Assembly (NCBI GenBank): GCA_964187785.1
Contig: OZ076409.1
Location: 11,472,001-11,536,000, forward strand
DNA: 64,000 nucleotides
Direction of reading: 5' to 3'
Source: Amphiscolops sp. MND2022
Lineage: Eukaryota
Position numbers and translations under genes: made by a program. The notes below the pieces were generated by a model. The model was not told the DNA's origin, did not search any database, and saw only the letters and a program-made list of their open reading frames with translations. Shown in pieces: positions 1 to 64,000 of this stretch (positions within the stretch are counted from its first letter, which is position 1; each line of letters starts with the position of its first letter).

Positions 1-676
1 TGTGTTACTGACCTTAGCGGTTTCTGTCGACATTAATTGTTTTATTGCACTGAAATTTCATCGCAAACTATGTCGGCACATTTGTTTTCGAACCTTGTTT
101 CCTCTCACCCCACTGCAGCAGCTTGGAGGAAAAAAATGGTCCTAATCTCATACAGTAACTTTTCGTAAACGCTGCATCTAAAAATACAGTAAATACTACT
201 TTATGAATCTGATTTTCCGGAAACGGTTTAACAATTCTCGAAATCAAAATATACATTTTACTCGACTTGGGCAGTTAGTTGAGTACTTGCCAAAAACTGT
301 ATAAATTGACAAAAAGCACAAAACACAATTTTGCTCAAAGTCAGCAATTTATAACTTTCACAATTTTTGTCTCAGAAAATAAGAAAAATAGTATACACTA
401 AATGAAGTTCTAAGAAACTTTTATCTCTGATGTTTTCGGAAAACTTTATTCGATTTCGAGAAAATAGAGCCTAAAATGGCCTCGGGCATGATAAATTATT
501 CACAGTACTGTACTTCAGAAGGTTTTTTGAAAAAAGTTGAGATCCGAAGTCTGAGTCTAATATGGTTACATTTCAGTTTCATTTTCAGTCGAAACCTTCG
601 GAAGGTGATTTGGTAAATCAGGGTGACAAAAAACCTACGCAAAATGAATTCCTAAGACTTAATAAGGTAATTGGAA

Positions 677-1162
677 AACAAGCCGGGAACGGCCCAAGTC
701 GGCGCCATATCTAAGGCTCAAAAACACTCGAAAACGAAAACCACTTTTTCTACAACTGGAGACAACAAAAGCTCTCAAAAAACTAAAAATTGAGAAAAAA
801 AACTTCCGAAGTTTATTTGAAGTTTCCGGTTAGTCGCATAGTGCCGAAAAATGTAAAAGGGGGGGACGCTTTGGGATTTTTTGAAGATCCATTCTGTTGC
901 AAAATATCAAAAATTGATGGGAGGAACAAAAAAATTTGGAAAAAAAATCAGTCTCACAGTGCCGAAAAAAGGAGGCAAGTCTCACAGTGTCGAAAAAAGT
1001 GGACCCTTCTGCTTTGGAATGGCTTTTTATCTCATGTTAGAGGCTTTGGATGCGTTGAAAATGAAGTACTAATTAATGCATTGAAAGTTTCGCGTTGAAC
1101 TGACGAAAAAAAAACTAGCCACTGTAAGAGTCGGGATTTTCTTCGAAAACGCCGACTAAAAA
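677..1162 (-). mobile_element. HINE/DINE-1-like non-autonomous Helentron, family A
   Basis: Left end has hairpin GCCG-GGAA-CGGC plus subterminal AGTCGGCGC. Right end has AGTCGG...CGCCGACT followed by an A-run. Central GGGGGAC-containing repeats. The same architecture recurs in many copies across the window. Confidence 0.7.
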
Positions 1163-1691
1163 CAGAACGGAAGAACTTTTGCTTTCCATAATTGTATATT
1201 CGTTAACAAAGCATTGAAATATTGTTTTTTTTTTAAATTTTTCCTGTCAACCATTCAAAATGGAGCTCTCACTACCTATTCAAGTCTTGAGCTAAGAATG
1301 GTTCGAGCCTTCCGAAAAATTCGAGAAGTTACCAGTCTTTCCCTTTCAACTTTTAATGGGTGAAATTCACTACCGTCGAAGAAAGTTGCCACATTAAGTG
1401 AGTAACAGCAAAACTCACAGCTGTTTCGAAACGTTTGTTGACAACTATTTGAATCGTTTTATGCCTTCCAATTTTTGGTTCACCTGCAGCGTGTTACTAA
1501 AAAACTCGAACAAGCACTAAAATTTTCCCATTGGCAAGAACTACCGCAACTACCGAAAACTATAATTCTAAGACGTTAGAGTCATAAAAGTTCATCAAAG
1601 TGCAAAATTTTGCAACTTCAAGGCTTTTTGTCATAACGTGCTATTAACCTTGCCGACTCTATACTCTATACTAAATTTGGGGAGACTACCT

Positions 1692-1898
1692 TGTAATACG
1701 GTTGATTCCGAATGACCTTCACCGAGCTTCAGTCTAGACTCTTTAGACAGCCTAACAAGTTGTTTACTAACAAACTTGAAACTATAGAATTACAATTTAT
1801 ATACATTTAGTATAAACTTTTGATACGAATCAGTCGTACTCAATACAGTTTCTATTTTATCATCTTGTCCTATCTTAACCTAGCTTAGAAATACAACA
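1692..1898 (+). repeat. 5' LTR of element 1
   Basis: TGTAATACGG...ATACAACA, direct repeat of 7251-7457. Confidence 0.97.
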
Positions 1899-1910
1899 TG
1901 GCGCAGTCAG
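1899..1910 (+). promoter_or_regulatory. Primer-binding site of element 1 (tRNA 3' end complement, probably tRNA-Ser type)
   Basis: TGGCGCAGTCAG directly after the LTR, complementary to a ...CUGCGCCA tRNA end. The tRNA identity is inferred. Confidence 0.8.
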
Positions 1911-1949
1911 CCAATTTTAACAAAAAAATTACAACGAACTTCTAACAAG

Positions 1950-4900
1950 ATGGCAGAACGAAACACAGTACCAAACCTAGAAGCAAAAGCCACCGACGGA
2001 AACCCGGTTTTCACACCGAAGCAATGGGTAGAGCGATTCCGGCAATTTTGCAAACGGGAACATAAAATAGATATCGCACCATTACTAAAAGGCGAAGGAA
2101 TTACGGAAGCCGACTGGACCGGAAAAGAACAAGCCGTACAAAAAGATTTCATATGGGGTGTGGGACCGGAAGCATTCCATCAGATAACAAGGGCCGAATA
2201 TAAAACGGAACCCGACTGTGTAAAAATAAAAGATCTAATCCGGTTATTTACCGAGTTCTACATGCCGAAAAGAAACACTTACCACAACCGAGGAGATTTT
2301 TTTGGGCGAAGCAGACCGAATATGAAACACCCGAAGAATTCCGGAGACGGCTAATCGAAATCGAAAAGTTTTGCAATTTCACTACAATTTCGGCTGAAGA
2401 ACTACTAATATCAAAATACATGACTGCAATCACCGATAAAAAGTTCCGGGACAAAAGAATGGAAGAAAAAACTCTCGAGATGAAGAAGATAATCGATCTA
2501 ATCAAACAAAATACATACGAAAAGAAAAATAAAAAGAATACAATACCAGAAGCTCTAATATCGACGAAAGAAAAACACATAATAAAAGAAGAGCCGATAC
2601 AAAGAATGGAAAGATTCGTAACAAGACCGAAAAATAAAAACTTCGGTAACCGACCGTGCAGATTTTGTAGTGCTCCAAACTGGACACCATTATACAAATG
2701 TCCCGCAACAGACGCGAACTGCAACAAGTGCGGAAAGAAAGGACACTACGCGAAAGCATGCAGACAGAAATTCAACAACAACCGAACAGTGAAAAGACTT
2801 ACCGAAGATGAATTGAACGAACCAAACGAATCATCATGTGAGTCAGAAGAAAGCATACACCACATAAAAGGAATAAAGAAAATCGAAGAGACGAAGAAAC
2901 TATACACGGCGAACGTGAAAATCAACGGGGTAATGAAAGAATTTATAGCTGACACTGGGTCTCCAATATCAATAATGCCTCCAGACAAACGAATAATGAA
3001 ACCAACCGAACTACAGAAAATATCTAACCGATACCAGGATGTCAACAAGAACGAAAAAAAATCCGGGGAAAAATTCCGGTAAACATCGAATACGAAAATA
3101 GCAAACAGAAAATGGAAATTTTGATGACCGAAAGAACCGATATCACACCTTTATTAAGTATGGACTGGATGAAAACTTTCAAACTAACTATCGGGAAAAT
3201 ACAAATGGCCGAAAACAACCAATCAGAAAGAGAGAAAATATTAGGAAAATTTCAAGACCTATTTTTTGAAAACAATGAAACAATAAAAGACACCGAAATA
3301 AATATCCAGCTCAAACCGGGACACTACCCGAATAAACAAAAAACAAGACCGGTACCACTGCATCTACGAGAAAATGTCGAAAAAGAATTGAAGAAATTAA
3401 TCCGAACCGGGCATCTAGAAAAAATCAACGATGTAGACAAGTCTGTTTTGTATCACCGGTAGTGATCACAGTGAAAAGTGACAAATTGGTAAAGATAGCA
3501 CTCGATTCACGAAAATTAAACGACAGCTGCATAAAAATGAGACCCCATATGCCGAACATGGAAGAAATGTTAAACCAAGTTTCGGTGGAAATCACGCGCG
3601 ACCGGACAGCACAATTATTTATATCAAAGATTGACTTAGACTACGCATACGGACAAATGAATCTATCAGAAGAGACATGCCGACAATGCGTATTCGCACT
3701 AACCGGAGGAAACTTCAGCGGATACCACCGATTTAAAAAAAGGTTTTACGGTCTCGCCGACATACCCACAATTTTCCAGGAGAAAACTGACCGAACACTT
3801 GAATATTGTACACCGGCATGGTTGGACGATATAATCATAGTAACACAATGAAGTAAACAAGATCACCAGAAGAAATTGTTTGACGTCTTGGATAAATAAG
3901 AAAAAACCGGATACCGGGCAAGTGAAAAGAAATCCAAATTCTTCATGAAGGAAACAAAATGGCTCGGACACGAAATAGACGAAAACGGAATAAAACCGAA
4001 CGAAAAGAAAGTGGAAGCAATATTAAAATTAAAATCACCGGAAAACACAAAAGACCTGAAATCATATCCCGGTGCTATACAATATATGGCAAAATTTCTA
4101 CCAAAACTTTCGGAACAAACAGACCGGCTGAGAAAACTATTGAAAAAAACGAACCGTGGACATGGGGACCGGAACAAGAGACGGAATTCAATCGAATAAA
4201 ACAAATGTTAACCGAAGGTCCATGTTTAGCACACTATGCGAAAGACAAAGACAACACGGTGACAACCGATGCCAGCGAAACCGGACTCGGCATAACATTA
4301 TGGCAAAAACAGGACGACGGAAATATAAAACCGATTGCATACGGAAGCAGACATCTAAATGATACCGAAAAAAATTACTCAATCGGTGAATTGGAATTAC
4401 TAGCAGTAGTTTGGGGGTTAGAAAAGTTCCAATTTCACATTTACGTATAGAAAGTGTATTTATACACAGACCACCAAGCACTGGAACCATTAATAAAACG
4501 AAACCGATGCAACAAACAATACAGTGCAAGATTAACTCGGTGGCTAGACCGACTGGCACATTTTAACACTGCAATACAACATATCGCGGGAAGCAATTTG
4601 AAATTCACGGACTACCTCAGTAGAAATCCGGTAGGGGGAGCCACACCGGAAGATAATTACGATGAGGAATATGTAATTAACATATTATCCGAACAAGCGA
4701 AACTGAACGCAAAATACGGACAATTATTCGCCGACCAAACAGATAACAGCAAACGCGTGACCGAAACAAAGAACGGCAGATCGGAAAGCAAAATTGAGCA
4801 ACAAAACAACCAATCACAAACGAGTAGAATATTCGAGAACAAAAACGGCGTGAACAAAATAAGCCGAAGCGAGAAAAACACATCCGGGCAGTCTGATAAT

Positions 4901-7086
4901 AGCGCGTCAAAATCAAGTTGCTCTTTGAAACACCGAAACACCATTCAAAAAAAGAATTTAAATCCGGAAATTACCGAAATGGATAGAGATAACTTTTACC
5001 ATTGGGGCGCAACAAGGGAAATCATGGAAATAATTCGGAGGAGAAATAAAAGCCCGGAGACACGCAGTCTTGTTGAGCTGAGGAACAATCTATCAAGGCC
5101 GGGAACGCTGAGAAGGAGATATGATCTGCACACACAACGGACAATATTCGCACCAACTCGTCCAAACAAACGTAGCCGAGAAGAAATCGCGGAGATAGAC
5201 GGGGAACTGTTGCAAAGTAGGAATCGACTCGGGGAAGGCTACCAACCATTAATCGAAGAAACAGGAGAGCCCGAGAATGCAGAAGAATGCGAAATCGAAC
5301 CCGAACAGCCGGAGACAGAGGAAGATAGCATAATCCTGAGAGGGGACAACTTGCCAATAGTGGACCTGAGCAAGTTCAACACAGAAGGAAAAGACGCCCA
5401 CTACATTCAGATAAATCATATTGTGGGAAAGTTATCCGGAAACAAAAAGATAACCGAAGACACAATGAAGAAAGCTGAATTCGAGTTCATGATGGACTTG
5501 AAGACCCTGATAGCGAGAACAGCCATTGACCCCGAACACACAAGAGTTAGGATCAGCATGAGACAGAAAGACAGAGAGGCAAATCCCGAAGGATACAAGC
5601 CAGTATTCGAAAAACTCTCCATTTCGACTTATATTTATGGACGACCAGATTGTAATTCCGGTGGATCTCCGAAGACGACTACTCGACATTTTACATTTCG
5701 GTCATGCCGGCCTGACGAAGATGACAGCCGAAGCCAAAATCTTTTGGTGGTCGAACATTACTCGGGTTATTGAGAATAAGGCCAAAAACTGCACCGCCTG
5801 CCTCGCTTCAGGTAAAAATTTAAAATATCAATTACCGAATAGTCACTACGGAAAATTGAAAATATTAACCGAACCGGGCCAAGAAATACAAATCGATTTT
5901 ACCGGAAAACTCCATAACAAAAAAATAAATGGAGACCTACAAATTTTGATAGCGATAGATCGTTTTAGTAAATGGCCTACGGTAAAAACTTGCAAAACCG
6001 CCGAAGCGAAAGAAGTTATAAATTTTCTAACAAATAACCTTAACTTATACGGGATACCGGAAAAAATCAAATCTGATAAAGGGGGAGCCTTTATCTCAAA
6101 AGAGTATAGAGAGTTTTGCAAAAGCCGAAATATAGAAACGGAATATTTACACCCCGGCTACATACGGGAAACGGAGCCGTCGAACGGGCGATACAAACTT
6201 TGAAAAACTTAATGCTAACCAACCTGGAAGAAGGAATCGAATTGAATGAAAGCATAAACCGGGCGCTCCGAGTAATGCGTTTTACAATACACACTGGACT
6301 AAAAAGAACGCCATTTGAGCTACATCAAGGTAGAAAGCCGAGAACCGAATTAACTAACAAAGTTAAAGACGGAAAAACGTATTTATCGGATTGTTCAGAA
6401 ATATATATTTCAGCACCAAATAAACCGAAGATCCCCATCTATGTGGGCCGGGATGCCGATGGTGAAATTACAAATCACATAATCATGGCAAAGACCAAGG
6501 CAGAAGAAAAACAGGCAAACGAAGGCCCAAAATCACCGAAGAAGAAAAGTTCGGATTGATAACCTTTTCAGTTTGTAGAAAAAAACCATAACAAAAAATC
6601 ACTGGAAGGGAGATTTCAAAAGAAAATACAAACCGCAATTGACGGAACCGAAAATACCGTAAAAACAGATACGGGAAAAATAATACACCGAAAGTTTGTT
6701 TCGTGACCACTGTTTCAGACCGAGAAGAAAAACCTGAGAGATACGGCATTAACTAATGCCGAAATCACACCGAAGAACCGACACTGCCTGAGAGGGCTGG
6801 ACGGAGAGTACGGCCGATGGGATGAGATACTGCGCGACATCCTGAACGGCAAACTCAAGATTGTCCAGAACCGGAAAGTCAGTGTATCGAAACAGAAGAT
6901 GAGGAGGATGATGATGACGAAGAAATGCCGGAAGAAACCAGTAGCCGAACATGCGACACGTCAGAACGAAATGGTCGGTACCAGCCGATACGAACCAACC
7001 CCGAGGAGGACGTAATCCAAATCCATACGGATGGCGACGAAATCCCACAGGGTGAGAACACTGATAATAATAATTTTTGGGGTTAA
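1950..7086 (+). pseudogene. Disrupted gag-pol polyprotein of element 1
   Basis: Two Cys knuckles (CRFC..., CNKCGKKGHYAKAC), protease DTGS, RT (LDSRKLN...WLDD), RNase H (TDASETGLG, ELELLAV), integrase HHCC and core (IDF...DRFSK...SDKG...AVERAIQT). Broken by several frameshifts and in-frame stops (3849, 3897, 4448, 6704). Confidence 0.93.
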
Positions 7087-7233
7087 AAATAGAAAAATGT
7101 TCACGTTGTTACAGGCTCAAACTGGATCACTCGAAAGGGAACACCAGTGCCGCAAATGACGCACAAGCCCGCTGACTTCATACCCGAAGATACAACCCCT
7201 CCAGGAACCTCAGCAGCAAACTAAAGAAAGCCC

Positions 7234-7250
7234 GGAGAGAGAGGGGGAAA
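7234..7250 (+). promoter_or_regulatory. Polypurine tract of element 1
   Basis: GGAGAGAGAGGGGGAAA abutting the 3' LTR. Confidence 0.9.
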
Positions 7251-7457
7251 TGTAATACGGTTGATTCCGAATGACCTTCACCGAGCTTCAGTCTAGACTC
7301 TTTAGACAGCCTAACAAGTTGTTTACTAACAAACTTGAAACTATAGAATTACAATTTATATACATTTAGTATAAACTTTTGATACGAATCAGTTGTACTC
7401 AATACAGTTTCTATTTTATCATCTTGTCTTATCTTAACCTAGCTTAGAAATACAACA
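7251..7457 (+). repeat. 3' LTR of element 1
   Basis: Direct repeat of 1692-1898, followed by TSD TACCT. Confidence 0.97.
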
Positions 7458-10400
7458 TACCTACTGCTAGGAACACTGTAGACTCAGCATCAGTTCCAAT
7501 AGCTTGTGAATATAATCTTCAGAATGAAATGTCGAAAATTGTGGAAGAATTCTGCAAGAAACTAATGTTTTTCATTCATTCATTAAAACTAGAGCCAAAC
7601 ACTGATCTGAGTTGACTAAATCCTAGTTTGCAAATGTTATTCGGCGCGTTCCAAAAAAAGCCGAACGGCGTTTTCTAAAACATCCTTGAAGTGATAAATT
7701 GTGTGAATTAAGTCTTAGGTAGTTCTAGGCTGTCTAGTACGCAACAGATCGTATGCACGATGTTTGCCCTAAATCAATACGGGGTGTCTAGGCCAAACAA
7801 TTGAAAACGAAACTTCAATATTTCACGAAATTACGCTTCAAAATTCAGTCAAGCTTTAATAGAAATCAGATAAAACGTGGAACATTGGAATCGACCCGCT
7901 GTCTCATAGCGTAACTTTACTTGTCTTCGACAATTATCAACAACTTCTAACTGCTTCTAACTCAAGCTCAAAGGAACTCGTAAAATAACTGACAGATTCT
8001 TTGATAGCAAAAGCGCTCTTTAAACTTCAATCCAACACTTGTGTTGCCCAAAATCCACACTGATAAAAACACTAATCGGATTCAAAACAGGACTTTGACG
8101 GGGCCGTTGTTGCACTTTTGGGACCAATGAGATTGTCCTGAAACTCATCCGATACCCAACGCAGGACTCTGTTAGTTTAATGTGAGCTGCCCCATCCTCA
8201 CATAAACCACAACATTGAAACTTGCCGCAAAGATCATATTTTCCAACACCATGATGTGTTCAAACCAAAAAAAACACCCAAAATGATGCTTTTAATTAAT
8301 GTCATCAACCAGATTTTCTTTGTTTCTACTCGAAAACATTTTCGTACTTTTTGTTCTGGCATTATTTCTGACCGGAATCTGTTCAGCCTCCACAACAAAC
8401 CATTATTCATCTGAAGAAATATATTCTGATACCTAATGTTGGCTGGTGGTTTAAAGTTCCCCGGCTAGTAGTTTTGCCTCTATGGATACTTTTACGCCAA
8501 AATTTTCAACAAAGAATTTGTGCGCCATGCTATTGTGATTGGGCATGAAACTGAAAGATTCCAGGATTGTACTTTTGTAACATCAGGCAGCCAAAACAAA
8601 ATATCGTTGGAATTCATAAAGTGTGCGATTTCAAATAAGTCAATTCAAAATGGCTGACCTGGCAGGTATAGAAAATCGCAAAGGATTACGAAAAAAACGC
8701 TCCCACCCACAGCCCGAGAGAGAACTCCCGCCATAGAAGTATCCCCGAAATCGCCGTGCGGTGCCATCCCCCTCGAAAGACGTCCCAGCTCACAGCAGAA
8801 CCCGAAGAATGGCCCAAAAGATGAAGAAACTCAGACGTTTGCATGTTTTGCATGTGGCACCTTGCAAGTCCAAGACTCGCTGACGCTCACGCCTGATGTT
8901 TCCTCTAGTCTGTTGTACCATATGTGTGGTTTTAGCAGGTATTTGGTGATGTTTGACCTAGTAGGTCACTATTTTAGATCTTATTCTCTCAATAAAATTG
9001 TAATCAATAAAAAATGTAATTTAGTTAAACCCCTGTTTTTAGACCTCGGGAGTATGTAGGAGGTCGCAGGAACGTTAGGAACCTTAAGATTTGTTTTTAC
9101 AGTCTTGTGGGGCGTGTATGGATTTTGAGAGTGCCGGCACGTCGCCTCGGAGCTCTAATTTGAGGAGCCTTCTTTGACGTATAGAAAGTCCCCCTAGGAG
9201 ACCATTTTGGGACAAGAACTGATGTCTACGGCTGTAGTAAGACAACGGTCTCCTGCTTAAGCACCCTAGGCATTATCCCACTTCTATGATGTACGCTGCT
9301 AGCTGGACATTAAATTTTTGTGGAAGGACTAAATGGGCCCTCGATTATTTGCGCAATGTTTTTTGCGCAACAATGTTTGCACAATAAGCATTTCATTAGC
9401 TTTCCAAAGCCAATACTAAGTCGTCCTTTAACAGTATCTGTCGCTGAATTTTTTTTAAAAAACTCATTTGAGACATGTAGTCAGGAAGGCTCGACATATA
9501 TATTAATGCTTCTTGTTATCTCTCAATGCACGGGAAGCGGAATAACACTGTGAAGCTATTCAATGATTACTGTGAAAAGGTGGGTCGAAAGCACAAAAGT
9601 ATGCTAACAAGAGGATGTTGGCGCGGGATTCGGTCAGATGAAACTAAAATATATAGATTTGTTTCAGATGGCACTCCGTGAACTTTCAAAAGACCTAAAT
9701 ACAAGTGTTGGACAACCATGTGCAAGGTACGTTCAAACACGTCGTTGGTAGACTGATGCTATGGGGCTGTGTGACATTAGGAGTCGGAGAGGCGTGTAAG
9801 ATGAAAAGGTATATGGATATGCGGCTTCAATGTGAGATTTTAGCAGACAATTTGATGGATACAATGAAACACTAAGGATGGGGCTAGATACTTCGAATAG
9901 TGACCATAAACATACATCTAACCCAATCGAAAATATATGGCAAACATCATCAGTGACTGTATCTGGAACCTCTTGGTAACAATGCTGAACTGTTGGAACG
10001 AACGGGTGCAAGACGAATGCAACGAAAAATCAGTTGAGACATGCCAAAATCTTATTGAGAGCATGCCAGAGTGAATACAGGCTAGTTTGGAGGCACGTGG
10101 CGGTCATACTAACGACTAATACTCTGTTACTGTATTTATTCAATGTTTTGTCGCTGCATAAACACTCTTTGTCATTATCGTTTGTAAATACACAACGACA
10201 CATGAATTTGTAACAAGCGTAATTTTGAGAAAATTTCGTGAGAACTTATGAAAATCTGAAAACAGAATTCCACACAGTCTTCAGTGTCCCATATGTAAAA
10301 GTGTGATTTTACTTCATATAATATAAAAACATCTTTTGAATTGGTCGAATGTTTTCTAAGATTTAAAAATGATATCAGAATCAAAGTGTACCATCGGCTT

Positions 10401-11718
10401 CGGTAAACTCGGAGTTTCGGTCGTATTCAAATCTTTTTTCAAATTTTTGTTCAGAAGTAGGCCAAAAGTGAGGAAATAAGTTATTTCGAAAATTTATTTG
10501 GCTGAAAATAGTCATAATTTTTTCTATTTTTCCATTTTTTGAATCTAACATTGTTTGAAAAAATAGAAAACTAACAAACCTCCATTTCCGCCATTTTCAT
10601 AATTCGCTGTAGTTTTTTATTTAATTTTGAGATATTTGAGATTTTGAGACTTCCATAATTTGATCCTTCTAGTATATACTTATCAAGATAACTTCAGGCG
10701 TAACGTTGTAAATTCGGATTTAACGTGTTAAATACGGGCGATCTTTGGTACGGCGAAACTAGAAGAATAAAAGGACAGCTTAATGATATTGTCGAAGTGT
10801 TTTGCTAACTAAATTTATCAAAAACTTTTTGAATGTTTCAGTTAGGCCCTTTTTAACTTGTTAATCATCAAGTTGGAATCGAGTTATGAAAAAAAATTCA
10901 ATAAAAGTTTTTTAATAGTTCATTCCTTAAAAAACTTGATGTCGCCAAAATTTTTCGACATAATTAAGATATCAAGATACCATTTTTTCCCAATCTTCAT
11001 TCTATGAAAGGCCGTCTCTATGCCACAAGTATAAAAAATTTAAAATGACGCTTCTATTGAGCTTTCACATCCGTTCTTTTTATAAAAAATTCCGCAGAAT
11101 TTCCGTTTTTAGATATTTTCAACATTTTTGACACTTTTTTCCAAAGCAGAGACTTCAGGTCTCTCTAACACCAAATTCATATAAATGCTACACCCCCCAG
11201 AGAGAGATTGGAAAAGCAATTTAAAATGAATCCGATCAACTTCAAAGAAGCCTTCCGAATGAGTGAAAAACTCACCAGGTGCTCAGATGTTTTGAAAATT
11301 CAGATCATCAATTATTAATTAGAATGATGCATTTTCACTAGCCAATGAAAAACGCTCGAAAATAACTGGAACTTTTCTGAAACATGTCTTCAAATACAGA
11401 ATTTTCAAAGCGCAAGCATGTAATTGAACGAAATTTCGTCTCCAGCTATATACGCGCTTGTTGCCAAACTGTGCCATTTAATCAAAAATTTATAAACTTC
11501 TTCGGGAAAAATGAAAGGTAATCAAAAATTGATGAGTTTTGCGTGCACAGCCGAGGAAGAGCCAAAATTCTGAACAGCTGCTTTCGGAAGCTACTTTTCC
11601 ACGTGAGCAATTGCTGTGGAAGAAAAAGCTTTTATTTTTGTTGTTACACAATTTTGTGGGAAGCAACTTACTTTCCACCACGTGAACATATTTTTTACAT
11701 TTTTTATTCCACATTATA

Positions 11719-12258
11719 ATGACCAGCGTCTGTAACATTTTCTTCGAGGCGCCTGATCAAAATCGAACTCAGCAAATCGTCACCACGGAAGATAGTCACG
11801 TGATTGTGACGTCATTCACAGCGCCGCCCTCGCCTAATGTGAAGTTGGGAGAATTGGGCAGTCGCACAGATAAGGATGAGCAGAGTAGAGACACTTCGGG
11901 GATCCCTGCAATTTGCAAATATGGGGGCGTGCATCTAAACGGTACTTGTCACATAAAGCCTCCTGCACCTGAGATAGAAATCTACCCAGTGTTAGTTTTT
12001 CACTTCCGTTTGCTTGATTATATCAATGAAAAGGTTAGCTATTAAGAAGGTGCTAGTCGGCGCTTTATTGAAAAAAAACGCGACTATTTAGTGCCTTTTG
12101 GTCGGTTTTTTTGAATAAACACGAACTGGCCAGAAAAATTCTACAAAAGTTCTAGAAAATATTAGAATCATGAAGTGTACCATTAGGCCCAGCGCGCAGT
12201 ATGCGAATTTTTGACACGATATCCGGAGGAAATTGCGTTTTACTCAGGAGGAAGTAAA
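11719..12258 (+). CDS. Possible exons of an unknown gene (11719-12033 and 12187-12258)
   Basis: Open frame ends AAG|GTTAGC (phase 0). The next open segment starts after CATTAG in phase 0 (AQRAVCEFLTRYPEEIAFYSGGSK|GTTAAG). No recognisable domain. May be the 5' part of the gene ending at 28145. Confidence 0.3.
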
Positions 12259-12384
12259 GTTAAGAAAATATTGCGTTATATCTGAACTTTTGTATACAAA
12301 TAATCATAACTTCTGAGCTTCATTGACACGTGGTATGAAGAAGTCTGTCTTTACCAGGTTTACTAGTTATGCATGGCTTTACAC

Positions 12385-12485
12385 TCATGATGGATCCATG
12401 ATTTATCCATGATTCATCCATGATTCATACATGATTCATACATGATTCATCCATGATTCATACATGATTCATCCATGCTTCATGG
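12385..12485. repeat. 11-bp tandem repeat (CATGATTCATM), probably the subterminal array of a TIR element
   Basis: Repeated catgattcatc/catgattcata units. Related arrays occur at about 16945-17070 and 18645-18780. Confidence 0.7.
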
Positions 12486-13415
12486 AAAGGTATGTGATAA
12501 CGGATGATCATGAATGAAAACCTGCCAATTCAACCATACGTTATGAACTGTATTGCTTTCAAGTAGCTAGGTGTCTGAAACAACATAATTTCTCGTTTAT
12601 TTTGGTATCAGTGACGTTCTACATTGGTGCACCCCTTTTGCTGGTGGTATACATTTGTGAGCGCAATTTAGAATATTTTTTAATCAATCATTTATTTAAA
12701 AAGTTTTTTCGAAAAAACCTCAAGATTCAAAATTCGTGAATGAATTCAAAATAAAAGCATTGTTCAAATGCGGATCGAGATAATCTCAAAAATGTCATTC
12801 GTTTGAAAAAGAAATAGTCTAATAAAAATTTGGTTGAAATTCAAAGGATGAAAAACTTATTCAACAATTTTTCCATTCCTTGGGCATTTTAATGCCACCG
12901 GATTGCAGAAATTCATGGTTATTTAGGTTTTTTGAGAGAAAAGGCGATACTTTTTGGTACGGGCAAACACGTTCGTATGTTGGTCTCTAAAATTTAATTT
13001 CTGAGTAATTGTCTCCTTATTTATTATTTTCACCTCTTCTATAGGAGACTTTTTCATAAAAATATAATTTACTAATTTCCGGTTTTACAGCTGAACTTAA
13101 TACCTAAAAACACATCAAATAGTTAGTGAACTCATTTGCATTTTCCCTGAATTTTAATCATCTGCCAACAAAATCAATCTGGCGCAAGTTTCCTTTTATG
13201 AGCAGTTATTCAGGGCTCCGCATGGGGTAGGATCGTAAGAAATAGTTCCCTTGAAAGCCATTAGAGGATTGCTAGACGATGCTTAGAGTACTTGCGAGAC
13301 AGATAGTCTCCTCCAAACGAAGAAATTAAAAATTCAGGACGATATCGAAATTATACTAATGCTCGGGAGAAAACAACCACGGAAAAAGAATCTCGTGAAA
13401 AATAAAAAACTTTTA

Positions 13416-13970
13416 AATAGCAAAATGACATCAAAGTGTCAAAAAACTTCAAGTATCAAAATCACAAAAAAAATCGAAGCACTTCCGAAAAACCCAAACG
13501 ACCGAACTGGCGCGCCAGGTGCCCGCTAGCACAAGCCCCTGGCGCGCTAAAAGGGGGACCCTTTCGGATTTTTCAAAATTTATCGTTGCAAAACATCAAA
13601 AAATTGAAGGAGGGACACTTTGGGGAAGAAATTTTTTCGAAAAAAAGTCTCACAATGCCGAAAAAAAACTGAAAAGGGGGACCCTTTGGGATTTTTCAAC
13701 ATCCATTCTGTCGCCAAGCATCAAAAAAATTGAAGAGGGGGACCCTTTGAGGAAACAAATTTCGGAAAAAAATCTCACAATTCCGAAAAAAAACTGAAAG
13801 GAAAAGCAGGAAAAACCATTTTGGTTCACTTCGCTAGGCGAAATGGTTCAATTGGACACCATAATATTTCGTAGAACTTTTTTAGAACAATTTTTTTGGT
13901 CAGTTCGTGTGGATTGAAAAAAGCGTCACTATAATAGTCGCGTTTCACTTCATGAAGCGCCGACTAAAAA
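13416..13970 (-). mobile_element. HINE family A copy (hairpin end truncated)
   Basis: Internal repeats GGGGGACCCTTTGGGATTTTTCAACATCC. End AGTCGCG...GCGCCGACTAAAAA. Confidence 0.7.
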
Positions 13971-14325
13971 GTTCGAAGGCAAGCACAATTTAACGAAAAA
14001 TGAACAAATTTGTCTGACAGTGCCGAAAAACGTCGGGATTATGTTAGTTCACTGACTGAAGAATCAATGTTGGCTCGGTTCAAGCCCTCGCGTTCTGTTT
14101 GACGAACGGAATACAGCCCAATGCTAAATTCGAGCTCTGTTCACCATATCCAAACGTTATTTAAAACGATGGGAAAAAATTCGAAAGAGTTCAATATACA
14201 AGATTTGAAAAGTTCGACACTGATGAGATTCAAACCTTCACTTTCAAGGCAAAACGTGAATAAATTCAGACATAATGTCAATATTACAAATATAACACAT
14301 TTTTTTGCTGTAAACGTTATATAGG

Positions 14326-14880
14326 AACAAGATGGGAACGTCTAAAGTCGGCACTATATCTAAGGCCTAAAAAAGCGCAGTTTCATGAAAAACTCCTGTT
14401 TTCGAACCTCCGCCTCCCCTTCAGTAAAACGCAATATAGTTCGGATATAACGTCAAAAATTCGGATATAGCGCTTTACTCCGGATGTCACGTCAAAATTT
14501 AATAGTTGTATAGTTTAGAAAAAAATGCTTCTGGGTATATTTTCAGAAAAAAGCGAATTTTGAAACAGTCTCATAGTGTCAAAAAATTTGGAAGAGAAGA
14601 CCCTCTGGGCTTTTTGAAACTCCTAATCGTTGCAAAAGATCAAAAAAATTTAAATGACCCTTTGGAGAGAAAAAAACTCGAGAAAAAGTCGCACAGTGCC
14701 AAATAAAATTCAAAAAGGGACCCTATAGTCTCGTCCGGTTTTGTATCCTACGTTAAAAATGAAATAAATGAAAGGGGGCCCTTTGCTTTATTTTAGATGT
14801 GTTCCTGCTTGTCTGAGGAAAAAAACGGTCACTGGAATTGTCGGGCTTTATTCCTTAAAAGTAAATGTTCCAACTAAAAA
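14326..14880 (-). mobile_element. HINE family A copy (diverged)
   Basis: Starts AACAAGATGGGAACGTCTAAAGTCGGCAC, ends ...CCAACTAAAAA. Confidence 0.6.
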
Positions 14881-15105
14881 CATTCGCGAGACTAAAACCC
14901 CTAAATTCTTTCCGACAATATGTGATTACAGTCATTAATAACCCGTATGATTGGATCTAAAGCAAAATTTCGTTAAACAAGGCGACGAAAATGGTATGGC
15001 TCAAATTGGTGCATTAAAAAACTTGGTACCGAGCGTGGTCCGACCCCATGTACTCCTGCTTTAGAAGCTCGCACATTAAGTAATAGGTCTCATAGTTTCG
15101 GACTT

Positions 15106-16112
15106 CCCGGGTTGACCCTCTTACTAGCATCTTGGCTGTCTTGGCAAGATCTTGCCAAATTCTTACTATATCTTGGCAACCATGGATCCCATGGCAAGAT
15201 TCTTATTAAGATCTTACTAAGATAATACTTATTCCAAGATCGTATCATATCACGATGGACAAAATTTTAAGATTATAAAAAAACACTATACCTTCGGTAC
15301 AAGCAGCCGAGACTCAATCTAAAGGCTCATTTCACCCAACAACGACTATTTCTACTCGTGTTTATAATCAAAATGCTTAAACCTGTTGAAAAAGTTTTGC
15401 ATGCAAAAATGAGTGAAAAATTACGATAACGTAGTCTGGCTTCCGAAATTTTGACGAAAATCCTAATAACTGCTCACCTGTTTAAGACTGAGAAACGCGA
15501 ATGTACCAAATGAAAGGTCATTTTAAGGGCTTTTCAAACTTGTAATTTATCACTCCTGTCAATTTCAGAGACGGAGAAATATGTTCTCAAACGTCCAGAC
15601 CCACTATCGGAAAGTTACAAAGGAAAGACCTTAAAATCCGGAAACTTTTGTAAAATTCATATACTCAGCTTTCTTAGAGCCTGTGTTTCAGCAGCCTTAT
15701 TACTGCTAGAAACATCGGTCATTGCACTAATTTGGGTAATGATTCAGCTCGAGGCTTTTCTGACGCCGTTGTTGGCGACAGTTTTGCAATTGAAAGAACA
15801 ATTTAACCAGCGTCTTCCTAAATAATTATCTCTTCAATCAAATTTTATACATTGCTAACAGAAGTTTTAATGTCTAACAATATAAATCTGCAGAAATGTT
15901 GATTTTTGTTGACTTCCTTTCAGATTTTTTCTTTCCAAGTAGGATTTTACAATAAAAGTTTTCTTGGAAACATGGCTCTCTTGATAAGATCTTACCATGG
16001 CATCTTGCATTACTTGCAAATATCTTGTCACGATCTTAGCTAAGATTTTTCCACGATCTTGGCAAGATCTTGCCAAGATCTTACTAAGATATCCATGGAG
16101 GGTCGACCCGGG
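15106..16112. mobile_element. TIR element with CCC termini and CAAGATCTTG subterminal repeats (CMC/EnSpm-like MITE)
   Basis: TIRs CCCGGGTTGACCCTC / GAGGGTCGACCCGGG, with ~11-bp palindromic subterminal arrays at both ends. Superfamily inferred. Confidence 0.65.
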
Positions 16113-17745
16113 TCGGCAAAAAATTGTCGTTGCAATAAAAAATCAGAAAAATAATTTTTTGGAAATTATTTTTAAAAAAATCTGAATCTGAGAGAATGTC
16201 TCAAGAAACCGAAATATCAAAACCCTGATGTTTTTCAAAAACAATTTTCAGAAACAATTTTTCATCGTGAAAAAGTTCCTTAAATAAAATTAGCCCTTTA
16301 CTTTGGAAGGCTTCAAAATCGGTCATCATGATGCTCACAAATATTATTGCAACAGAAAACAAAATACTTTTCACAGATGTATAGCAGAGTAGTAGACAAA
16401 ACACAAAGGAGCAACTGACTTGGTGGTTGAAAAATTGCTCTCAATTTGGCCAAAAGTATGATAATTTAAACGGAATTACTATGGTATTACTACGGCATTA
16501 CTACTTATTTTGACCAAATCAATTTTGGGGCTTTAGCGTAACCTCAAGACTTGCCTGAGTATACCACAAGGCTTGCACAAGATTTCTTTGGGAATACGAA
16601 TCTTTTTAAACTTTCTTGGTAATTTTGATTATTTTCCATTACGAGTGGAAAATTTTAATTGAATAAAAGGAAAGACGAACGAAATAGCTATTCTTGAAAA
16701 CGTCTATAATTAGCAATCGTTATTATTGATAAAAATTACAACAGAAGTCAATTTTGATACAACAGAAGTCATATGATAAGTTTTGTGGTGATGTTATGTC
16801 GAATCTAAATGATTTTGGATTTCCTGGAGAAACGTTTTGAATGGAATTCAGGCTTAACAAAAAAAATTAACAGATAAAATCAAAAGCATGAGGACAACTT
16901 TCGCAGTGTAAAAGGTAGCTTTTTCCAAATGACTCAGAAAATCATCCATGATCATAGATTTTTCGACTTCTACTTTCATGGAAAATCATGGATGGCCCAT
17001 GGCAGGGCATGGCCCCATGGATCATCATCCATGATTTTGACCCATGATTCATCCATGATGAGCCATGTTGAAAATTTCGTTCAAAGTCGAAATATTTCTC
17101 TTACTGTTTCGGTTTTTGTCTCTTGTTCTGTCTCTTAGGGGTTTCTGAGGGTTACCTTAATGTCCCGGATTAGCATTAAGGGCGCTTTTTGGCACCGCGT
17201 ATCCAAGAGCCTCGAGATAGGTTTTAGTAAGCATTAGATGGGCTTTTTTGGTTTTGAGGAAGGTTTTCGATGGAATTGCGGAAAACGCGTCTTTTTAGAT
17301 CAATTTCAAAGAAAATGTAGAATTATTCTAGATTGTACTTAGATCAATGCCTCGACCGATTTCGACCTGAATTCTGCAATTGTATGGTCTAATCCCTATG
17401 ACTCGTACTGTAGTTTTGTTGATTTCATGTCTTTTTCGCGAAATTTTGTAACAAAACGACTCTTTTCAGATCAATTTTAGAGAAAATGTAGAATTATTCT
17501 AGTTTGTATCTAGATCAATGCCTCGATAAAACTTTAAGCTCACTGACTTGAACTGTTTTCTTTCATCATTTTGGTATTTCGATATTCATTCACGTTTTTT
17601 TCCTGTATCTTGCACTAGGCGAGTTGCCGTTTCTGAATTCTTTTGTTAACTTCGACCATTTTCTAGAAAGTGACAATTCCGATGGAGAATGATTGCGGTA
17701 CCAAATGTACCATATTTGAATATATTTGAAGTCCCCTCACGAATT

Positions 17746-18386
17746 AACAAGCCGGGACCGGCCCAAGTCGGCGCCATATCCAAGGCTCAAAAATAGCAAA
17801 AAGACTTCCAAGTGTCAAGTACTCTTTTACAGTACTCGAAAATCGAAATTTTTTGAAAAAAAATTTCTCGAAAAAATTACATACTCAAAAAAATGGACCG
17901 AGTGGCCCGCTAAAGTCTCACAATGCCGAAAAACTGAAAGGGGGGACCCTTTGTGGTTTTTCAACATCCATTCTGTCGCAAAACATCAAAAAATTGAAGA
18001 AAACAAAAATTTTCATTTTCGGGAAAAAATCTCACAATGCCGAAAAAAACTGAAAGGGGGGACCCTTTGGGATTTTTCAACATCCATTCTGTCGCAATCA
18101 TCAAAAAAAATGCAGGGGGACCCTTTGGGGAAAAATTTTTTTTCGAAAAGTCCCGCAGTGCCGAAAAAAAATGAAAGGGGTGGAGTCTTTGGTCTCGCCC
18201 GGTATGGTATGTTACGCGGAAAAACAGGAAAAAAACCTTTTTGGTTCAGTTCGCTAGACCAAATAGTGCATTTTGATGCAATAATATTTTGTAGAACTTT
18301 TAGGAACTATTTTGGCCAGTTCGTGTGGATAGAAAAAAAAGTCACTATTATAGTCGCGTTTCACTTCATGAAGCGCCGACTAAAAA
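17746..18386 (-). mobile_element. HINE family A copy, complete
   Basis: AACAAGCCGGGACCGGCCCAAGTCGGCGCC ... AGTCGCGTTTCACTTCATGAAGCGCCGACTAAAAA, with an internal ~120-bp tandem unit. Confidence 0.75.
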
Positions 18387-19191
18387 TCGATGGTTACCTT
18401 TCGTCCTGTCACCTGTGGTATATCTATAATATACCGCACTAGCAGAGAGCCTCCAACCCAGAATAAGGACATTTTTCAATTACTGAATCCTTTGCTTTCA
18501 GTTGAACTGCGTATCCGACATTGTGCTTCTAGCTTCATTTTGTTTCAGCTCAAGTAACGGAGAGTGGTCAAAAATAGGACCATATCCATCTTTTTCGAAA
18601 GCAGTTTTGGCTATCGGAACGGCCCGTTTCAAATTTTTTCCGCCATGGCACATGGATTTCCATCCATGATTCATCCATGATTCATGGATTTCCATACATT
18701 GCCCATGTTATGGCCATGCCATGGCGAGCCATGAATCATGGTTGAATCATAGATGGCGGGTCATGGCGTGACAACCTGGGAATACTATTACAACCTAAAT
18801 GAGAGGAGTTCAGGTTTCCAGTTTTTGACCTTCCGCCTGATTGGAACGTTTGAGCACTGAAAATGAACGATTTTTTACCTTTTAGTACTGATTTGCGGCT
18901 GTATTAACTGAGAAACCCCAAGTACATTATACCTCATTTATGGGTAAGCGGAAAACCGATCGAAAACCCACTCGCAGAATGTTACGAAATTGTCGAATAA
19001 TTGCAGATTGCCTATCAGCTGTTAGCAACCAGCCAGAAACGCACTTGATGAAACTGATAATACTGGATTAATTTTCTTCAATTTATACTATTTTATATAA
19101 GCTATATGAAATTTATATAGCTTTTTAAATAGAAAAATTGCATGAAATGACTTACGTTTACTTTCTGAAGAGTAATATTGTTGTTTATGCT

Positions 19192-19394
19192 TGTGACCGA
19201 GGCCATAGCCTTGGCTAGAAAAAGAACATTGATGCTAACATAAATTGATAAACAGCTGTAAACATAAAGTAAAGTACCTGTCAGTAAGCTTTGTCGAAAC
19301 GACCTAAAGGTCGAACATTTGCAGCAAGTTGCCTTTAAAGTATATAGTTACTTAATTCACTACATTCGTTAGCAAACTCGTTTTCGCTATAACA
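19192..19394 (+). repeat. 5' LTR of element 2
   Basis: TGTGACCGAGG...CTATAACA. Confidence 0.97.
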
Positions 19395-21088
19395 TGGCGC
19401 TGCGAAACACTGATCCTGAAGACGGGAAACACAAAGATGGGAGTGCAACAATAACAGGTCTCGCCCCATACTGGAACGATCCACAAAAGAAGCCCAACAT
19501 CGAGTGGAAGAAATGGTGTGATCTCTTCGCTGTGGCGATGACAGCAAAATACTCAATTTCCATTGCAGAAGTATTGAGAACAGTCACCAATGAAACAGAA
19601 AGGAATAAAGCACTGCTAAACAATTTGGATAAATCAGTAGCCGAAAGAAAGTGTGTAAGTGTGCTTTACTTATCCTTGGGAACGGCTGCACGCAAAACTT
19701 TTTCTGACAAATATCCAGCAGTAAAAGTCGCGGAAATCACGTTAGAAGATCTGCTAAAGAATTGCAAGGATACCTTTGACACGAAGAGAAACCGGACTCT
19801 AGATAGAGTCAGATTCCTCTCACGAAAGCAAATGGCCTCAGAAACATTGGAGCAGTTCTGGCATTCCTTAAACGGCTTAGCATCGGAATGCGATTTCGGG
19901 GTACAAACAGAAAGCTTGGTCCACGATATCTTCATTCTAAATATGAAAAACTCGGCAGTCCAAGAAAAACTGTGCACAGAGCCAAAAACAAATCCAAAAG
20001 ACGCACTAGAATTCGCAATAGCATATGAAGAAGGCACACTTCGTCAAAAATCATATGGCGAAAACAAAATCACAATAAAAAGCGAACCAATATGTACAGT
20101 GGCCAAGAAGAAGGACTGCTTACGATGCGGAAAAGAAAATTTTTCAATAGAACATTTGAAAGTGTGCCCCGCAAAAGGAAAACAATGCAACAAGTGCGGA
20201 GTCATGGGCCACTTCGGCAGAGTGTGCAGGAGAGCACAAAAGCAACAGAACGCACAGAAGCAACCGCCGCGGCGGGTGAATTGGGTAGAAGAGGAATCAG
20301 AAAATGACGAAGACAAGAATGAAGATGAAGAACAATACGTTCTAGGCATCGACGGCAGCGGATCACCTCCATTCATGATGAAAGGGAAGATAAACAGAAA
20401 GAAGTTCTGCCTAATGATAGATTCGGGTTCCCCGGTAACGATCATCAATTACGAAGAACTACAAAAAATTCTACAATACGAAACACTATTCGTTCGTCCA
20501 TTACCACCTGATGAAAAGTACGTAGACTACAACAAAAAACCCGTCAACCTACTGGGATATATATTTTGCGAACTAGAAGTAGGCGGAAAATATATCCGAA
20601 AGGCAAGGATATTAGTAGCGAGACCGGGTGCAAAATCCATTGTCGGCAGAGATTGGCTGAATTACCTGCACTACGCCATCGAACCAAAAAAGGGGGGTAA
20701 GTGTAATGCAATTAACCTTGTAAATAATGTAAATAAAGTAGTGGTAAATAAATGGGCAAATGAAATGAAGCTTGAATTCCCAGACCTCTTCGAAAGAAGA
20801 GGCAAAATAAAACAACACAAAATACATGCCAGACTCCATAAAGATACAATAGTAAAACAGCAGAAGGGCCGCCGCGTACCCATACAACTACAAGACGCAG
20901 TCAACAAAGAGGTAAGCAGGCTACTACAAGAAGGCCACATTGTGAAAGTACAAGAAATAAAAGAAGATGTTTTTCTACAACCAACGGTAATCACCGTTAA
21001 GAAAGATCGCAGTGTAAAAATTGCATTGGATGCAAGGGAATTAAACAAAAACGTTATAAGACAAATATCCCATGCCGAATTTAGATAA
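19394..21088 (+). CDS. gag: Gag-protease-RT N-terminus (5' part of the gag-pol ORF)
   Basis: 564-aa ORF with two CCHC knuckles (CLRC...H...C; CNKCGVMGHFGRVC), protease IDSGS...IVGRDWL and the RT start (IALDARELN). A frameshift at ~21059 links it to the downstream ORF. Confidence 0.92.
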   Translation: MALRNTDPEDGKHKDGSATITGLAPYWNDPQKKPNIEWKKWCDLFAVAMTAKYSISIAEVLRTVTNETERNKALLNNLDKSVAERKCVSVLYLSLGTAARKTFSDKYPAVKVAEITLEDLLKNCKDTFDTKRNRTLDRVRFLSRKQMASETLEQFWHSLNGLASECDFGVQTESLVHDIFILNMKNSAVQEKLCTEPKTNPKDALEFAIAYEEGTLRQKSYGENKITIKSEPICTVAKKKDCLRCGKENFSIEHLKVCPAKGKQCNKCGVMGHFGRVCRRAQKQQNAQKQPPRRVNWVEEESENDEDKNEDEEQYVLGIDGSGSPPFMMKGKINRKKFCLMIDSGSPVTIINYEELQKILQYETLFVRPLPPDEKYVDYNKKPVNLLGYIFCELEVGGKYIRKARILVARPGAKSIVGRDWLNYLHYAIEPKKGGKCNAINLVNNVNKVVVNKWANEMKLEFPDLFERRGKIKQHKIHARLHKDTIVKQQKGRRVPIQLQDAVNKEVSRLLQEGHIVKVQEIKEDVFLQPTVITVKKDRSVKIALDARELNKNVIRQISHAEFR

Positions 21089-24000
21089 CCTCATGGATAT
21101 GATTGCAGAACACGTAGAACAAGGCCCAGGAGAAACATTCTTCACGACGTTAGACATGACGTATGCATACGGACAGGTGGAATTGAGTGAAGAAACATCA
21201 AGACATTGCAACTTCCGAATCATTGGGGGAAAAGCAACCGGAATCTACAGATTCGTGACAGGTTTCTATGGACTCACAACGATGCCAACAGAATTCCAAA
21301 AAATAATGGATTTAACACTCGCAGGTATAACGAATACCTTTGTATTCATAGACGACATCCTAGTTGTCACACACGGGACAGAAGATGAACACATCAAAAA
21401 AGTAAAAGAAGTAATGCAAAGACTGGATAACTCGAACATTAATCTAAAATTGGGCAAATGCAACTTCGCGGCGAAAAATATTGAATGGGTCGGGTACAAC
21501 CTTTCTCAACAAGGGGTAGCACCCATAAATAGTAAAGTGCAAGGAATCTCAGAACGCCTTCGACCCACCAATTTAAAACAACTCAGATCCTTTTTAGGGG
21601 CTGTAAACCAGTTCAACAAATTCATCCCAGATTTAGCAAAATTATGCTTCCCATTCAGAACTTTACTGAAGAAAGATAACGAATGGAACTGGAATACAGA
21701 ACAAGAAAACGCGTTCACAGCAGTAAATGAAGCAATAAAGAAAGCAACAACACTAAATCATTTCAAAAGAAATTGCCCCCTTCGCATAATTTGCGACGCC
21801 AGTAAGTCAGGACTCGGAGCAGTGCTACAACAAGAAGAAAACGGTACTTGGAAACCAATTTCATTTGCATCAAGATTTCTTACAGAACTCGAATCAAAGT
21901 ATTCGATAAACGAATTAGAACTACTCGCCATAGTATGGTCAGTAGAATATTTCAGGAGCTACGTTTATGGAGTCCCATTTAAAATAATTTCAGACCATAA
22001 AGCACTAGCAACAGTATTAAAGGGCCAAAAAGCAAACAAAACATATTCTAGCAGATTAACACGGTGGGTAGACCGACTTCTACCCTACGATTTTGAAGTA
22101 ATACACGGCCCAGGAAGAACACTAGGTATTGCTGATTATTTATCTCGAAATCCATCACCACTAATTGAAAATTCAGTAAAATCTAGTACATTATGGGATG
22201 AATGGTTCACTGTTAATATTGTTTCAGAAATGAAGAATTCAATACTGGCAAATGAGAAGCCAAGCCGCGGCGGCCGACAACCAATCAAAAGCGAGAGCGA
22301 TGCGAGCGAGAAAACAACAAGCAAAGGTGCGAACGACGTCACGCAATTATCGATTAAACAAATAATTAGAGACGCATTCACAGATCAACAGCAATCAGAA
22401 ATGGCACGCAAGCGAGACGCAAGCGAAACGCGAAAATTACATGAACTCGCAATCAAACCGCCAGTCAAACGACCAATAACATTAGCCCTAATTGATAAAA
22501 ATTCCAGCACGCCGCTCAAATCGAGCATACAGCGAATCGGAGAGAACATGCTAGCAGCAACTTACGATTGCGACCCATTGTTACAATCAATTATAGCGCT
22601 ACTACAAAACTTCGATCAAAAGAAGTTTAACAAACTTCCAAAAATCTGGCAGCAACGTTATAAAGAACTACGCCTCGATGAAAACAACTTCATCTACATT
22701 GACGAACGTTTAGTCATCCCAGAAGAACTGAGACGACCAATATTCAGAAGCTTACATTGGGGACACCCGGGAAGGGACACAATGCTCCAAGCCGTCGCCG
22801 ACATATGGTGGCCGCGGATCCACCGCGAAATCGTGCTCCTGGCGCAATCATGCAGTCGCTGCCAAAAAGCAGGTAAAAATTTAAAAACAATACAAAAACT
22901 ATCAGAATACGGGAAACTACCCGCGGCGGAAACTCATAATGACGAAATAGCTATAGATTTTGCAGGACCATTTAAATTAGCTCCGAAAGCAAAGAAATAT
23001 TTATTGGTATCAATCGATCACAAAACGAATTGGCCAAACGCCGCGTTCGTAAAGAAACCGACCGCAGAAACTGTAGTAAATTTATTAAACGCGCACATAG
23101 CCCAATTTGGCATACCAAAAAGAATAAGAACCGACCCCGCAACTATATTCCGCGGCGAAACATTTAAACAATTTTGCAGCGATCACTTCATTAAACATAT
23201 CGAATGCCCAATCCGCGACCACCGCGGAAACGGAAAAATAGAACGCTTAATTAGAACACTTAACGAGAGGTTAAGAGCAGATAAAACAATTATCACAGAA
23301 CGCGGAAACACAGGTCTAGCACGATTACTATTCGCTCTTAGAACGGCCGCGGCAGCCAATAAAACTAGTCCATTTGAACAGGTATTTGGTAGAAAACCAA
23401 ATACCATCAAAGAAATAATAACAGAAAAACCGAAAAACTGTTTAGAAAATGAAGAAACACTACAACTGTCCCCAGAAGACTTTCCCAAAGACGACGACTC
23501 AACCATCTTCCTGAGAGACAGGACGAAAAATACAAAACTAGAGGGACAATTCAAAAAACGACACGGAAGCATAGTGGCAGAATCAAATCACACAATAACG
23601 CTGCAGAACAATCGAGGACGCCAAGTAATCTCGAAAAGAGATATTGCAAAACAGAAAAGCACATCATACAGCCCCAAAACAAGAAACCAACAAAACAAAG
23701 GGGGAAACAGCCATTCGCTGGAACGGAAAATTGCAGCACTCAAAGATGCTGAGACAAGGGAGGAGATGGAACTAAACAAACCACTAAAGGCATTCATAAA
23801 GAGAAAAGAAAAACAAACCGAAACTAGGACAAAATCCCCCAGAAAACAAGCACGACCGAGAAAATCACTCGCAGGACTACCAGAAAAGAAAAGTGAACAA
23901 AAACAAAACGAAATCCTCGACAGCTCGTCAGACGAAGAAGAAAACACTATGTGGCAAGAAACCACAACCAAACAAGATACAACAAACAAACCCGAAGAAA

Positions 24001-24239
24001 CAACCGAAGAAAAACAGGAGCAACCAGAGACAAGCAGCAACAATTCCAGACAAAGTCAACGCACAAAACGAAAACCAAACTGGTTCGGTCAAAATGTCAT
24101 GGTGACGAAGATAGACACGAAAGACAACGAAGACAAAAACAACGCACAAACCAACAAGGAAATCGAACAAGAACTCGAAGCAATCCCCGACTTCGAAGCA
24201 ATGACGCAAGAGGAAATTGATCACTGGGTCAACAACTAA
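21060..24239 (+). CDS. pol: Pol: RT, RNase H, integrase, C-terminal tail
   Basis: Uninterrupted 1055-aa ORF from 21072, with the frame open from DKYP at 21060. Motifs: TLDMTYAY, FIDD, CDASKSGLG, ELELLAI, HHCC (HWGH...CSRC), DDE core (IDFAG, TDPA, GKIERLIRT). Confidence 0.95.
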   Translation, partial: DKYPMPNLDNLMDMIAEHVEQGPGETFFTTLDMTYAYGQVELSEETSRHCNFRIIGGKATGIYRFVTGFYGLTTMPTEFQKIMDLTLAGITNTFVFIDDILVVTHGTEDEHIKKVKEVMQRLDNSNINLKLGKCNFAAKNIEWVGYNLSQQGVAPINSKVQGISERLRPTNLKQLRSFLGAVNQFNKFIPDLAKLCFPFRTLLKKDNEWNWNTEQENAFTAVNEAIKKATTLNHFKRNCPLRIICDASKSGLGAVLQQEENGTWKPISFASRFLTELESKYSINELELLAIVWSVEYFRSYVYGVPFKIISDHKALATVLKGQKANKTYSSRLTRWVDRLLPYDFEVIHGPGRTLGIADYLSRNPSPLIENSVKSSTLWDEWFTVNIVSEMKNSILANEKPSRGGRQPIKSESDASEKTTSKGANDVTQLSIKQIIRDAFTDQQQSEMARKRDASETRKLHELAIKPPVKRPITLALIDKNSSTPLKSSIQRIGENMLAATYDCDPLLQSIIALLQNFDQKKFNKLPKIWQQRYKELRLDENNFIYIDERLVIPEELRRPIFRSLHWGHPGRDTMLQAVADIWWPRIHREIVLLAQSCSRCQKAGKNLKTIQKLSEYGKLPAAETHNDEIAIDFAGPFKLAPKAKKYLLVSIDHKTNWPNAAFVKKPTAETVVNLLNAHIAQFGIPKRIRTDPATIFRGETFKQFCSDHFIKHIECPIRDHRGNGKIERLIRTLNERLRADKTIITERGNTGLARLLFALRTAAAANKTSPFEQVFGRKPNTIKEIITEKPKNCLENEETLQLSPEDFPKDDDSTIFLRDRTKNTKLEGQFKKRHGSIVAESNHTITLQNNRGRQVISKRDIAKQKSTSYSPKTRNQQNKGGNSHSLERKIAALKDAETREEMELNKPLKAFIKRKEKQTETRTKSPRKQARPRKSLAGLPEKKSEQKQNEILDSSSDEEENTMWQETTTKQDTTNKPEETTEEKQEQPETSSNNSRQSQRTKRKPNWFGQNVMVTKIDTKDNEDKNNAQTNKEIEQELEAIPDFEAMTQEEIDHWVNN

Positions 24240-24371
24240 AGAAGAAGGGAAGAACACCTGAACAAAAAAAAACCAAAAACTAAAACCATTAAACTTCATA
24301 ACATTTGAGTTATATTACGTATTTTAAATTTGTCTTGTACTAACTTAACCTCTATCCCGTAGTGGGGGAGA

Positions 24372-24574
24372 TGTGACCGAGGCCATAGCCTTGGCTAGAA
24401 AAAGAACATTGATGCTAACATAAATTGATAAACAGCTGTAAACATAAAGTAAAGTACCTGTCAGTAAGCTTTGTCGAAACGACCTAAAGGTCGAACATTT
24501 GCAGCAAGTTGCCTTTACAGTATACAGTTACTTAATTCACTACATTCGTTAGCAAACTCGTTTTCGCTATAACA
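24372..24574 (+). repeat. 3' LTR of element 2
   Basis: Direct repeat of 19192-19394. Confidence 0.97.
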
Positions 24575-24701
24575 ATGCTGCAGTTCCATCACAAAATTAG
24601 CAATATACTGGCTGATAAAATTTACTGCAACTTGCAACGAGATTTCCGTCTTGTATTTTCAACCAGTTGTTTTCGGTGAGTTTTCATAGATTCTTTTTCA
24701 G

Positions 24702-27700
24702 GAATGTACGCAATATCAATCAGCAAATGGAAGCAACAACGCGCAGTCCTCGTTACCTTGCCGATGGGCCAAACGAGGTGAAGAAAAACTTCCAGCACTT
24801 TTCGGCAAACAGACTCAGCCCAACCGATTTGATGATCCGACGAGCTAAAAGTTAGTGACCCATCCAAAGCTTCTAACATGAAATACAAAAAAAACATTGC
24901 AAAGCAGAAGGGTCCCCTCTTTTCAATTTTTCGGCATCATGAGACTTTCTCCGCCCACGCTTGGAGAGACTTTTCTTCGAAAATTTATCAGAGTCTTCGA
25001 AGGGCTCCCCCTTAAATTTTTTTGAAATTTTGCAACTGAATGGATGTTGAAAAAGCCCAAAGGGTCCCCCTTATACATTTTTTGCCACTGAGTCTGTTCA
25101 AAATTTTTTTTCGAATTTTTTTAATGCTTTCAAATTTTTTAATGAAATTTTCCCCCTTCAATTTTTTGATACTTTGTAACAAACTGGATTTTCAAAAAGC
25201 CCAAATGGTCTCCGCTTTAACAATTTTATAGCAGTTTTTGAGCCCTTATTATAGCGCCGACTTTAGACGTTCCCGTCTTGTTCTCAATTTCTTGAGCCTT
25301 TTCAACAGGGAATCATATTGAGTATACAGTAATTACAGTAGTAATTAGTTTTCCCATGAAGGTAATTTTTGCATAAGGTAAGTTTTTGCATGAAGGTAAT
25401 AGTTATACGATTAAAAATATCTCGAAAGTTCTTCGTTATGGAAAATTAGGTTTCGTTTCTGTTTACTCAAAATGATCTACCAATGGTCGATCATTTATAA
25501 CAATTATCACAATGGAGAAGTTCCCAAATGATGCAAATACTAAAATTTATGGTTTGTGCGTACAACTCTACGAAATAAATCGAACTCGAAACTTTTTCAG
25601 ATTATTAACTGGCAAAAATATTTCAGCAAGCATCCAAATTTGGTGCGCGTTTATTTCTCCAAATTCATTTCACCCGGCGTTGATTTCACCCACATTTCAA
25701 CGCCTTGTTTACAAGTAGTACAATTCCAATAGGTGATACTTTCGGTTCCGTTTTCGGTTTTGGTAATTAGATTCAAGACGTTTTTAGTCGGCGCATTTTA
25801 GTAGAAAATGTGCCCGACTATTACAGTGGGTAGTTTTTTTTAGACACAAAAGTTCCACTTTTTTGTTCATTTGTTCAACAACCTCAAACCTCACCAACTT
25901 CAAACCTCAACAACTCCAACCTCAGAAGCGCGTCCAAAACGAAAAAAAAACAAAACAGACGTCCACAACCTCGAAAACACACTAAAGATCCCACCTTAGC
26001 CCACTTTTTTCCGCACTTTGCGACTTTTTTTGAAGTTTTTTGGATTGCACCAGAGGGACCCCCTCCCTTTGTTTCGATATTTTGCAACACAATGGATGTC
26101 AAAAAATTGCAATGGGTCCCCCTTTTACATTTTTCGGCACTGTGACACTGTTCAAAAATCTCATTAAAAATTTATTTTTGGGAAATTTTTTCATGTCTCC
26201 AAAGGGTCCCCCCTTCAATTTTTTCCCAGCTGGAGTTTCACAAAGCCCGAAGGGTCCCCCTTTTAAATTTTGAGCCTTAGATATGGCGCCGACTTTGGCC
26301 GTTCTCGGCTTGTTCGTTTTGCGCTAAGATTGTAATTGTGTAGTCATTAATCTGAGATGCAGTTGATGATTAAAATGTTGATGGGTAAATGACACGGGGT
26401 GAAATGACACGGGGTGAAATGACACGGGGTGAAATGATTCTGAGATGAAATGATAGTGAACCTCTAAATTTATTGCATATTGTACAGACTTAATGGTCTG
26501 GTTCCACAATTCAGCAATTACCATGTCGACTTGCTTGAGAAACTTAAGCATGAAAACAAAGTGATCGCGGTGGTTAAGAAGTGGAAATTTAATGTTTTCA
26601 ACATTAATGTTTTCAGCTTCATTTGAAATAGTGGAAGCTGCATTGTAATCCTACACATTTTCTGTTTCCATGTATGCTCCCTGAATTTTCCATGTTTTGT
26701 AAAAAAAACTAGCCAGCATGGTTTCATGCAGCATATAAAAAGTTCAAGCAATCTCGACTAGGGTCTTCAATCTTTTGAGCGAGTACGCTCCAGAATATAT
26801 CGGAAGCGCTGCCCACTAAGCATTGCTATTGATTCATTAGGATACTCAATTCTAGACTGCAAATTTTCCCACTTTCAGCTCTTAAAGAAGCTTCCAAGCT
26901 GAGAGAAGAATCGATAGTGAAGAAAAGCCAGTCTTTGGGACATCAGAACAGAGGGATCACGACGAACGAACTTGTGATAAACCTCCGACAACGGTACCCT
27001 ACTAATCGATTCACTTCCCAAGGTTAAATGCTGGAACTCGAATAATCATGGAAAAACAGTAACATGTCAAGAACTAAGTTTTGGTTACATGAAAACTCAA
27101 ACTCAAAAACCATGGTCATAAACTCGCATCAAAATTACAATTCTCAAAAAAGTGAAATAAGTGCTTTTCAGGGAAAATCAAAAGATTACGTCATGCAAAT
27201 ACTTTTTTGAAAAAAGGGCAATTGAATAGATGGAAATTTTTCAGTGGAAACGTTTGAGAAGTTTCAGAAAAAGAAGGAAAACTGCCACAAATAGCGCTGG
27301 CTTCTCCACGAGTTTCCCTTTCGACCGACAAAATTCCCTCGGTTACGACCCGAAGTGTCACCAGCCGAATGGAGACTATCAAACGAGAGAGTGAAAAGGA
27401 TCTGACCCCTTTGATGAGGTTATTGCGACAACAACTTGCCGAAAGATTCCAAGAAGCTCTTGCCCGAAAATCCATATGCAAATCTTCCCTCAATTCTTTC
27501 GTCTCGATTGATCCCGAAAAGAAGCTACAAGTGGAGCAATCCTTGACGAAGGGAATCTGCAATGACTTTACAACCAAAAGCGCTGAAAACGAGGAACCCA
27601 AAAATGCACTAAGCGAAATCGAAGTTTCCAATGGATTGAGTACTGTTAAAATACAACCTATCAGTCCCGAGAAAGAAAATACGTCACTTTCTCTGACAGG

Positions 27701-28145
27701 AAATGAAAATAATGACGTCATAACCACAATCAGAGTTCGATCTCCAAAACATTTCACAACTTCAGTGACTAAAAGTGAAGACTTTTCAGGCTCTACTCAC
27801 GTCGTGAATTACCAAGTTGAGATAGACGTGAACGAAAAAAAGGACGGAGAAGATGAAAACACAAACACCTACAGTTTTATCTCGGAAAACGAAACGTCAC
27901 AAGAAGACGAAAAACCAAAGCTGAGGAAAAAGAGTTCGGGGTCCTCTGATCCTGTCGGAATTTTAAGAAGTCCAACCAACTTTGACCTCAAAATGGCCTC
28001 TCAACGAAGTGTAAGCTTCGCTTTGGATTTGGAGCATATCAGGGTTATGTCACCGCGACCTAGCTTCAGTTATGACCTTCAGGTCAAATCAACCAGCAGT
28101 GGCGCGAAGTCAAAAAGGCGTAGTAGCTCCAAGCTAACCAAATAA
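24702..28145 (+). CDS. 3' exons of an unknown gene (24702-24850, 26879-27022, 27268-28145); Ser/Thr/Lys-rich C-terminus with SILK-like and RVxF motifs
   Basis: Three open segments with TTCAG acceptors and GT donors join in matching phase (1,1) into the 258-aa ORF ending TAA at 28145. GILR...RSVSF lies near the C-terminus. Confidence 0.65.
24895..25282 (+). mobile_element. HINE family A partial copy
   Basis: AAGGGTCCCCC repeats. 3' end GCGCCGACTTTAGACGTTCCCGTCTTGTT. Confidence 0.65.
25781..26314 (+). mobile_element. HINE family A copy, complete
   Basis: 5' TTTTTAGTCGGCGC with adjacent inverted CCGACT. 3' GCGCCGACTTTGGCCGTTCTCGGCTTGTT. Confidence 0.75.
26385..26436. repeat. 15-bp minisatellite (GTGAAATGACACGGG)x3
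   Basis: Direct reading. An inverted degenerate counterpart (ATTTCACCC) lies at ~25665-25700. Confidence 0.75.
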
Positions 28146-28823
28146 TAAATGATTCGCACACCCACTAACTTATGATTAACAATATCCACAAGTATGCAGT
28201 ATTTAGAGTATTTGAAGACTAGCCACCAACTGATATTAAAATGAAAGTTTAGTTCCTTGTTTTTATCGTGAACCAGAGACGATTAATTTGGCAAATATCC
28301 ATTACGCGCTTGCAAAAGTAGAACTACGAATAATACGAATGTGCGGTGGTTCTTGAATGGCAGCAAAGCCAGGTAGTCTTAGATCATACGCCCGCGGGGC
28401 ACCGGGGTATTTTCCACCGTTGATTGTTTAGCTACAGAATGTTTTTAGGGCTCGAAAGTAGCCAAGACATTGTCATTCAAATTTGAAAAAAAATTCGAGC
28501 AATTTGACCATTTTTTCGCTACTTTTGATTAATTTTAGAATTTTTTCTCTATATAAAAAATATGCTACGTAGGTCAAAAATTGTCCGAAGTTGTATAACG
28601 CTCAAAAAATTCGCTTCTTTCTGTGAGTATTTCAAATAATTTTTTTAAGAGCTTTTTACCCAAAATGCCCACAAATACATTGTTAGAATTCACCAGAGAA
28701 CCGCAGTTTTAATGTTCAGTGTCGACACGTAGAACCTTCGTTGAGGTGGAAAACTCGCCTCTGCTGGTTGTTTCTTCGTTTCATTGTTATCTGACGCCCT
28801 TCATGACTTCTAACTAAGATATA

Positions 28824-29001
28824 CAGTAAACCCTCAATTATCCGCCACCATCGGTCCAGCGCGGATTATGGCGGATAAGCGAGAGTGGCGGTTAATCAAG
28901 GGAGCTTAGACACGGGTGTTATAGCAAAATGTCCCCGTAGATTTGTGGCGGTTGACCAAAGGTGGCGGATAATCGAGTGGCGGATAATCAAGGGTTTACT
29001 G
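28824..29001. mobile_element. Tc1/mariner-pogo-type MITE
   Basis: TA|CAGTAAACCCT...AGGGTTTACTG|TA with internal GGCGGATAA repeats. Confidence 0.85.
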
Positions 29002-29306
29002 TATTTGCGCGACTGAGCAACTGATTGATTTTTGTATCTCTAAGAAGAGTTCTTCCTTCAAAGACCTTTACAGATCTTATTTCTCACCCTCATTCCTAAA
29101 GATTTTTTAGAACGACGGGACTTTCAAGTGACTACTTTCTTGCCGGCTTCTAACACTTTTAGATAGTCAATAGTATTTATTTAACTAGCTGCTCTGGTTG
29201 TTGCCATGTTGACAATATTGAAGAAAAGGCTTTCCGTTAGAACGACCGATACAGTTGTTCAATCAAGTTCAATCAAAAACTTCAGTGAAGTTCTAGCAGA
29301 TGCCAA

Positions 29307-30110
29307 CCCAGTGTTCGAAGGGATGGAACGCTGTCCATGACCATAGTTAATCTTGCTAAATCATGGTTAACCCTTGTACCCTTGTCAAGATCATGGCAAA
29401 TCATGATACATGGAACGCCTGTCAAGATCATGACAAGATTTTGACAAGATAACCATGGTTCGTCATTGTTCTTACCAAGGATATCATGTCAAAAATTCGA
29501 TTGAACCATTTTCCGTTATTGACCGTGTCCCTTGTTGGAAGGCCTGTCTATGAAAGCGTGGAGACCGGGAATAACATCTATATGCAATCGGGAATGACGT
29601 CAAAAGCGGCGAGCGGGAATAACGTCTAAGGAATTATATCTAAATGAAAAACGAGAATAACGTCTAAAGCGGTGTATTTTTGTTTGTTTTTGAATCCAAA
29701 AACTAGATATTATGGTCTCATCATTTTCATAATCCATAGATTCTAATGTATCTAAATACAGGTCTCAATGGTTTCCCATTTCACGCAGTTTTGCTTGTTT
29801 TATTTTTTTGTTATTTTCGAGATCCGAAGAAGGCCACGTTCTCGTCGTGGGTCTCGTCAAGTGCGATACTATGTATCTCACGAGGTGAGTGCCTCGCTAG
29901 AAATACAGCATATAGACTTAGGCAAGCAATTTCTGTGAACTATACGCACAGGTGGCTGCCATGTCCGACATTTTTAATTTTTTCTCTTGATCCATTTTCA
30001 AGAACGTGGTAAATCTCGGCATCCTTGCCAAGATCATAGCAAGACCTTTGCAAGGCTAGCAAGGAACTTGCCATGGATCTTGACAAGGATACCAAGGCTC
30101 CGAACACTGG
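29307..30110. mobile_element. CMC/EnSpm-like MITE
   Basis: TIRs CCAGTGTTCG / CGAACACTGG, with CAAGATC subterminal repeats like 15106-16112. Confidence 0.6.
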
Positions 30111-30483
30111 AAACATACCATTTGGTAGCATTTTCATGAGAAGTTTCGGTGGATTCCCAAATAGCATAAGAGCAAAAACCATGGAAATGAATTTAGCTTA
30201 ACGAAACATGTACAGTAATTTCTCACAACGGAAACAAATTTGACTGACCAGAGCTCATCATTGCACATGTTGGTTCAAGTTACTATAACGAAATTCTGGC
30301 CGTGATCGGAAAATAGCAACGACTACCTACATCTAGTGTCCTAAATGCAGGAGCGAAGAGAAGCGACGTGCAACTAGCGGTACAAAGATTGTGTTTGACA
30401 AAGGTTGACCTGTATTCTCCCCGGAAAGAAAAAGGCCAAATCATACAACCACTTTTACTGTGAAATAATAAATTTATGATTAA

Positions 30484-30977
30484 CCCTGAATGGACCAGGA
30501 AACTTCCGGATCCATCTAAAAATCTGGTGCTTGAACTTTGAAGAGCAATATCCCCTAGACTATTCAAGTCCGACAAACAATTTATAGCGCGTTTGAAAGA
30601 GGAGAACCAGGGCTTTCAAATCGATTTTTGAACTGCTGGGGGCTTGGCCTCACTGGCTCGACTTTGCGCCAAAATTTGCACGCCTCATGTCTCTAACTGC
30701 ATTTTAGCATGTTTGAAAACATGATAGGTCCACTTTAATCAATTTTGATACTAGTGGGATAAAATGGTCACAAACGAAAACTGGAAAAATGGAAAATCTG
30801 CGCTCATTTTTTGAATTTTTGGTCACGAGATTTTGTCATTACTCCGTGAAGTCATGCAATCCTATGTAATATCGTCTGAAAACCTTAAAGCGTTTTCTTT
30901 ACCATACGGTCAGCTGGCGCGTTTAGAAGTTTGCAGAAACTAAATGGTACGAAATTGTACCATTGGTCCATTTAAGG
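30484..30977. mobile_element. piggyBac-like MITE, diverged copy
   Basis: TTAA|CCCTGAATGGACCA...TGGTCCATTTAAGG. Homologous along its length to 52373-52961. Confidence 0.7.
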
Positions 30978-31781
30978 TCAGGTCATGAGAATTTTCTACA
31001 GAACGCGAAAACGGTTTTTGACTGCACACGGTGTTTTTGAGCTCCTGATGAAATGTTGCTTAGAATCCTTAGCGTTCCCCCATGCGTTTACCCAAACAAT
31101 TACAATACATCGCATCATCACTGCGTCGATTCAGATTGAACTGATTGTTGAAATCTCGTGATGACAGTTAGTCAATTCAGCAATTTTAAAACCCGTGTCG
31201 AGTGTTATCTTTTGTAAACTAACCATAGGTGTCAGTGAAGACATTGGAAAGAGACGTCCGCTGATGAGCACCAGGATATTTACCGTTCTGAACTATCTCA
31301 GCAGCTAAATTCATTCAACGATCGAACGTTGCAATAGACTTACCCCAACAAAAACTTTTGAAACAATCAATACTTGCTCAGAATGCGGGCATTTTTCAAA
31401 ACTTCATTCGCAAAAAATGCAACCAACGAGCGAATTGTTGAACTATGTAGGTACTCATGGCAACGGAAACATTCTAAATTTGTAGAAAACTAGAACAAAT
31501 ATCACTGGATTTGGAATAAAGTGTAAAATACCCATTTTAGCATTTTTATTACAATCATCTATTCCATAAAAACATATGCTACTAGAGTTTTAATCCATAA
31601 CATTTGCTACGAACCTATTTCGTTCTCCGATAGTTTCTACCAAAAAATTACGTTTACGAGTACAAATAGCTCTTTTCAGACAAAAAAGCTTCCTAAAAAG
31701 CGATCGTAATAAATTAATTTATATGCTATTTTTAGTTGAAAATCAGCAATATTAACTCTGTGGAAACAAGTCACATAGAAA

Positions 31782-32220
31782 CAGGGTTGGCCAAAATAAA
31801 ACATGGATGTTTAAAAACACGTTTCAAAACAGTTTTAAAACACTGTTTTATTTTGAATAAAACACAATCCCATCAAAGGTTTTATATTTTATTTAGATGT
31901 AATTGTTGTAGACAGACAAGTAGGCGTCTAAAATGAGCAAAATAATGAAATGTCAAGTGAAAATGAAAATCTATCTCGAAGGATAACTGAAATTGGCACT
32001 CGAAATGGCATGTCTAGTCCATCCACTCTGATCTTCGCAGCAGGCTTGGAGTTCAGAAAGTTGAAAAACTTACTTTTGTGATGCGATATTTGAATGATAT
32101 TGAATAAGATCATTCTTTCAAGCTTGTTTTTCTGCCTTTGTCCGAGGGAATTTTAAACATGTTTTTTTAAAACGTTTGTTTTGTTTAGAATTAATTTAAA
32201 ACATAGAATGGCCAACCCTG
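31782..32220 (+). mobile_element. hAT internal-deletion derivative
   Basis: TIR CAGGGTTGGCCA and perfect 8-bp TSD CATAGAAA. Retains a hAT C-terminal dimerisation-like peptide VIHSDLRSRLGVQKVEKLTFVMRYLN (~32008-32109). Confidence 0.88.
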
Positions 32221-34044
32221 CATAGAAAAGGTTAAAAAAACACAAAGAAACGTTAATTTTTAAATTTTTCCAGTTTCAAGGGAAGTCGTTTTGAAAACTA
32301 TTTTTGATAAAACGAAGAAATGTTTTCAGATATGGCATGTTTATCTGAAAATAATCAATTTCCATTTATTGTGAGAATTTAGGAGCTTTTTTGTGGAAAG
32401 TAATGGTATTCGGAAAAAAGCGAATTGCTATGAAAAAGCAACCTAAAAGCGACCAAGAGATACATTACTTTAAAGCGACCCAAGAGGTCACCCTGGCATA
32501 ACCTACGCAATCGTCCAATCTCCAATGTTGGTGCTATGGTACTCATGTTATTGTAATGGCAATTGCAAAACTTCATGCATTAGCTTCAACAAACATTGGA
32601 CTTGAAAAAACTCAAAAATAGTTAAAATGCATGAGGAAAGAAGTTCAATTTTCCTCAACCCAATCTATGTCTCCAAAATTGTCCTCTAAACTTCGAGGTG
32701 CAAGTGAAAGGAATTCCAATTCGACAGATATAGAGCAGTCTCAACAATCTCTGCAATTTGTATAGTTTTGTTCAAACAGCAAAGCGTAAGTCAGTTATGT
32801 AATGTCACAGTTTCATGAACGCCAGGAATACCAGTTAGTAATGATTTCAAACAGTCGGAGCCACGTAGAAAGGTTTGTCTTTCGTAGGTAGCGCGAAGAC
32901 AAATAAGTTGCATGCGGGAAATTCATTCCAGCCATGGTTTTATATTATATTCAATCCTGGATTCTTCGACCGTTGCTACTACCTTCGAATGAAGATCAAG
33001 CAAGCATGTCGAATTATACGCTTGCTTCTCCAAAAACAAAAGCCAAAGCGTGGCGCAGTTGACTTCCAACGATCCAATAACAACCTCTAAGTTTATATCT
33101 ACAATGAAAGTAAAATATTGATAAAGGTAAATTCACTCCTCTCCATGTAAAACTAAGCAGACATTCGAAACATCAAACAACAAACTTTCAGTCCAATCGG
33201 ATTCAAATTTACAGTTTAGAAATTCAGTGCAATTAGAGAAGACACTGCTGTGAAATTGTCAGTCAATAATTCCAATTGCGTCAAAGATTTTGCGCAAAGC
33301 GACTACGTAGGTTGTTGTAGAAACGCAGTCACCACATAGCTCTCGTGTAGCCTGACATGGCGCCTTTGTCCGCAATTTCCCGCCACATGATTCGACTGAA
33401 AAACCAAGGCTGGGGGCAGGTCTTTTCTGGTCCCTGTCTTCTGGAAGTGAGTCGACATCTATTCATTACACGCATCTCATGAACATCCAGGGGCATACTT
33501 TTGACTTCGTCGTGAAAAACTTTTCTAAAATGTTACACTAATTGTTAAGACTAGGTGTCAATGTCGGACCGTGTTTCTATCCCCTCCAAGTGTCTCATCT
33601 CGAAACTTCAAATACCATTATTGCGACATCGTTTGCGCAGAAATTTCTGTCCAATAAAATAATTGATGTCGACATAATTCTATCTTTTACATTGATTCAC
33701 ACAGTTTAAAGTTGCAGATTTTTAATAGTGGTCGTGAAACTTTGCTTCAAAATAGGGGCTTTCATATAAATTTAAACTTGTTGCAGGGGTGAATTTTTTA
33801 TTTTTTTCTGTCAGAAAAACATCAAAAAGTCCGGATAAGTTTTTGCAACAAGTGTCGAAACAACTCATCGAGTGTCGAGACAATCATCCAAGTATTAATA
33901 GCCATATCAATTTGTTTTATTGGCCCAAGAAGTCTTTTCAAGCATTAAAAAAATTGTTTCTGTGTTGGGGGGGGATAAGAAACAAGGTGTACCAGGAGGA
34001 AACAGGAAACATGGTCCTCAATATCAATTGAGATATAAACTCGA

Positions 34045-37000
34045 CATTGCTCTTTAAATTTTGAAATAATTAGTTGTGAGTGCACAAATTGGTTGAAATC
34101 ACACATGATATTCTGGTCTCCCTACTTCCCGAAGGTCCAGTCCCAAGTTACTTCTGACGAGTGAAATCGTCAACCACCCTTATAATTGGCACCCCCTAAC
34201 TATGATCGAATTTGGCATCGATTGACCCAATGTAACTCTATAAACTCCCTCTTAATGACACTCATGTATTGCCTCAAACTATTATCCCATCAGGTGGTAG
34301 GTTGTATAGCCGAACGAGCTTCAACACGAAAGAACTTAAAGCCGAAACTCGACAGCCGACATCTACAATTACGTAATCAATCCCAGTGGTGAGCAAAATT
34401 GAAAATGTATGTATTCGGAATAGAGCCACGCTTTGGTAGCCGTTCGTATAACAATTGCTCATTTCGTCGACCAATCATATCTGAGATCTTTATATTCGTT
34501 CTTGTTAAATCTCGTGGGTCATACGAACGGCTACCATTCCGTCAGACTCATTCAGTGCCCAAGGCGAATAGCGACATTATCGATGATTCCAACATATCAA
34601 TGTGAACATAAAGTTTTATTCTCCCTATTCTAAATAACATAACAGGACCGTGATTGAAAAAATAAAACATAAAAGAGATCAGGTGTCAAAACGCTGCAAG
34701 CTGCAGAGCCTCCTTACAGTGTCAGTAACGGTCGCATAAAAACATTCTGAAAGCATCGGCAAGTGGACTAGGTAGGCGTGTTCAATAAATAATTATGGGT
34801 AAAAAAATATGATAAATAAAATCAATTTATTTTTACACTCGAATGAATAAAAATTATTTTGGGACCTATTAAAAATGATTCTTGAGATAACTAAAACTAA
34901 GAGCGTTTAATTTAACATATCATCAGCCAATTAATTTCGAGAATTGTTAACGATATTGAAAACGTGTCATAGATCACCGCCCAGCGAACTTTGAGTCGAA
35001 AATTTTTTTGATGGCTAATATTAAACACCCCTGGGGGCTAGGATTTATAAACCAGAGCCGCATATGCGGTAAAGGAGTCGGCTTAAGTCTTTTTCCTTCT
35101 GACTCGCTTTCGTTCGAATCGTATGAACAGTTTGTGAGAAAATCGAAAAAATCGAAAAATGACTTTTTTTTGGCCATTTTTGGGCTAAATTTGGCTATGT
35201 TTCTCACATCCCAGCCATACGAATTTAATGAAATTGCACATATAGGACTCTAATATGGTGTAGAATAACTGTAGAAAATTTCGTTCGAATCGTATGGACA
35301 GTTTTTGAGAAAATCGAAAAAAGTCGAAAAATGGCTGTTTTTTGGCCATTTTTGGGCTAATTTTGGCTATGTTTCTCACATCCCAGCCATACGATTTTGA
35401 TGCCATTGCACATATAGGACTCTAATATGGTGTAGAATAACTGTAGAAAATTTCGTTCGAATCGTATGAACAGTTTGAGAAAATCGAAAAAATCGAAAAA
35501 TGACTTTTTTTTGGCCATTTTTGGGCTAAATTTGGCTGTTTCTCACATCCCAGCCATACGAATTTAATGAAATTGCACATATAGGACTCTAATATGGTGT
35601 AGAATAACTGTAGAAAATTTCGTTCGAATCGTATGAACAGTTTTTGAGAAAATCGAAAAAAGTCGAAAAATGGCTGTTTTTTGGCCATTTTTGGGCTAAT
35701 TTTGGCTATGTTTCTCACATCCCAGCCATACGATTTTGATGTCATTGCACATATAGGACTCTTAGATGGTGTAGAATAACTGTAGAAAATTTCGTTCGAA
35801 TCGTATGGACAGTTTTTGAGAAAATCGAAAAAAGTCGAAAAATGGCTGTTTTTTGGTCATTTTTGGGCTAATTTTGGCTATGTTTCTCACATCCAGGCCA
35901 TTGCTCTTTAAATTTTGAAATAATTAGTTGTGAGTGCACAAATTGGTTGAAATCACACATGATATTCTGGTCTCCCTACTTCCCGAAGGTCCAGTCCCAA
36001 GTTACTTCTGACGAGTGAAATCGTCAACCACCCTTATAATTGGCACCCCCTAACTATGATCGAATTTGGCATCGATTGACCCAATGTAACTCTATAAACT
36101 CCCTCTTAATGACACTCATGTATTGCCTCAAACTATTATCCCATCAGGTGGTAGGTTGTATAGCCGAACGAGCTTCAACACGAAAGAACTTAAAGCCGAA
36201 ACTCGACAGCCGACATCTACAATTACGTAATCAATCCCAGTGGTGAGCAAAATTGAAAATGTATGTATTCGGAATAGAGCCACGCTTTGGTAGCCGTTCG
36301 TATAACAATTGCTCATTTCGTCGACCAATCATATCTGAGATCTTTATATTCGTTCTTGTTAAATCTCGTGGGTCATACGAACGGCTACCATTCCGTCAGA
36401 CTCATTCAGTGCCCAAGGCGAATAGCGACATTATCGATGATTCCAACATATCAATGTGAACATAAAGTTTTATTCTCCCTATTCTAAATAACATAACAGG
36501 ACCGTGATTGAAAAAATAAAACATAAAAGAGATCAGGTGTCAAAACGCTGCAAGCTGCAGAGCCTCCTTACAGTGTCAGTAACGGTCGCATAAAAACATT
36601 CTGAAAGCATCGGCAAGTGGACTAGGTAGGCGTGTTCAATAAATAATTATGGGTAAAAAAATATGATAAATAAAATCAATTTATTTTTACACTCGAATGA
36701 ATAAAAATTATTTTTGGGACCTATTAAAAATGATTCTTGAGATAACTAAAACTAAGAGCGTTTAATTTAACATATCATCAGCCAATTAATTTCGAGAATT
36801 GTTAACGATATTGAAAACGTGTCATAGATCACCGCCCAGCGAACTTTGAGTCGAAAATTTTTTTGATGGCTAATATTAAACACCCCTGGGGGCTAGGATT
36901 TATAAACCAGAGTCGCATATGCGGTAAAGGAGTCGGCTTAAGTCTTTCCTTCTGACTCGCTTTCGTTCGAATCGTATGAACAGTTTGTGAGAAAATCGAA

Positions 37001-37754
37001 AAAATCGAAAAATGACTTTTTTTTGGCCATTTTTGGGCTAAATTTGGCTATGTTTCTCACATCCCAGCCATACGAATTTAATGAAATTGCACATATAGGA
37101 CTCTAATATGGTGTAGAATAACTGTAGAAAATTTCGTTCGAATCGTATGGACAGTTTTTGAGAAAATCGAAAAAAGTCGAAAAATGGCTGTTTTTTGGCC
37201 ATTTTTGGGCTAATTTTGGCTATGTTTCTCACATCCCAGCCATACGATTTTGATGCCATTGCACATATAGGACTCTAATATGGTGTAGAATAACTGTAGA
37301 AAATTTCGTTCGAATCGTATGAACAGTTTGAGAAAATCGAAAAAATCGAAAAATGACTTTTTTTTGGCCATTTTTGGGCTAAATTTGGCTGTTTCTCACA
37401 TCCCAGCCATACGAATTTAATGAAATTGCACATATAGGACTCTAATATGGTGTAGAATAACTGTAGAAAATTTCGTTCGAATCGTATGGACAGTTTTTGA
37501 GAAAATCGAAAAAAGTCGAAAAATGGCTGTTTTTTGGCCATTTTTGGGCTAATTTTGGCTATGTTTCTCACATCCCAGCCATACGATTTTGATGTCATTG
37601 CACATATAGGACTCTAAGATGGTGTAGAATAACTGTAGAAAATTTCGTTCGAATCGTATGGACAGTTTTTGAGAAAATCGAAAAAAGTCGAAAAATGGCT
37701 GTTTTTTGGTCATTTTTGGGCTAATTTTGGCTATGTTTCTCACATCCAGGCCAT
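34045..37754. repeat. Near-identical tandem duplication, ~1854-bp unit
   Basis: 34045-35901 is repeated at 35899-37754. Identical ORF translations at offset 1854, with CAT microhomology at the junction. Confidence 0.95.
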
Positions 37755-37933
37755 ACGATTTTGATGCCTTTGCACACGCAGGGGCCCCTTTGGGTGTAGA
37801 ATGACTGTGCAAAATTTCGTGAAAATCGTATGGACAGTTTTTGAGAAATTTGAAATTTTCATGAAAAGGTCGGGAGAAAAAAAAACAGCACGATTGCATA
37901 AGTAGTCGAAAATTTTTTCCGACTCCTAAAAAA
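36904..37933 (-). mobile_element. HINE-like family B with central ~170-bp satellite array (truncated copy at 35049-35901)
   Basis: Hairpin CGCATATGCG plus subTIR AGGAGTCGG at left. AGTCG-AAAATTTTTTC-CGACTCCT-AAAAA at right. About 5 tandem 167-172-bp units between. Confidence 0.7.
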
Positions 37934-37998
37934 GATCTCCGTATCTCGATTTTATTGATCGTCCAAAGAACGATGTGAACAAAATTCGAAAAATTTAC

Positions 37999-38348
37999 CT
38001 GAACTCGGCAGGGAGAATTCCTTTGGCCTTAACGATACTCATGAGTACGCGTTTCTTCTCGGCGTTCTGGGCTACAGTTTGACGTCTTTTGTGGTCACGC
38101 TTCATTCTGTGGTCAGTGAAGTAGAGAAGGGTCCTAGATGCAGTCACTGATTGGAACTCCTTCGGTAGAGTTTCATTGAGGACACGGTTCAAAGCAGGTG
38201 AGCTTCTGTGGAAAATATTCATCTCTGATGGCTTCTGTTTTGAATCATTAATCTGAAATTCGTCAATTTTCGGACTCGAAGATATTATAAAATGGGCTGA
38301 AGACTCTACCCATAATGATGTGATTTTATAGGAGCGCAGTCGGGCCAT
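37999..38348 (-). CDS. Possible first coding exon of an unknown gene
   Basis: ORF MARLRSYK...LPAEF ends at the donor CAG|GTAAAT. No recognisable domain; downstream exons not found. Confidence 0.3.
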
Positions 38349-40622
38349 GTTTCTTACAACCCCCAAGCGATCGCGGGGGAAAATAACAATGTTCAGATAC
38401 CATTATGTAGACATCGTTTGCGCTGAAATTTGGGTCGAATAAAATAAATGATGTCGACATAATACTATCTTTTACATTGATGTCGAAATAGTCGACCAGC
38501 GGACTTAAAAGTCGCTCATTTTAATTTATGGCGGAGAAAACTTGCATAAAAATAGCGGCTTTCCTATGCAACTTTAGCTTGTTCCAAGGGTAAATTTTTG
38601 CTTTTTGTAAGAAAAATCAAAATTCCGGATAATTTTTTGCAGCAAGGGTAGAAACAACTCTAGAGACTATCCTCTAAGTATTAATAGCCATATCGATATC
38701 AATCTCTTTTATTCGCCCAAAAAGCTTTTTCACGCATAAAAGTTGTTTTCGTGTTGGGGGAAATAAGAAATAAGGTGTATCGGAGGTGAGGGTGTGTTGA
38801 AGGTTTGGGTAAATACGAAACATTGTCCGCGTAGTCTTCTCTTTCGAATACCTAGCCAAGAAAAGTGAAATAATATCTGTCCTCTTTCTATCTTTGCTTC
38901 GCCAATTTTGCAACATGTTAATTTAATATGCTCAGAGTCTGCATAGAGACCCCAGTTCACTTTTGCAAATTTTCTTTACGAAATTGTTGCTATGGAGAAT
39001 ATTTTGGCACCCTAGATACAGCTTAACTTTAGAATTGAAAAGGAAAGAAAAAGTGAGACTTAGTTTTCGCTTCCAAAACATACCAACTGAGAAATAGAAA
39101 ACAAGTAGATTAATTTACATTCATGTACATAGTTAGTAAGGTAAATACCAGCACCAATGTAATTGAAAATTTCAATAGGTAATCTCAATAATCTTTACTG
39201 AAGAAACATTTCTGTATTATTGAAAGTATTGTATTATACAGTTCTGAAAAATTGAGTTCTGAACATTATCCATTCTTCTTCAATACAAATTTATGCCGAA
39301 CTTCTAAAATAATTTATCATGTTGTATGGTTGTATGAAACCTCGTAGCCCATGCTTCACTATTTATGATAATTTTTATTCCTTTCGTTCTCCAAATTTCT
39401 CCGTAAGTTCAATTTCCAAAATCAGTTATTTCTTCTAGAGCTACTAGATTTCAAAGTGACAATGAAATAGAATCATCAGTCAAATCCAGTATACTTCACG
39501 CGTACTGGCACTCCATAGCAAGCCACCGGTGGTTTTTTAGGCAGTCAATTCCGTTTCCACAAGAGAAAAATTCTCGAAAACTTGCAAAAAAGTGATTCAG
39601 ACACGCTTGACAACGTGAATTTTGCTTGTCATCTTTTTTCACATGCATTTCAAATGTTTTCTCTCGTTTTGAAGAATTATCAGTAGTTTCAGAGGGTTAC
39701 CTTAATTCCCCGGATAGCATTGAGGACGCTTTCTGGCAGTGCGTTTCCTGAAGTCGCTGGATAGATAGGACTTTTTCCTAGATTAGATTTTGATGATTTC
39801 TAGATGAAAATGGCCCAGATTTGGAAGATCACGTTCACTTACTAAAAATCCAATCCTGTTGAGTAAGATCTAAAATCACTGAATTCTGGTGGACTGCGAT
39901 TGGTTGCCAACCCGCGCACTTATACTTTGAAAAATTTTATTTAAAAAGTTCACAGGAAAGTAGACCATTCAAGGGCAAATTAATTTAGTTTCAGTTTAAC
40001 TCAATAAGTTACGCGTAATCAAATAATCAGATCACTGCTTCAGATAGATAGTTTTGTAAAGTGCATTTGCAGAATTTATGACAAAAAAGTGGCAGCCAGC
40101 CAAATGACAAATTGGTAGGGATTTCATCAAAAAGTCACACATTTAATTTGAGAGAAACAAGAGTAAAAAACTCTATACCTGCACTGGGCTTCTTGCATAA
40201 AAAGGCATAACTGTCAGAGGTTTATCTGACATAACTGAATATTTGACCACGGAATTCTTTCACAATTTCATGCGGAAAAGTCCATTCGAATTCAAAAGTT
40301 TCTCACGCAACTAAAACCTCAGTTCTGCGGTGATATTTTTACATTGGTCACGGAAAAATTGATCAAACTACGGCTCTCACAGCCCTCAAAGGCAGATAGA
40401 CTAAATTATATTTTACTGCGATAACCGATCAAGATAGAAATTGAGTTGGTGGAAAATTGAGTTCGTTACGACGAGGCAAGGAATATCATATCTGAAGGCC
40501 GCCATGTTAAGTAGCAAGTTTAAGAAGTTATATGAAGAAAAGGCAGAAGCGGTTTATGCATTGATAATTTGAGTCATAAAATTTGGTCACTGAATTGTTG
40601 AATTGTGTAAGGCGGTGACGTC

Positions 40623-40773
40623 TTAGATGGGTGCCATTGATCGGCGCTCGGCAGGGGTCAACTCAGGGTGCCATAGGTCGACAATGAGAACCAATCGAAA
40701 TGACTTGCCATTGTGCCACACTTCATGTTCAAATGAGTCATCAAACAGAAGCACCTTGCCCTCTTGCCACTCC
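40623..40773 (-). CDS. ASPH: ASPH exon 10 (catalytic C-terminus)
   Basis: EWQEGKVLLFDDSFEHEVWHNGKSFRLVLIVDLWHPELTPAERRSMAPI*; TGCAG acceptor. Confidence 0.97.
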
Positions 40774-43700
40774 CTGCAAAAACAACAACCACCCATTATA
40801 TACAGGTGTGAAAAGAACACCCTCGCAGTGGCTGTTATTTTCTGATCATAAGTTTTTTGGTATGACATGCGTTTCTTTGAAATATTCATTCATTTGCTGA
40901 TAGAAAAATTTATTGCTATTCTATTGCAACTGAGAACTCGGACATTGATAAACTAATAGTCTACTATCCGTTTCTTTTTCACTCATATGAAAAATGATGT
41001 ATTTAATTTTAATTTTTTCTTCAAATTTTGTCTCTTCCCATACAACTGGTCTGTCTCACTGGTTTCAATTGAATTTGATTGACAAGCCGTTCTTTTTTTA
41101 GAGAATACCAGTACCTCTTCGTAAGTGTACCAGACAAGTTCGATGACACTCAAAAGACGCTTTAATTTTATGTTATCGCAAAATTGCAATAAAGTTTCTC
41201 GAAGGTATTGGGAGATCATTGTTTCGCAAAATAGACCTTGAAAGACACAGACTCATTTCAGCAGTAAAATAATCAAGGGAAACAGAAGCATTGAAATGCA
41301 GCTTTACATGAATGGGAACCTTTCGATGATTTACCACTCTTGGATGAAATTGCGGAGGAATGCGATTACTTGAAACTTTCGCTAACTTTCATGGTGTCTA
41401 AGGAATAACGTCTAAGGAATAACATCTGAATACGAAACGGGAATAACGTCTAAAGCCAAGTCGTGCTCATTCCCTATCTTGAAACATTCAATTTTAGCCG
41501 CTATTCCTCTAGACATTATTCCCTAAAAACACTTTTAGACGTTATTCCTTAGCCGTTATTCGGGCACCTGAACGTTCGCTCACTGTAAATGGTTCTGTAT
41601 ATTTGGTTTTTCACGAGGTAGAAGCTAAAACGAGGTCTAACCTGACGTCATCGCCGACACGGATTTTGGGTCCTTCTGGCACAACCAATCCCAAATGACT
41701 TCTGATGCGACAGTTTGTGGGTCCTGTGTGAGGCCACACGTAAGTCCCAGGTTGCATCACTGAGAACTTGATCTGAAGTAGAAGTGAACTTTTATTTCAT
41801 CCAATGATAAAATTACACACTCGATTGAGGAGACAAATCAGTCTATTGACTCCACTAGTTGGGACCTGGGGGGACCATTTAGTATTGAACAAAACTTGAA
41901 CAATTTAGAAAAACAATTCGAATAACCAGAGATGACCATAGCTCGAAATTCTATTATAGTCAATTATAGCAATGCTATATTAAACGCTGTTATTAAAACA
42001 GCAGCAACTATTATAGCGGCTATAATATGAACATATATGGAATTTCAATAACAGAATTCTATAATTGCCGTTATTATTGACCAATCATACATCTCGATGA
42101 GGTTGGGTACCTCTCGATGAATAGAAGAATGAGAATTTTGCCTCTAAATTTGAAAACTAGATTCATCGTTGACTGTTATAATAATTAGTTCATAGTCTTC
42201 AATGTTTCGTTTTTTTTTTCAAAAAAATGTCAACTGTTTTCTCCTTAGCTGACTACCCTAGATGGGCGCAAGGATTGCAGCTATAATCATACTATTGACA
42301 AAAAGTGGATCTATAATAGAATTCTATTTATTTTTAATTAAAAGGAAAAGCTATAATAAATTCTATAATCAATGATTATAGGGTCATCTCTGCGAATAAA
42401 TCTTCATTATCTACCATGTACAAAAGTTATTTTCTTAACGTAATATTTAATTTGGATCCTTGTTAATTCCTGTAAATTATTTGGTATTAAGTTGAAGTAC
42501 GTCAACCAGTTATATACACCCTCGTTCGTCCCTCTTCCTGCAGCGGAAGGTCCTGTGATGGCGTCCGACTATCCTCCTTCCTCAGCGACTACTGATGAGA
42601 GCTCTCATGCTCCTTACTATCCGCAGTGTATGTACTTTCATTCCGATTATTCACTTCAGCCAAAACCACACGTTTTCTACGCTTGTCAATCGGTAAATGA
42701 TCTTTTTTTGTTCAGACTACTTTCCTTGGTACACCACCCTGGGAAGCATTTCTCTGGGATGGTACGACCGCTATGTCCGCGAGGTGCTTCGTGAAAGCAT
42801 CCTTCAGTATAGTAAGTATCGTTTTATCTATTGTTCGTCCGAACTGCGCGATGTAATTCCGATGGTTTTTCTTCCATCTCATCTTCATGCAGAGCCCTTA
42901 TGGTAGAACTCTTGGCGATGTATTCGTTATCAACTTCGTAAGATTTTGATTTTGTCTCGGCACTCTTTCTGGCGATGTCCTTCTGATAAACTCTGCATCT
43001 TTTCCTTGCCTTTCTTCATGTGATTTTTTTTGTTGACTTCTCACTGTTTTCTTTAATCTCTACTTCGAATCCGTATTTTCTTTCAGGTACTACTCCGATC
43101 CATGCTCCTAGGCCGCTTCCAGCCTGTGTCTCGGTAGGGGTTGGAGCTACTGATTTTCCTGCAACTTCGTTTAACCCTTGCGTCCATGTTGGAGAGTTGC
43201 ACGCTGAGCTTTCGTCCTTCTTGAACGAGTTGACGTTCGGTGCAACCAGTTCTCCCATCATGCAAAGGAGGTCTGCAGGAGTCACTTCCCCTAACTTCAG
43301 GCAGTTTCTAAACATGGAAGGCTCTGCCAGCAATCCTTTTCATTCTCGGGTGTAGGTGGACGCTTCAACTTCTGTTTGTGGTCACCTTGTTCGCAGTGCG
43401 GATGCCACCACATCCAATCATGATCTTCCAATCCGGGTTGACGCTGCGACCAAAACATAATCCTAACCAGGACGCAGCCACATCCACTACTGGTATCCTT
43501 CATGCAACATTGGACGATCCCATTCCGCCAGGTTCTAATTTTCGCGAGCCTACCGTTCCATCATGTTTCGCTGCTCTTCCGTCCCTTCCTTCGAGTGCGG
43601 ACATCTCATTGGAGAGTTTTTGTCTATACTCCTTAGCGACATGATTGAGGCCTCAGACCCAAAACCCGAATATGTTGTGCTGAGCAGCATCCTCGAAACT

Positions 43701-46700
43701 TCCACACTCGGGGCCAGTTCTGTTCCAAAGTCCGAAAATGGACCTCTCGCTTCCGGAGTTACAGGTTACCTCAATAACTTCAAGATCACGTGATGCATTA
43801 TTATCATTTCAGTGTCCTAGAACTTACAAATTTCTGAGGTAAAAAACATCACCTATTCGTCTCTTTTTGCGTTTTATATTTCGCGGATATAACATCGTTT
43901 TTCATTTTTCACTGGTTTGTTGAAATTTTGCAACTTTATGGACTTACGACGGGAAGATGATGAGTTTCCAACTTTTGTAACTTCGGTATTCATTTTAATG
44001 TCCAGAGATCGAATTTTGACTAGAACAATTTTATGTTTAAACAGGAAGGAATTCCATCATGCCGGGGTGGTTCAATCACCCTTACTGCGGGATCGCACTT
44101 GGGTATGCGCGGTGCCACCAGTCCCGTCATTAATTGTCCTTTGCCTCGTGTGCAAGCGGGTCATCAAGGCGGCCACTAGAGGCATAACCACCTTCCTTGA
44201 ACATTGTCGCGAGCTAGGTCAGCACCGACTGGGTTTGCTTGGCCGCCTTGACACTGCCGCTTGGTTCGCATAAGAAGACGGCTACCGCTACGCCGCGATA
44301 GAATCCTGATGAGCGATGCCGGAGTGGATGAGTGTCGGGCTTTATACGAAGGGGTCGCTGTTGCAGTCCCTGAGTCCTGCCCAGATTACACTGTCGTAGA
44401 CGTCTTCACTTTGGAGCAAGCCGGCCGCCCAGTGTGCGACGATGTACTCGTTGAGGATGATCACAACCGCCGGACCCTTCGCCTCTTCGTGTGCCTTGTA
44501 GTGGACACTTTATACAATGATTGCACCATTGCCAGTTTCCCCCCTTTGTGGGTGGTAATGGTTGCGCCGGATTCACACCGGAAGCACTTGTTCTGTCAAG
44601 GCTGCCAAGACGGTGATGTGCTGGAACTATAATTTCATTACTTTTATTTGTATACAGAGTTATATTTAGGTAGACTTTTTATCGGTTTAAGGCCTGACGA
44701 GGGTTAGCTAGCTTTATTATTTTACCGAGCAAAAGAAAAGGGGACAACATAATGTACTTGTCAATTTCAGTGGGAGGGTTAAATGTTGGAATAAATTTTC
44801 TTTGTTAAATAGCTCATGTTCGCGTGTTTTCAGGGTGCGATTCTGCTAGGGCTGTGGCCTTATGTCATGCAGCAGCTGATCAAATTGTGGTCAGACATCG
44901 CTGCCAACAGTTTTGCGGTGGAAATCGTCGGAGTCGTGTGATAGGTTTCTTTACAGTGTGCTTCTCCGAGACAGTGCCCTGCGACGTCGTGTTCTCCTTG
45001 ACTTACTCCTTACCTTGGCAAGGTTGGCAGCAACGAGTGGTCTCCTGGCTCGTGAATATGTGGTGTTGTCTATTAGGAGAACCTTGGCCCCTTGGTATCC
45101 AGTGCGACCGGTTCCCTCGAAACGACTGTTCCACGGTGGTCGTGGTCATGGATTCATTGAGTTGAAGCCAGTGCACTTGGAGGACATTAATCGCGTACTA
45201 GTAGATGTCAGTTCGAGAACGCTTCGCGGAACCGATCTGCACTATGCCTTGACGTACCTCCAATCCCAATTGCGCACTTTTGCAAGACACCCGAACCTGT
45301 TGGCCTGTCGACACTTATTACAAGTATGTATTGGATACATTGCATGTAGTTGGGACAAACGGGTAGGGTGTGAAGCTCTTGGCGTACATGTTTCTTTCTA
45401 TCTGTGTAATTTACAGGCTGTATTGAGCGGGGAAACAACCCTTTGGAATGTTCCCAAACGTCTGTCAGGACATCAGCAGCAATTCGTCAGGCATCTTGGA
45501 CTTGCTGCGAGTACCGACAGCCTCAGGCCGGAACCAACCTATGGACGTGACTGTCCAGCTGGATCCCGGACTTCCTCTTCGCTTTCAGGTGTTGAGCAGC
45601 GTCAGTCGGGCGCGTTAGTATTACCCGTGTTTAAACACCCGGTTCCGATGTTGTGCATTTGCTTAAGTTAAACACTATCATCACATTTTTACAAGCTCGC
45701 CTAGTAGTCTGCTTTCGGTGTAACAAATTAATATCGAAAGCATCACATTCACCGACGAAAAACGTTTTTTACCGTTGGACCTCATGGATGTCGAAAGTAC
45801 TGGCAATTGGAAGAACAGAAAAGGTGGTTTGGAAAAAAAGTTTTTTAGCCCGGGAGTTATGGTTTAGGCAGGCATTGGATCACGAGGAACAACAATACTT
45901 TTTGTGAAGAGAATGTCGACTCGCAGTATTATCAGAGAATTCTCAATGAGAATTATTTACCGTTCCATCAACAAGGATTCATTTTAATAATAGATAATGC
46001 AACACCTCATACCTCACAATCAACATTAAAGTTTCTGGAAGACAAAAATATTGACGTCCTGGAATGGGCACCTCGCTCTCCAGACTGTAACCCCATTGAA
46101 CATCTTTGGGCGATCATTGTAAGGCGTATTTATGAAGGAGGAAAAGAATACCGAACAATAGAAGACTTGAAAAATGCGATAAAAAGAGTGTGGGAAGATC
46201 TGGAGATAGAACTGATTCAGAAATTAGTCAGGAGCTTTCCAAAACGTCTCATTCAAGTAGTGGCGAATAGAGGAAGGCCAACTCGAACCTATTGAGTTAG
46301 TTTCGTACATTGTTTTTATTTTCGTGAAAATTGTTAAGTTTTCCAAATTTTTCACATACGTTTTAGACAGCCCTGAACATCGAATTTGACCAAGAAAAGC
46401 AAGGAAATCATTCAAGAACAGTGAAAATACTATCATATGGACTAGTTTACTGTATCTTTCCGTTGATCTATACCGTTTTTCTAATTTCTCTGTAATTCAG
46501 ATTTTCTGGCCCAAAAACGTGTTTTCGCATACGTTTTAGACATAGTTTATTTTAAATATATTGTGAAGAACAAATAATTTTTTTCTACACTTCTTGGACT
46601 GTATTTATTTTATTACCATCAATAATTTCAACTTACTAGAATGGTTTTTCCACACGACTATATAGTGACTAAATACGAATTCTTAATAACAATTGGTGAG

Positions 46701-49700
46701 AAATTAATTAAATTGAGTGTCGTGTATTTCGGGTGAAAAATCAAAACAACACATTTTTTAATACTTGCCAACATTAAAATGAATATCAAAATATATTGGC
46801 TCAAAACACAAATACATTGGACCAAAAATATATATTGTTTTGTACAAACCTGAAAATAAATATATTTTAATTTGTCAATATATTTGAATAAAATATATTT
46901 TTTAGTCGGCGCCTTTTCCCTTAAGGAAAAAAGCCCGACTCTTACAGTGAGTAGTTTTTTTTTTTGTTTTTTTCAGTTGACAATCTCACTCTGAGTGGTC
47001 CACTTTTCTTACAATTCTGCAATTCTGCGCAGAAGGCAAACTTTACTCCAAAGGGTCCCCCTTTCAGTTTTTACTTTTTCAAGGAAACATACACAACCGG
47101 ACGTGCCCAAAGGGTCCCCCTTTGGATTTTTTTCGGCACTGTGCGACTTTTTTTCGAAAATTTTTGAAATTTATCAAAGGGTACCCCTTTGCATTTTTTT
47201 TTGAAATTTTCGGTTTGTAGAAAACGTTGAATTAGCCTGAATGGCCTTTTTTTGAGTTTTTCGGCATTTTGCGACTTAAAAAATACTTTTTTTTCGAAAA
47301 AAAATTTCAAAAATAATTTTTTTGAAAAATTTTTTTTCCAAATTTTTACAATAGTTGTTCCTTGAATATTTTTGAGCCTAAGATATGGCGCCGACTTGGG
47401 ACGTTCCCGTCTTGTTTTACATTCCTGTTTCAGACTACTCCACTTTTTACAGTATCACTGTAGTTTTCAAGAGCGATTAATGGGAAATCAAGAGACCACT
47501 ACAAAAGAAACTGCGTAATAGCAAGTCGTTTCGTGACTCTTAAAAACTTGCTATTAAAAAATCTTGCTAATGCGTTATGATTGGTTCGTTCCTATAGGCG
47601 TCTTGCTAATAAACATTAATTGCTATTATGCAACTTGCAATTAAGCAGTTTTTACTGTACTAGCTTGCTTACCTGTCCCCTCTTGCAAGAAGTGGCGGCG
47701 GGTATTTTGTCGATGATGCTGCATGTTATGGGCGTTTTAGTGCAAGCAGCCGCATTTTTCTTGCCTCTCTGGTACAGTGTGAACTGTTTCCAGTCCCCCT
47801 CTTTGCTCAGTCCTTCCGCCTCTTGTTCAAACTCGCCAGTGTTCGCATTCATTATTTTCAGAGCTTCATCTCGTATCTTCAGCCAGTTTTCCTCCAAAAT
47901 CTAATTAAAATTTCATTGAACATATAATTACATGATAAGTGAAGCTTTCTCATTATTAAAAAAACACTAATTGGAAAATCGTCCGCTTCGGGACTCAGGA
48001 AAATCTGGCTCCTGCAAAAAAATCTAAAACCAAATTTAATACTTGAAACCAGAAATTTTTCGAAAAGAAAATGAAAAATTTTTAAGAATATGCAATTCCC
48101 GACATTTCTCAGAATCCTTATTTTTTAAATCTTGCTAACGAAGTGCAAACCCAGTAAATTTCCTTGAATGATCAAGATCTTGGAGTTTGAGCTTTGTTAC
48201 ATGAATAAAACGTAACAAAGCTGTTTGAATCAAAGCGAAAATCACAGCGAAATTGATTTTTTGAATTCAAAACTTGAGCGGCCAAAGCTCTCAGTGAACG
48301 GTTATTTAATCAAGTAAAAATAGTTCGCTTTTTAGTAGCTGCTAAAAAAGGTAGTAACTATAAATACCACGTTGACTGAGAATTGAGTTGAACAAATGGT
48401 TCTGACATTGACTTTAGGTGTTGATAGTATTCCACTTTACGTGAAAATATTGAAAAGAGCGAAAACAAAACTCGTACTGAAAGGAATAGTGAAAAAGTCA
48501 TTATTGTATTGGAAATGAATCTTATGACACTTATTTTTGAAAATTCTTTCAGAGCGGCTAGGCATAAGAAATTTTGAAAAGTTTGAAAATTTACCGCAAC
48601 AGCATCCTTCATGCTTTTGTCGAAATCTTGACTTGACCACCAAGGCTTGGCTTTGATCGGACGATCTGCATTGTAAAGAGATCTTTGTTGTTGCGACAAA
48701 AATGCTCCCTTTTTAGCACCAACTCCATACCAATAATCGGCCTGAAATACTATCACAGTTGAACGATACGATTTTTTAAGATTAAAAGTTCAACGATGAA
48801 CCGTAGAAGTAACGATTAAACGGCTATTAGGACTTGAACTGCAACCTACGTCACGGCGAGAAAGCGACAGTGAAAAGAAAATCGTATAAAATCTCCAACA
48901 AATGGTTTACCAAATGCGGGGCACATTATTATTTCTGCTTTTAGACTTTCATGTTCAATAATAGAAGCACATCTTAACCATTTATGTAGCCCACAATTAA
49001 TAACTCTACCAGTTTCCACCGCCTTTAATTCTTCTCGGACTAAAGAAAATATAACTACTAAGCGTAGACGAAGTTTCGCATTCGCATTTGAATGCAGGCG
49101 AAGCTCTCGGCGAACGAATAATTAAGACTCGTTCGCTTTATCTCAATAACTCGGCGTACGAAAGCATAATTACGAACATTCGCTCGCTTCATCTCAATGA
49201 ATTCGGCGTACGAACGCACAATTACTACTCGCTCGTTTCATCACACGAGAAACAAATTGTTGCCGGCAGCTTGAGAATTTAAATCTCACGCTTATACTCA
49301 CTGCTGAACAAAATATCTGAATTTTTTAGTAGGTACTCGGAATCACGACGAAAATTGAGCTGAAAAAGTTGCATAATTTAGATTTCTATATTACTCTTGC
49401 TGTCGCAGAAATAATCATAAAAGGTCCCTTGGTTACACGAGTTTCAACAATAACAGCATGGTCAGACGATGTCGCTTTAAGTCACCTCTGAATTTTCGAA
49501 CTTCTTTATAGCATCAACTTATTGGCTTTCTGGAAAACATACCGGTGATCAACGTTGTCTTGTTGCAAACGTTCGCACATGTCTAAATGTATATGTCTCT
49601 GGGACGGACATATCACAAATTGTCAACAATCTTAATTTGCAGAAATACGCAACAATAGACTTTCCCAAATACATTTCTCAAATGGTCCGATCTGCTGGCT

Positions 49701-52700
49701 GTTTTATAATGAGAAATTCAACAACAATTTTGTACAATTGAATGTTGTGCATGAAATGCAACATACTTCTTTCTTCTTATTCAGACGAATCAAGGCATTG
49801 CCGAGAGCATTGAACATCCTGCCGTCGTAGACAGCTGGGTCTTCGGAGTTCATGTTGAATCCCTTCTCCAGCACTTCCACTGCATCTTTGTACAACTCCA
49901 GCTGGTTCAGCACGAAGCCCTTGTGCACCAAGTTGAACGCTTCGTCATGACCTTCGTCCAACCTCTGCAAACGGTCAATGATGACAACTTACCATCACAG
50001 AAACCAACTCAGGAGCTGGGCTGTCATATTTAACTGTTGGAAACGTTTTTGACATTTTAACACGTTAATTACGAATTTTAACATGTAAAAAGTTGAAAAA
50101 AATGTGTTAAAATCCAACTATAATGTTCAATGTTGAAGCCTCAACGGTTCAGCTGGTGGAACAGAAATGCCATCTTCCCAGCCTTCTATAACCCCAGAAG
50201 AACTTCTCTATTTTCCACATCTGAGGTCCATTGTCGAGATTTAGTTATTTAATGCAATTTGCCCGTTCGGTACCACCAGGCATATTTTCCTTGAAATGGG
50301 ACCGCCCGGGTTTTTCTCGAGGCATATCAAATATTTCAAAATAGCATAATCTGTCATCTGTTAAGAACATGTGAGAATGAGCTGTTAAAAACATGTGAAA
50401 GACATCGTTGGTAATAACAGTTTGTTACACAGAGGCGAAGCCGTGCTTCGCAAACACTTGCGAACTTTTGAAGAAAACCAAATAAGCAATATCATACGGA
50501 GAGAACCAAGGGTAAAAAGACATTAAAATTTCATCAATTTTACAGCGCCTAAAATACCCGAAGGGATACGCATAAGTTTCGAAAACCATTCTTGCCCAAC
50601 TGGAAACAGCAAAAAACAAAAATTTAAAAAGAAACAGAAAATTGAGGAATTTTTTTCGAAATTTTTCGAAAATACTTTTGATGGTCTCCGGTAAGTCGCA
50701 TAGTGCCGAAAACCTTTAGGAGTCCTTAACTCTCGCAAAACGTTTCGTTTCCGGCAAAAATTGAGGAGGGGCTTCGGTGAAACAAATTTTTAAAAGTCGC
50801 ATAGAAAAACACCGGCCTTTTTTTTAAAAAAATCGGATATAGCGTGCTGTACCTGAGAAAACCTAATTTTAAAACCAAAAATTATTCCTTTTGAAAAATC
50901 TCACAATGCCGAAAACGGTGAAAGAGGGGCTCTTTTGAGATTTTTTAATATCCATTCTGTTGCAAAATTTCTACAAAATTGAAGGGGGACTCTTTGGAGT
51001 CTTTAAAAAATTTTCGAAAAAAAAACAAAAAATGAGAAATTTTAATGACAGTCTCATAGTGCCGAAAAATCTGGAAAAAGGGACCCTTTGGGACTTTTTA
51101 ACATTCGTTCTGTTGCAAGATATCAAACAAAAAGAAGGGTGGACCCTTTGTAGACATCAAAAATTTTTGAAAAAAAAAACAAAAAATGAGAAGGGAGTCT
51201 CAAAAAAACTTTCGAAAAAAAACAAAAATGAGAATTTTGAACAGTCTCATAGTGCCGAAAATTCTGAAAAAAAGGGGGACCCTTTGGGATTTTTTAACAT
51301 TCTTTCTGTTGCAAAATATCAAAAAATTGAAAGGACTCTTTGGGGACATTCGAAAAATTTCGAAAAAAAAGTCTCACAAAGCCGAAAAGTCTCATAGTGC
51401 CGAAAAAAGTGAGAAACTTGTGCTTCAGAATACTTGTCAAAAAATTAGCGCATACCCACGGGTTCGAACACGAAAGCTCTGGGTTGAAAAGCAAGCATCT
51501 TACCACTAGACCACGAACGCGTGAAACGTGCGAGTTGCCGCGTGAAATCAGAGAGTTGTCGCGCGGAAAAAAAAGCACCCGCACTTTCCCATAACACTTG
51601 CTTATCGCAAGTGTAATTAACATGCCAGCTTTGCTCAGGAGATTCATCAGTTTCCTTGCAGGGTTCAAATATTGCCCAATTTTTGAACAGCTGATTTCGA
51701 AGTAGCCAGTTTATGATAAAATACCAATAAAGCATCTATTATCTAAGTGATTTCAATCGGGCTTCCTCTTGGAATAAGTCTTCACTGAATGATTGGAACG
51801 TGGTCAGTGGTACCAAACAGGTCAAAGTAGTCTCTGCAATCTTAAGCATATAATTGAAAAAAAACACTGAATTATATCTTTGTTATTAAAAACAAAATCT
51901 TGGTTTTAAAACAAAGCAGTGTATTACGCTAAAAAAATATTTGTAGTATATATTAATATAATTATTATATTAAATTTCGAAATTCTATTAACTTATCATC
52001 CATCGTGTTTGTAAAACTTATTGTAATAAGTTCTCCTTGACTGAAGTCGTGAGAAGAGTTGGGAAATATATTCAACCAAAGACTTCCAAGAGGCAATGAT
52101 GAACCTTCTGTATTTGATAAGATTTGCTATAGTGTAAAGGTCATAAATTTTATCATATGCACAGGATATTACTGATTCCTTCGGATATAACGTCAAAAAT
52201 TCGGACATAGCGTGCTGGGACAAATGAGACCACTTTTTCCGAAACTCCGCTTTCTCCTGAGGATTTACATCGCAATTTACTTCGGATATAACATCGAAAT
52301 TCGGATATAGGTCAATATTTTTGACCCTCCGCTTCCTCAGAAAAACACAATTTACTTCGGATATAACGTTAACCTTAAGTTGGCCAGGAAAAATCTGGTT
52401 CCATCCAAAAAACGGGTGCTTCAACTTTAAACCGCAATATCTCCTGAACTATACAAGTCCGACAAACGATTTATACAGCGTTCGAAAGAGGAGCATTGGG
52501 ACTTTCAAATCAATTAATAAACTGCTATGCTTGGGGCCCGCTAGCGCGGGCCCCTTGCGTGCAAAGTTTTTTGCGCTAAGTTCTCCGCTGGCGTGCGGCT
52601 TCGCCGCACTGGCTCCGAACTTTGCGCCAAAACTTTGCACGCGTCGTGTCTCTGCTTGCTTTTCAGCATGTTTCAAAACATGCTGGGGCCGCTTTGACCC

Positions 52701-55700
52701 AATGTTGATACCAGTGGGATAAAAGGGGCACAAACGAAAACTGGGAAAACGGAAAATCTGCACTTATTTTTTTTTGATTTTTTCGCCTCATTTTCTGGAT
52801 TTTGGAGACATCACGTCAATTTTCCGTGAAAAGGCGCCGAATGCTATGCAATATTGTCTGAAACTCTAATTAAAGGGTTTGCTTTACCATACAATCAGCT
52901 GGTGCATTAAGAATTTGCAGAAACTAAATGTGCCAAATTTGGCACATTGGCCAAGTTAAGGTTAAAAGTTCGGACATAGCTTACTGGGACAAATGGGAGC
53001 GCTTTTTCTGAAACCTTTACCTCCTTAAAACGTAAAATTGCAATAATAATTTATCTGGCTACATAATAAATTGATTTATCTGGCTACATTGCGAGCAACA
53101 TCATCAATTTAAAACACCAAAAGAACAGATCAATGCCAGAAAAGACTCCCAAAGGGCGGTTGCGCGGTTGAAGAGAGCCTCTTAATAATTGCGAAATTTA
53201 GAACAGTTATTTCCGGAACAGAAGTTGACATCGGGAAAAAACGAAAAAAGGAACATCAGGAAAAAAACAATTCCAGGATTTTTTGGAGGGTTTCAATGCG
53301 CGTGAAAACAGTGAGAGATCATGTGCTATCAACTGCGGGCACAGACAGTCTACAGTGTATTAAGACAACTGGCAAAAAACGGAAGTAAAGATGAAGTTTT
53401 ACTGAAATTCACCGAAAACTCGCTTCTCGAACACCTGCTGATATAGTTTCATTTGACGGCTTCTCCGCACCCGATGCCCGACTTTACAGGCCCAGGAGTT
53501 AATACAGCTCACAGCAATATCGCAATAATCCCGTCAAACGCAACATAGTTCGGATATAACGTCAAAAATTTGAATATAGTGTGCTGAGCCACAGCGGCCG
53601 AAGATTGTAAAAGTGGACCATTCAGATTGAAATTGTCATCTGATGAAAAAAAAACTTGCCATTGTAATAGTCGTGTGCATTTTCTGCTAAAATGCAGCGG
53701 CTAAAACAGGCTAAGTTTCAAAACAAGGTTTTAACTAACTCTGTTGAGGAAAGCCAGCGCTTCTTTGTTTCTGCCCTGTTTCAGATGAGAGACAACCAAC
53801 AATCTGGCAATTGTTTCGTTGTTGGGAAATTTCTCCACGCCATCCAGCAAAAGGTTCTTTGCATTTTTCCCTAAACGGCAAACATTTACCTCGTATCATT
53901 TCAACATTCATCTTCCATATTGGTGAAATTTCAAACTTGATAGGAATCACTTCATGAAATCAATGAAGATAAAAACTGCCCTTCAAGTTGCAATTATAAT
54001 CATCAACGTCCATTATCAAATTTTAGGAGCTACTAAATATATGCCCGTTCCTCGATACAATTTGCAGAGTACCCAATAACTTGCAAAAATTACAAATTCA
54101 GTACTTGATATCACCAATATACTTTTCAAACCTGGAAATGCATTGAATGACGAGGGTTTTGAACAAAAAAAAACAGTTATACCAGCAGGACATGGATGAA
54201 TAACTTATTAATTTGATACCCGACGGTGTACAAATTACAAACAACAAAAAATGATAAGTTGCTAGTACTAGATGAATAAGCTTTACAGATAATACCACAG
54301 AGCAGAAAGTTTTTTGGTAATTCAACATTCACGGAGTTCATCAGCATCAAATTCGGATACGACTAATCCGGAAGAAGTTCTACCCTACATAAAACAACGT
54401 AAAAAATCCGACGGAGCGACCTGCGGCCTCCAAAAACGCTTTCATCTTTAAAAACATAGAAATACCAAAATTTTATTTTACAAAAAAATAGACACTGTAA
54501 CAGTCGGACACATTTTCTTATGAAATGCGAAGACTAACAAGCCGGGAACGGCCCAAGTCAGCGCCATATCTAAGGGTCAAAAACAGCAAAAGAACTTCAA
54601 AGTGTCAAAGTATTCTCTTCTACGGTACCGGAAAAACCCAAAAGTTGAACCGAATTGGCGCACCAGAGGGGACACTTTGAGATTTTTCATCCATTCTGTC
54701 GCAAATCATTAAAAAAATTGGAGGGGCACTTTTGGTGGGAAAAAATTTTTGAAAAAAGTCTCACAATGCCGAAAAAACTGAAAGGGGGACCCTTTGGGAT
54801 TTTTCAACATCCGTTCTGTCGGAAAACTCTAAAAAATTGAAGGGGGACCCTTTGGGGAAACATTTTTTTTCGAAAAAAAGTCTCACAGAGCCGAAAAGTA
54901 CTCAAAGGGAGTACCCTTCGGTACCGTGGAGTTTTTCAGATGATGTAAAAAGACGTTGCAAACTTTTGCGCCATTATCAAGAGATTTTCAAAAATTTATG
55001 AAAATTGTAAGAAAAGTGGACCACTCAGAGTGAGATTGTCAACTGAAAAAAAACTACTCACTGTAAGAGTCAGGCTTTTTTCCTTAAGGGAAAAGGCGCC
55101 GACTAAAAACAGGAACCAAACACTTAGAAAATTGTCATATTGCAAGACGCACCAAGGAAGTCTATTCTGTTGGCAGCCCGCACGTATGCATCTAGTTTGG
55201 TCCTATCTGTGATGAATTCACTGTTTTTCATCTTGATAACATCCCGATATGACTCGATGGCTTTAGAAAGGAGCTCATTGCTTCTCTTCATTTCTGCCAG
55301 TCCGTCAAGTGCTTCGGCTTTCAACAGGGCAGCGTAGCCACTATTGGGGTACTTTTGGGCCAAATCAGTCGATTTCTTCACAGCCTCTTCCCATAGGCGC
55401 TGAAAAACACACTCACTTAGGTTATTAAACAGGTCATTATCATTCAACCATTACAATGACAAGCTGAACTGCAATCACGTTATGGAAACAATCAACAGGG
55501 GACAACAAATAAAAAATACAATTAGAACACAGCTTTTTGTTCAACACAAACTGCGTTCTTCCAGTACGCACGGTGCTTATTTTATCAATACAAAAGTGGA
55601 AAAAGAAAAGAAAAATATAAACCAATCAGAAATTAAAAATCACCCACTTTGAGGGACTGCGAAAATTAGGGCTGATGAAAACTAAAATTAGATTCCAAGC

Positions 55701-58700
55701 CTCGGAAAAGTAAGTATTTAAAAAGCGGAAGGACTTCCAAAGATAAATTCTGCAATTGTTTTTTTAGGGAAACCTCCAGAATCGAAGTTTTTCTAGGTTA
55801 ACCAATATGAGAGTTTTGAAAATCAAAACTTGAAAGTTGTTCAAAGCATCGAAAGCGGTCAGTAGTAATAAGTTGAATTTTAACACGAAGTTCAAATACG
55901 AAGAGCTCAAAGAAATATTTTGGCTCTTTTGTATAAACCCCCTCCAACCATTAAAATTTTCAATAATTTTTCACAGTTTTTTTCTAAACTTAGATTAAAT
56001 GCGACTGAAAAAAGCAAGCTGTTCATTTCCTGATCAAATATGCATGAATTCATGAAAAAATACCGTGAAATAAGTTTGTATCTCTTCTTTAACTGTCACT
56101 TTGATAATAAATTTAAAACAAGGTTTTTGGTTTGCTTGTAAGTCTTTTTGTCCTAATAATTTCACTAATTTTCAAAAAAATGTAATGGGGACAGAAAAGA
56201 ATAATTTTTTACTTATAAATGAGTGAATTGGAATGAGTAAAATCATTTGCGGGGATATATAACTTCAGTATGTCTGAATGAAACAATTAAAACTTTGATA
56301 AAACAATAGAATTGAAGATGATTATCCTTACGAAAAAATTTTTATAATTAAAAAAGTGAATTGCGACAACATCAAATGGAAGACAGGCTGAACTTGATCA
56401 AAATGATACGTGTAGGGTGGCCAGTTTTTCTTTTCAACAAAAAAGCGACCCAATTAAAATCATAAAAATTTACGTTTTTTCACTGAAAAAAGTAACCTAA
56501 CGTTTCTTCAAGAACTAGTTTTAGTAACCATAAATTATAATAGGAACAAAATGTTGAACAGAATGCTGAGATAGGTACACACATAAGCATTCAAAACTTA
56601 TTGCGTAACGAAAGAGTCAATGATATTTCCAGGTATGACGTTGCTGTGTCCACTTTGGGCACGTAACTCAGCACTTAATCTCTGACGCAAAAACATGTTC
56701 GTAAAAAAGCAACCAACCCTTTAAAGCGACGCAACTGGCCACCTTGTATGAGTGAATGACATCTTCGAAATCTTGATTTCTATGCAAGACTTTTAAGGGA
56801 CTACTAGCAGATCAAAGCCCTAGCCCAAAATGTTGAAAGAATCACAGACATCAAAAACTGCGTCAAAGCGTTGACGACGACAGTGAAAACAGACATATTA
56901 GAAAGTTTCCGAAGCGAAGATCGTCTTCTGTATGGTAAACAAATCAGCAAAACATTAGTGTACTTAGGTTCAGTGTCTCATAATTTGATGCAATTCATCT
57001 GGACTCGATGAATTGAATTTAGCAAAAACAATGGCTGATATATTGGAAACAATTTCGAAGAAAATAGATTAGAAGAGAATATTACCATTTTGATGGCCCT
57101 GAAACGAAAAACGTAAACTGTAAGCAGGTTCATTTGAGGGCTTCAGGGGGAACCAGTTCAATTACTACTAGAGACTACACCATCATAAATGGGCAATATT
57201 GGGAGATTTTTTTAAATTTTTTTAATGCATGCAGCGAATGAACCCCTTGGAAACTAACCTTTTCAATGGTGCTCTCCACCAGTTTAATTTTCGCATCTAT
57301 TTTTTCATCACTCGATGTTAACTTGGACATAGAGTATCCATCTGCCCCAAGATGAGATTTTGGCATCTGTTCAGCAGAATCGGTTTCTTCCGGTGGTTCA
57401 ACAATCAAATTCTTTTCTTTCATACCTGGTAGGATATCATTGTCTTTGATGGTTGGTAGTAGTTCAGGTAATAATAAAATGTCATCATATAGAAACTCTT
57501 CTGAATTAATGTTTTCATTGCTTGCAGCAAAATCAAAATTATAATTTTGTCTCTGCGACTTGGGTATATAAATGAGTAATTTTCTTTCACCAGCATCGCC
57601 TTGTTTTAACAGATGACCGTATTTTCTAGCATTGTAAGGATGACTCATAAATTCTTCGTCTTCGAGGTAATCCAGAATTCCGTTTTCATCCAAATCACCC
57701 TCCAAAAAATCCGGAATTCCATCCCCATCTTCGTCATCGTCGCTAACGTATTCTTCGATTTCTCCTGATTCGTCGACTTCGTCATCATCATCATCATCGT
57801 TATTGTCATCATTAACATCATCAGCGCCATTATCATCTACACTGTCTACAATTTCTTCAGCTTGTGTACCTTCCACGTGATCTGACCCCACACTTTCTTC
57901 CTCTTCCCCGTAATACTCAACATCATCATCATCATTGACACCGTTAAACTCATCCGATTCCTCTTCACTGGGTTCCAGATACTCCAAGAAATCTAAAACT
58001 TCGTTATCGTCATCATCCTGTAAAAAGTCAAGCACGCCATCGCCGTCTTTATCTTCAGTGAACACGTCATAGACCCCGTCCTTGTCTTCATCTTCATATG
58101 CATCCGCCACTCCATCTCCGTCTGAATCCTTTTGCAGCTCGTCGATGATCCCATCGCCATCTTGATCTTCCTGTTCCAGAACACGTTCCCCAGACTCAAC
58201 TTCCAAGTAATCATCTACTCCGTCTTGGTCAATATCTCCTTCCAAAAAATCTGGCACACCATCATTATCTATGTCCTGCAGAACCTTGTCCCTGTGGCCC
58301 ATGAGACAACGGGCGTCCAAATTTGGACACAGTTTCAAAAGAACTTTGTATAATTCCTCCTGGGGTTTTTCTGCCGAAATGCATGACATGTTGAATGGAT
58401 CACATTTAACGGGGGGTTTCGATTCTTTCTTTTGTTGTGTTGTGGGTCCTTCTTTTGTTGATTTACTCGAAGCTTTGTTGCTCTTATCGTGTTCAACCTT
58501 CTTAGGTGGTACCTCTGCTGGTTTTATGTTGGATTTTTTCTGTTTTTCCGCGTCATCAACTGACTTAGCAGTCTTAGACTTCAATGCTTCCACTTTCGGA
58601 GGCACTGGTTTCTCAACATGCTTCTTAGGAGCTTTAGGTTGAACAGGTTCTGCTTTAGGAACATCATCTCCATCGTCGAGGAAATCGTCTCCGTAGTAAA

Positions 58701-61700
58701 TATCATCATCATCACTACTGGCACTTTGCTCCTGTACACTCGAGCTTTTCGTTTTTCCGGCATCTTTCTGTTTATCTTTCTTGTCATCCGATAGAATTTT
58801 GGCTGCATTGATAACTTCCGGGTCTATATTTTCTGCGTCTAAGATATCAGGAACACCGTCGTTGTTCATATCTTCCAAAATATCTGGAATTCCATCGGCA
58901 TCGGAATCACTTTCCATGACATCAGGGATTCCATCAAGATCACTATCGGACAAGTCTACGCCCTTCAGAGACAGTTTTGCCATGAAGGGCTTCAATTGGT
59001 CTAGAAGGGAAGATTTCAAAGCATTGGGATCCAAATTGAGCGAGGATTTCAATGCAGACGCTTCAATGTTCTCTTGTGCATTGGCTATGTTCTCTTTTAC
59101 TTTGTCAAACAAAATGGAAAACCCAACGTGCATTTTACTCAATGCTTCTTTATATATTTCTGGGCTTATGATTGGCTCGTTAGACTTGGACTCAGCAGAT
59201 TTTGAAGATTCTGATTTAGCACTTGGATCTAAATTAGTTTTCTTTGGGTCAATTTTGCCTTGTGGCTGAGTTCCCTCTTCTTTTTGTTGCTGAGCACTTT
59301 TTGACTTAGCTTGTTGCTCTTTCTCGTCAATGAGCTTCAATTTATCCGCAATTTTTTTCTTCAATTCAGGTTTCAAAGACTTCGATTCCAACTTTTTCCT
59401 CAGGTAGGCAACAGAGATGGGGTCATAATCATGAGGCTCTGCAAGTTTCTTTTTGGCAAAAATTGATTCCGGGAGATGAACTTCTTCGACTCCTGGGCAA
59501 CACAATTTCCATCATTCGCGTTCTCTGGTGGGTTAGATGGTTCCATGCATTCTTTGAACATCAGTTAAACCAGGAGCATATCTGGTGTATGACGTCATAC
59601 GATTAAACCGACTGACACGACATTAGTTAGTTGAAGAGGCTCACGTCAATTCATCCGATGATTGATATTGATTGTTAGCATGTTGAGATCCTGGCGCAAA
59701 CTTTTGTGTTTAGTATGGGCAAATGGAAACCATTCCACAAAAACCATGTTTGATCTGTCTAAGGACTCGTTCTTGAAATCGCAATTGAAGAACACAGTGG
59801 ATCCCGGATATAGCAAATACCAGCTTATAGTCAATTCGTACCATGGCAACGACTGCCAATTAAATTCCTTCTAAAAACCCGCAAATAAGGAAGCTCGATG
59901 ATAGGGAACACCGCCCGTCGCTCCGCTGATGTTGATTATATCCAGGATCCACTGTATTGGGTTAAGGAGCAGCGAATCTCAGCTCCTCATAAAAAAGCTT
60001 TCATTTTCTCACGTTTTCATGTTCATCACGTAAAACATTGACATGCAATCAGTAGAAATATTCGTAATACTATTCTAATTTCGCCCACAGAAATGCATTT
60101 CAGTTAGTTTGAAGCAAGCAATGAAAACATAACTACAGATTAGTTTCAGATGGTGATTTTCATGCAATACACTTTATGCTAACATAATACGTAACATTGT
60201 CACTTTGTTAGAGACGATTAATTCGAAACATTGAAATTGAGTCAAATTAATATTAGCTGGCAGCCAAGTTATTCAAAAAAAACATCACTAAGCGACTGTT
60301 AAAAAAAACCTGAGTCTCCGAAAATTTTTGGTACAGTGATGTATGTCTCTTACTGCCGCTCTATGATAGTTATCGGGGATTTTGGGAATCATAAAAGTGG
60401 CACAAAATTATATAAGGCCTCGACTTTGCTTATAAACCAGCTTGGCTCATTTTTGAAGAGAAAAATCTTTTTTATGTGTCAAGAAACGTTTTTAAGCAAA
60501 ACTATTGTGGAACTCATACAGTACTCAAAAACCTTTCAAAAACTTCATGAACCCATAACTAGTCATAAAAATGAATTGCCACAAATTGACATTAAGTTAT
60601 TGCAATGTTGATCACTTAGATATATGATGAACTATTTCATGAAAATGAGACATTATAGCATGAGCGAAGGCAAAAAATCTGGACATTAATGGAAGCATGC
60701 TGGTATAGGCATGGTGGTAGGTTGTATAGCCGAACGGTAATAATGCAGAAAAAGTATAGCAGAAACGAATTGAACTCTCAACTGTGATTGGTCGCGCCGT
60801 TCGACATTGAGCTTTGAATGATGAATTTATTATGTAACTTTGAAACCGATCGAGAATAGAATTCAATTCTATTCGGCCATAATACTATTCGTCTTTAATC
60901 TTGTTCGGCTATAATCCATACCACCAGTGAATTAGTGGATTACGTTATTAGTGAAGCGTGGTGATACTCACCAAATATGGCATCAATGTCGATGACATTG
61001 AGGGACAGGAGCGACAGGGTGGCCACGGCCAAAACTATGCAGCCGACCAGTTTCCACATGGAAAACGAGGAGTTGCCTCCCCCCACGGCCGCCACACCTG
61101 AAGCAGCAGCGACCGCGGCCGCTCCCTTCAACTGCTGACTCATGCCCTCGGCGAACGAGGTCGCAAAGGGTTCTGTCAATGGTGACACAATCCTCACGTT
61201 ACTTCATAATCTTCACATTACTCTTTCAACCATCAGTAAGTTCCCAAACAACTTGGGGCTCTTATTCCCCCTACCCAGCACACTTTTTGAAAAGAACAAA
61301 GCAACAGAAGGGATATTATTTTTAAAATGAAGATCCATTTCGGAATCACATTTGGACAGTTTCTTGTTTTGAATAACATGGAATGATACTGAAGGATTTT
61401 TTCATTCAGTTGAATGCATAGTTTTGCAAAGATTTTTTTTTTCAAACGGAAGTGATTTGAACAAAATAAAGGCAAATTCAAAAGTGTGTGTGTGTGTGGG
61501 GTGATAGGGTTGGAATAAGTTCTGGACTTGGATACGGGTTAGTATTAAGAAATGGCATCAGTCATGTGGCAAATTTTTCAATATTCGAGTTCGAGTGACT
61601 CTGTACATTCTACAAGTACCCGCAAAATAGCATTTTTAATGTTTTCGAAACGGGATACGGAATGATCTGAAGATTCTAGTTGCATTCTATGTAGGCGTCA

Positions 61701-61993
61701 GATTTCTTTCAGCCAAAACTCCTAATTTTTTTGACGATAATACCTTCTGTTAAAGCTTATTCGTGTGTTAATCGAAGTAGAGCATGCAAGTTGAATTAGA
61801 GTAAGGACATACCTAAGGACGTTGGGCGTAGATGACCCGAGAACATGGAAGTGAACCCGGATGCAGCTCCCATAGCTGCGCCCCCCGGGGCTATAGGGGT
61901 GCCTCCGTAAGGGCTGTTGGGCGTCCCCCCTGGAACACCTTGCTGGACATTCGGAGGGATGATTCGTCTGCGAGGAGGCGGTTGTGATTGCAT
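40623..61993 (-). CDS. ASPH: Aspartyl/asparaginyl beta-hydroxylase, 10 coding exons, ~1282 aa
   Basis: Exons 61993-61813, 61172-60972, 59492-57259, 55399-55153, 53870-53740, 49964-49767, 48741-48595, 47900-47673, 41772-41642, 40773-40623. All introns are GT-AG with matching phases (1,1,0,1,0,0,0,0,2). Type II TM helix, acidic luminal region, TPR-like repeats, QRSLYN...AKPWW, and catalytic WPHTGPTNCR and FDDSFEHEVW...VDLWHPEL. Confidence 0.95.
41642..41772 (-). CDS. ASPH: ASPH exon 9
   Basis: IKFSVMQPGTYVWPHTGPTNCRIRSHLGLVVPEGPKIRVGDDV (absent from the ORF track). Confidence 0.96.
41927..42392. mobile_element. hAT-type MITE
   Basis: TIR CAGAGATGACC; 8-bp TSD CGAATAAC/CGAATAAA; CTATAAT subterminal repeats. 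Confidence 0.8.
42558..45670 (+). pseudogene. Spliced, GC-rich, disrupted gene nested antisense in ASPH intron 8, with a C2H2/BED-like finger; possibly hAT-transposase related
   Basis: ATG at 42558. Exons ~42558-42627, 42716-42811, 42893-42937 and 43087-onward join in phase 1 via GT-AG introns. Later exons from ~44045 (CLVCKRVIKAATRGITTFLEHCRELGQH) and ~44834. Contains in-frame stops and frameshifts. Confidence 0.6.
45735..46374 (+). mobile_element. Tc1/mariner (Tc3-like, DD34E) transposase remnant, 5' truncated
   Basis: FTDEKRF...GPHGCRKYW...VMV.AGIG, then DNATPH...WAPRSPDCNPIEHLW (34 residues between D and E). Stop at ~46294; frameshifted. Confidence 0.9.
46898..47416 (+). mobile_element. 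HINE family A copy, complete
   Basis: 5' TTTTTTAGTCGGCGCC...GCCCGACT. 3' GGCGCCGACTTGGGACGTTCCCGTCTTGTT. Confidence 0.75.
47673..47900 (-). CDS. ASPH: ASPH exon 8
   Basis: ILEENWLKIRDEAL...GDWKQFTLYQRG...TSCKRGQ|GTAAGC. Confidence 0.96.
48595..48741 (-). CDS. ASPH: ASPH exon 7
   Basis: ADYWYGVGAKKGAFLSQQQRSLYNADRPIKAKPWW... Confidence 0.95.
49767..49964 (-). CDS. ASPH: ASPH exon 6 (TPR-like)
   Basis: ...LVHKGFVL...DGRMFNALGNALIRL...|GTATGT. Confidence 0.93.
50870..51440 (-). repeat. HINE family A central tandem array
   Basis: Multiple GTCTCATAGTGCCGAAAA...GGGACCCTTTGGGA units. Confidence 0.65.
51448..51520 (-). pseudogene. tRNA-derived sequence (SINE head-like)
   Basis: Minus strand has A-box TGGTCTAGTGG and B-box GTTCGAACC at tRNA spacing. 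Stems pair poorly. Confidence 0.55.
52373..52961. mobile_element. piggyBac-like MITE
   Basis: TTAA|CCTTAAGTTGGCCA...TGGCCAAGTTAAGG|TTAA. Confidence 0.88.
53740..53870 (-). CDS. ASPH: ASPH exon 5 (TPR-like)
   Basis: (G)KNAKNLLLDGVEKFPNNETIARLLVVSHLKQGRNKEALAFLNR|GTTAGT; phases fit both neighbours. Confidence 0.88.
54536..55109 (-). mobile_element. HINE family A copy, complete, abutting the end of another copy
   Basis: AACAAGCCGGGAACGGCCCAAGTCAGCGCC...GGCGCCGACTAAAAA. Preceded by a degenerate terminus (54490-54535). Confidence 0.75.
55153..55399 (-). CDS. ASPH: ASPH exon 4 (TPR-like)
   Basis: RLWEEAVKK...YPNS...KAEALDGLAEMKRSNELLSKAIESYRDV...RIDFL. Confidence 0.93.
57259..59492 (-). CDS. ASPH: ASPH exon 3: giant luminal exon with Lys-rich and acidic DxDxDG-repeat regions
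   Basis: 2234-bp open exon with CCCAG acceptor (phase 1) and AAG|GTTAGT donor (phase 0), fitting both flanking exons. Confidence 0.85.
59795..59954. mobile_element. pogo/Tigger-like MITE
   Basis: TIR CAGTGGATCCCGGATATA / TATATCCAGGATCCACTG|TA. Confidence 0.75.
60972..61172 (-). CDS. ASPH: ASPH exon 2 (transmembrane helix)
   Basis: WKLVGCIVLAVATLSLLSLNVI; GACAG acceptor and GTGAGT donor. Confidence 0.85.
61813..61993 (-). CDS. ASPH: ASPH exon 1 (cytosolic N-terminus)
   Basis: MQSQPPPRRR...PTSL|GTATGT; phase 1 matches exon 2. The start codon choice is inferred. Confidence 0.75.
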
Positions 61994-62113
61994 GTCTTTC
62001 TGAAAATGATTATTATCATTATTATTTTCCGCCCTCACAATTTATTGTAATATCATCATGTGTTGCGTTTTTTTCCCGAATTCCGCCAAATCTCCATATT
62101 AGTTGCTATTTGA

Positions 62114-62192
62114 GTTACGATGGCTCAGTTGGTAGTGCACCCGCCTATCAATCAGTAGAGAGTGGGTTCGAATCTCACCGCCTGATTTTTTT
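62114..62192 (+). pseudogene. tRNA-derived Pol III-type element (SINE head or tRNA pseudogene)
   Basis: A-box TGGCTCAGTTGG, B-box GGTTCGAATC, followed by T7. Acceptor and anticodon stems do not pair well. Confidence 0.55.
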
Positions 62193-63403
62193 GACAAGGC
62201 GGAAAACATCCCGGTGTTTATTTATCTTCTCTTCAAAAGAGAAAACAGCGAACGGCTTAGATGGTTTCCTCTGGGCCCTAGCTTGGTGGTTTCTAAATGT
62301 TCTAAACCCAACGGAGGCATTCTACCTCACGCAAAACTCCACTAAGGAATTCAGAATTCTTTTCAGAATTCGGCCTAGGACAACAATAATCGAAATTTTT
62401 GCACCAAACTTCAGGCGGAATATTAGTGAAAGTAATTTGATTTTTTTTCAACGTTTTTTCTTTTCGGCTTCAGCATACACGCTTTCTGACAATGGCCCCG
62501 CGTTTTGAGCTAATAAACCCATAAAATTTACTTCAATGATTAATAAATCAATAGCGGAATATAACTTTGAACGTTCAGAGAGATTCTTCAAAACTGCATT
62601 TTTTAGATTTTACGAAATCGGGCCCTACGTGGCTCACTAATATGTGGTGTGAAAAATTTGCCACTAAAATTTAAAAGTTAATATATCATTTCCACATCAG
62701 CTTTCGGCATGACATAATTCACAAAATCTTCCAATTTCAAACAATTTTGAAGTTTGCGAATGTAATTTTGACTGAAAGCTTCTAAATTTTGGATAGGCTT
62801 TCCTAATCGAAACACCGTACGCGGTCATGGCCTTTCGCACTCACTCTGAACGAATAAAAAGTGAACACTGTTCGCTTTGTCACTAAGTTTTCCTCTTGCT
62901 TCTGAGAGTTAGACTAGGTGCTATGAAAGAACCATTAGAAACTAAAAACCAGTTTACTGTTTTCAAGAATTTAATTTAGTTTACAGAAATGTTTGTTTCA
63001 AATTTCGACGACTCATTGTAAAAGTTGAAAATGGAAATCATTATAAAAATTTTAAAAGAAATTTGAGTTTTTCGAAATTTGAGTGACTAAAAACTTTCAC
63101 GTTGCTATTGAATAGTTACTCCAAGACAACTCCGATTTTACAGTATTGAACCAACTGCATAATTTGTTCCACATTTTTACACAATAGAGACCTTTTCGTC
63201 CCGGTAGAATGATCTGCTAAACTGTTTTTAAACAACTTCTGTTTTGTGAAATAAACAAGTAAGCGCAAAGTTCTTATTGCTTCAGAGCGATTTCCATGAC
63301 AATTCTGAAAGTCTCAAAGTGCCAAAAACTGTTCCAATAGGGCCTTCGGGCTTAAAAGGGCTTTATTCCCACAAAATCCAGGGGAAAAAGGTGAAGTTTC
63401 CTT

Positions 63404-63893
63404 CAGAGTTGTTACGGTGTTTTAAACTGTTTTAAACACGAGGAAAAAAACAGTGTTTAAAACAAATTTAAAAAAAACATTGTTTTTTTCATTGTTTTTT
63501 TCAAGAGGTGCTTATGTCACTACGGTTTACATTTGCATCAACTATGACAATTTGTTGTTTTCAGATTTTGATATGCCTCGAATTAAGGATCCAATCTGGA
63601 AAAAGTTCAATGAGATACAACTTGCAAATGGCAGTACCCGAGGCGAGTGTCCTATTTGCAAAGCCACTGTGGTTGGCCTAGTGTCAAGGTTGAAAGCTCA
63701 TTACGAGGCATGCTCGCGCAAAAGATCAAATATACTTTAAGGTAAGAAAAGTGTTTTTCACGCGCTTGTTTTTTACCAATTAGCCGCCTAAAATGAAAAA
63801 AAAACAATAAAAAACAAAAAAACAGTATAATTCGTAAAAAAAACATGTTTTAAACGTTTTTTTGAAAAAAAACTGTTTTTTATAACAACTCTG
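63404..63893 (+). mobile_element. hAT internal-deletion derivative retaining the BED zinc finger
   Basis: TIR CAGAGTTGTTA and perfect 8-bp TSD GTTTCCTT. ORF from 63573: MPRIKDPIWKKF...CPICK...RLKAHYEAC. Confidence 0.9.
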
Positions 63894-64000
63894 GTTTCCT
63901 TTCTAGAACGCACGGTGGCAACTTGCTTTCAAACTTCGTTTTTGAAACTTTTCCGACGGGAAAATGTTTGATGAAACCGCCGTATTACGCAATACGAGTT

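Follow-up and report, generated by a model that had tools for sequence, protein, structure and literature searches.

Element 2, a retrotransposon within the 64-kb stretch of DNA analysed here (the window), probably has an optional intron of 3,666 nt whose removal would leave an mRNA for Gag-protease, in the manner of Drosophila copia. This reading is drawn from splice signals and their conservation. A phase-1 donor in the linker after the protease has been kept as nucleotides across a clade of relatives, as translated copies show indirectly, and the acceptor at 24362 is the best one in the window as judged from this copy alone.

The element is 5,383 nt long and env-less, with 203-nt LTRs and a 5-bp target duplication (Table 1). 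The pair of LTRs, the target duplication, the primer site and the polypurine tract are Ty3/gypsy features, as is the domain order PR-RT-RNase H-IN. The RT/RNase H part is closest to Ty3, and the best solved match of the remaining pol is Ty3-G Gag-Pol (E 1.3e-63). Integrase is not upstream of RT, the order that defines Ty1/copia; element 2 may work like copia but is no copia element. The primer-binding stretch may resemble a tRNA-Ser site, and no tRNA genes were found within the window. Two Cys-His knuckles were read by eye in the Gag part of exon 1, and the protease was matched by Pfam PF13975 (residues 330-423 of protein P0003, E 0.0036, under the curated cut-off).

The original prediction spoke of a single ORF. 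This copy is not single-ORF because it is broken in RT, leaving two overlapping frames (19373-21088 and 21060-24239). The break spot is read through by 15 of the 16 covering proteins (12 of the own family and 3 of relatives; 31 ids examined), and the sole exception is the window's own protein. Whole ORFs in the family run to 1,565-1,618 aa, and clusters of 37, 8 and 5 members indicate dozens of family copies. The claim thus fails for this copy and stands for the family, which these predicted proteins show to have Gag-PR-RT-RH-IN in a single ORF with no recoding break.

Table 1. Features of element 2 in window coordinates. A slash marks the predicted exon-intron boundary.
Feature	Positions	Strand	Remarks
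Target-site duplication, left	19187..19191	.	5 bp, ATGCT
5' LTR	19192..19394	+	203 nt; 2 differences from the 3' LTR, pointing to a young insertion
Primer-binding-site-like stretch, TGG-initial	19395..19408	+	
Predicted exon 1, coding part	19394..20696	+	Gag and protease; 434 codons plus 1 base
Aspartic protease domain	20381..20662	+	Complete; upstream of the donor; DSGS motif
A6G6 run	20686..20697	+	Last base is the first intron base; recurrent one-base shift site in other copies
Predicted phase-1 5' splice site GGG/GTAAGTGT	20694..20704	+	Intron start 20697
Predicted facultative intron	20697..24362	+	3,666 nt; RT, RNase H, integrase and 3' UTR inside; putative splicing
Copy-specific frame break, first part of RT	21055..21088	+	
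Remaining pol	21060..24239	+	RT (PF00078), RNase H (PF17917/PF17919), integrase (PF17921, PF00665), acidic tail
Second, weaker phase-1 donor-like site CAG/GTAAAA	22870..22880	+	After the integrase zinc finger; also in element 1
Branch point TACTAAC	24338..24344	+	Branch A 24343, 19 nt upstream of the acceptor G
Pyrimidine tract and TAG acceptor	24345..24362	+	Tract 24345-24359, 11/15 C/T; TAG 24360-24362
Start of predicted exon 2, polypurine tract (TGGGGGAGA)	24363..24371	+	Retained in the predicted spliced RNA
3' LTR	24372..24574	+	Holds the stop of the predicted spliced frame at 24374-24376
Target-site duplication, right	24575..24579	.	ATGCT

The donor GTAAGT was found where it had been predicted, at 20697-20702 just after the protease. 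It follows the first base of codon 435 (numbered from the ATG at 19394), 11 codons past the protease match. By pairing energy with the 5' end of U1 it ranks first among the 177 GT dinucleotides of the element, and it is again first when all 6695 in the window, counting both strands, are compared. GTAAGT by itself is not rare in the element (3 copies, 0.4-0.8 expected). GGT, the Gly codon at this site, accounts for only 13 of the element's 74 Gly codons and is used in 2 of 16 Gly-Lys/Glu pairs. When folded, neither the donor nor the acceptor region gave an unusual structure. We consider it very likely that the donor is a selected U1 site.

How far has this donor been kept along other lineages? 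A tree built without the linker, from unnamed proteins only, gave a clade of 33 rows (support 100/99) with 31 rows outside it. Within the clade the identity of protease domains falls as low as about 45%. A phase-1 donor with codons NGT-RAG-TNN permits the residues [GSRC][EK][FLSYCW]. This strict footprint lies just after the protease in 27 of the 33 clade rows, is absent from the other 6, and occurs in none of the 31 rows outside; the looser [GS][EKQ] at linker positions 15-21 is present in all 33. Shuffles gave expectations of 2.2 and 8.7, respectively, which overstate independence because rows share ancestry, and the linker window was picked after the alignment had been viewed. At the level of families, in a narrower window, the footprint was found in 11 of 19 (8 failing) against 0 of 32. 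The second residue swaps between E and K (20 and 12 rows), the third is C, S, F, Y or L in 28 of 33 rows against a background of 20%, and the neighbouring columns have 2.3-3.5 bits of entropy. The strict motif occurred in 3 of 57 upstream control windows, and the footprint of a phase-0 donor (V-S/R) was not enriched (2/19). Since the 31 more distant gypsy proteins lack the strict footprint, it marks a sub-clade and not all such elements. Element 1, a distant gypsy relative of single-frame type (28-49% identity), has no such donor after its protease, a point against the reading.

The bases themselves were read out from frameshifted copies, for which 48 short-tailed proteins were examined. We kept 13 fits of at least 9 residues, two short fits ending on the stop (P0283, P0177), and four proteins taken from a separate comparison or from hand reading (P0048, P0545, P0099, P0573); the rest were dropped as in-frame truncations or chance fits of 3-4 residues. 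P0211 diverges after the donor triplet and not at the donor. Copies of the own family read GGG/GTAAGT in 10 cases and GGG/GTAAR in 1, so that GT is present in 11 of 11. In other families it is present in 9 of 10 read-outs, with donors GAG/GTAAGT (P0553), TGG/GTGAGT (P0048), AGG/GTAAR (P0545) and AAG/GTAAAC (P0495, P0021), and weaker fits in P0177 and P0099; in P0573 the G of GT is missing. Among the 21 read-outs, 20 have T as third base of the Gly/Ser codon, and the one exception has an altered middle base. Not all donors are equally strong: position +5 is A in P0495, P0021, P0099 and the metagenome contig L002. The DNA of a distant relative (contig L001, 32% identity) has AAG/GTCAGT, only fifth of the 60 GT in that contig. 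These counts indicate that the donor is conserved as nucleotides, and for this half of the signals the prediction that they recur across relatives has been borne out.

The acceptor side was likewise as described: TACTAAC, a pyrimidine tract, TAG, then TGGGGGAGA and the 3' LTR. Read by eye, the predicted junction gives K-K-G-V-G-E-M-stop, with its TGA inside the LTR. Perfect branch points precede 3 of the 2970 YAG sites in the window, the other two lying in the LTRs of element 1; adding at least 70% pyrimidines leaves 24362 alone, with the reservation that this cut-off was chosen after the site, which scores 0.73, had been seen. Base composition predicts 0.019 occurrences of TACTAAC in the 132-nt 3' UTR. 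Among 382 proteins there was no read-through protein exposing the acceptor.

How would these signals be used? A fraction of the LTR-driven RNA would be spliced from 20696 to 24363, losing RT, RNase H and integrase, and the short mRNA would encode a 438-residue Gag-protease terminating inside the 3' LTR. Since the last exon would hold the stop, this mRNA should escape junction-dependent decay. Unspliced RNA would serve as genome and as message for the full polyprotein. By analogy with copia, the two RNAs together would supply the Gag excess for particle assembly without frameshifting. That the donor is joined to 24363 in the own family is quite likely, and Gag excess is the probable purpose of the splice. 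Signals of such strength would need a brake that spares some unspliced genome; we identified none, which counts against the proposal.

The donor could be spliced to a nearer or different acceptor, through a short intron with early polyadenylation like that of EVD and BARE1 or through a site in the LTR, leaving 24362 to some other use. This is unlikely, though conservation has been demonstrated for the donor alone, short introns at the protease occur in plant copia elements according to an excerpt of PMC5580714, and element 1 has its perfect branch point within the LTR instead. Against it, every other YAG site in element 2 has at most 5 of 7 branch-point matches, and the A-rich pol region is without pyrimidine tracts.

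U1 bound at a donor can protect RNA from premature polyadenylation, and an acceptor can define the last exon. We give an equally small chance to the idea that the signals work in this way and yield little Gag-protease mRNA, the donor shielding pol and the acceptor aiding a weak LTR poly(A) signal, or that the spliced RNA is mainly regulatory. The AT skew across pol (+0.3 to +0.4) agrees with it, as does the 3' LTR, which contains no AATAAA and has CATAAA as its sole listed signal. However, it does not explain why the donor follows a complete protease or why the phase places a stop four codons into exon 2, and a top-ranked donor and acceptor on one transcript are expected to splice.

It also counts against the proposal that none of 29 sampled genomic proteins from the own family and its nearest relatives, a sample biased toward short proteins, ends in the predicted spliced tail, so no spliced copy made by reverse transcription was seen. 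P0368 was rejected as a candidate, its tail matching the shifted linker frame. Homology of the genomic proteins P0571 and P0600 stops exactly at the donor codon, and they have a common 15-residue tail. No relative came from scanning viral contigs with either the RT-RH piece or alignment A1. The metagenome scan gave two short contigs (L001, L002), both ending before the 3' end. Three short matches among prokaryotes (L003-L005) were bacterial proteins and were dropped, and none of 11 viral loci with the pattern of branch point, AG and purine tract (L006-L016) encodes a relative.

Of the 29 sampled family proteins, 10 are shifted by one base at the A6G6 run and stop 9-10 residues later. The run contains A-AAA-AAG, which we take to be a slippery-type heptamer, and ribosomal slippage there could make Gag-protease, the splice signals being incidental. 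We regard this as very improbable: most of the other donor-bearing families lack the run, no stable structure lies downstream (z = +0.68), a minority shift out of frame would not yield Gag excess, and the shifts are homopolymer indels at the DNA level in a sample that favours short proteins. Least credible of all is that the tripeptide is retained for the protein, as context of a PR/RT cleavage site possibly located in an N-(S/T)-I-like stretch a few residues downstream, with splice-like sequences arising by chance as three copies of GTAAGT might allow; the E/K swaps reverse charge, the third residue is chemically mixed yet limited to codons starting with T, the third base T of the Gly/Ser codon is nearly fixed, the N-(S/T)-I stretch lies at varying distances, and donor and acceptor both rank first window-wide.

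Optional removal of pol therefore remains our preferred reading. A broader version of it is possible but doubtful. A whole clade of single-ORF gypsy elements may have independently invented a copia-like pol-removing splice, concealing the donor within the linker between protease and RT and setting the acceptor right at the polypurine tract. Such an RNA, once spliced, would keep the primer site, purine tract and both LTR ends and could be recopied as Gag-protease mini-elements of about 1.7 kb; P0571 and P0600 might be such copies in a sister family.

Among gypsy elements many have a lone ORF and lack any recoding signal, which leaves their excess of Gag over Pol in need of an explanation. In the literature, as far as the excerpted sources go, spliced Gag mRNA is tied to Ty1/copia elements. 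If our reading is true, the same solution was converged upon in another superfamily, with one exact junction, and the three-residue footprint is a means to screen for such donors using protein sequences alone. Searches of open-licence literature listed no paper describing a spliced RNA for Gag-protease in Mag-like or comparable gypsy elements of animals, which does not establish absence from print. The arrangement is less unprecedented than was implied, because gypsy splicing that separates pol from gag has been reported for CRR, Ogre and Cer1.

The term Mag-like is apt for structure. Extracts of PMC3286476 describe Mag elements as about 5 kb long, with short LTRs, mostly a 5-bp target duplication, one or two ORFs and Ser/Leu primer sites. 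Element 2 is alike in its size of ~5 kb, short LTRs, 5-bp duplication and lack of env. Its look-alikes in the atlas include K02A2.6-like clusters.

Other gypsy elements splice differently, as far as the cited excerpts describe them. In rice CRR, rt is spliced out to give two ORFs, and in legume Ogre splicing occurs between ORFs (PMC3735527); these are plant lineages, with an intron of rt only or one between ORFs. In Arabidopsis Ty3/gypsy elements, conserved splicing of the copia kind was looked for and not found, according to part of PMC5580714. The animal element Cer1 of C. elegans has no gag-pol stop, and its spliced cerv mRNA skips pol (excerpt of PMC10309623). The Cer1 product is a five-exon export regulator of Gag pieces and a 3' ORF, not a Gag-protease, whereas exon 2 of element 2 would add four residues only.

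The nearest functional parallels belong to Ty1/copia. The spliced product of Drosophila copia includes the protease. As parts of three sources describe it, copia has a single ORF and one facultative intron of ~2.95 kb, which removes nearly all pol to give a Gag-dedicated 2.1-kb RNA (PMC3735527, PMC5580714, 10.1101/2023.05.27.542554). In plants, EVD/ATCOPIA93 and barley BARE1 splice near the protease to obtain a Gag-dedicated mRNA from a single ORF, and splice positions are conserved across families (excerpts of PMC5580714). Their introns are short, and EVD drops the protease and ends early, in contrast to element 2. Copia and the family of element 2 have in common a single ORF and a long facultative intron, predicted in our case, that removes pol. 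Splicing of copia was shown by RNA, while that of element 2 is deduced from sequence; in element 2 the acceptor sits next to the polypurine tract, and translation of the predicted short mRNA would stop inside the LTR. Copia belongs to the superfamily with integrase before RT, so the arrangement of element 2 would be an independent invention.

The element under study, one of two gypsy elements in the window (see the table), carries a 5-bp target duplication, a purine tract and a primer-site-like stretch with TGG. Because its Pfam domains follow the order RT, RNase H, integrase and, among solved structures, Ty3-G Gag-Pol is its nearest relative (E 1.3e-63), it is assigned by these sequence characters to Ty3/gypsy. 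Its size, LTR length and target duplication agree with those that PMC3286476 lists for the Mag lineage, making it a candidate member. Its eukaryotic host is probably an animal. The M-A-L-R start of its reading frame is also common to many relatives.

Features of the window (a slash marks an exon/intron boundary)
Feature	Position	Description
Element under study	19192-24574	LTR retrotransposon; LTRs 203 nt, differing at 2 positions
First ATG of its ORF	19394-19396	Spans final 5' LTR base and TG of primer site
A6G6 run	20686-20697	Before donor
Donor GTAAGT	20697	Splits codon 435 after its first base; 11 codons past protease match
Predicted intron	20697-24362	3,666 nt
Branch point TACTAAC	24338-24344
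Acceptor TAG	24360-24362
Stop after predicted junction	24374-24376
Donor-like CAG/GTAAAAAT	22870-22880; 5809-5819	Phase 1; common to both elements
Element 1	1692-7457	Decayed gypsy; 208-nt LTRs; 5-bp target duplication
Best donor of element 1	7052	Phase 1, end of pol
Acceptor-like site of element 1	7114	63 nt past that donor
TACTAAC and TAG 16 nt on	1765-1787; 7324-7346	Both LTRs of element 1; pyrimidine content only 0.4
Tandem duplication	34045-37855	Near-identical, ~1,854 nt; includes array of ~172-nt repeats
Acidic open frame	57175-59511	Minus strand; 778 residues
Dispersed repeats	13585-14648; 17928-18169; 50895-51366; 54696-54897	~100-nt units around GGGGGACCCTTTGGG

The original prediction described a single-ORF element. 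This is true of the family but not of this copy, in which a break in the first part of RT splits the coding region between two frames. The break is private to this copy: read-through at this spot was found in 15 of the 16 proteins covering it, 12 of them from the element's own family. Sister families have intact ORFs of 1,565-1,618 residues with every domain present. Since the break lies within the predicted intron, the short product is still possible from this copy.

The predicted donor, branch point, pyrimidine tract and acceptor were all located, and joining 20696 to 24363 gives V-G-E-M and then a stop, as had been proposed. GTAAGT occurs three times in the element and by itself is weak evidence. 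When all 6695 GT on the two strands of the window are ranked by how well they pair with the 5' end of U1 (an 11-mer), however, this donor comes first. Among 2970 YAG, the acceptor alone combines a perfect branch point with a tract at least 70% pyrimidine, a cut-off chosen after the site had been inspected. The splice-signal feature is real and not a product of chance.

We consider it probable that the 3,666-nt intron is spliced facultatively, giving a Gag-protease mRNA for Gag excess. Transcription from the 5' LTR would give one RNA, a share of which would lose the intron. This short RNA would encode Gag, the whole protease and four extra residues, with the stop in the last exon, and would supply capsid in excess, while the unspliced RNA would serve as genome and as template for the polyprotein. 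We infer the splice itself and its effect on the Gag:Pol ratio; other families would presumably have a partner site.

The donor leaves a footprint in protein sequences, since a phase-1 N/GTRAGT dictates the codons NGT-RAG-TNN, that is, G/S/C/R, E/K and F/L/S/Y/C/W. We gathered 606 proteins in all. From 159 usable ones, 65 representatives were chosen at 85% identity; one was dropped, and the other 64 were placed in a tree based on the protease and the start of RT, excluding the linker after the protease. This tree contains a clade of 33 rows (support 100/99). All 33 have [GS][EKQ] at linker positions 15-21 (shuffling expects 8.7) and 27 have the strict form [GSRC][EK][FLSYCW] (2.2 expected), although these expectations are not probabilities of independent events, because the rows share ancestry and the linker window was picked after the alignment had been seen. 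Outside the clade the corresponding counts are 3 and 0 of 31 rows. With clustering at 70% protease identity the comparison is 11/19 families versus 0/32.

Where a copy has a frameshift a little way upstream, its protein reads the donor in a second frame, and the two frames combined fix the donor's bases. Own-family read-outs gave GGG/GTAAGT in 10 copies and GGG/GTAAR in one. Other families gave GAG/GTAAGT (P0553), TGG/GTGAGT (P0048), AGG/GTAAR (P0545) and AAG/GTAAAC (P0495, P0021); P0177 and P0099 have the GT with weaker fits, and P0573, read by hand, has lost the G but kept AAGT. Two short metagenome contigs of one distant family show AAG/GTCAGT (L001) and, in the more decayed one, AAG/GTCAAT (L002) directly in DNA. 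GT is thus present in 11/11 own-family and 9/10 other read-outs, while GGT makes up only 13 of the element's 74 Gly codons. The two halves of a donor usually compensate each other; the four read-outs with A at +5 all have the consensus exon end AAG, consistent with such compensation. The donor is kept across relatives, with good evidence from these sequences that it is conserved as nucleotides. In its donor half the original prediction stands, better supported than at the start. As to the acceptor, both metagenome contigs end short of the 3' end, and among 382 proteins none reads through the 3' UTR, which would expose it.

Two alternatives seem to us unlikely, and equally so. The donor may be joined to a different acceptor. 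Alternatively, the signals may act in U1 protection and last-exon definition, with little short mRNA made. Ribosomal slippage at the A6G6 run is less probable again, as no structure lies behind the run and the run is not conserved. Protein constraint combined with chance we rate slightly lower still, because it would not swap charge (second footprint residue E in 20, K in 12 and Q in one of the 33 clade rows) nor mix Cys, Ser and Phe (third residue C, S, F, Y or L in 28/33 versus a 20% background), changes which fit a donor.

A one-base shift in the A6G6 run, spread over three sub-lineages, is present in 10 of 29 sampled family proteins (P0010, P0262, P0279, P0281, P0525, P0579, P0583, P0584, P0588, P0595), with a stop 9-10 residues later. 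Such copies would yield Gag-protease alone even without splicing. Errors in the homopolymer, slippage during replication or a biased sample may each account for the shift.

The purine tract lies beyond the acceptor and so stays in exon 2. If facultative splicing takes place, reverse transcription of the short RNA could therefore yield a 1,717-nt element. A search of 29 genomic proteins, sampled from the element's family and its nearest relatives, found none with the predicted spliced tail at its end; this is mild counter-evidence at most, because passages of 10.1101/2023.05.27.542554 describe copia as likewise having no genomic spliced copy. In two sister-family proteins from different contigs, P0571 and P0600, homology ceases precisely at the donor codon, the residue after it fits a phase-1 joint, and both share an unrelated 15-residue tail unexplained by any frameshift. 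These are possible reverse-transcribed spliced copies, judging by their sequences; deletion or insertion would be expected to look the same.

Element 1 shares 28-49% identity with the element under study in matched pieces, and a long in-frame insert separates its RNase H from integrase. It has no donor after its protease, and the splice arrangement is therefore not general. Between its acceptor-like site and purine tract lies an open frame of 36 codons. The TAG in its LTRs is a possible acceptor within the LTR. The CAG/GTAAAAAT sites lie directly after the integrase zinc finger (G-K-N-L-K) and could be either a second donor or the product of biased codon use in a conserved peptide.

Elsewhere in the window, the tandem duplication is either a recent event or an assembly artefact. 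The acidic frame, without a Pfam match, has many D-x-D-x-D-G repeats, which we take to resemble the calcium-binding type, and is probably a large host exon.

Splicing in gypsy elements already has partial precedents. Passages of the respective sources describe rt spliced out in CRR and splicing between ORFs in Ogre (PMC3735527), the CERV regulator of Cer1 from an mRNA skipping pol (PMC10309623) and spliced env in Tor elements (PMC4402516). Short Gag forms are described for two sunflower elements (PMC7730604), and spliced Gag forms for copia elements together with a possible frameshift in one gypsy element (10.1101/2024.04.02.587720). In the relevant part of PMC5580714, splicing in plant copia elements takes place around the protease, whereas no comparable conserved splicing was seen in Arabidopsis gypsy elements. 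The pertinent section of a 2025 review mentions frameshifting as well as a short Gag isoform, and its examples are all copia-type (PMC12786077). In the open-licence literature we found no account of such a Gag-protease RNA for single-ORF gypsy elements of animals. According to passages of PMC3735527 and 10.1101/2023.05.27.542554, frameshifting is used by most gypsy elements, and Drosophila copia produces its Gag RNA by excising ~2,950 nt of pol. The element under study resembles copia in its predicted splicing, yet it is not a copia element.
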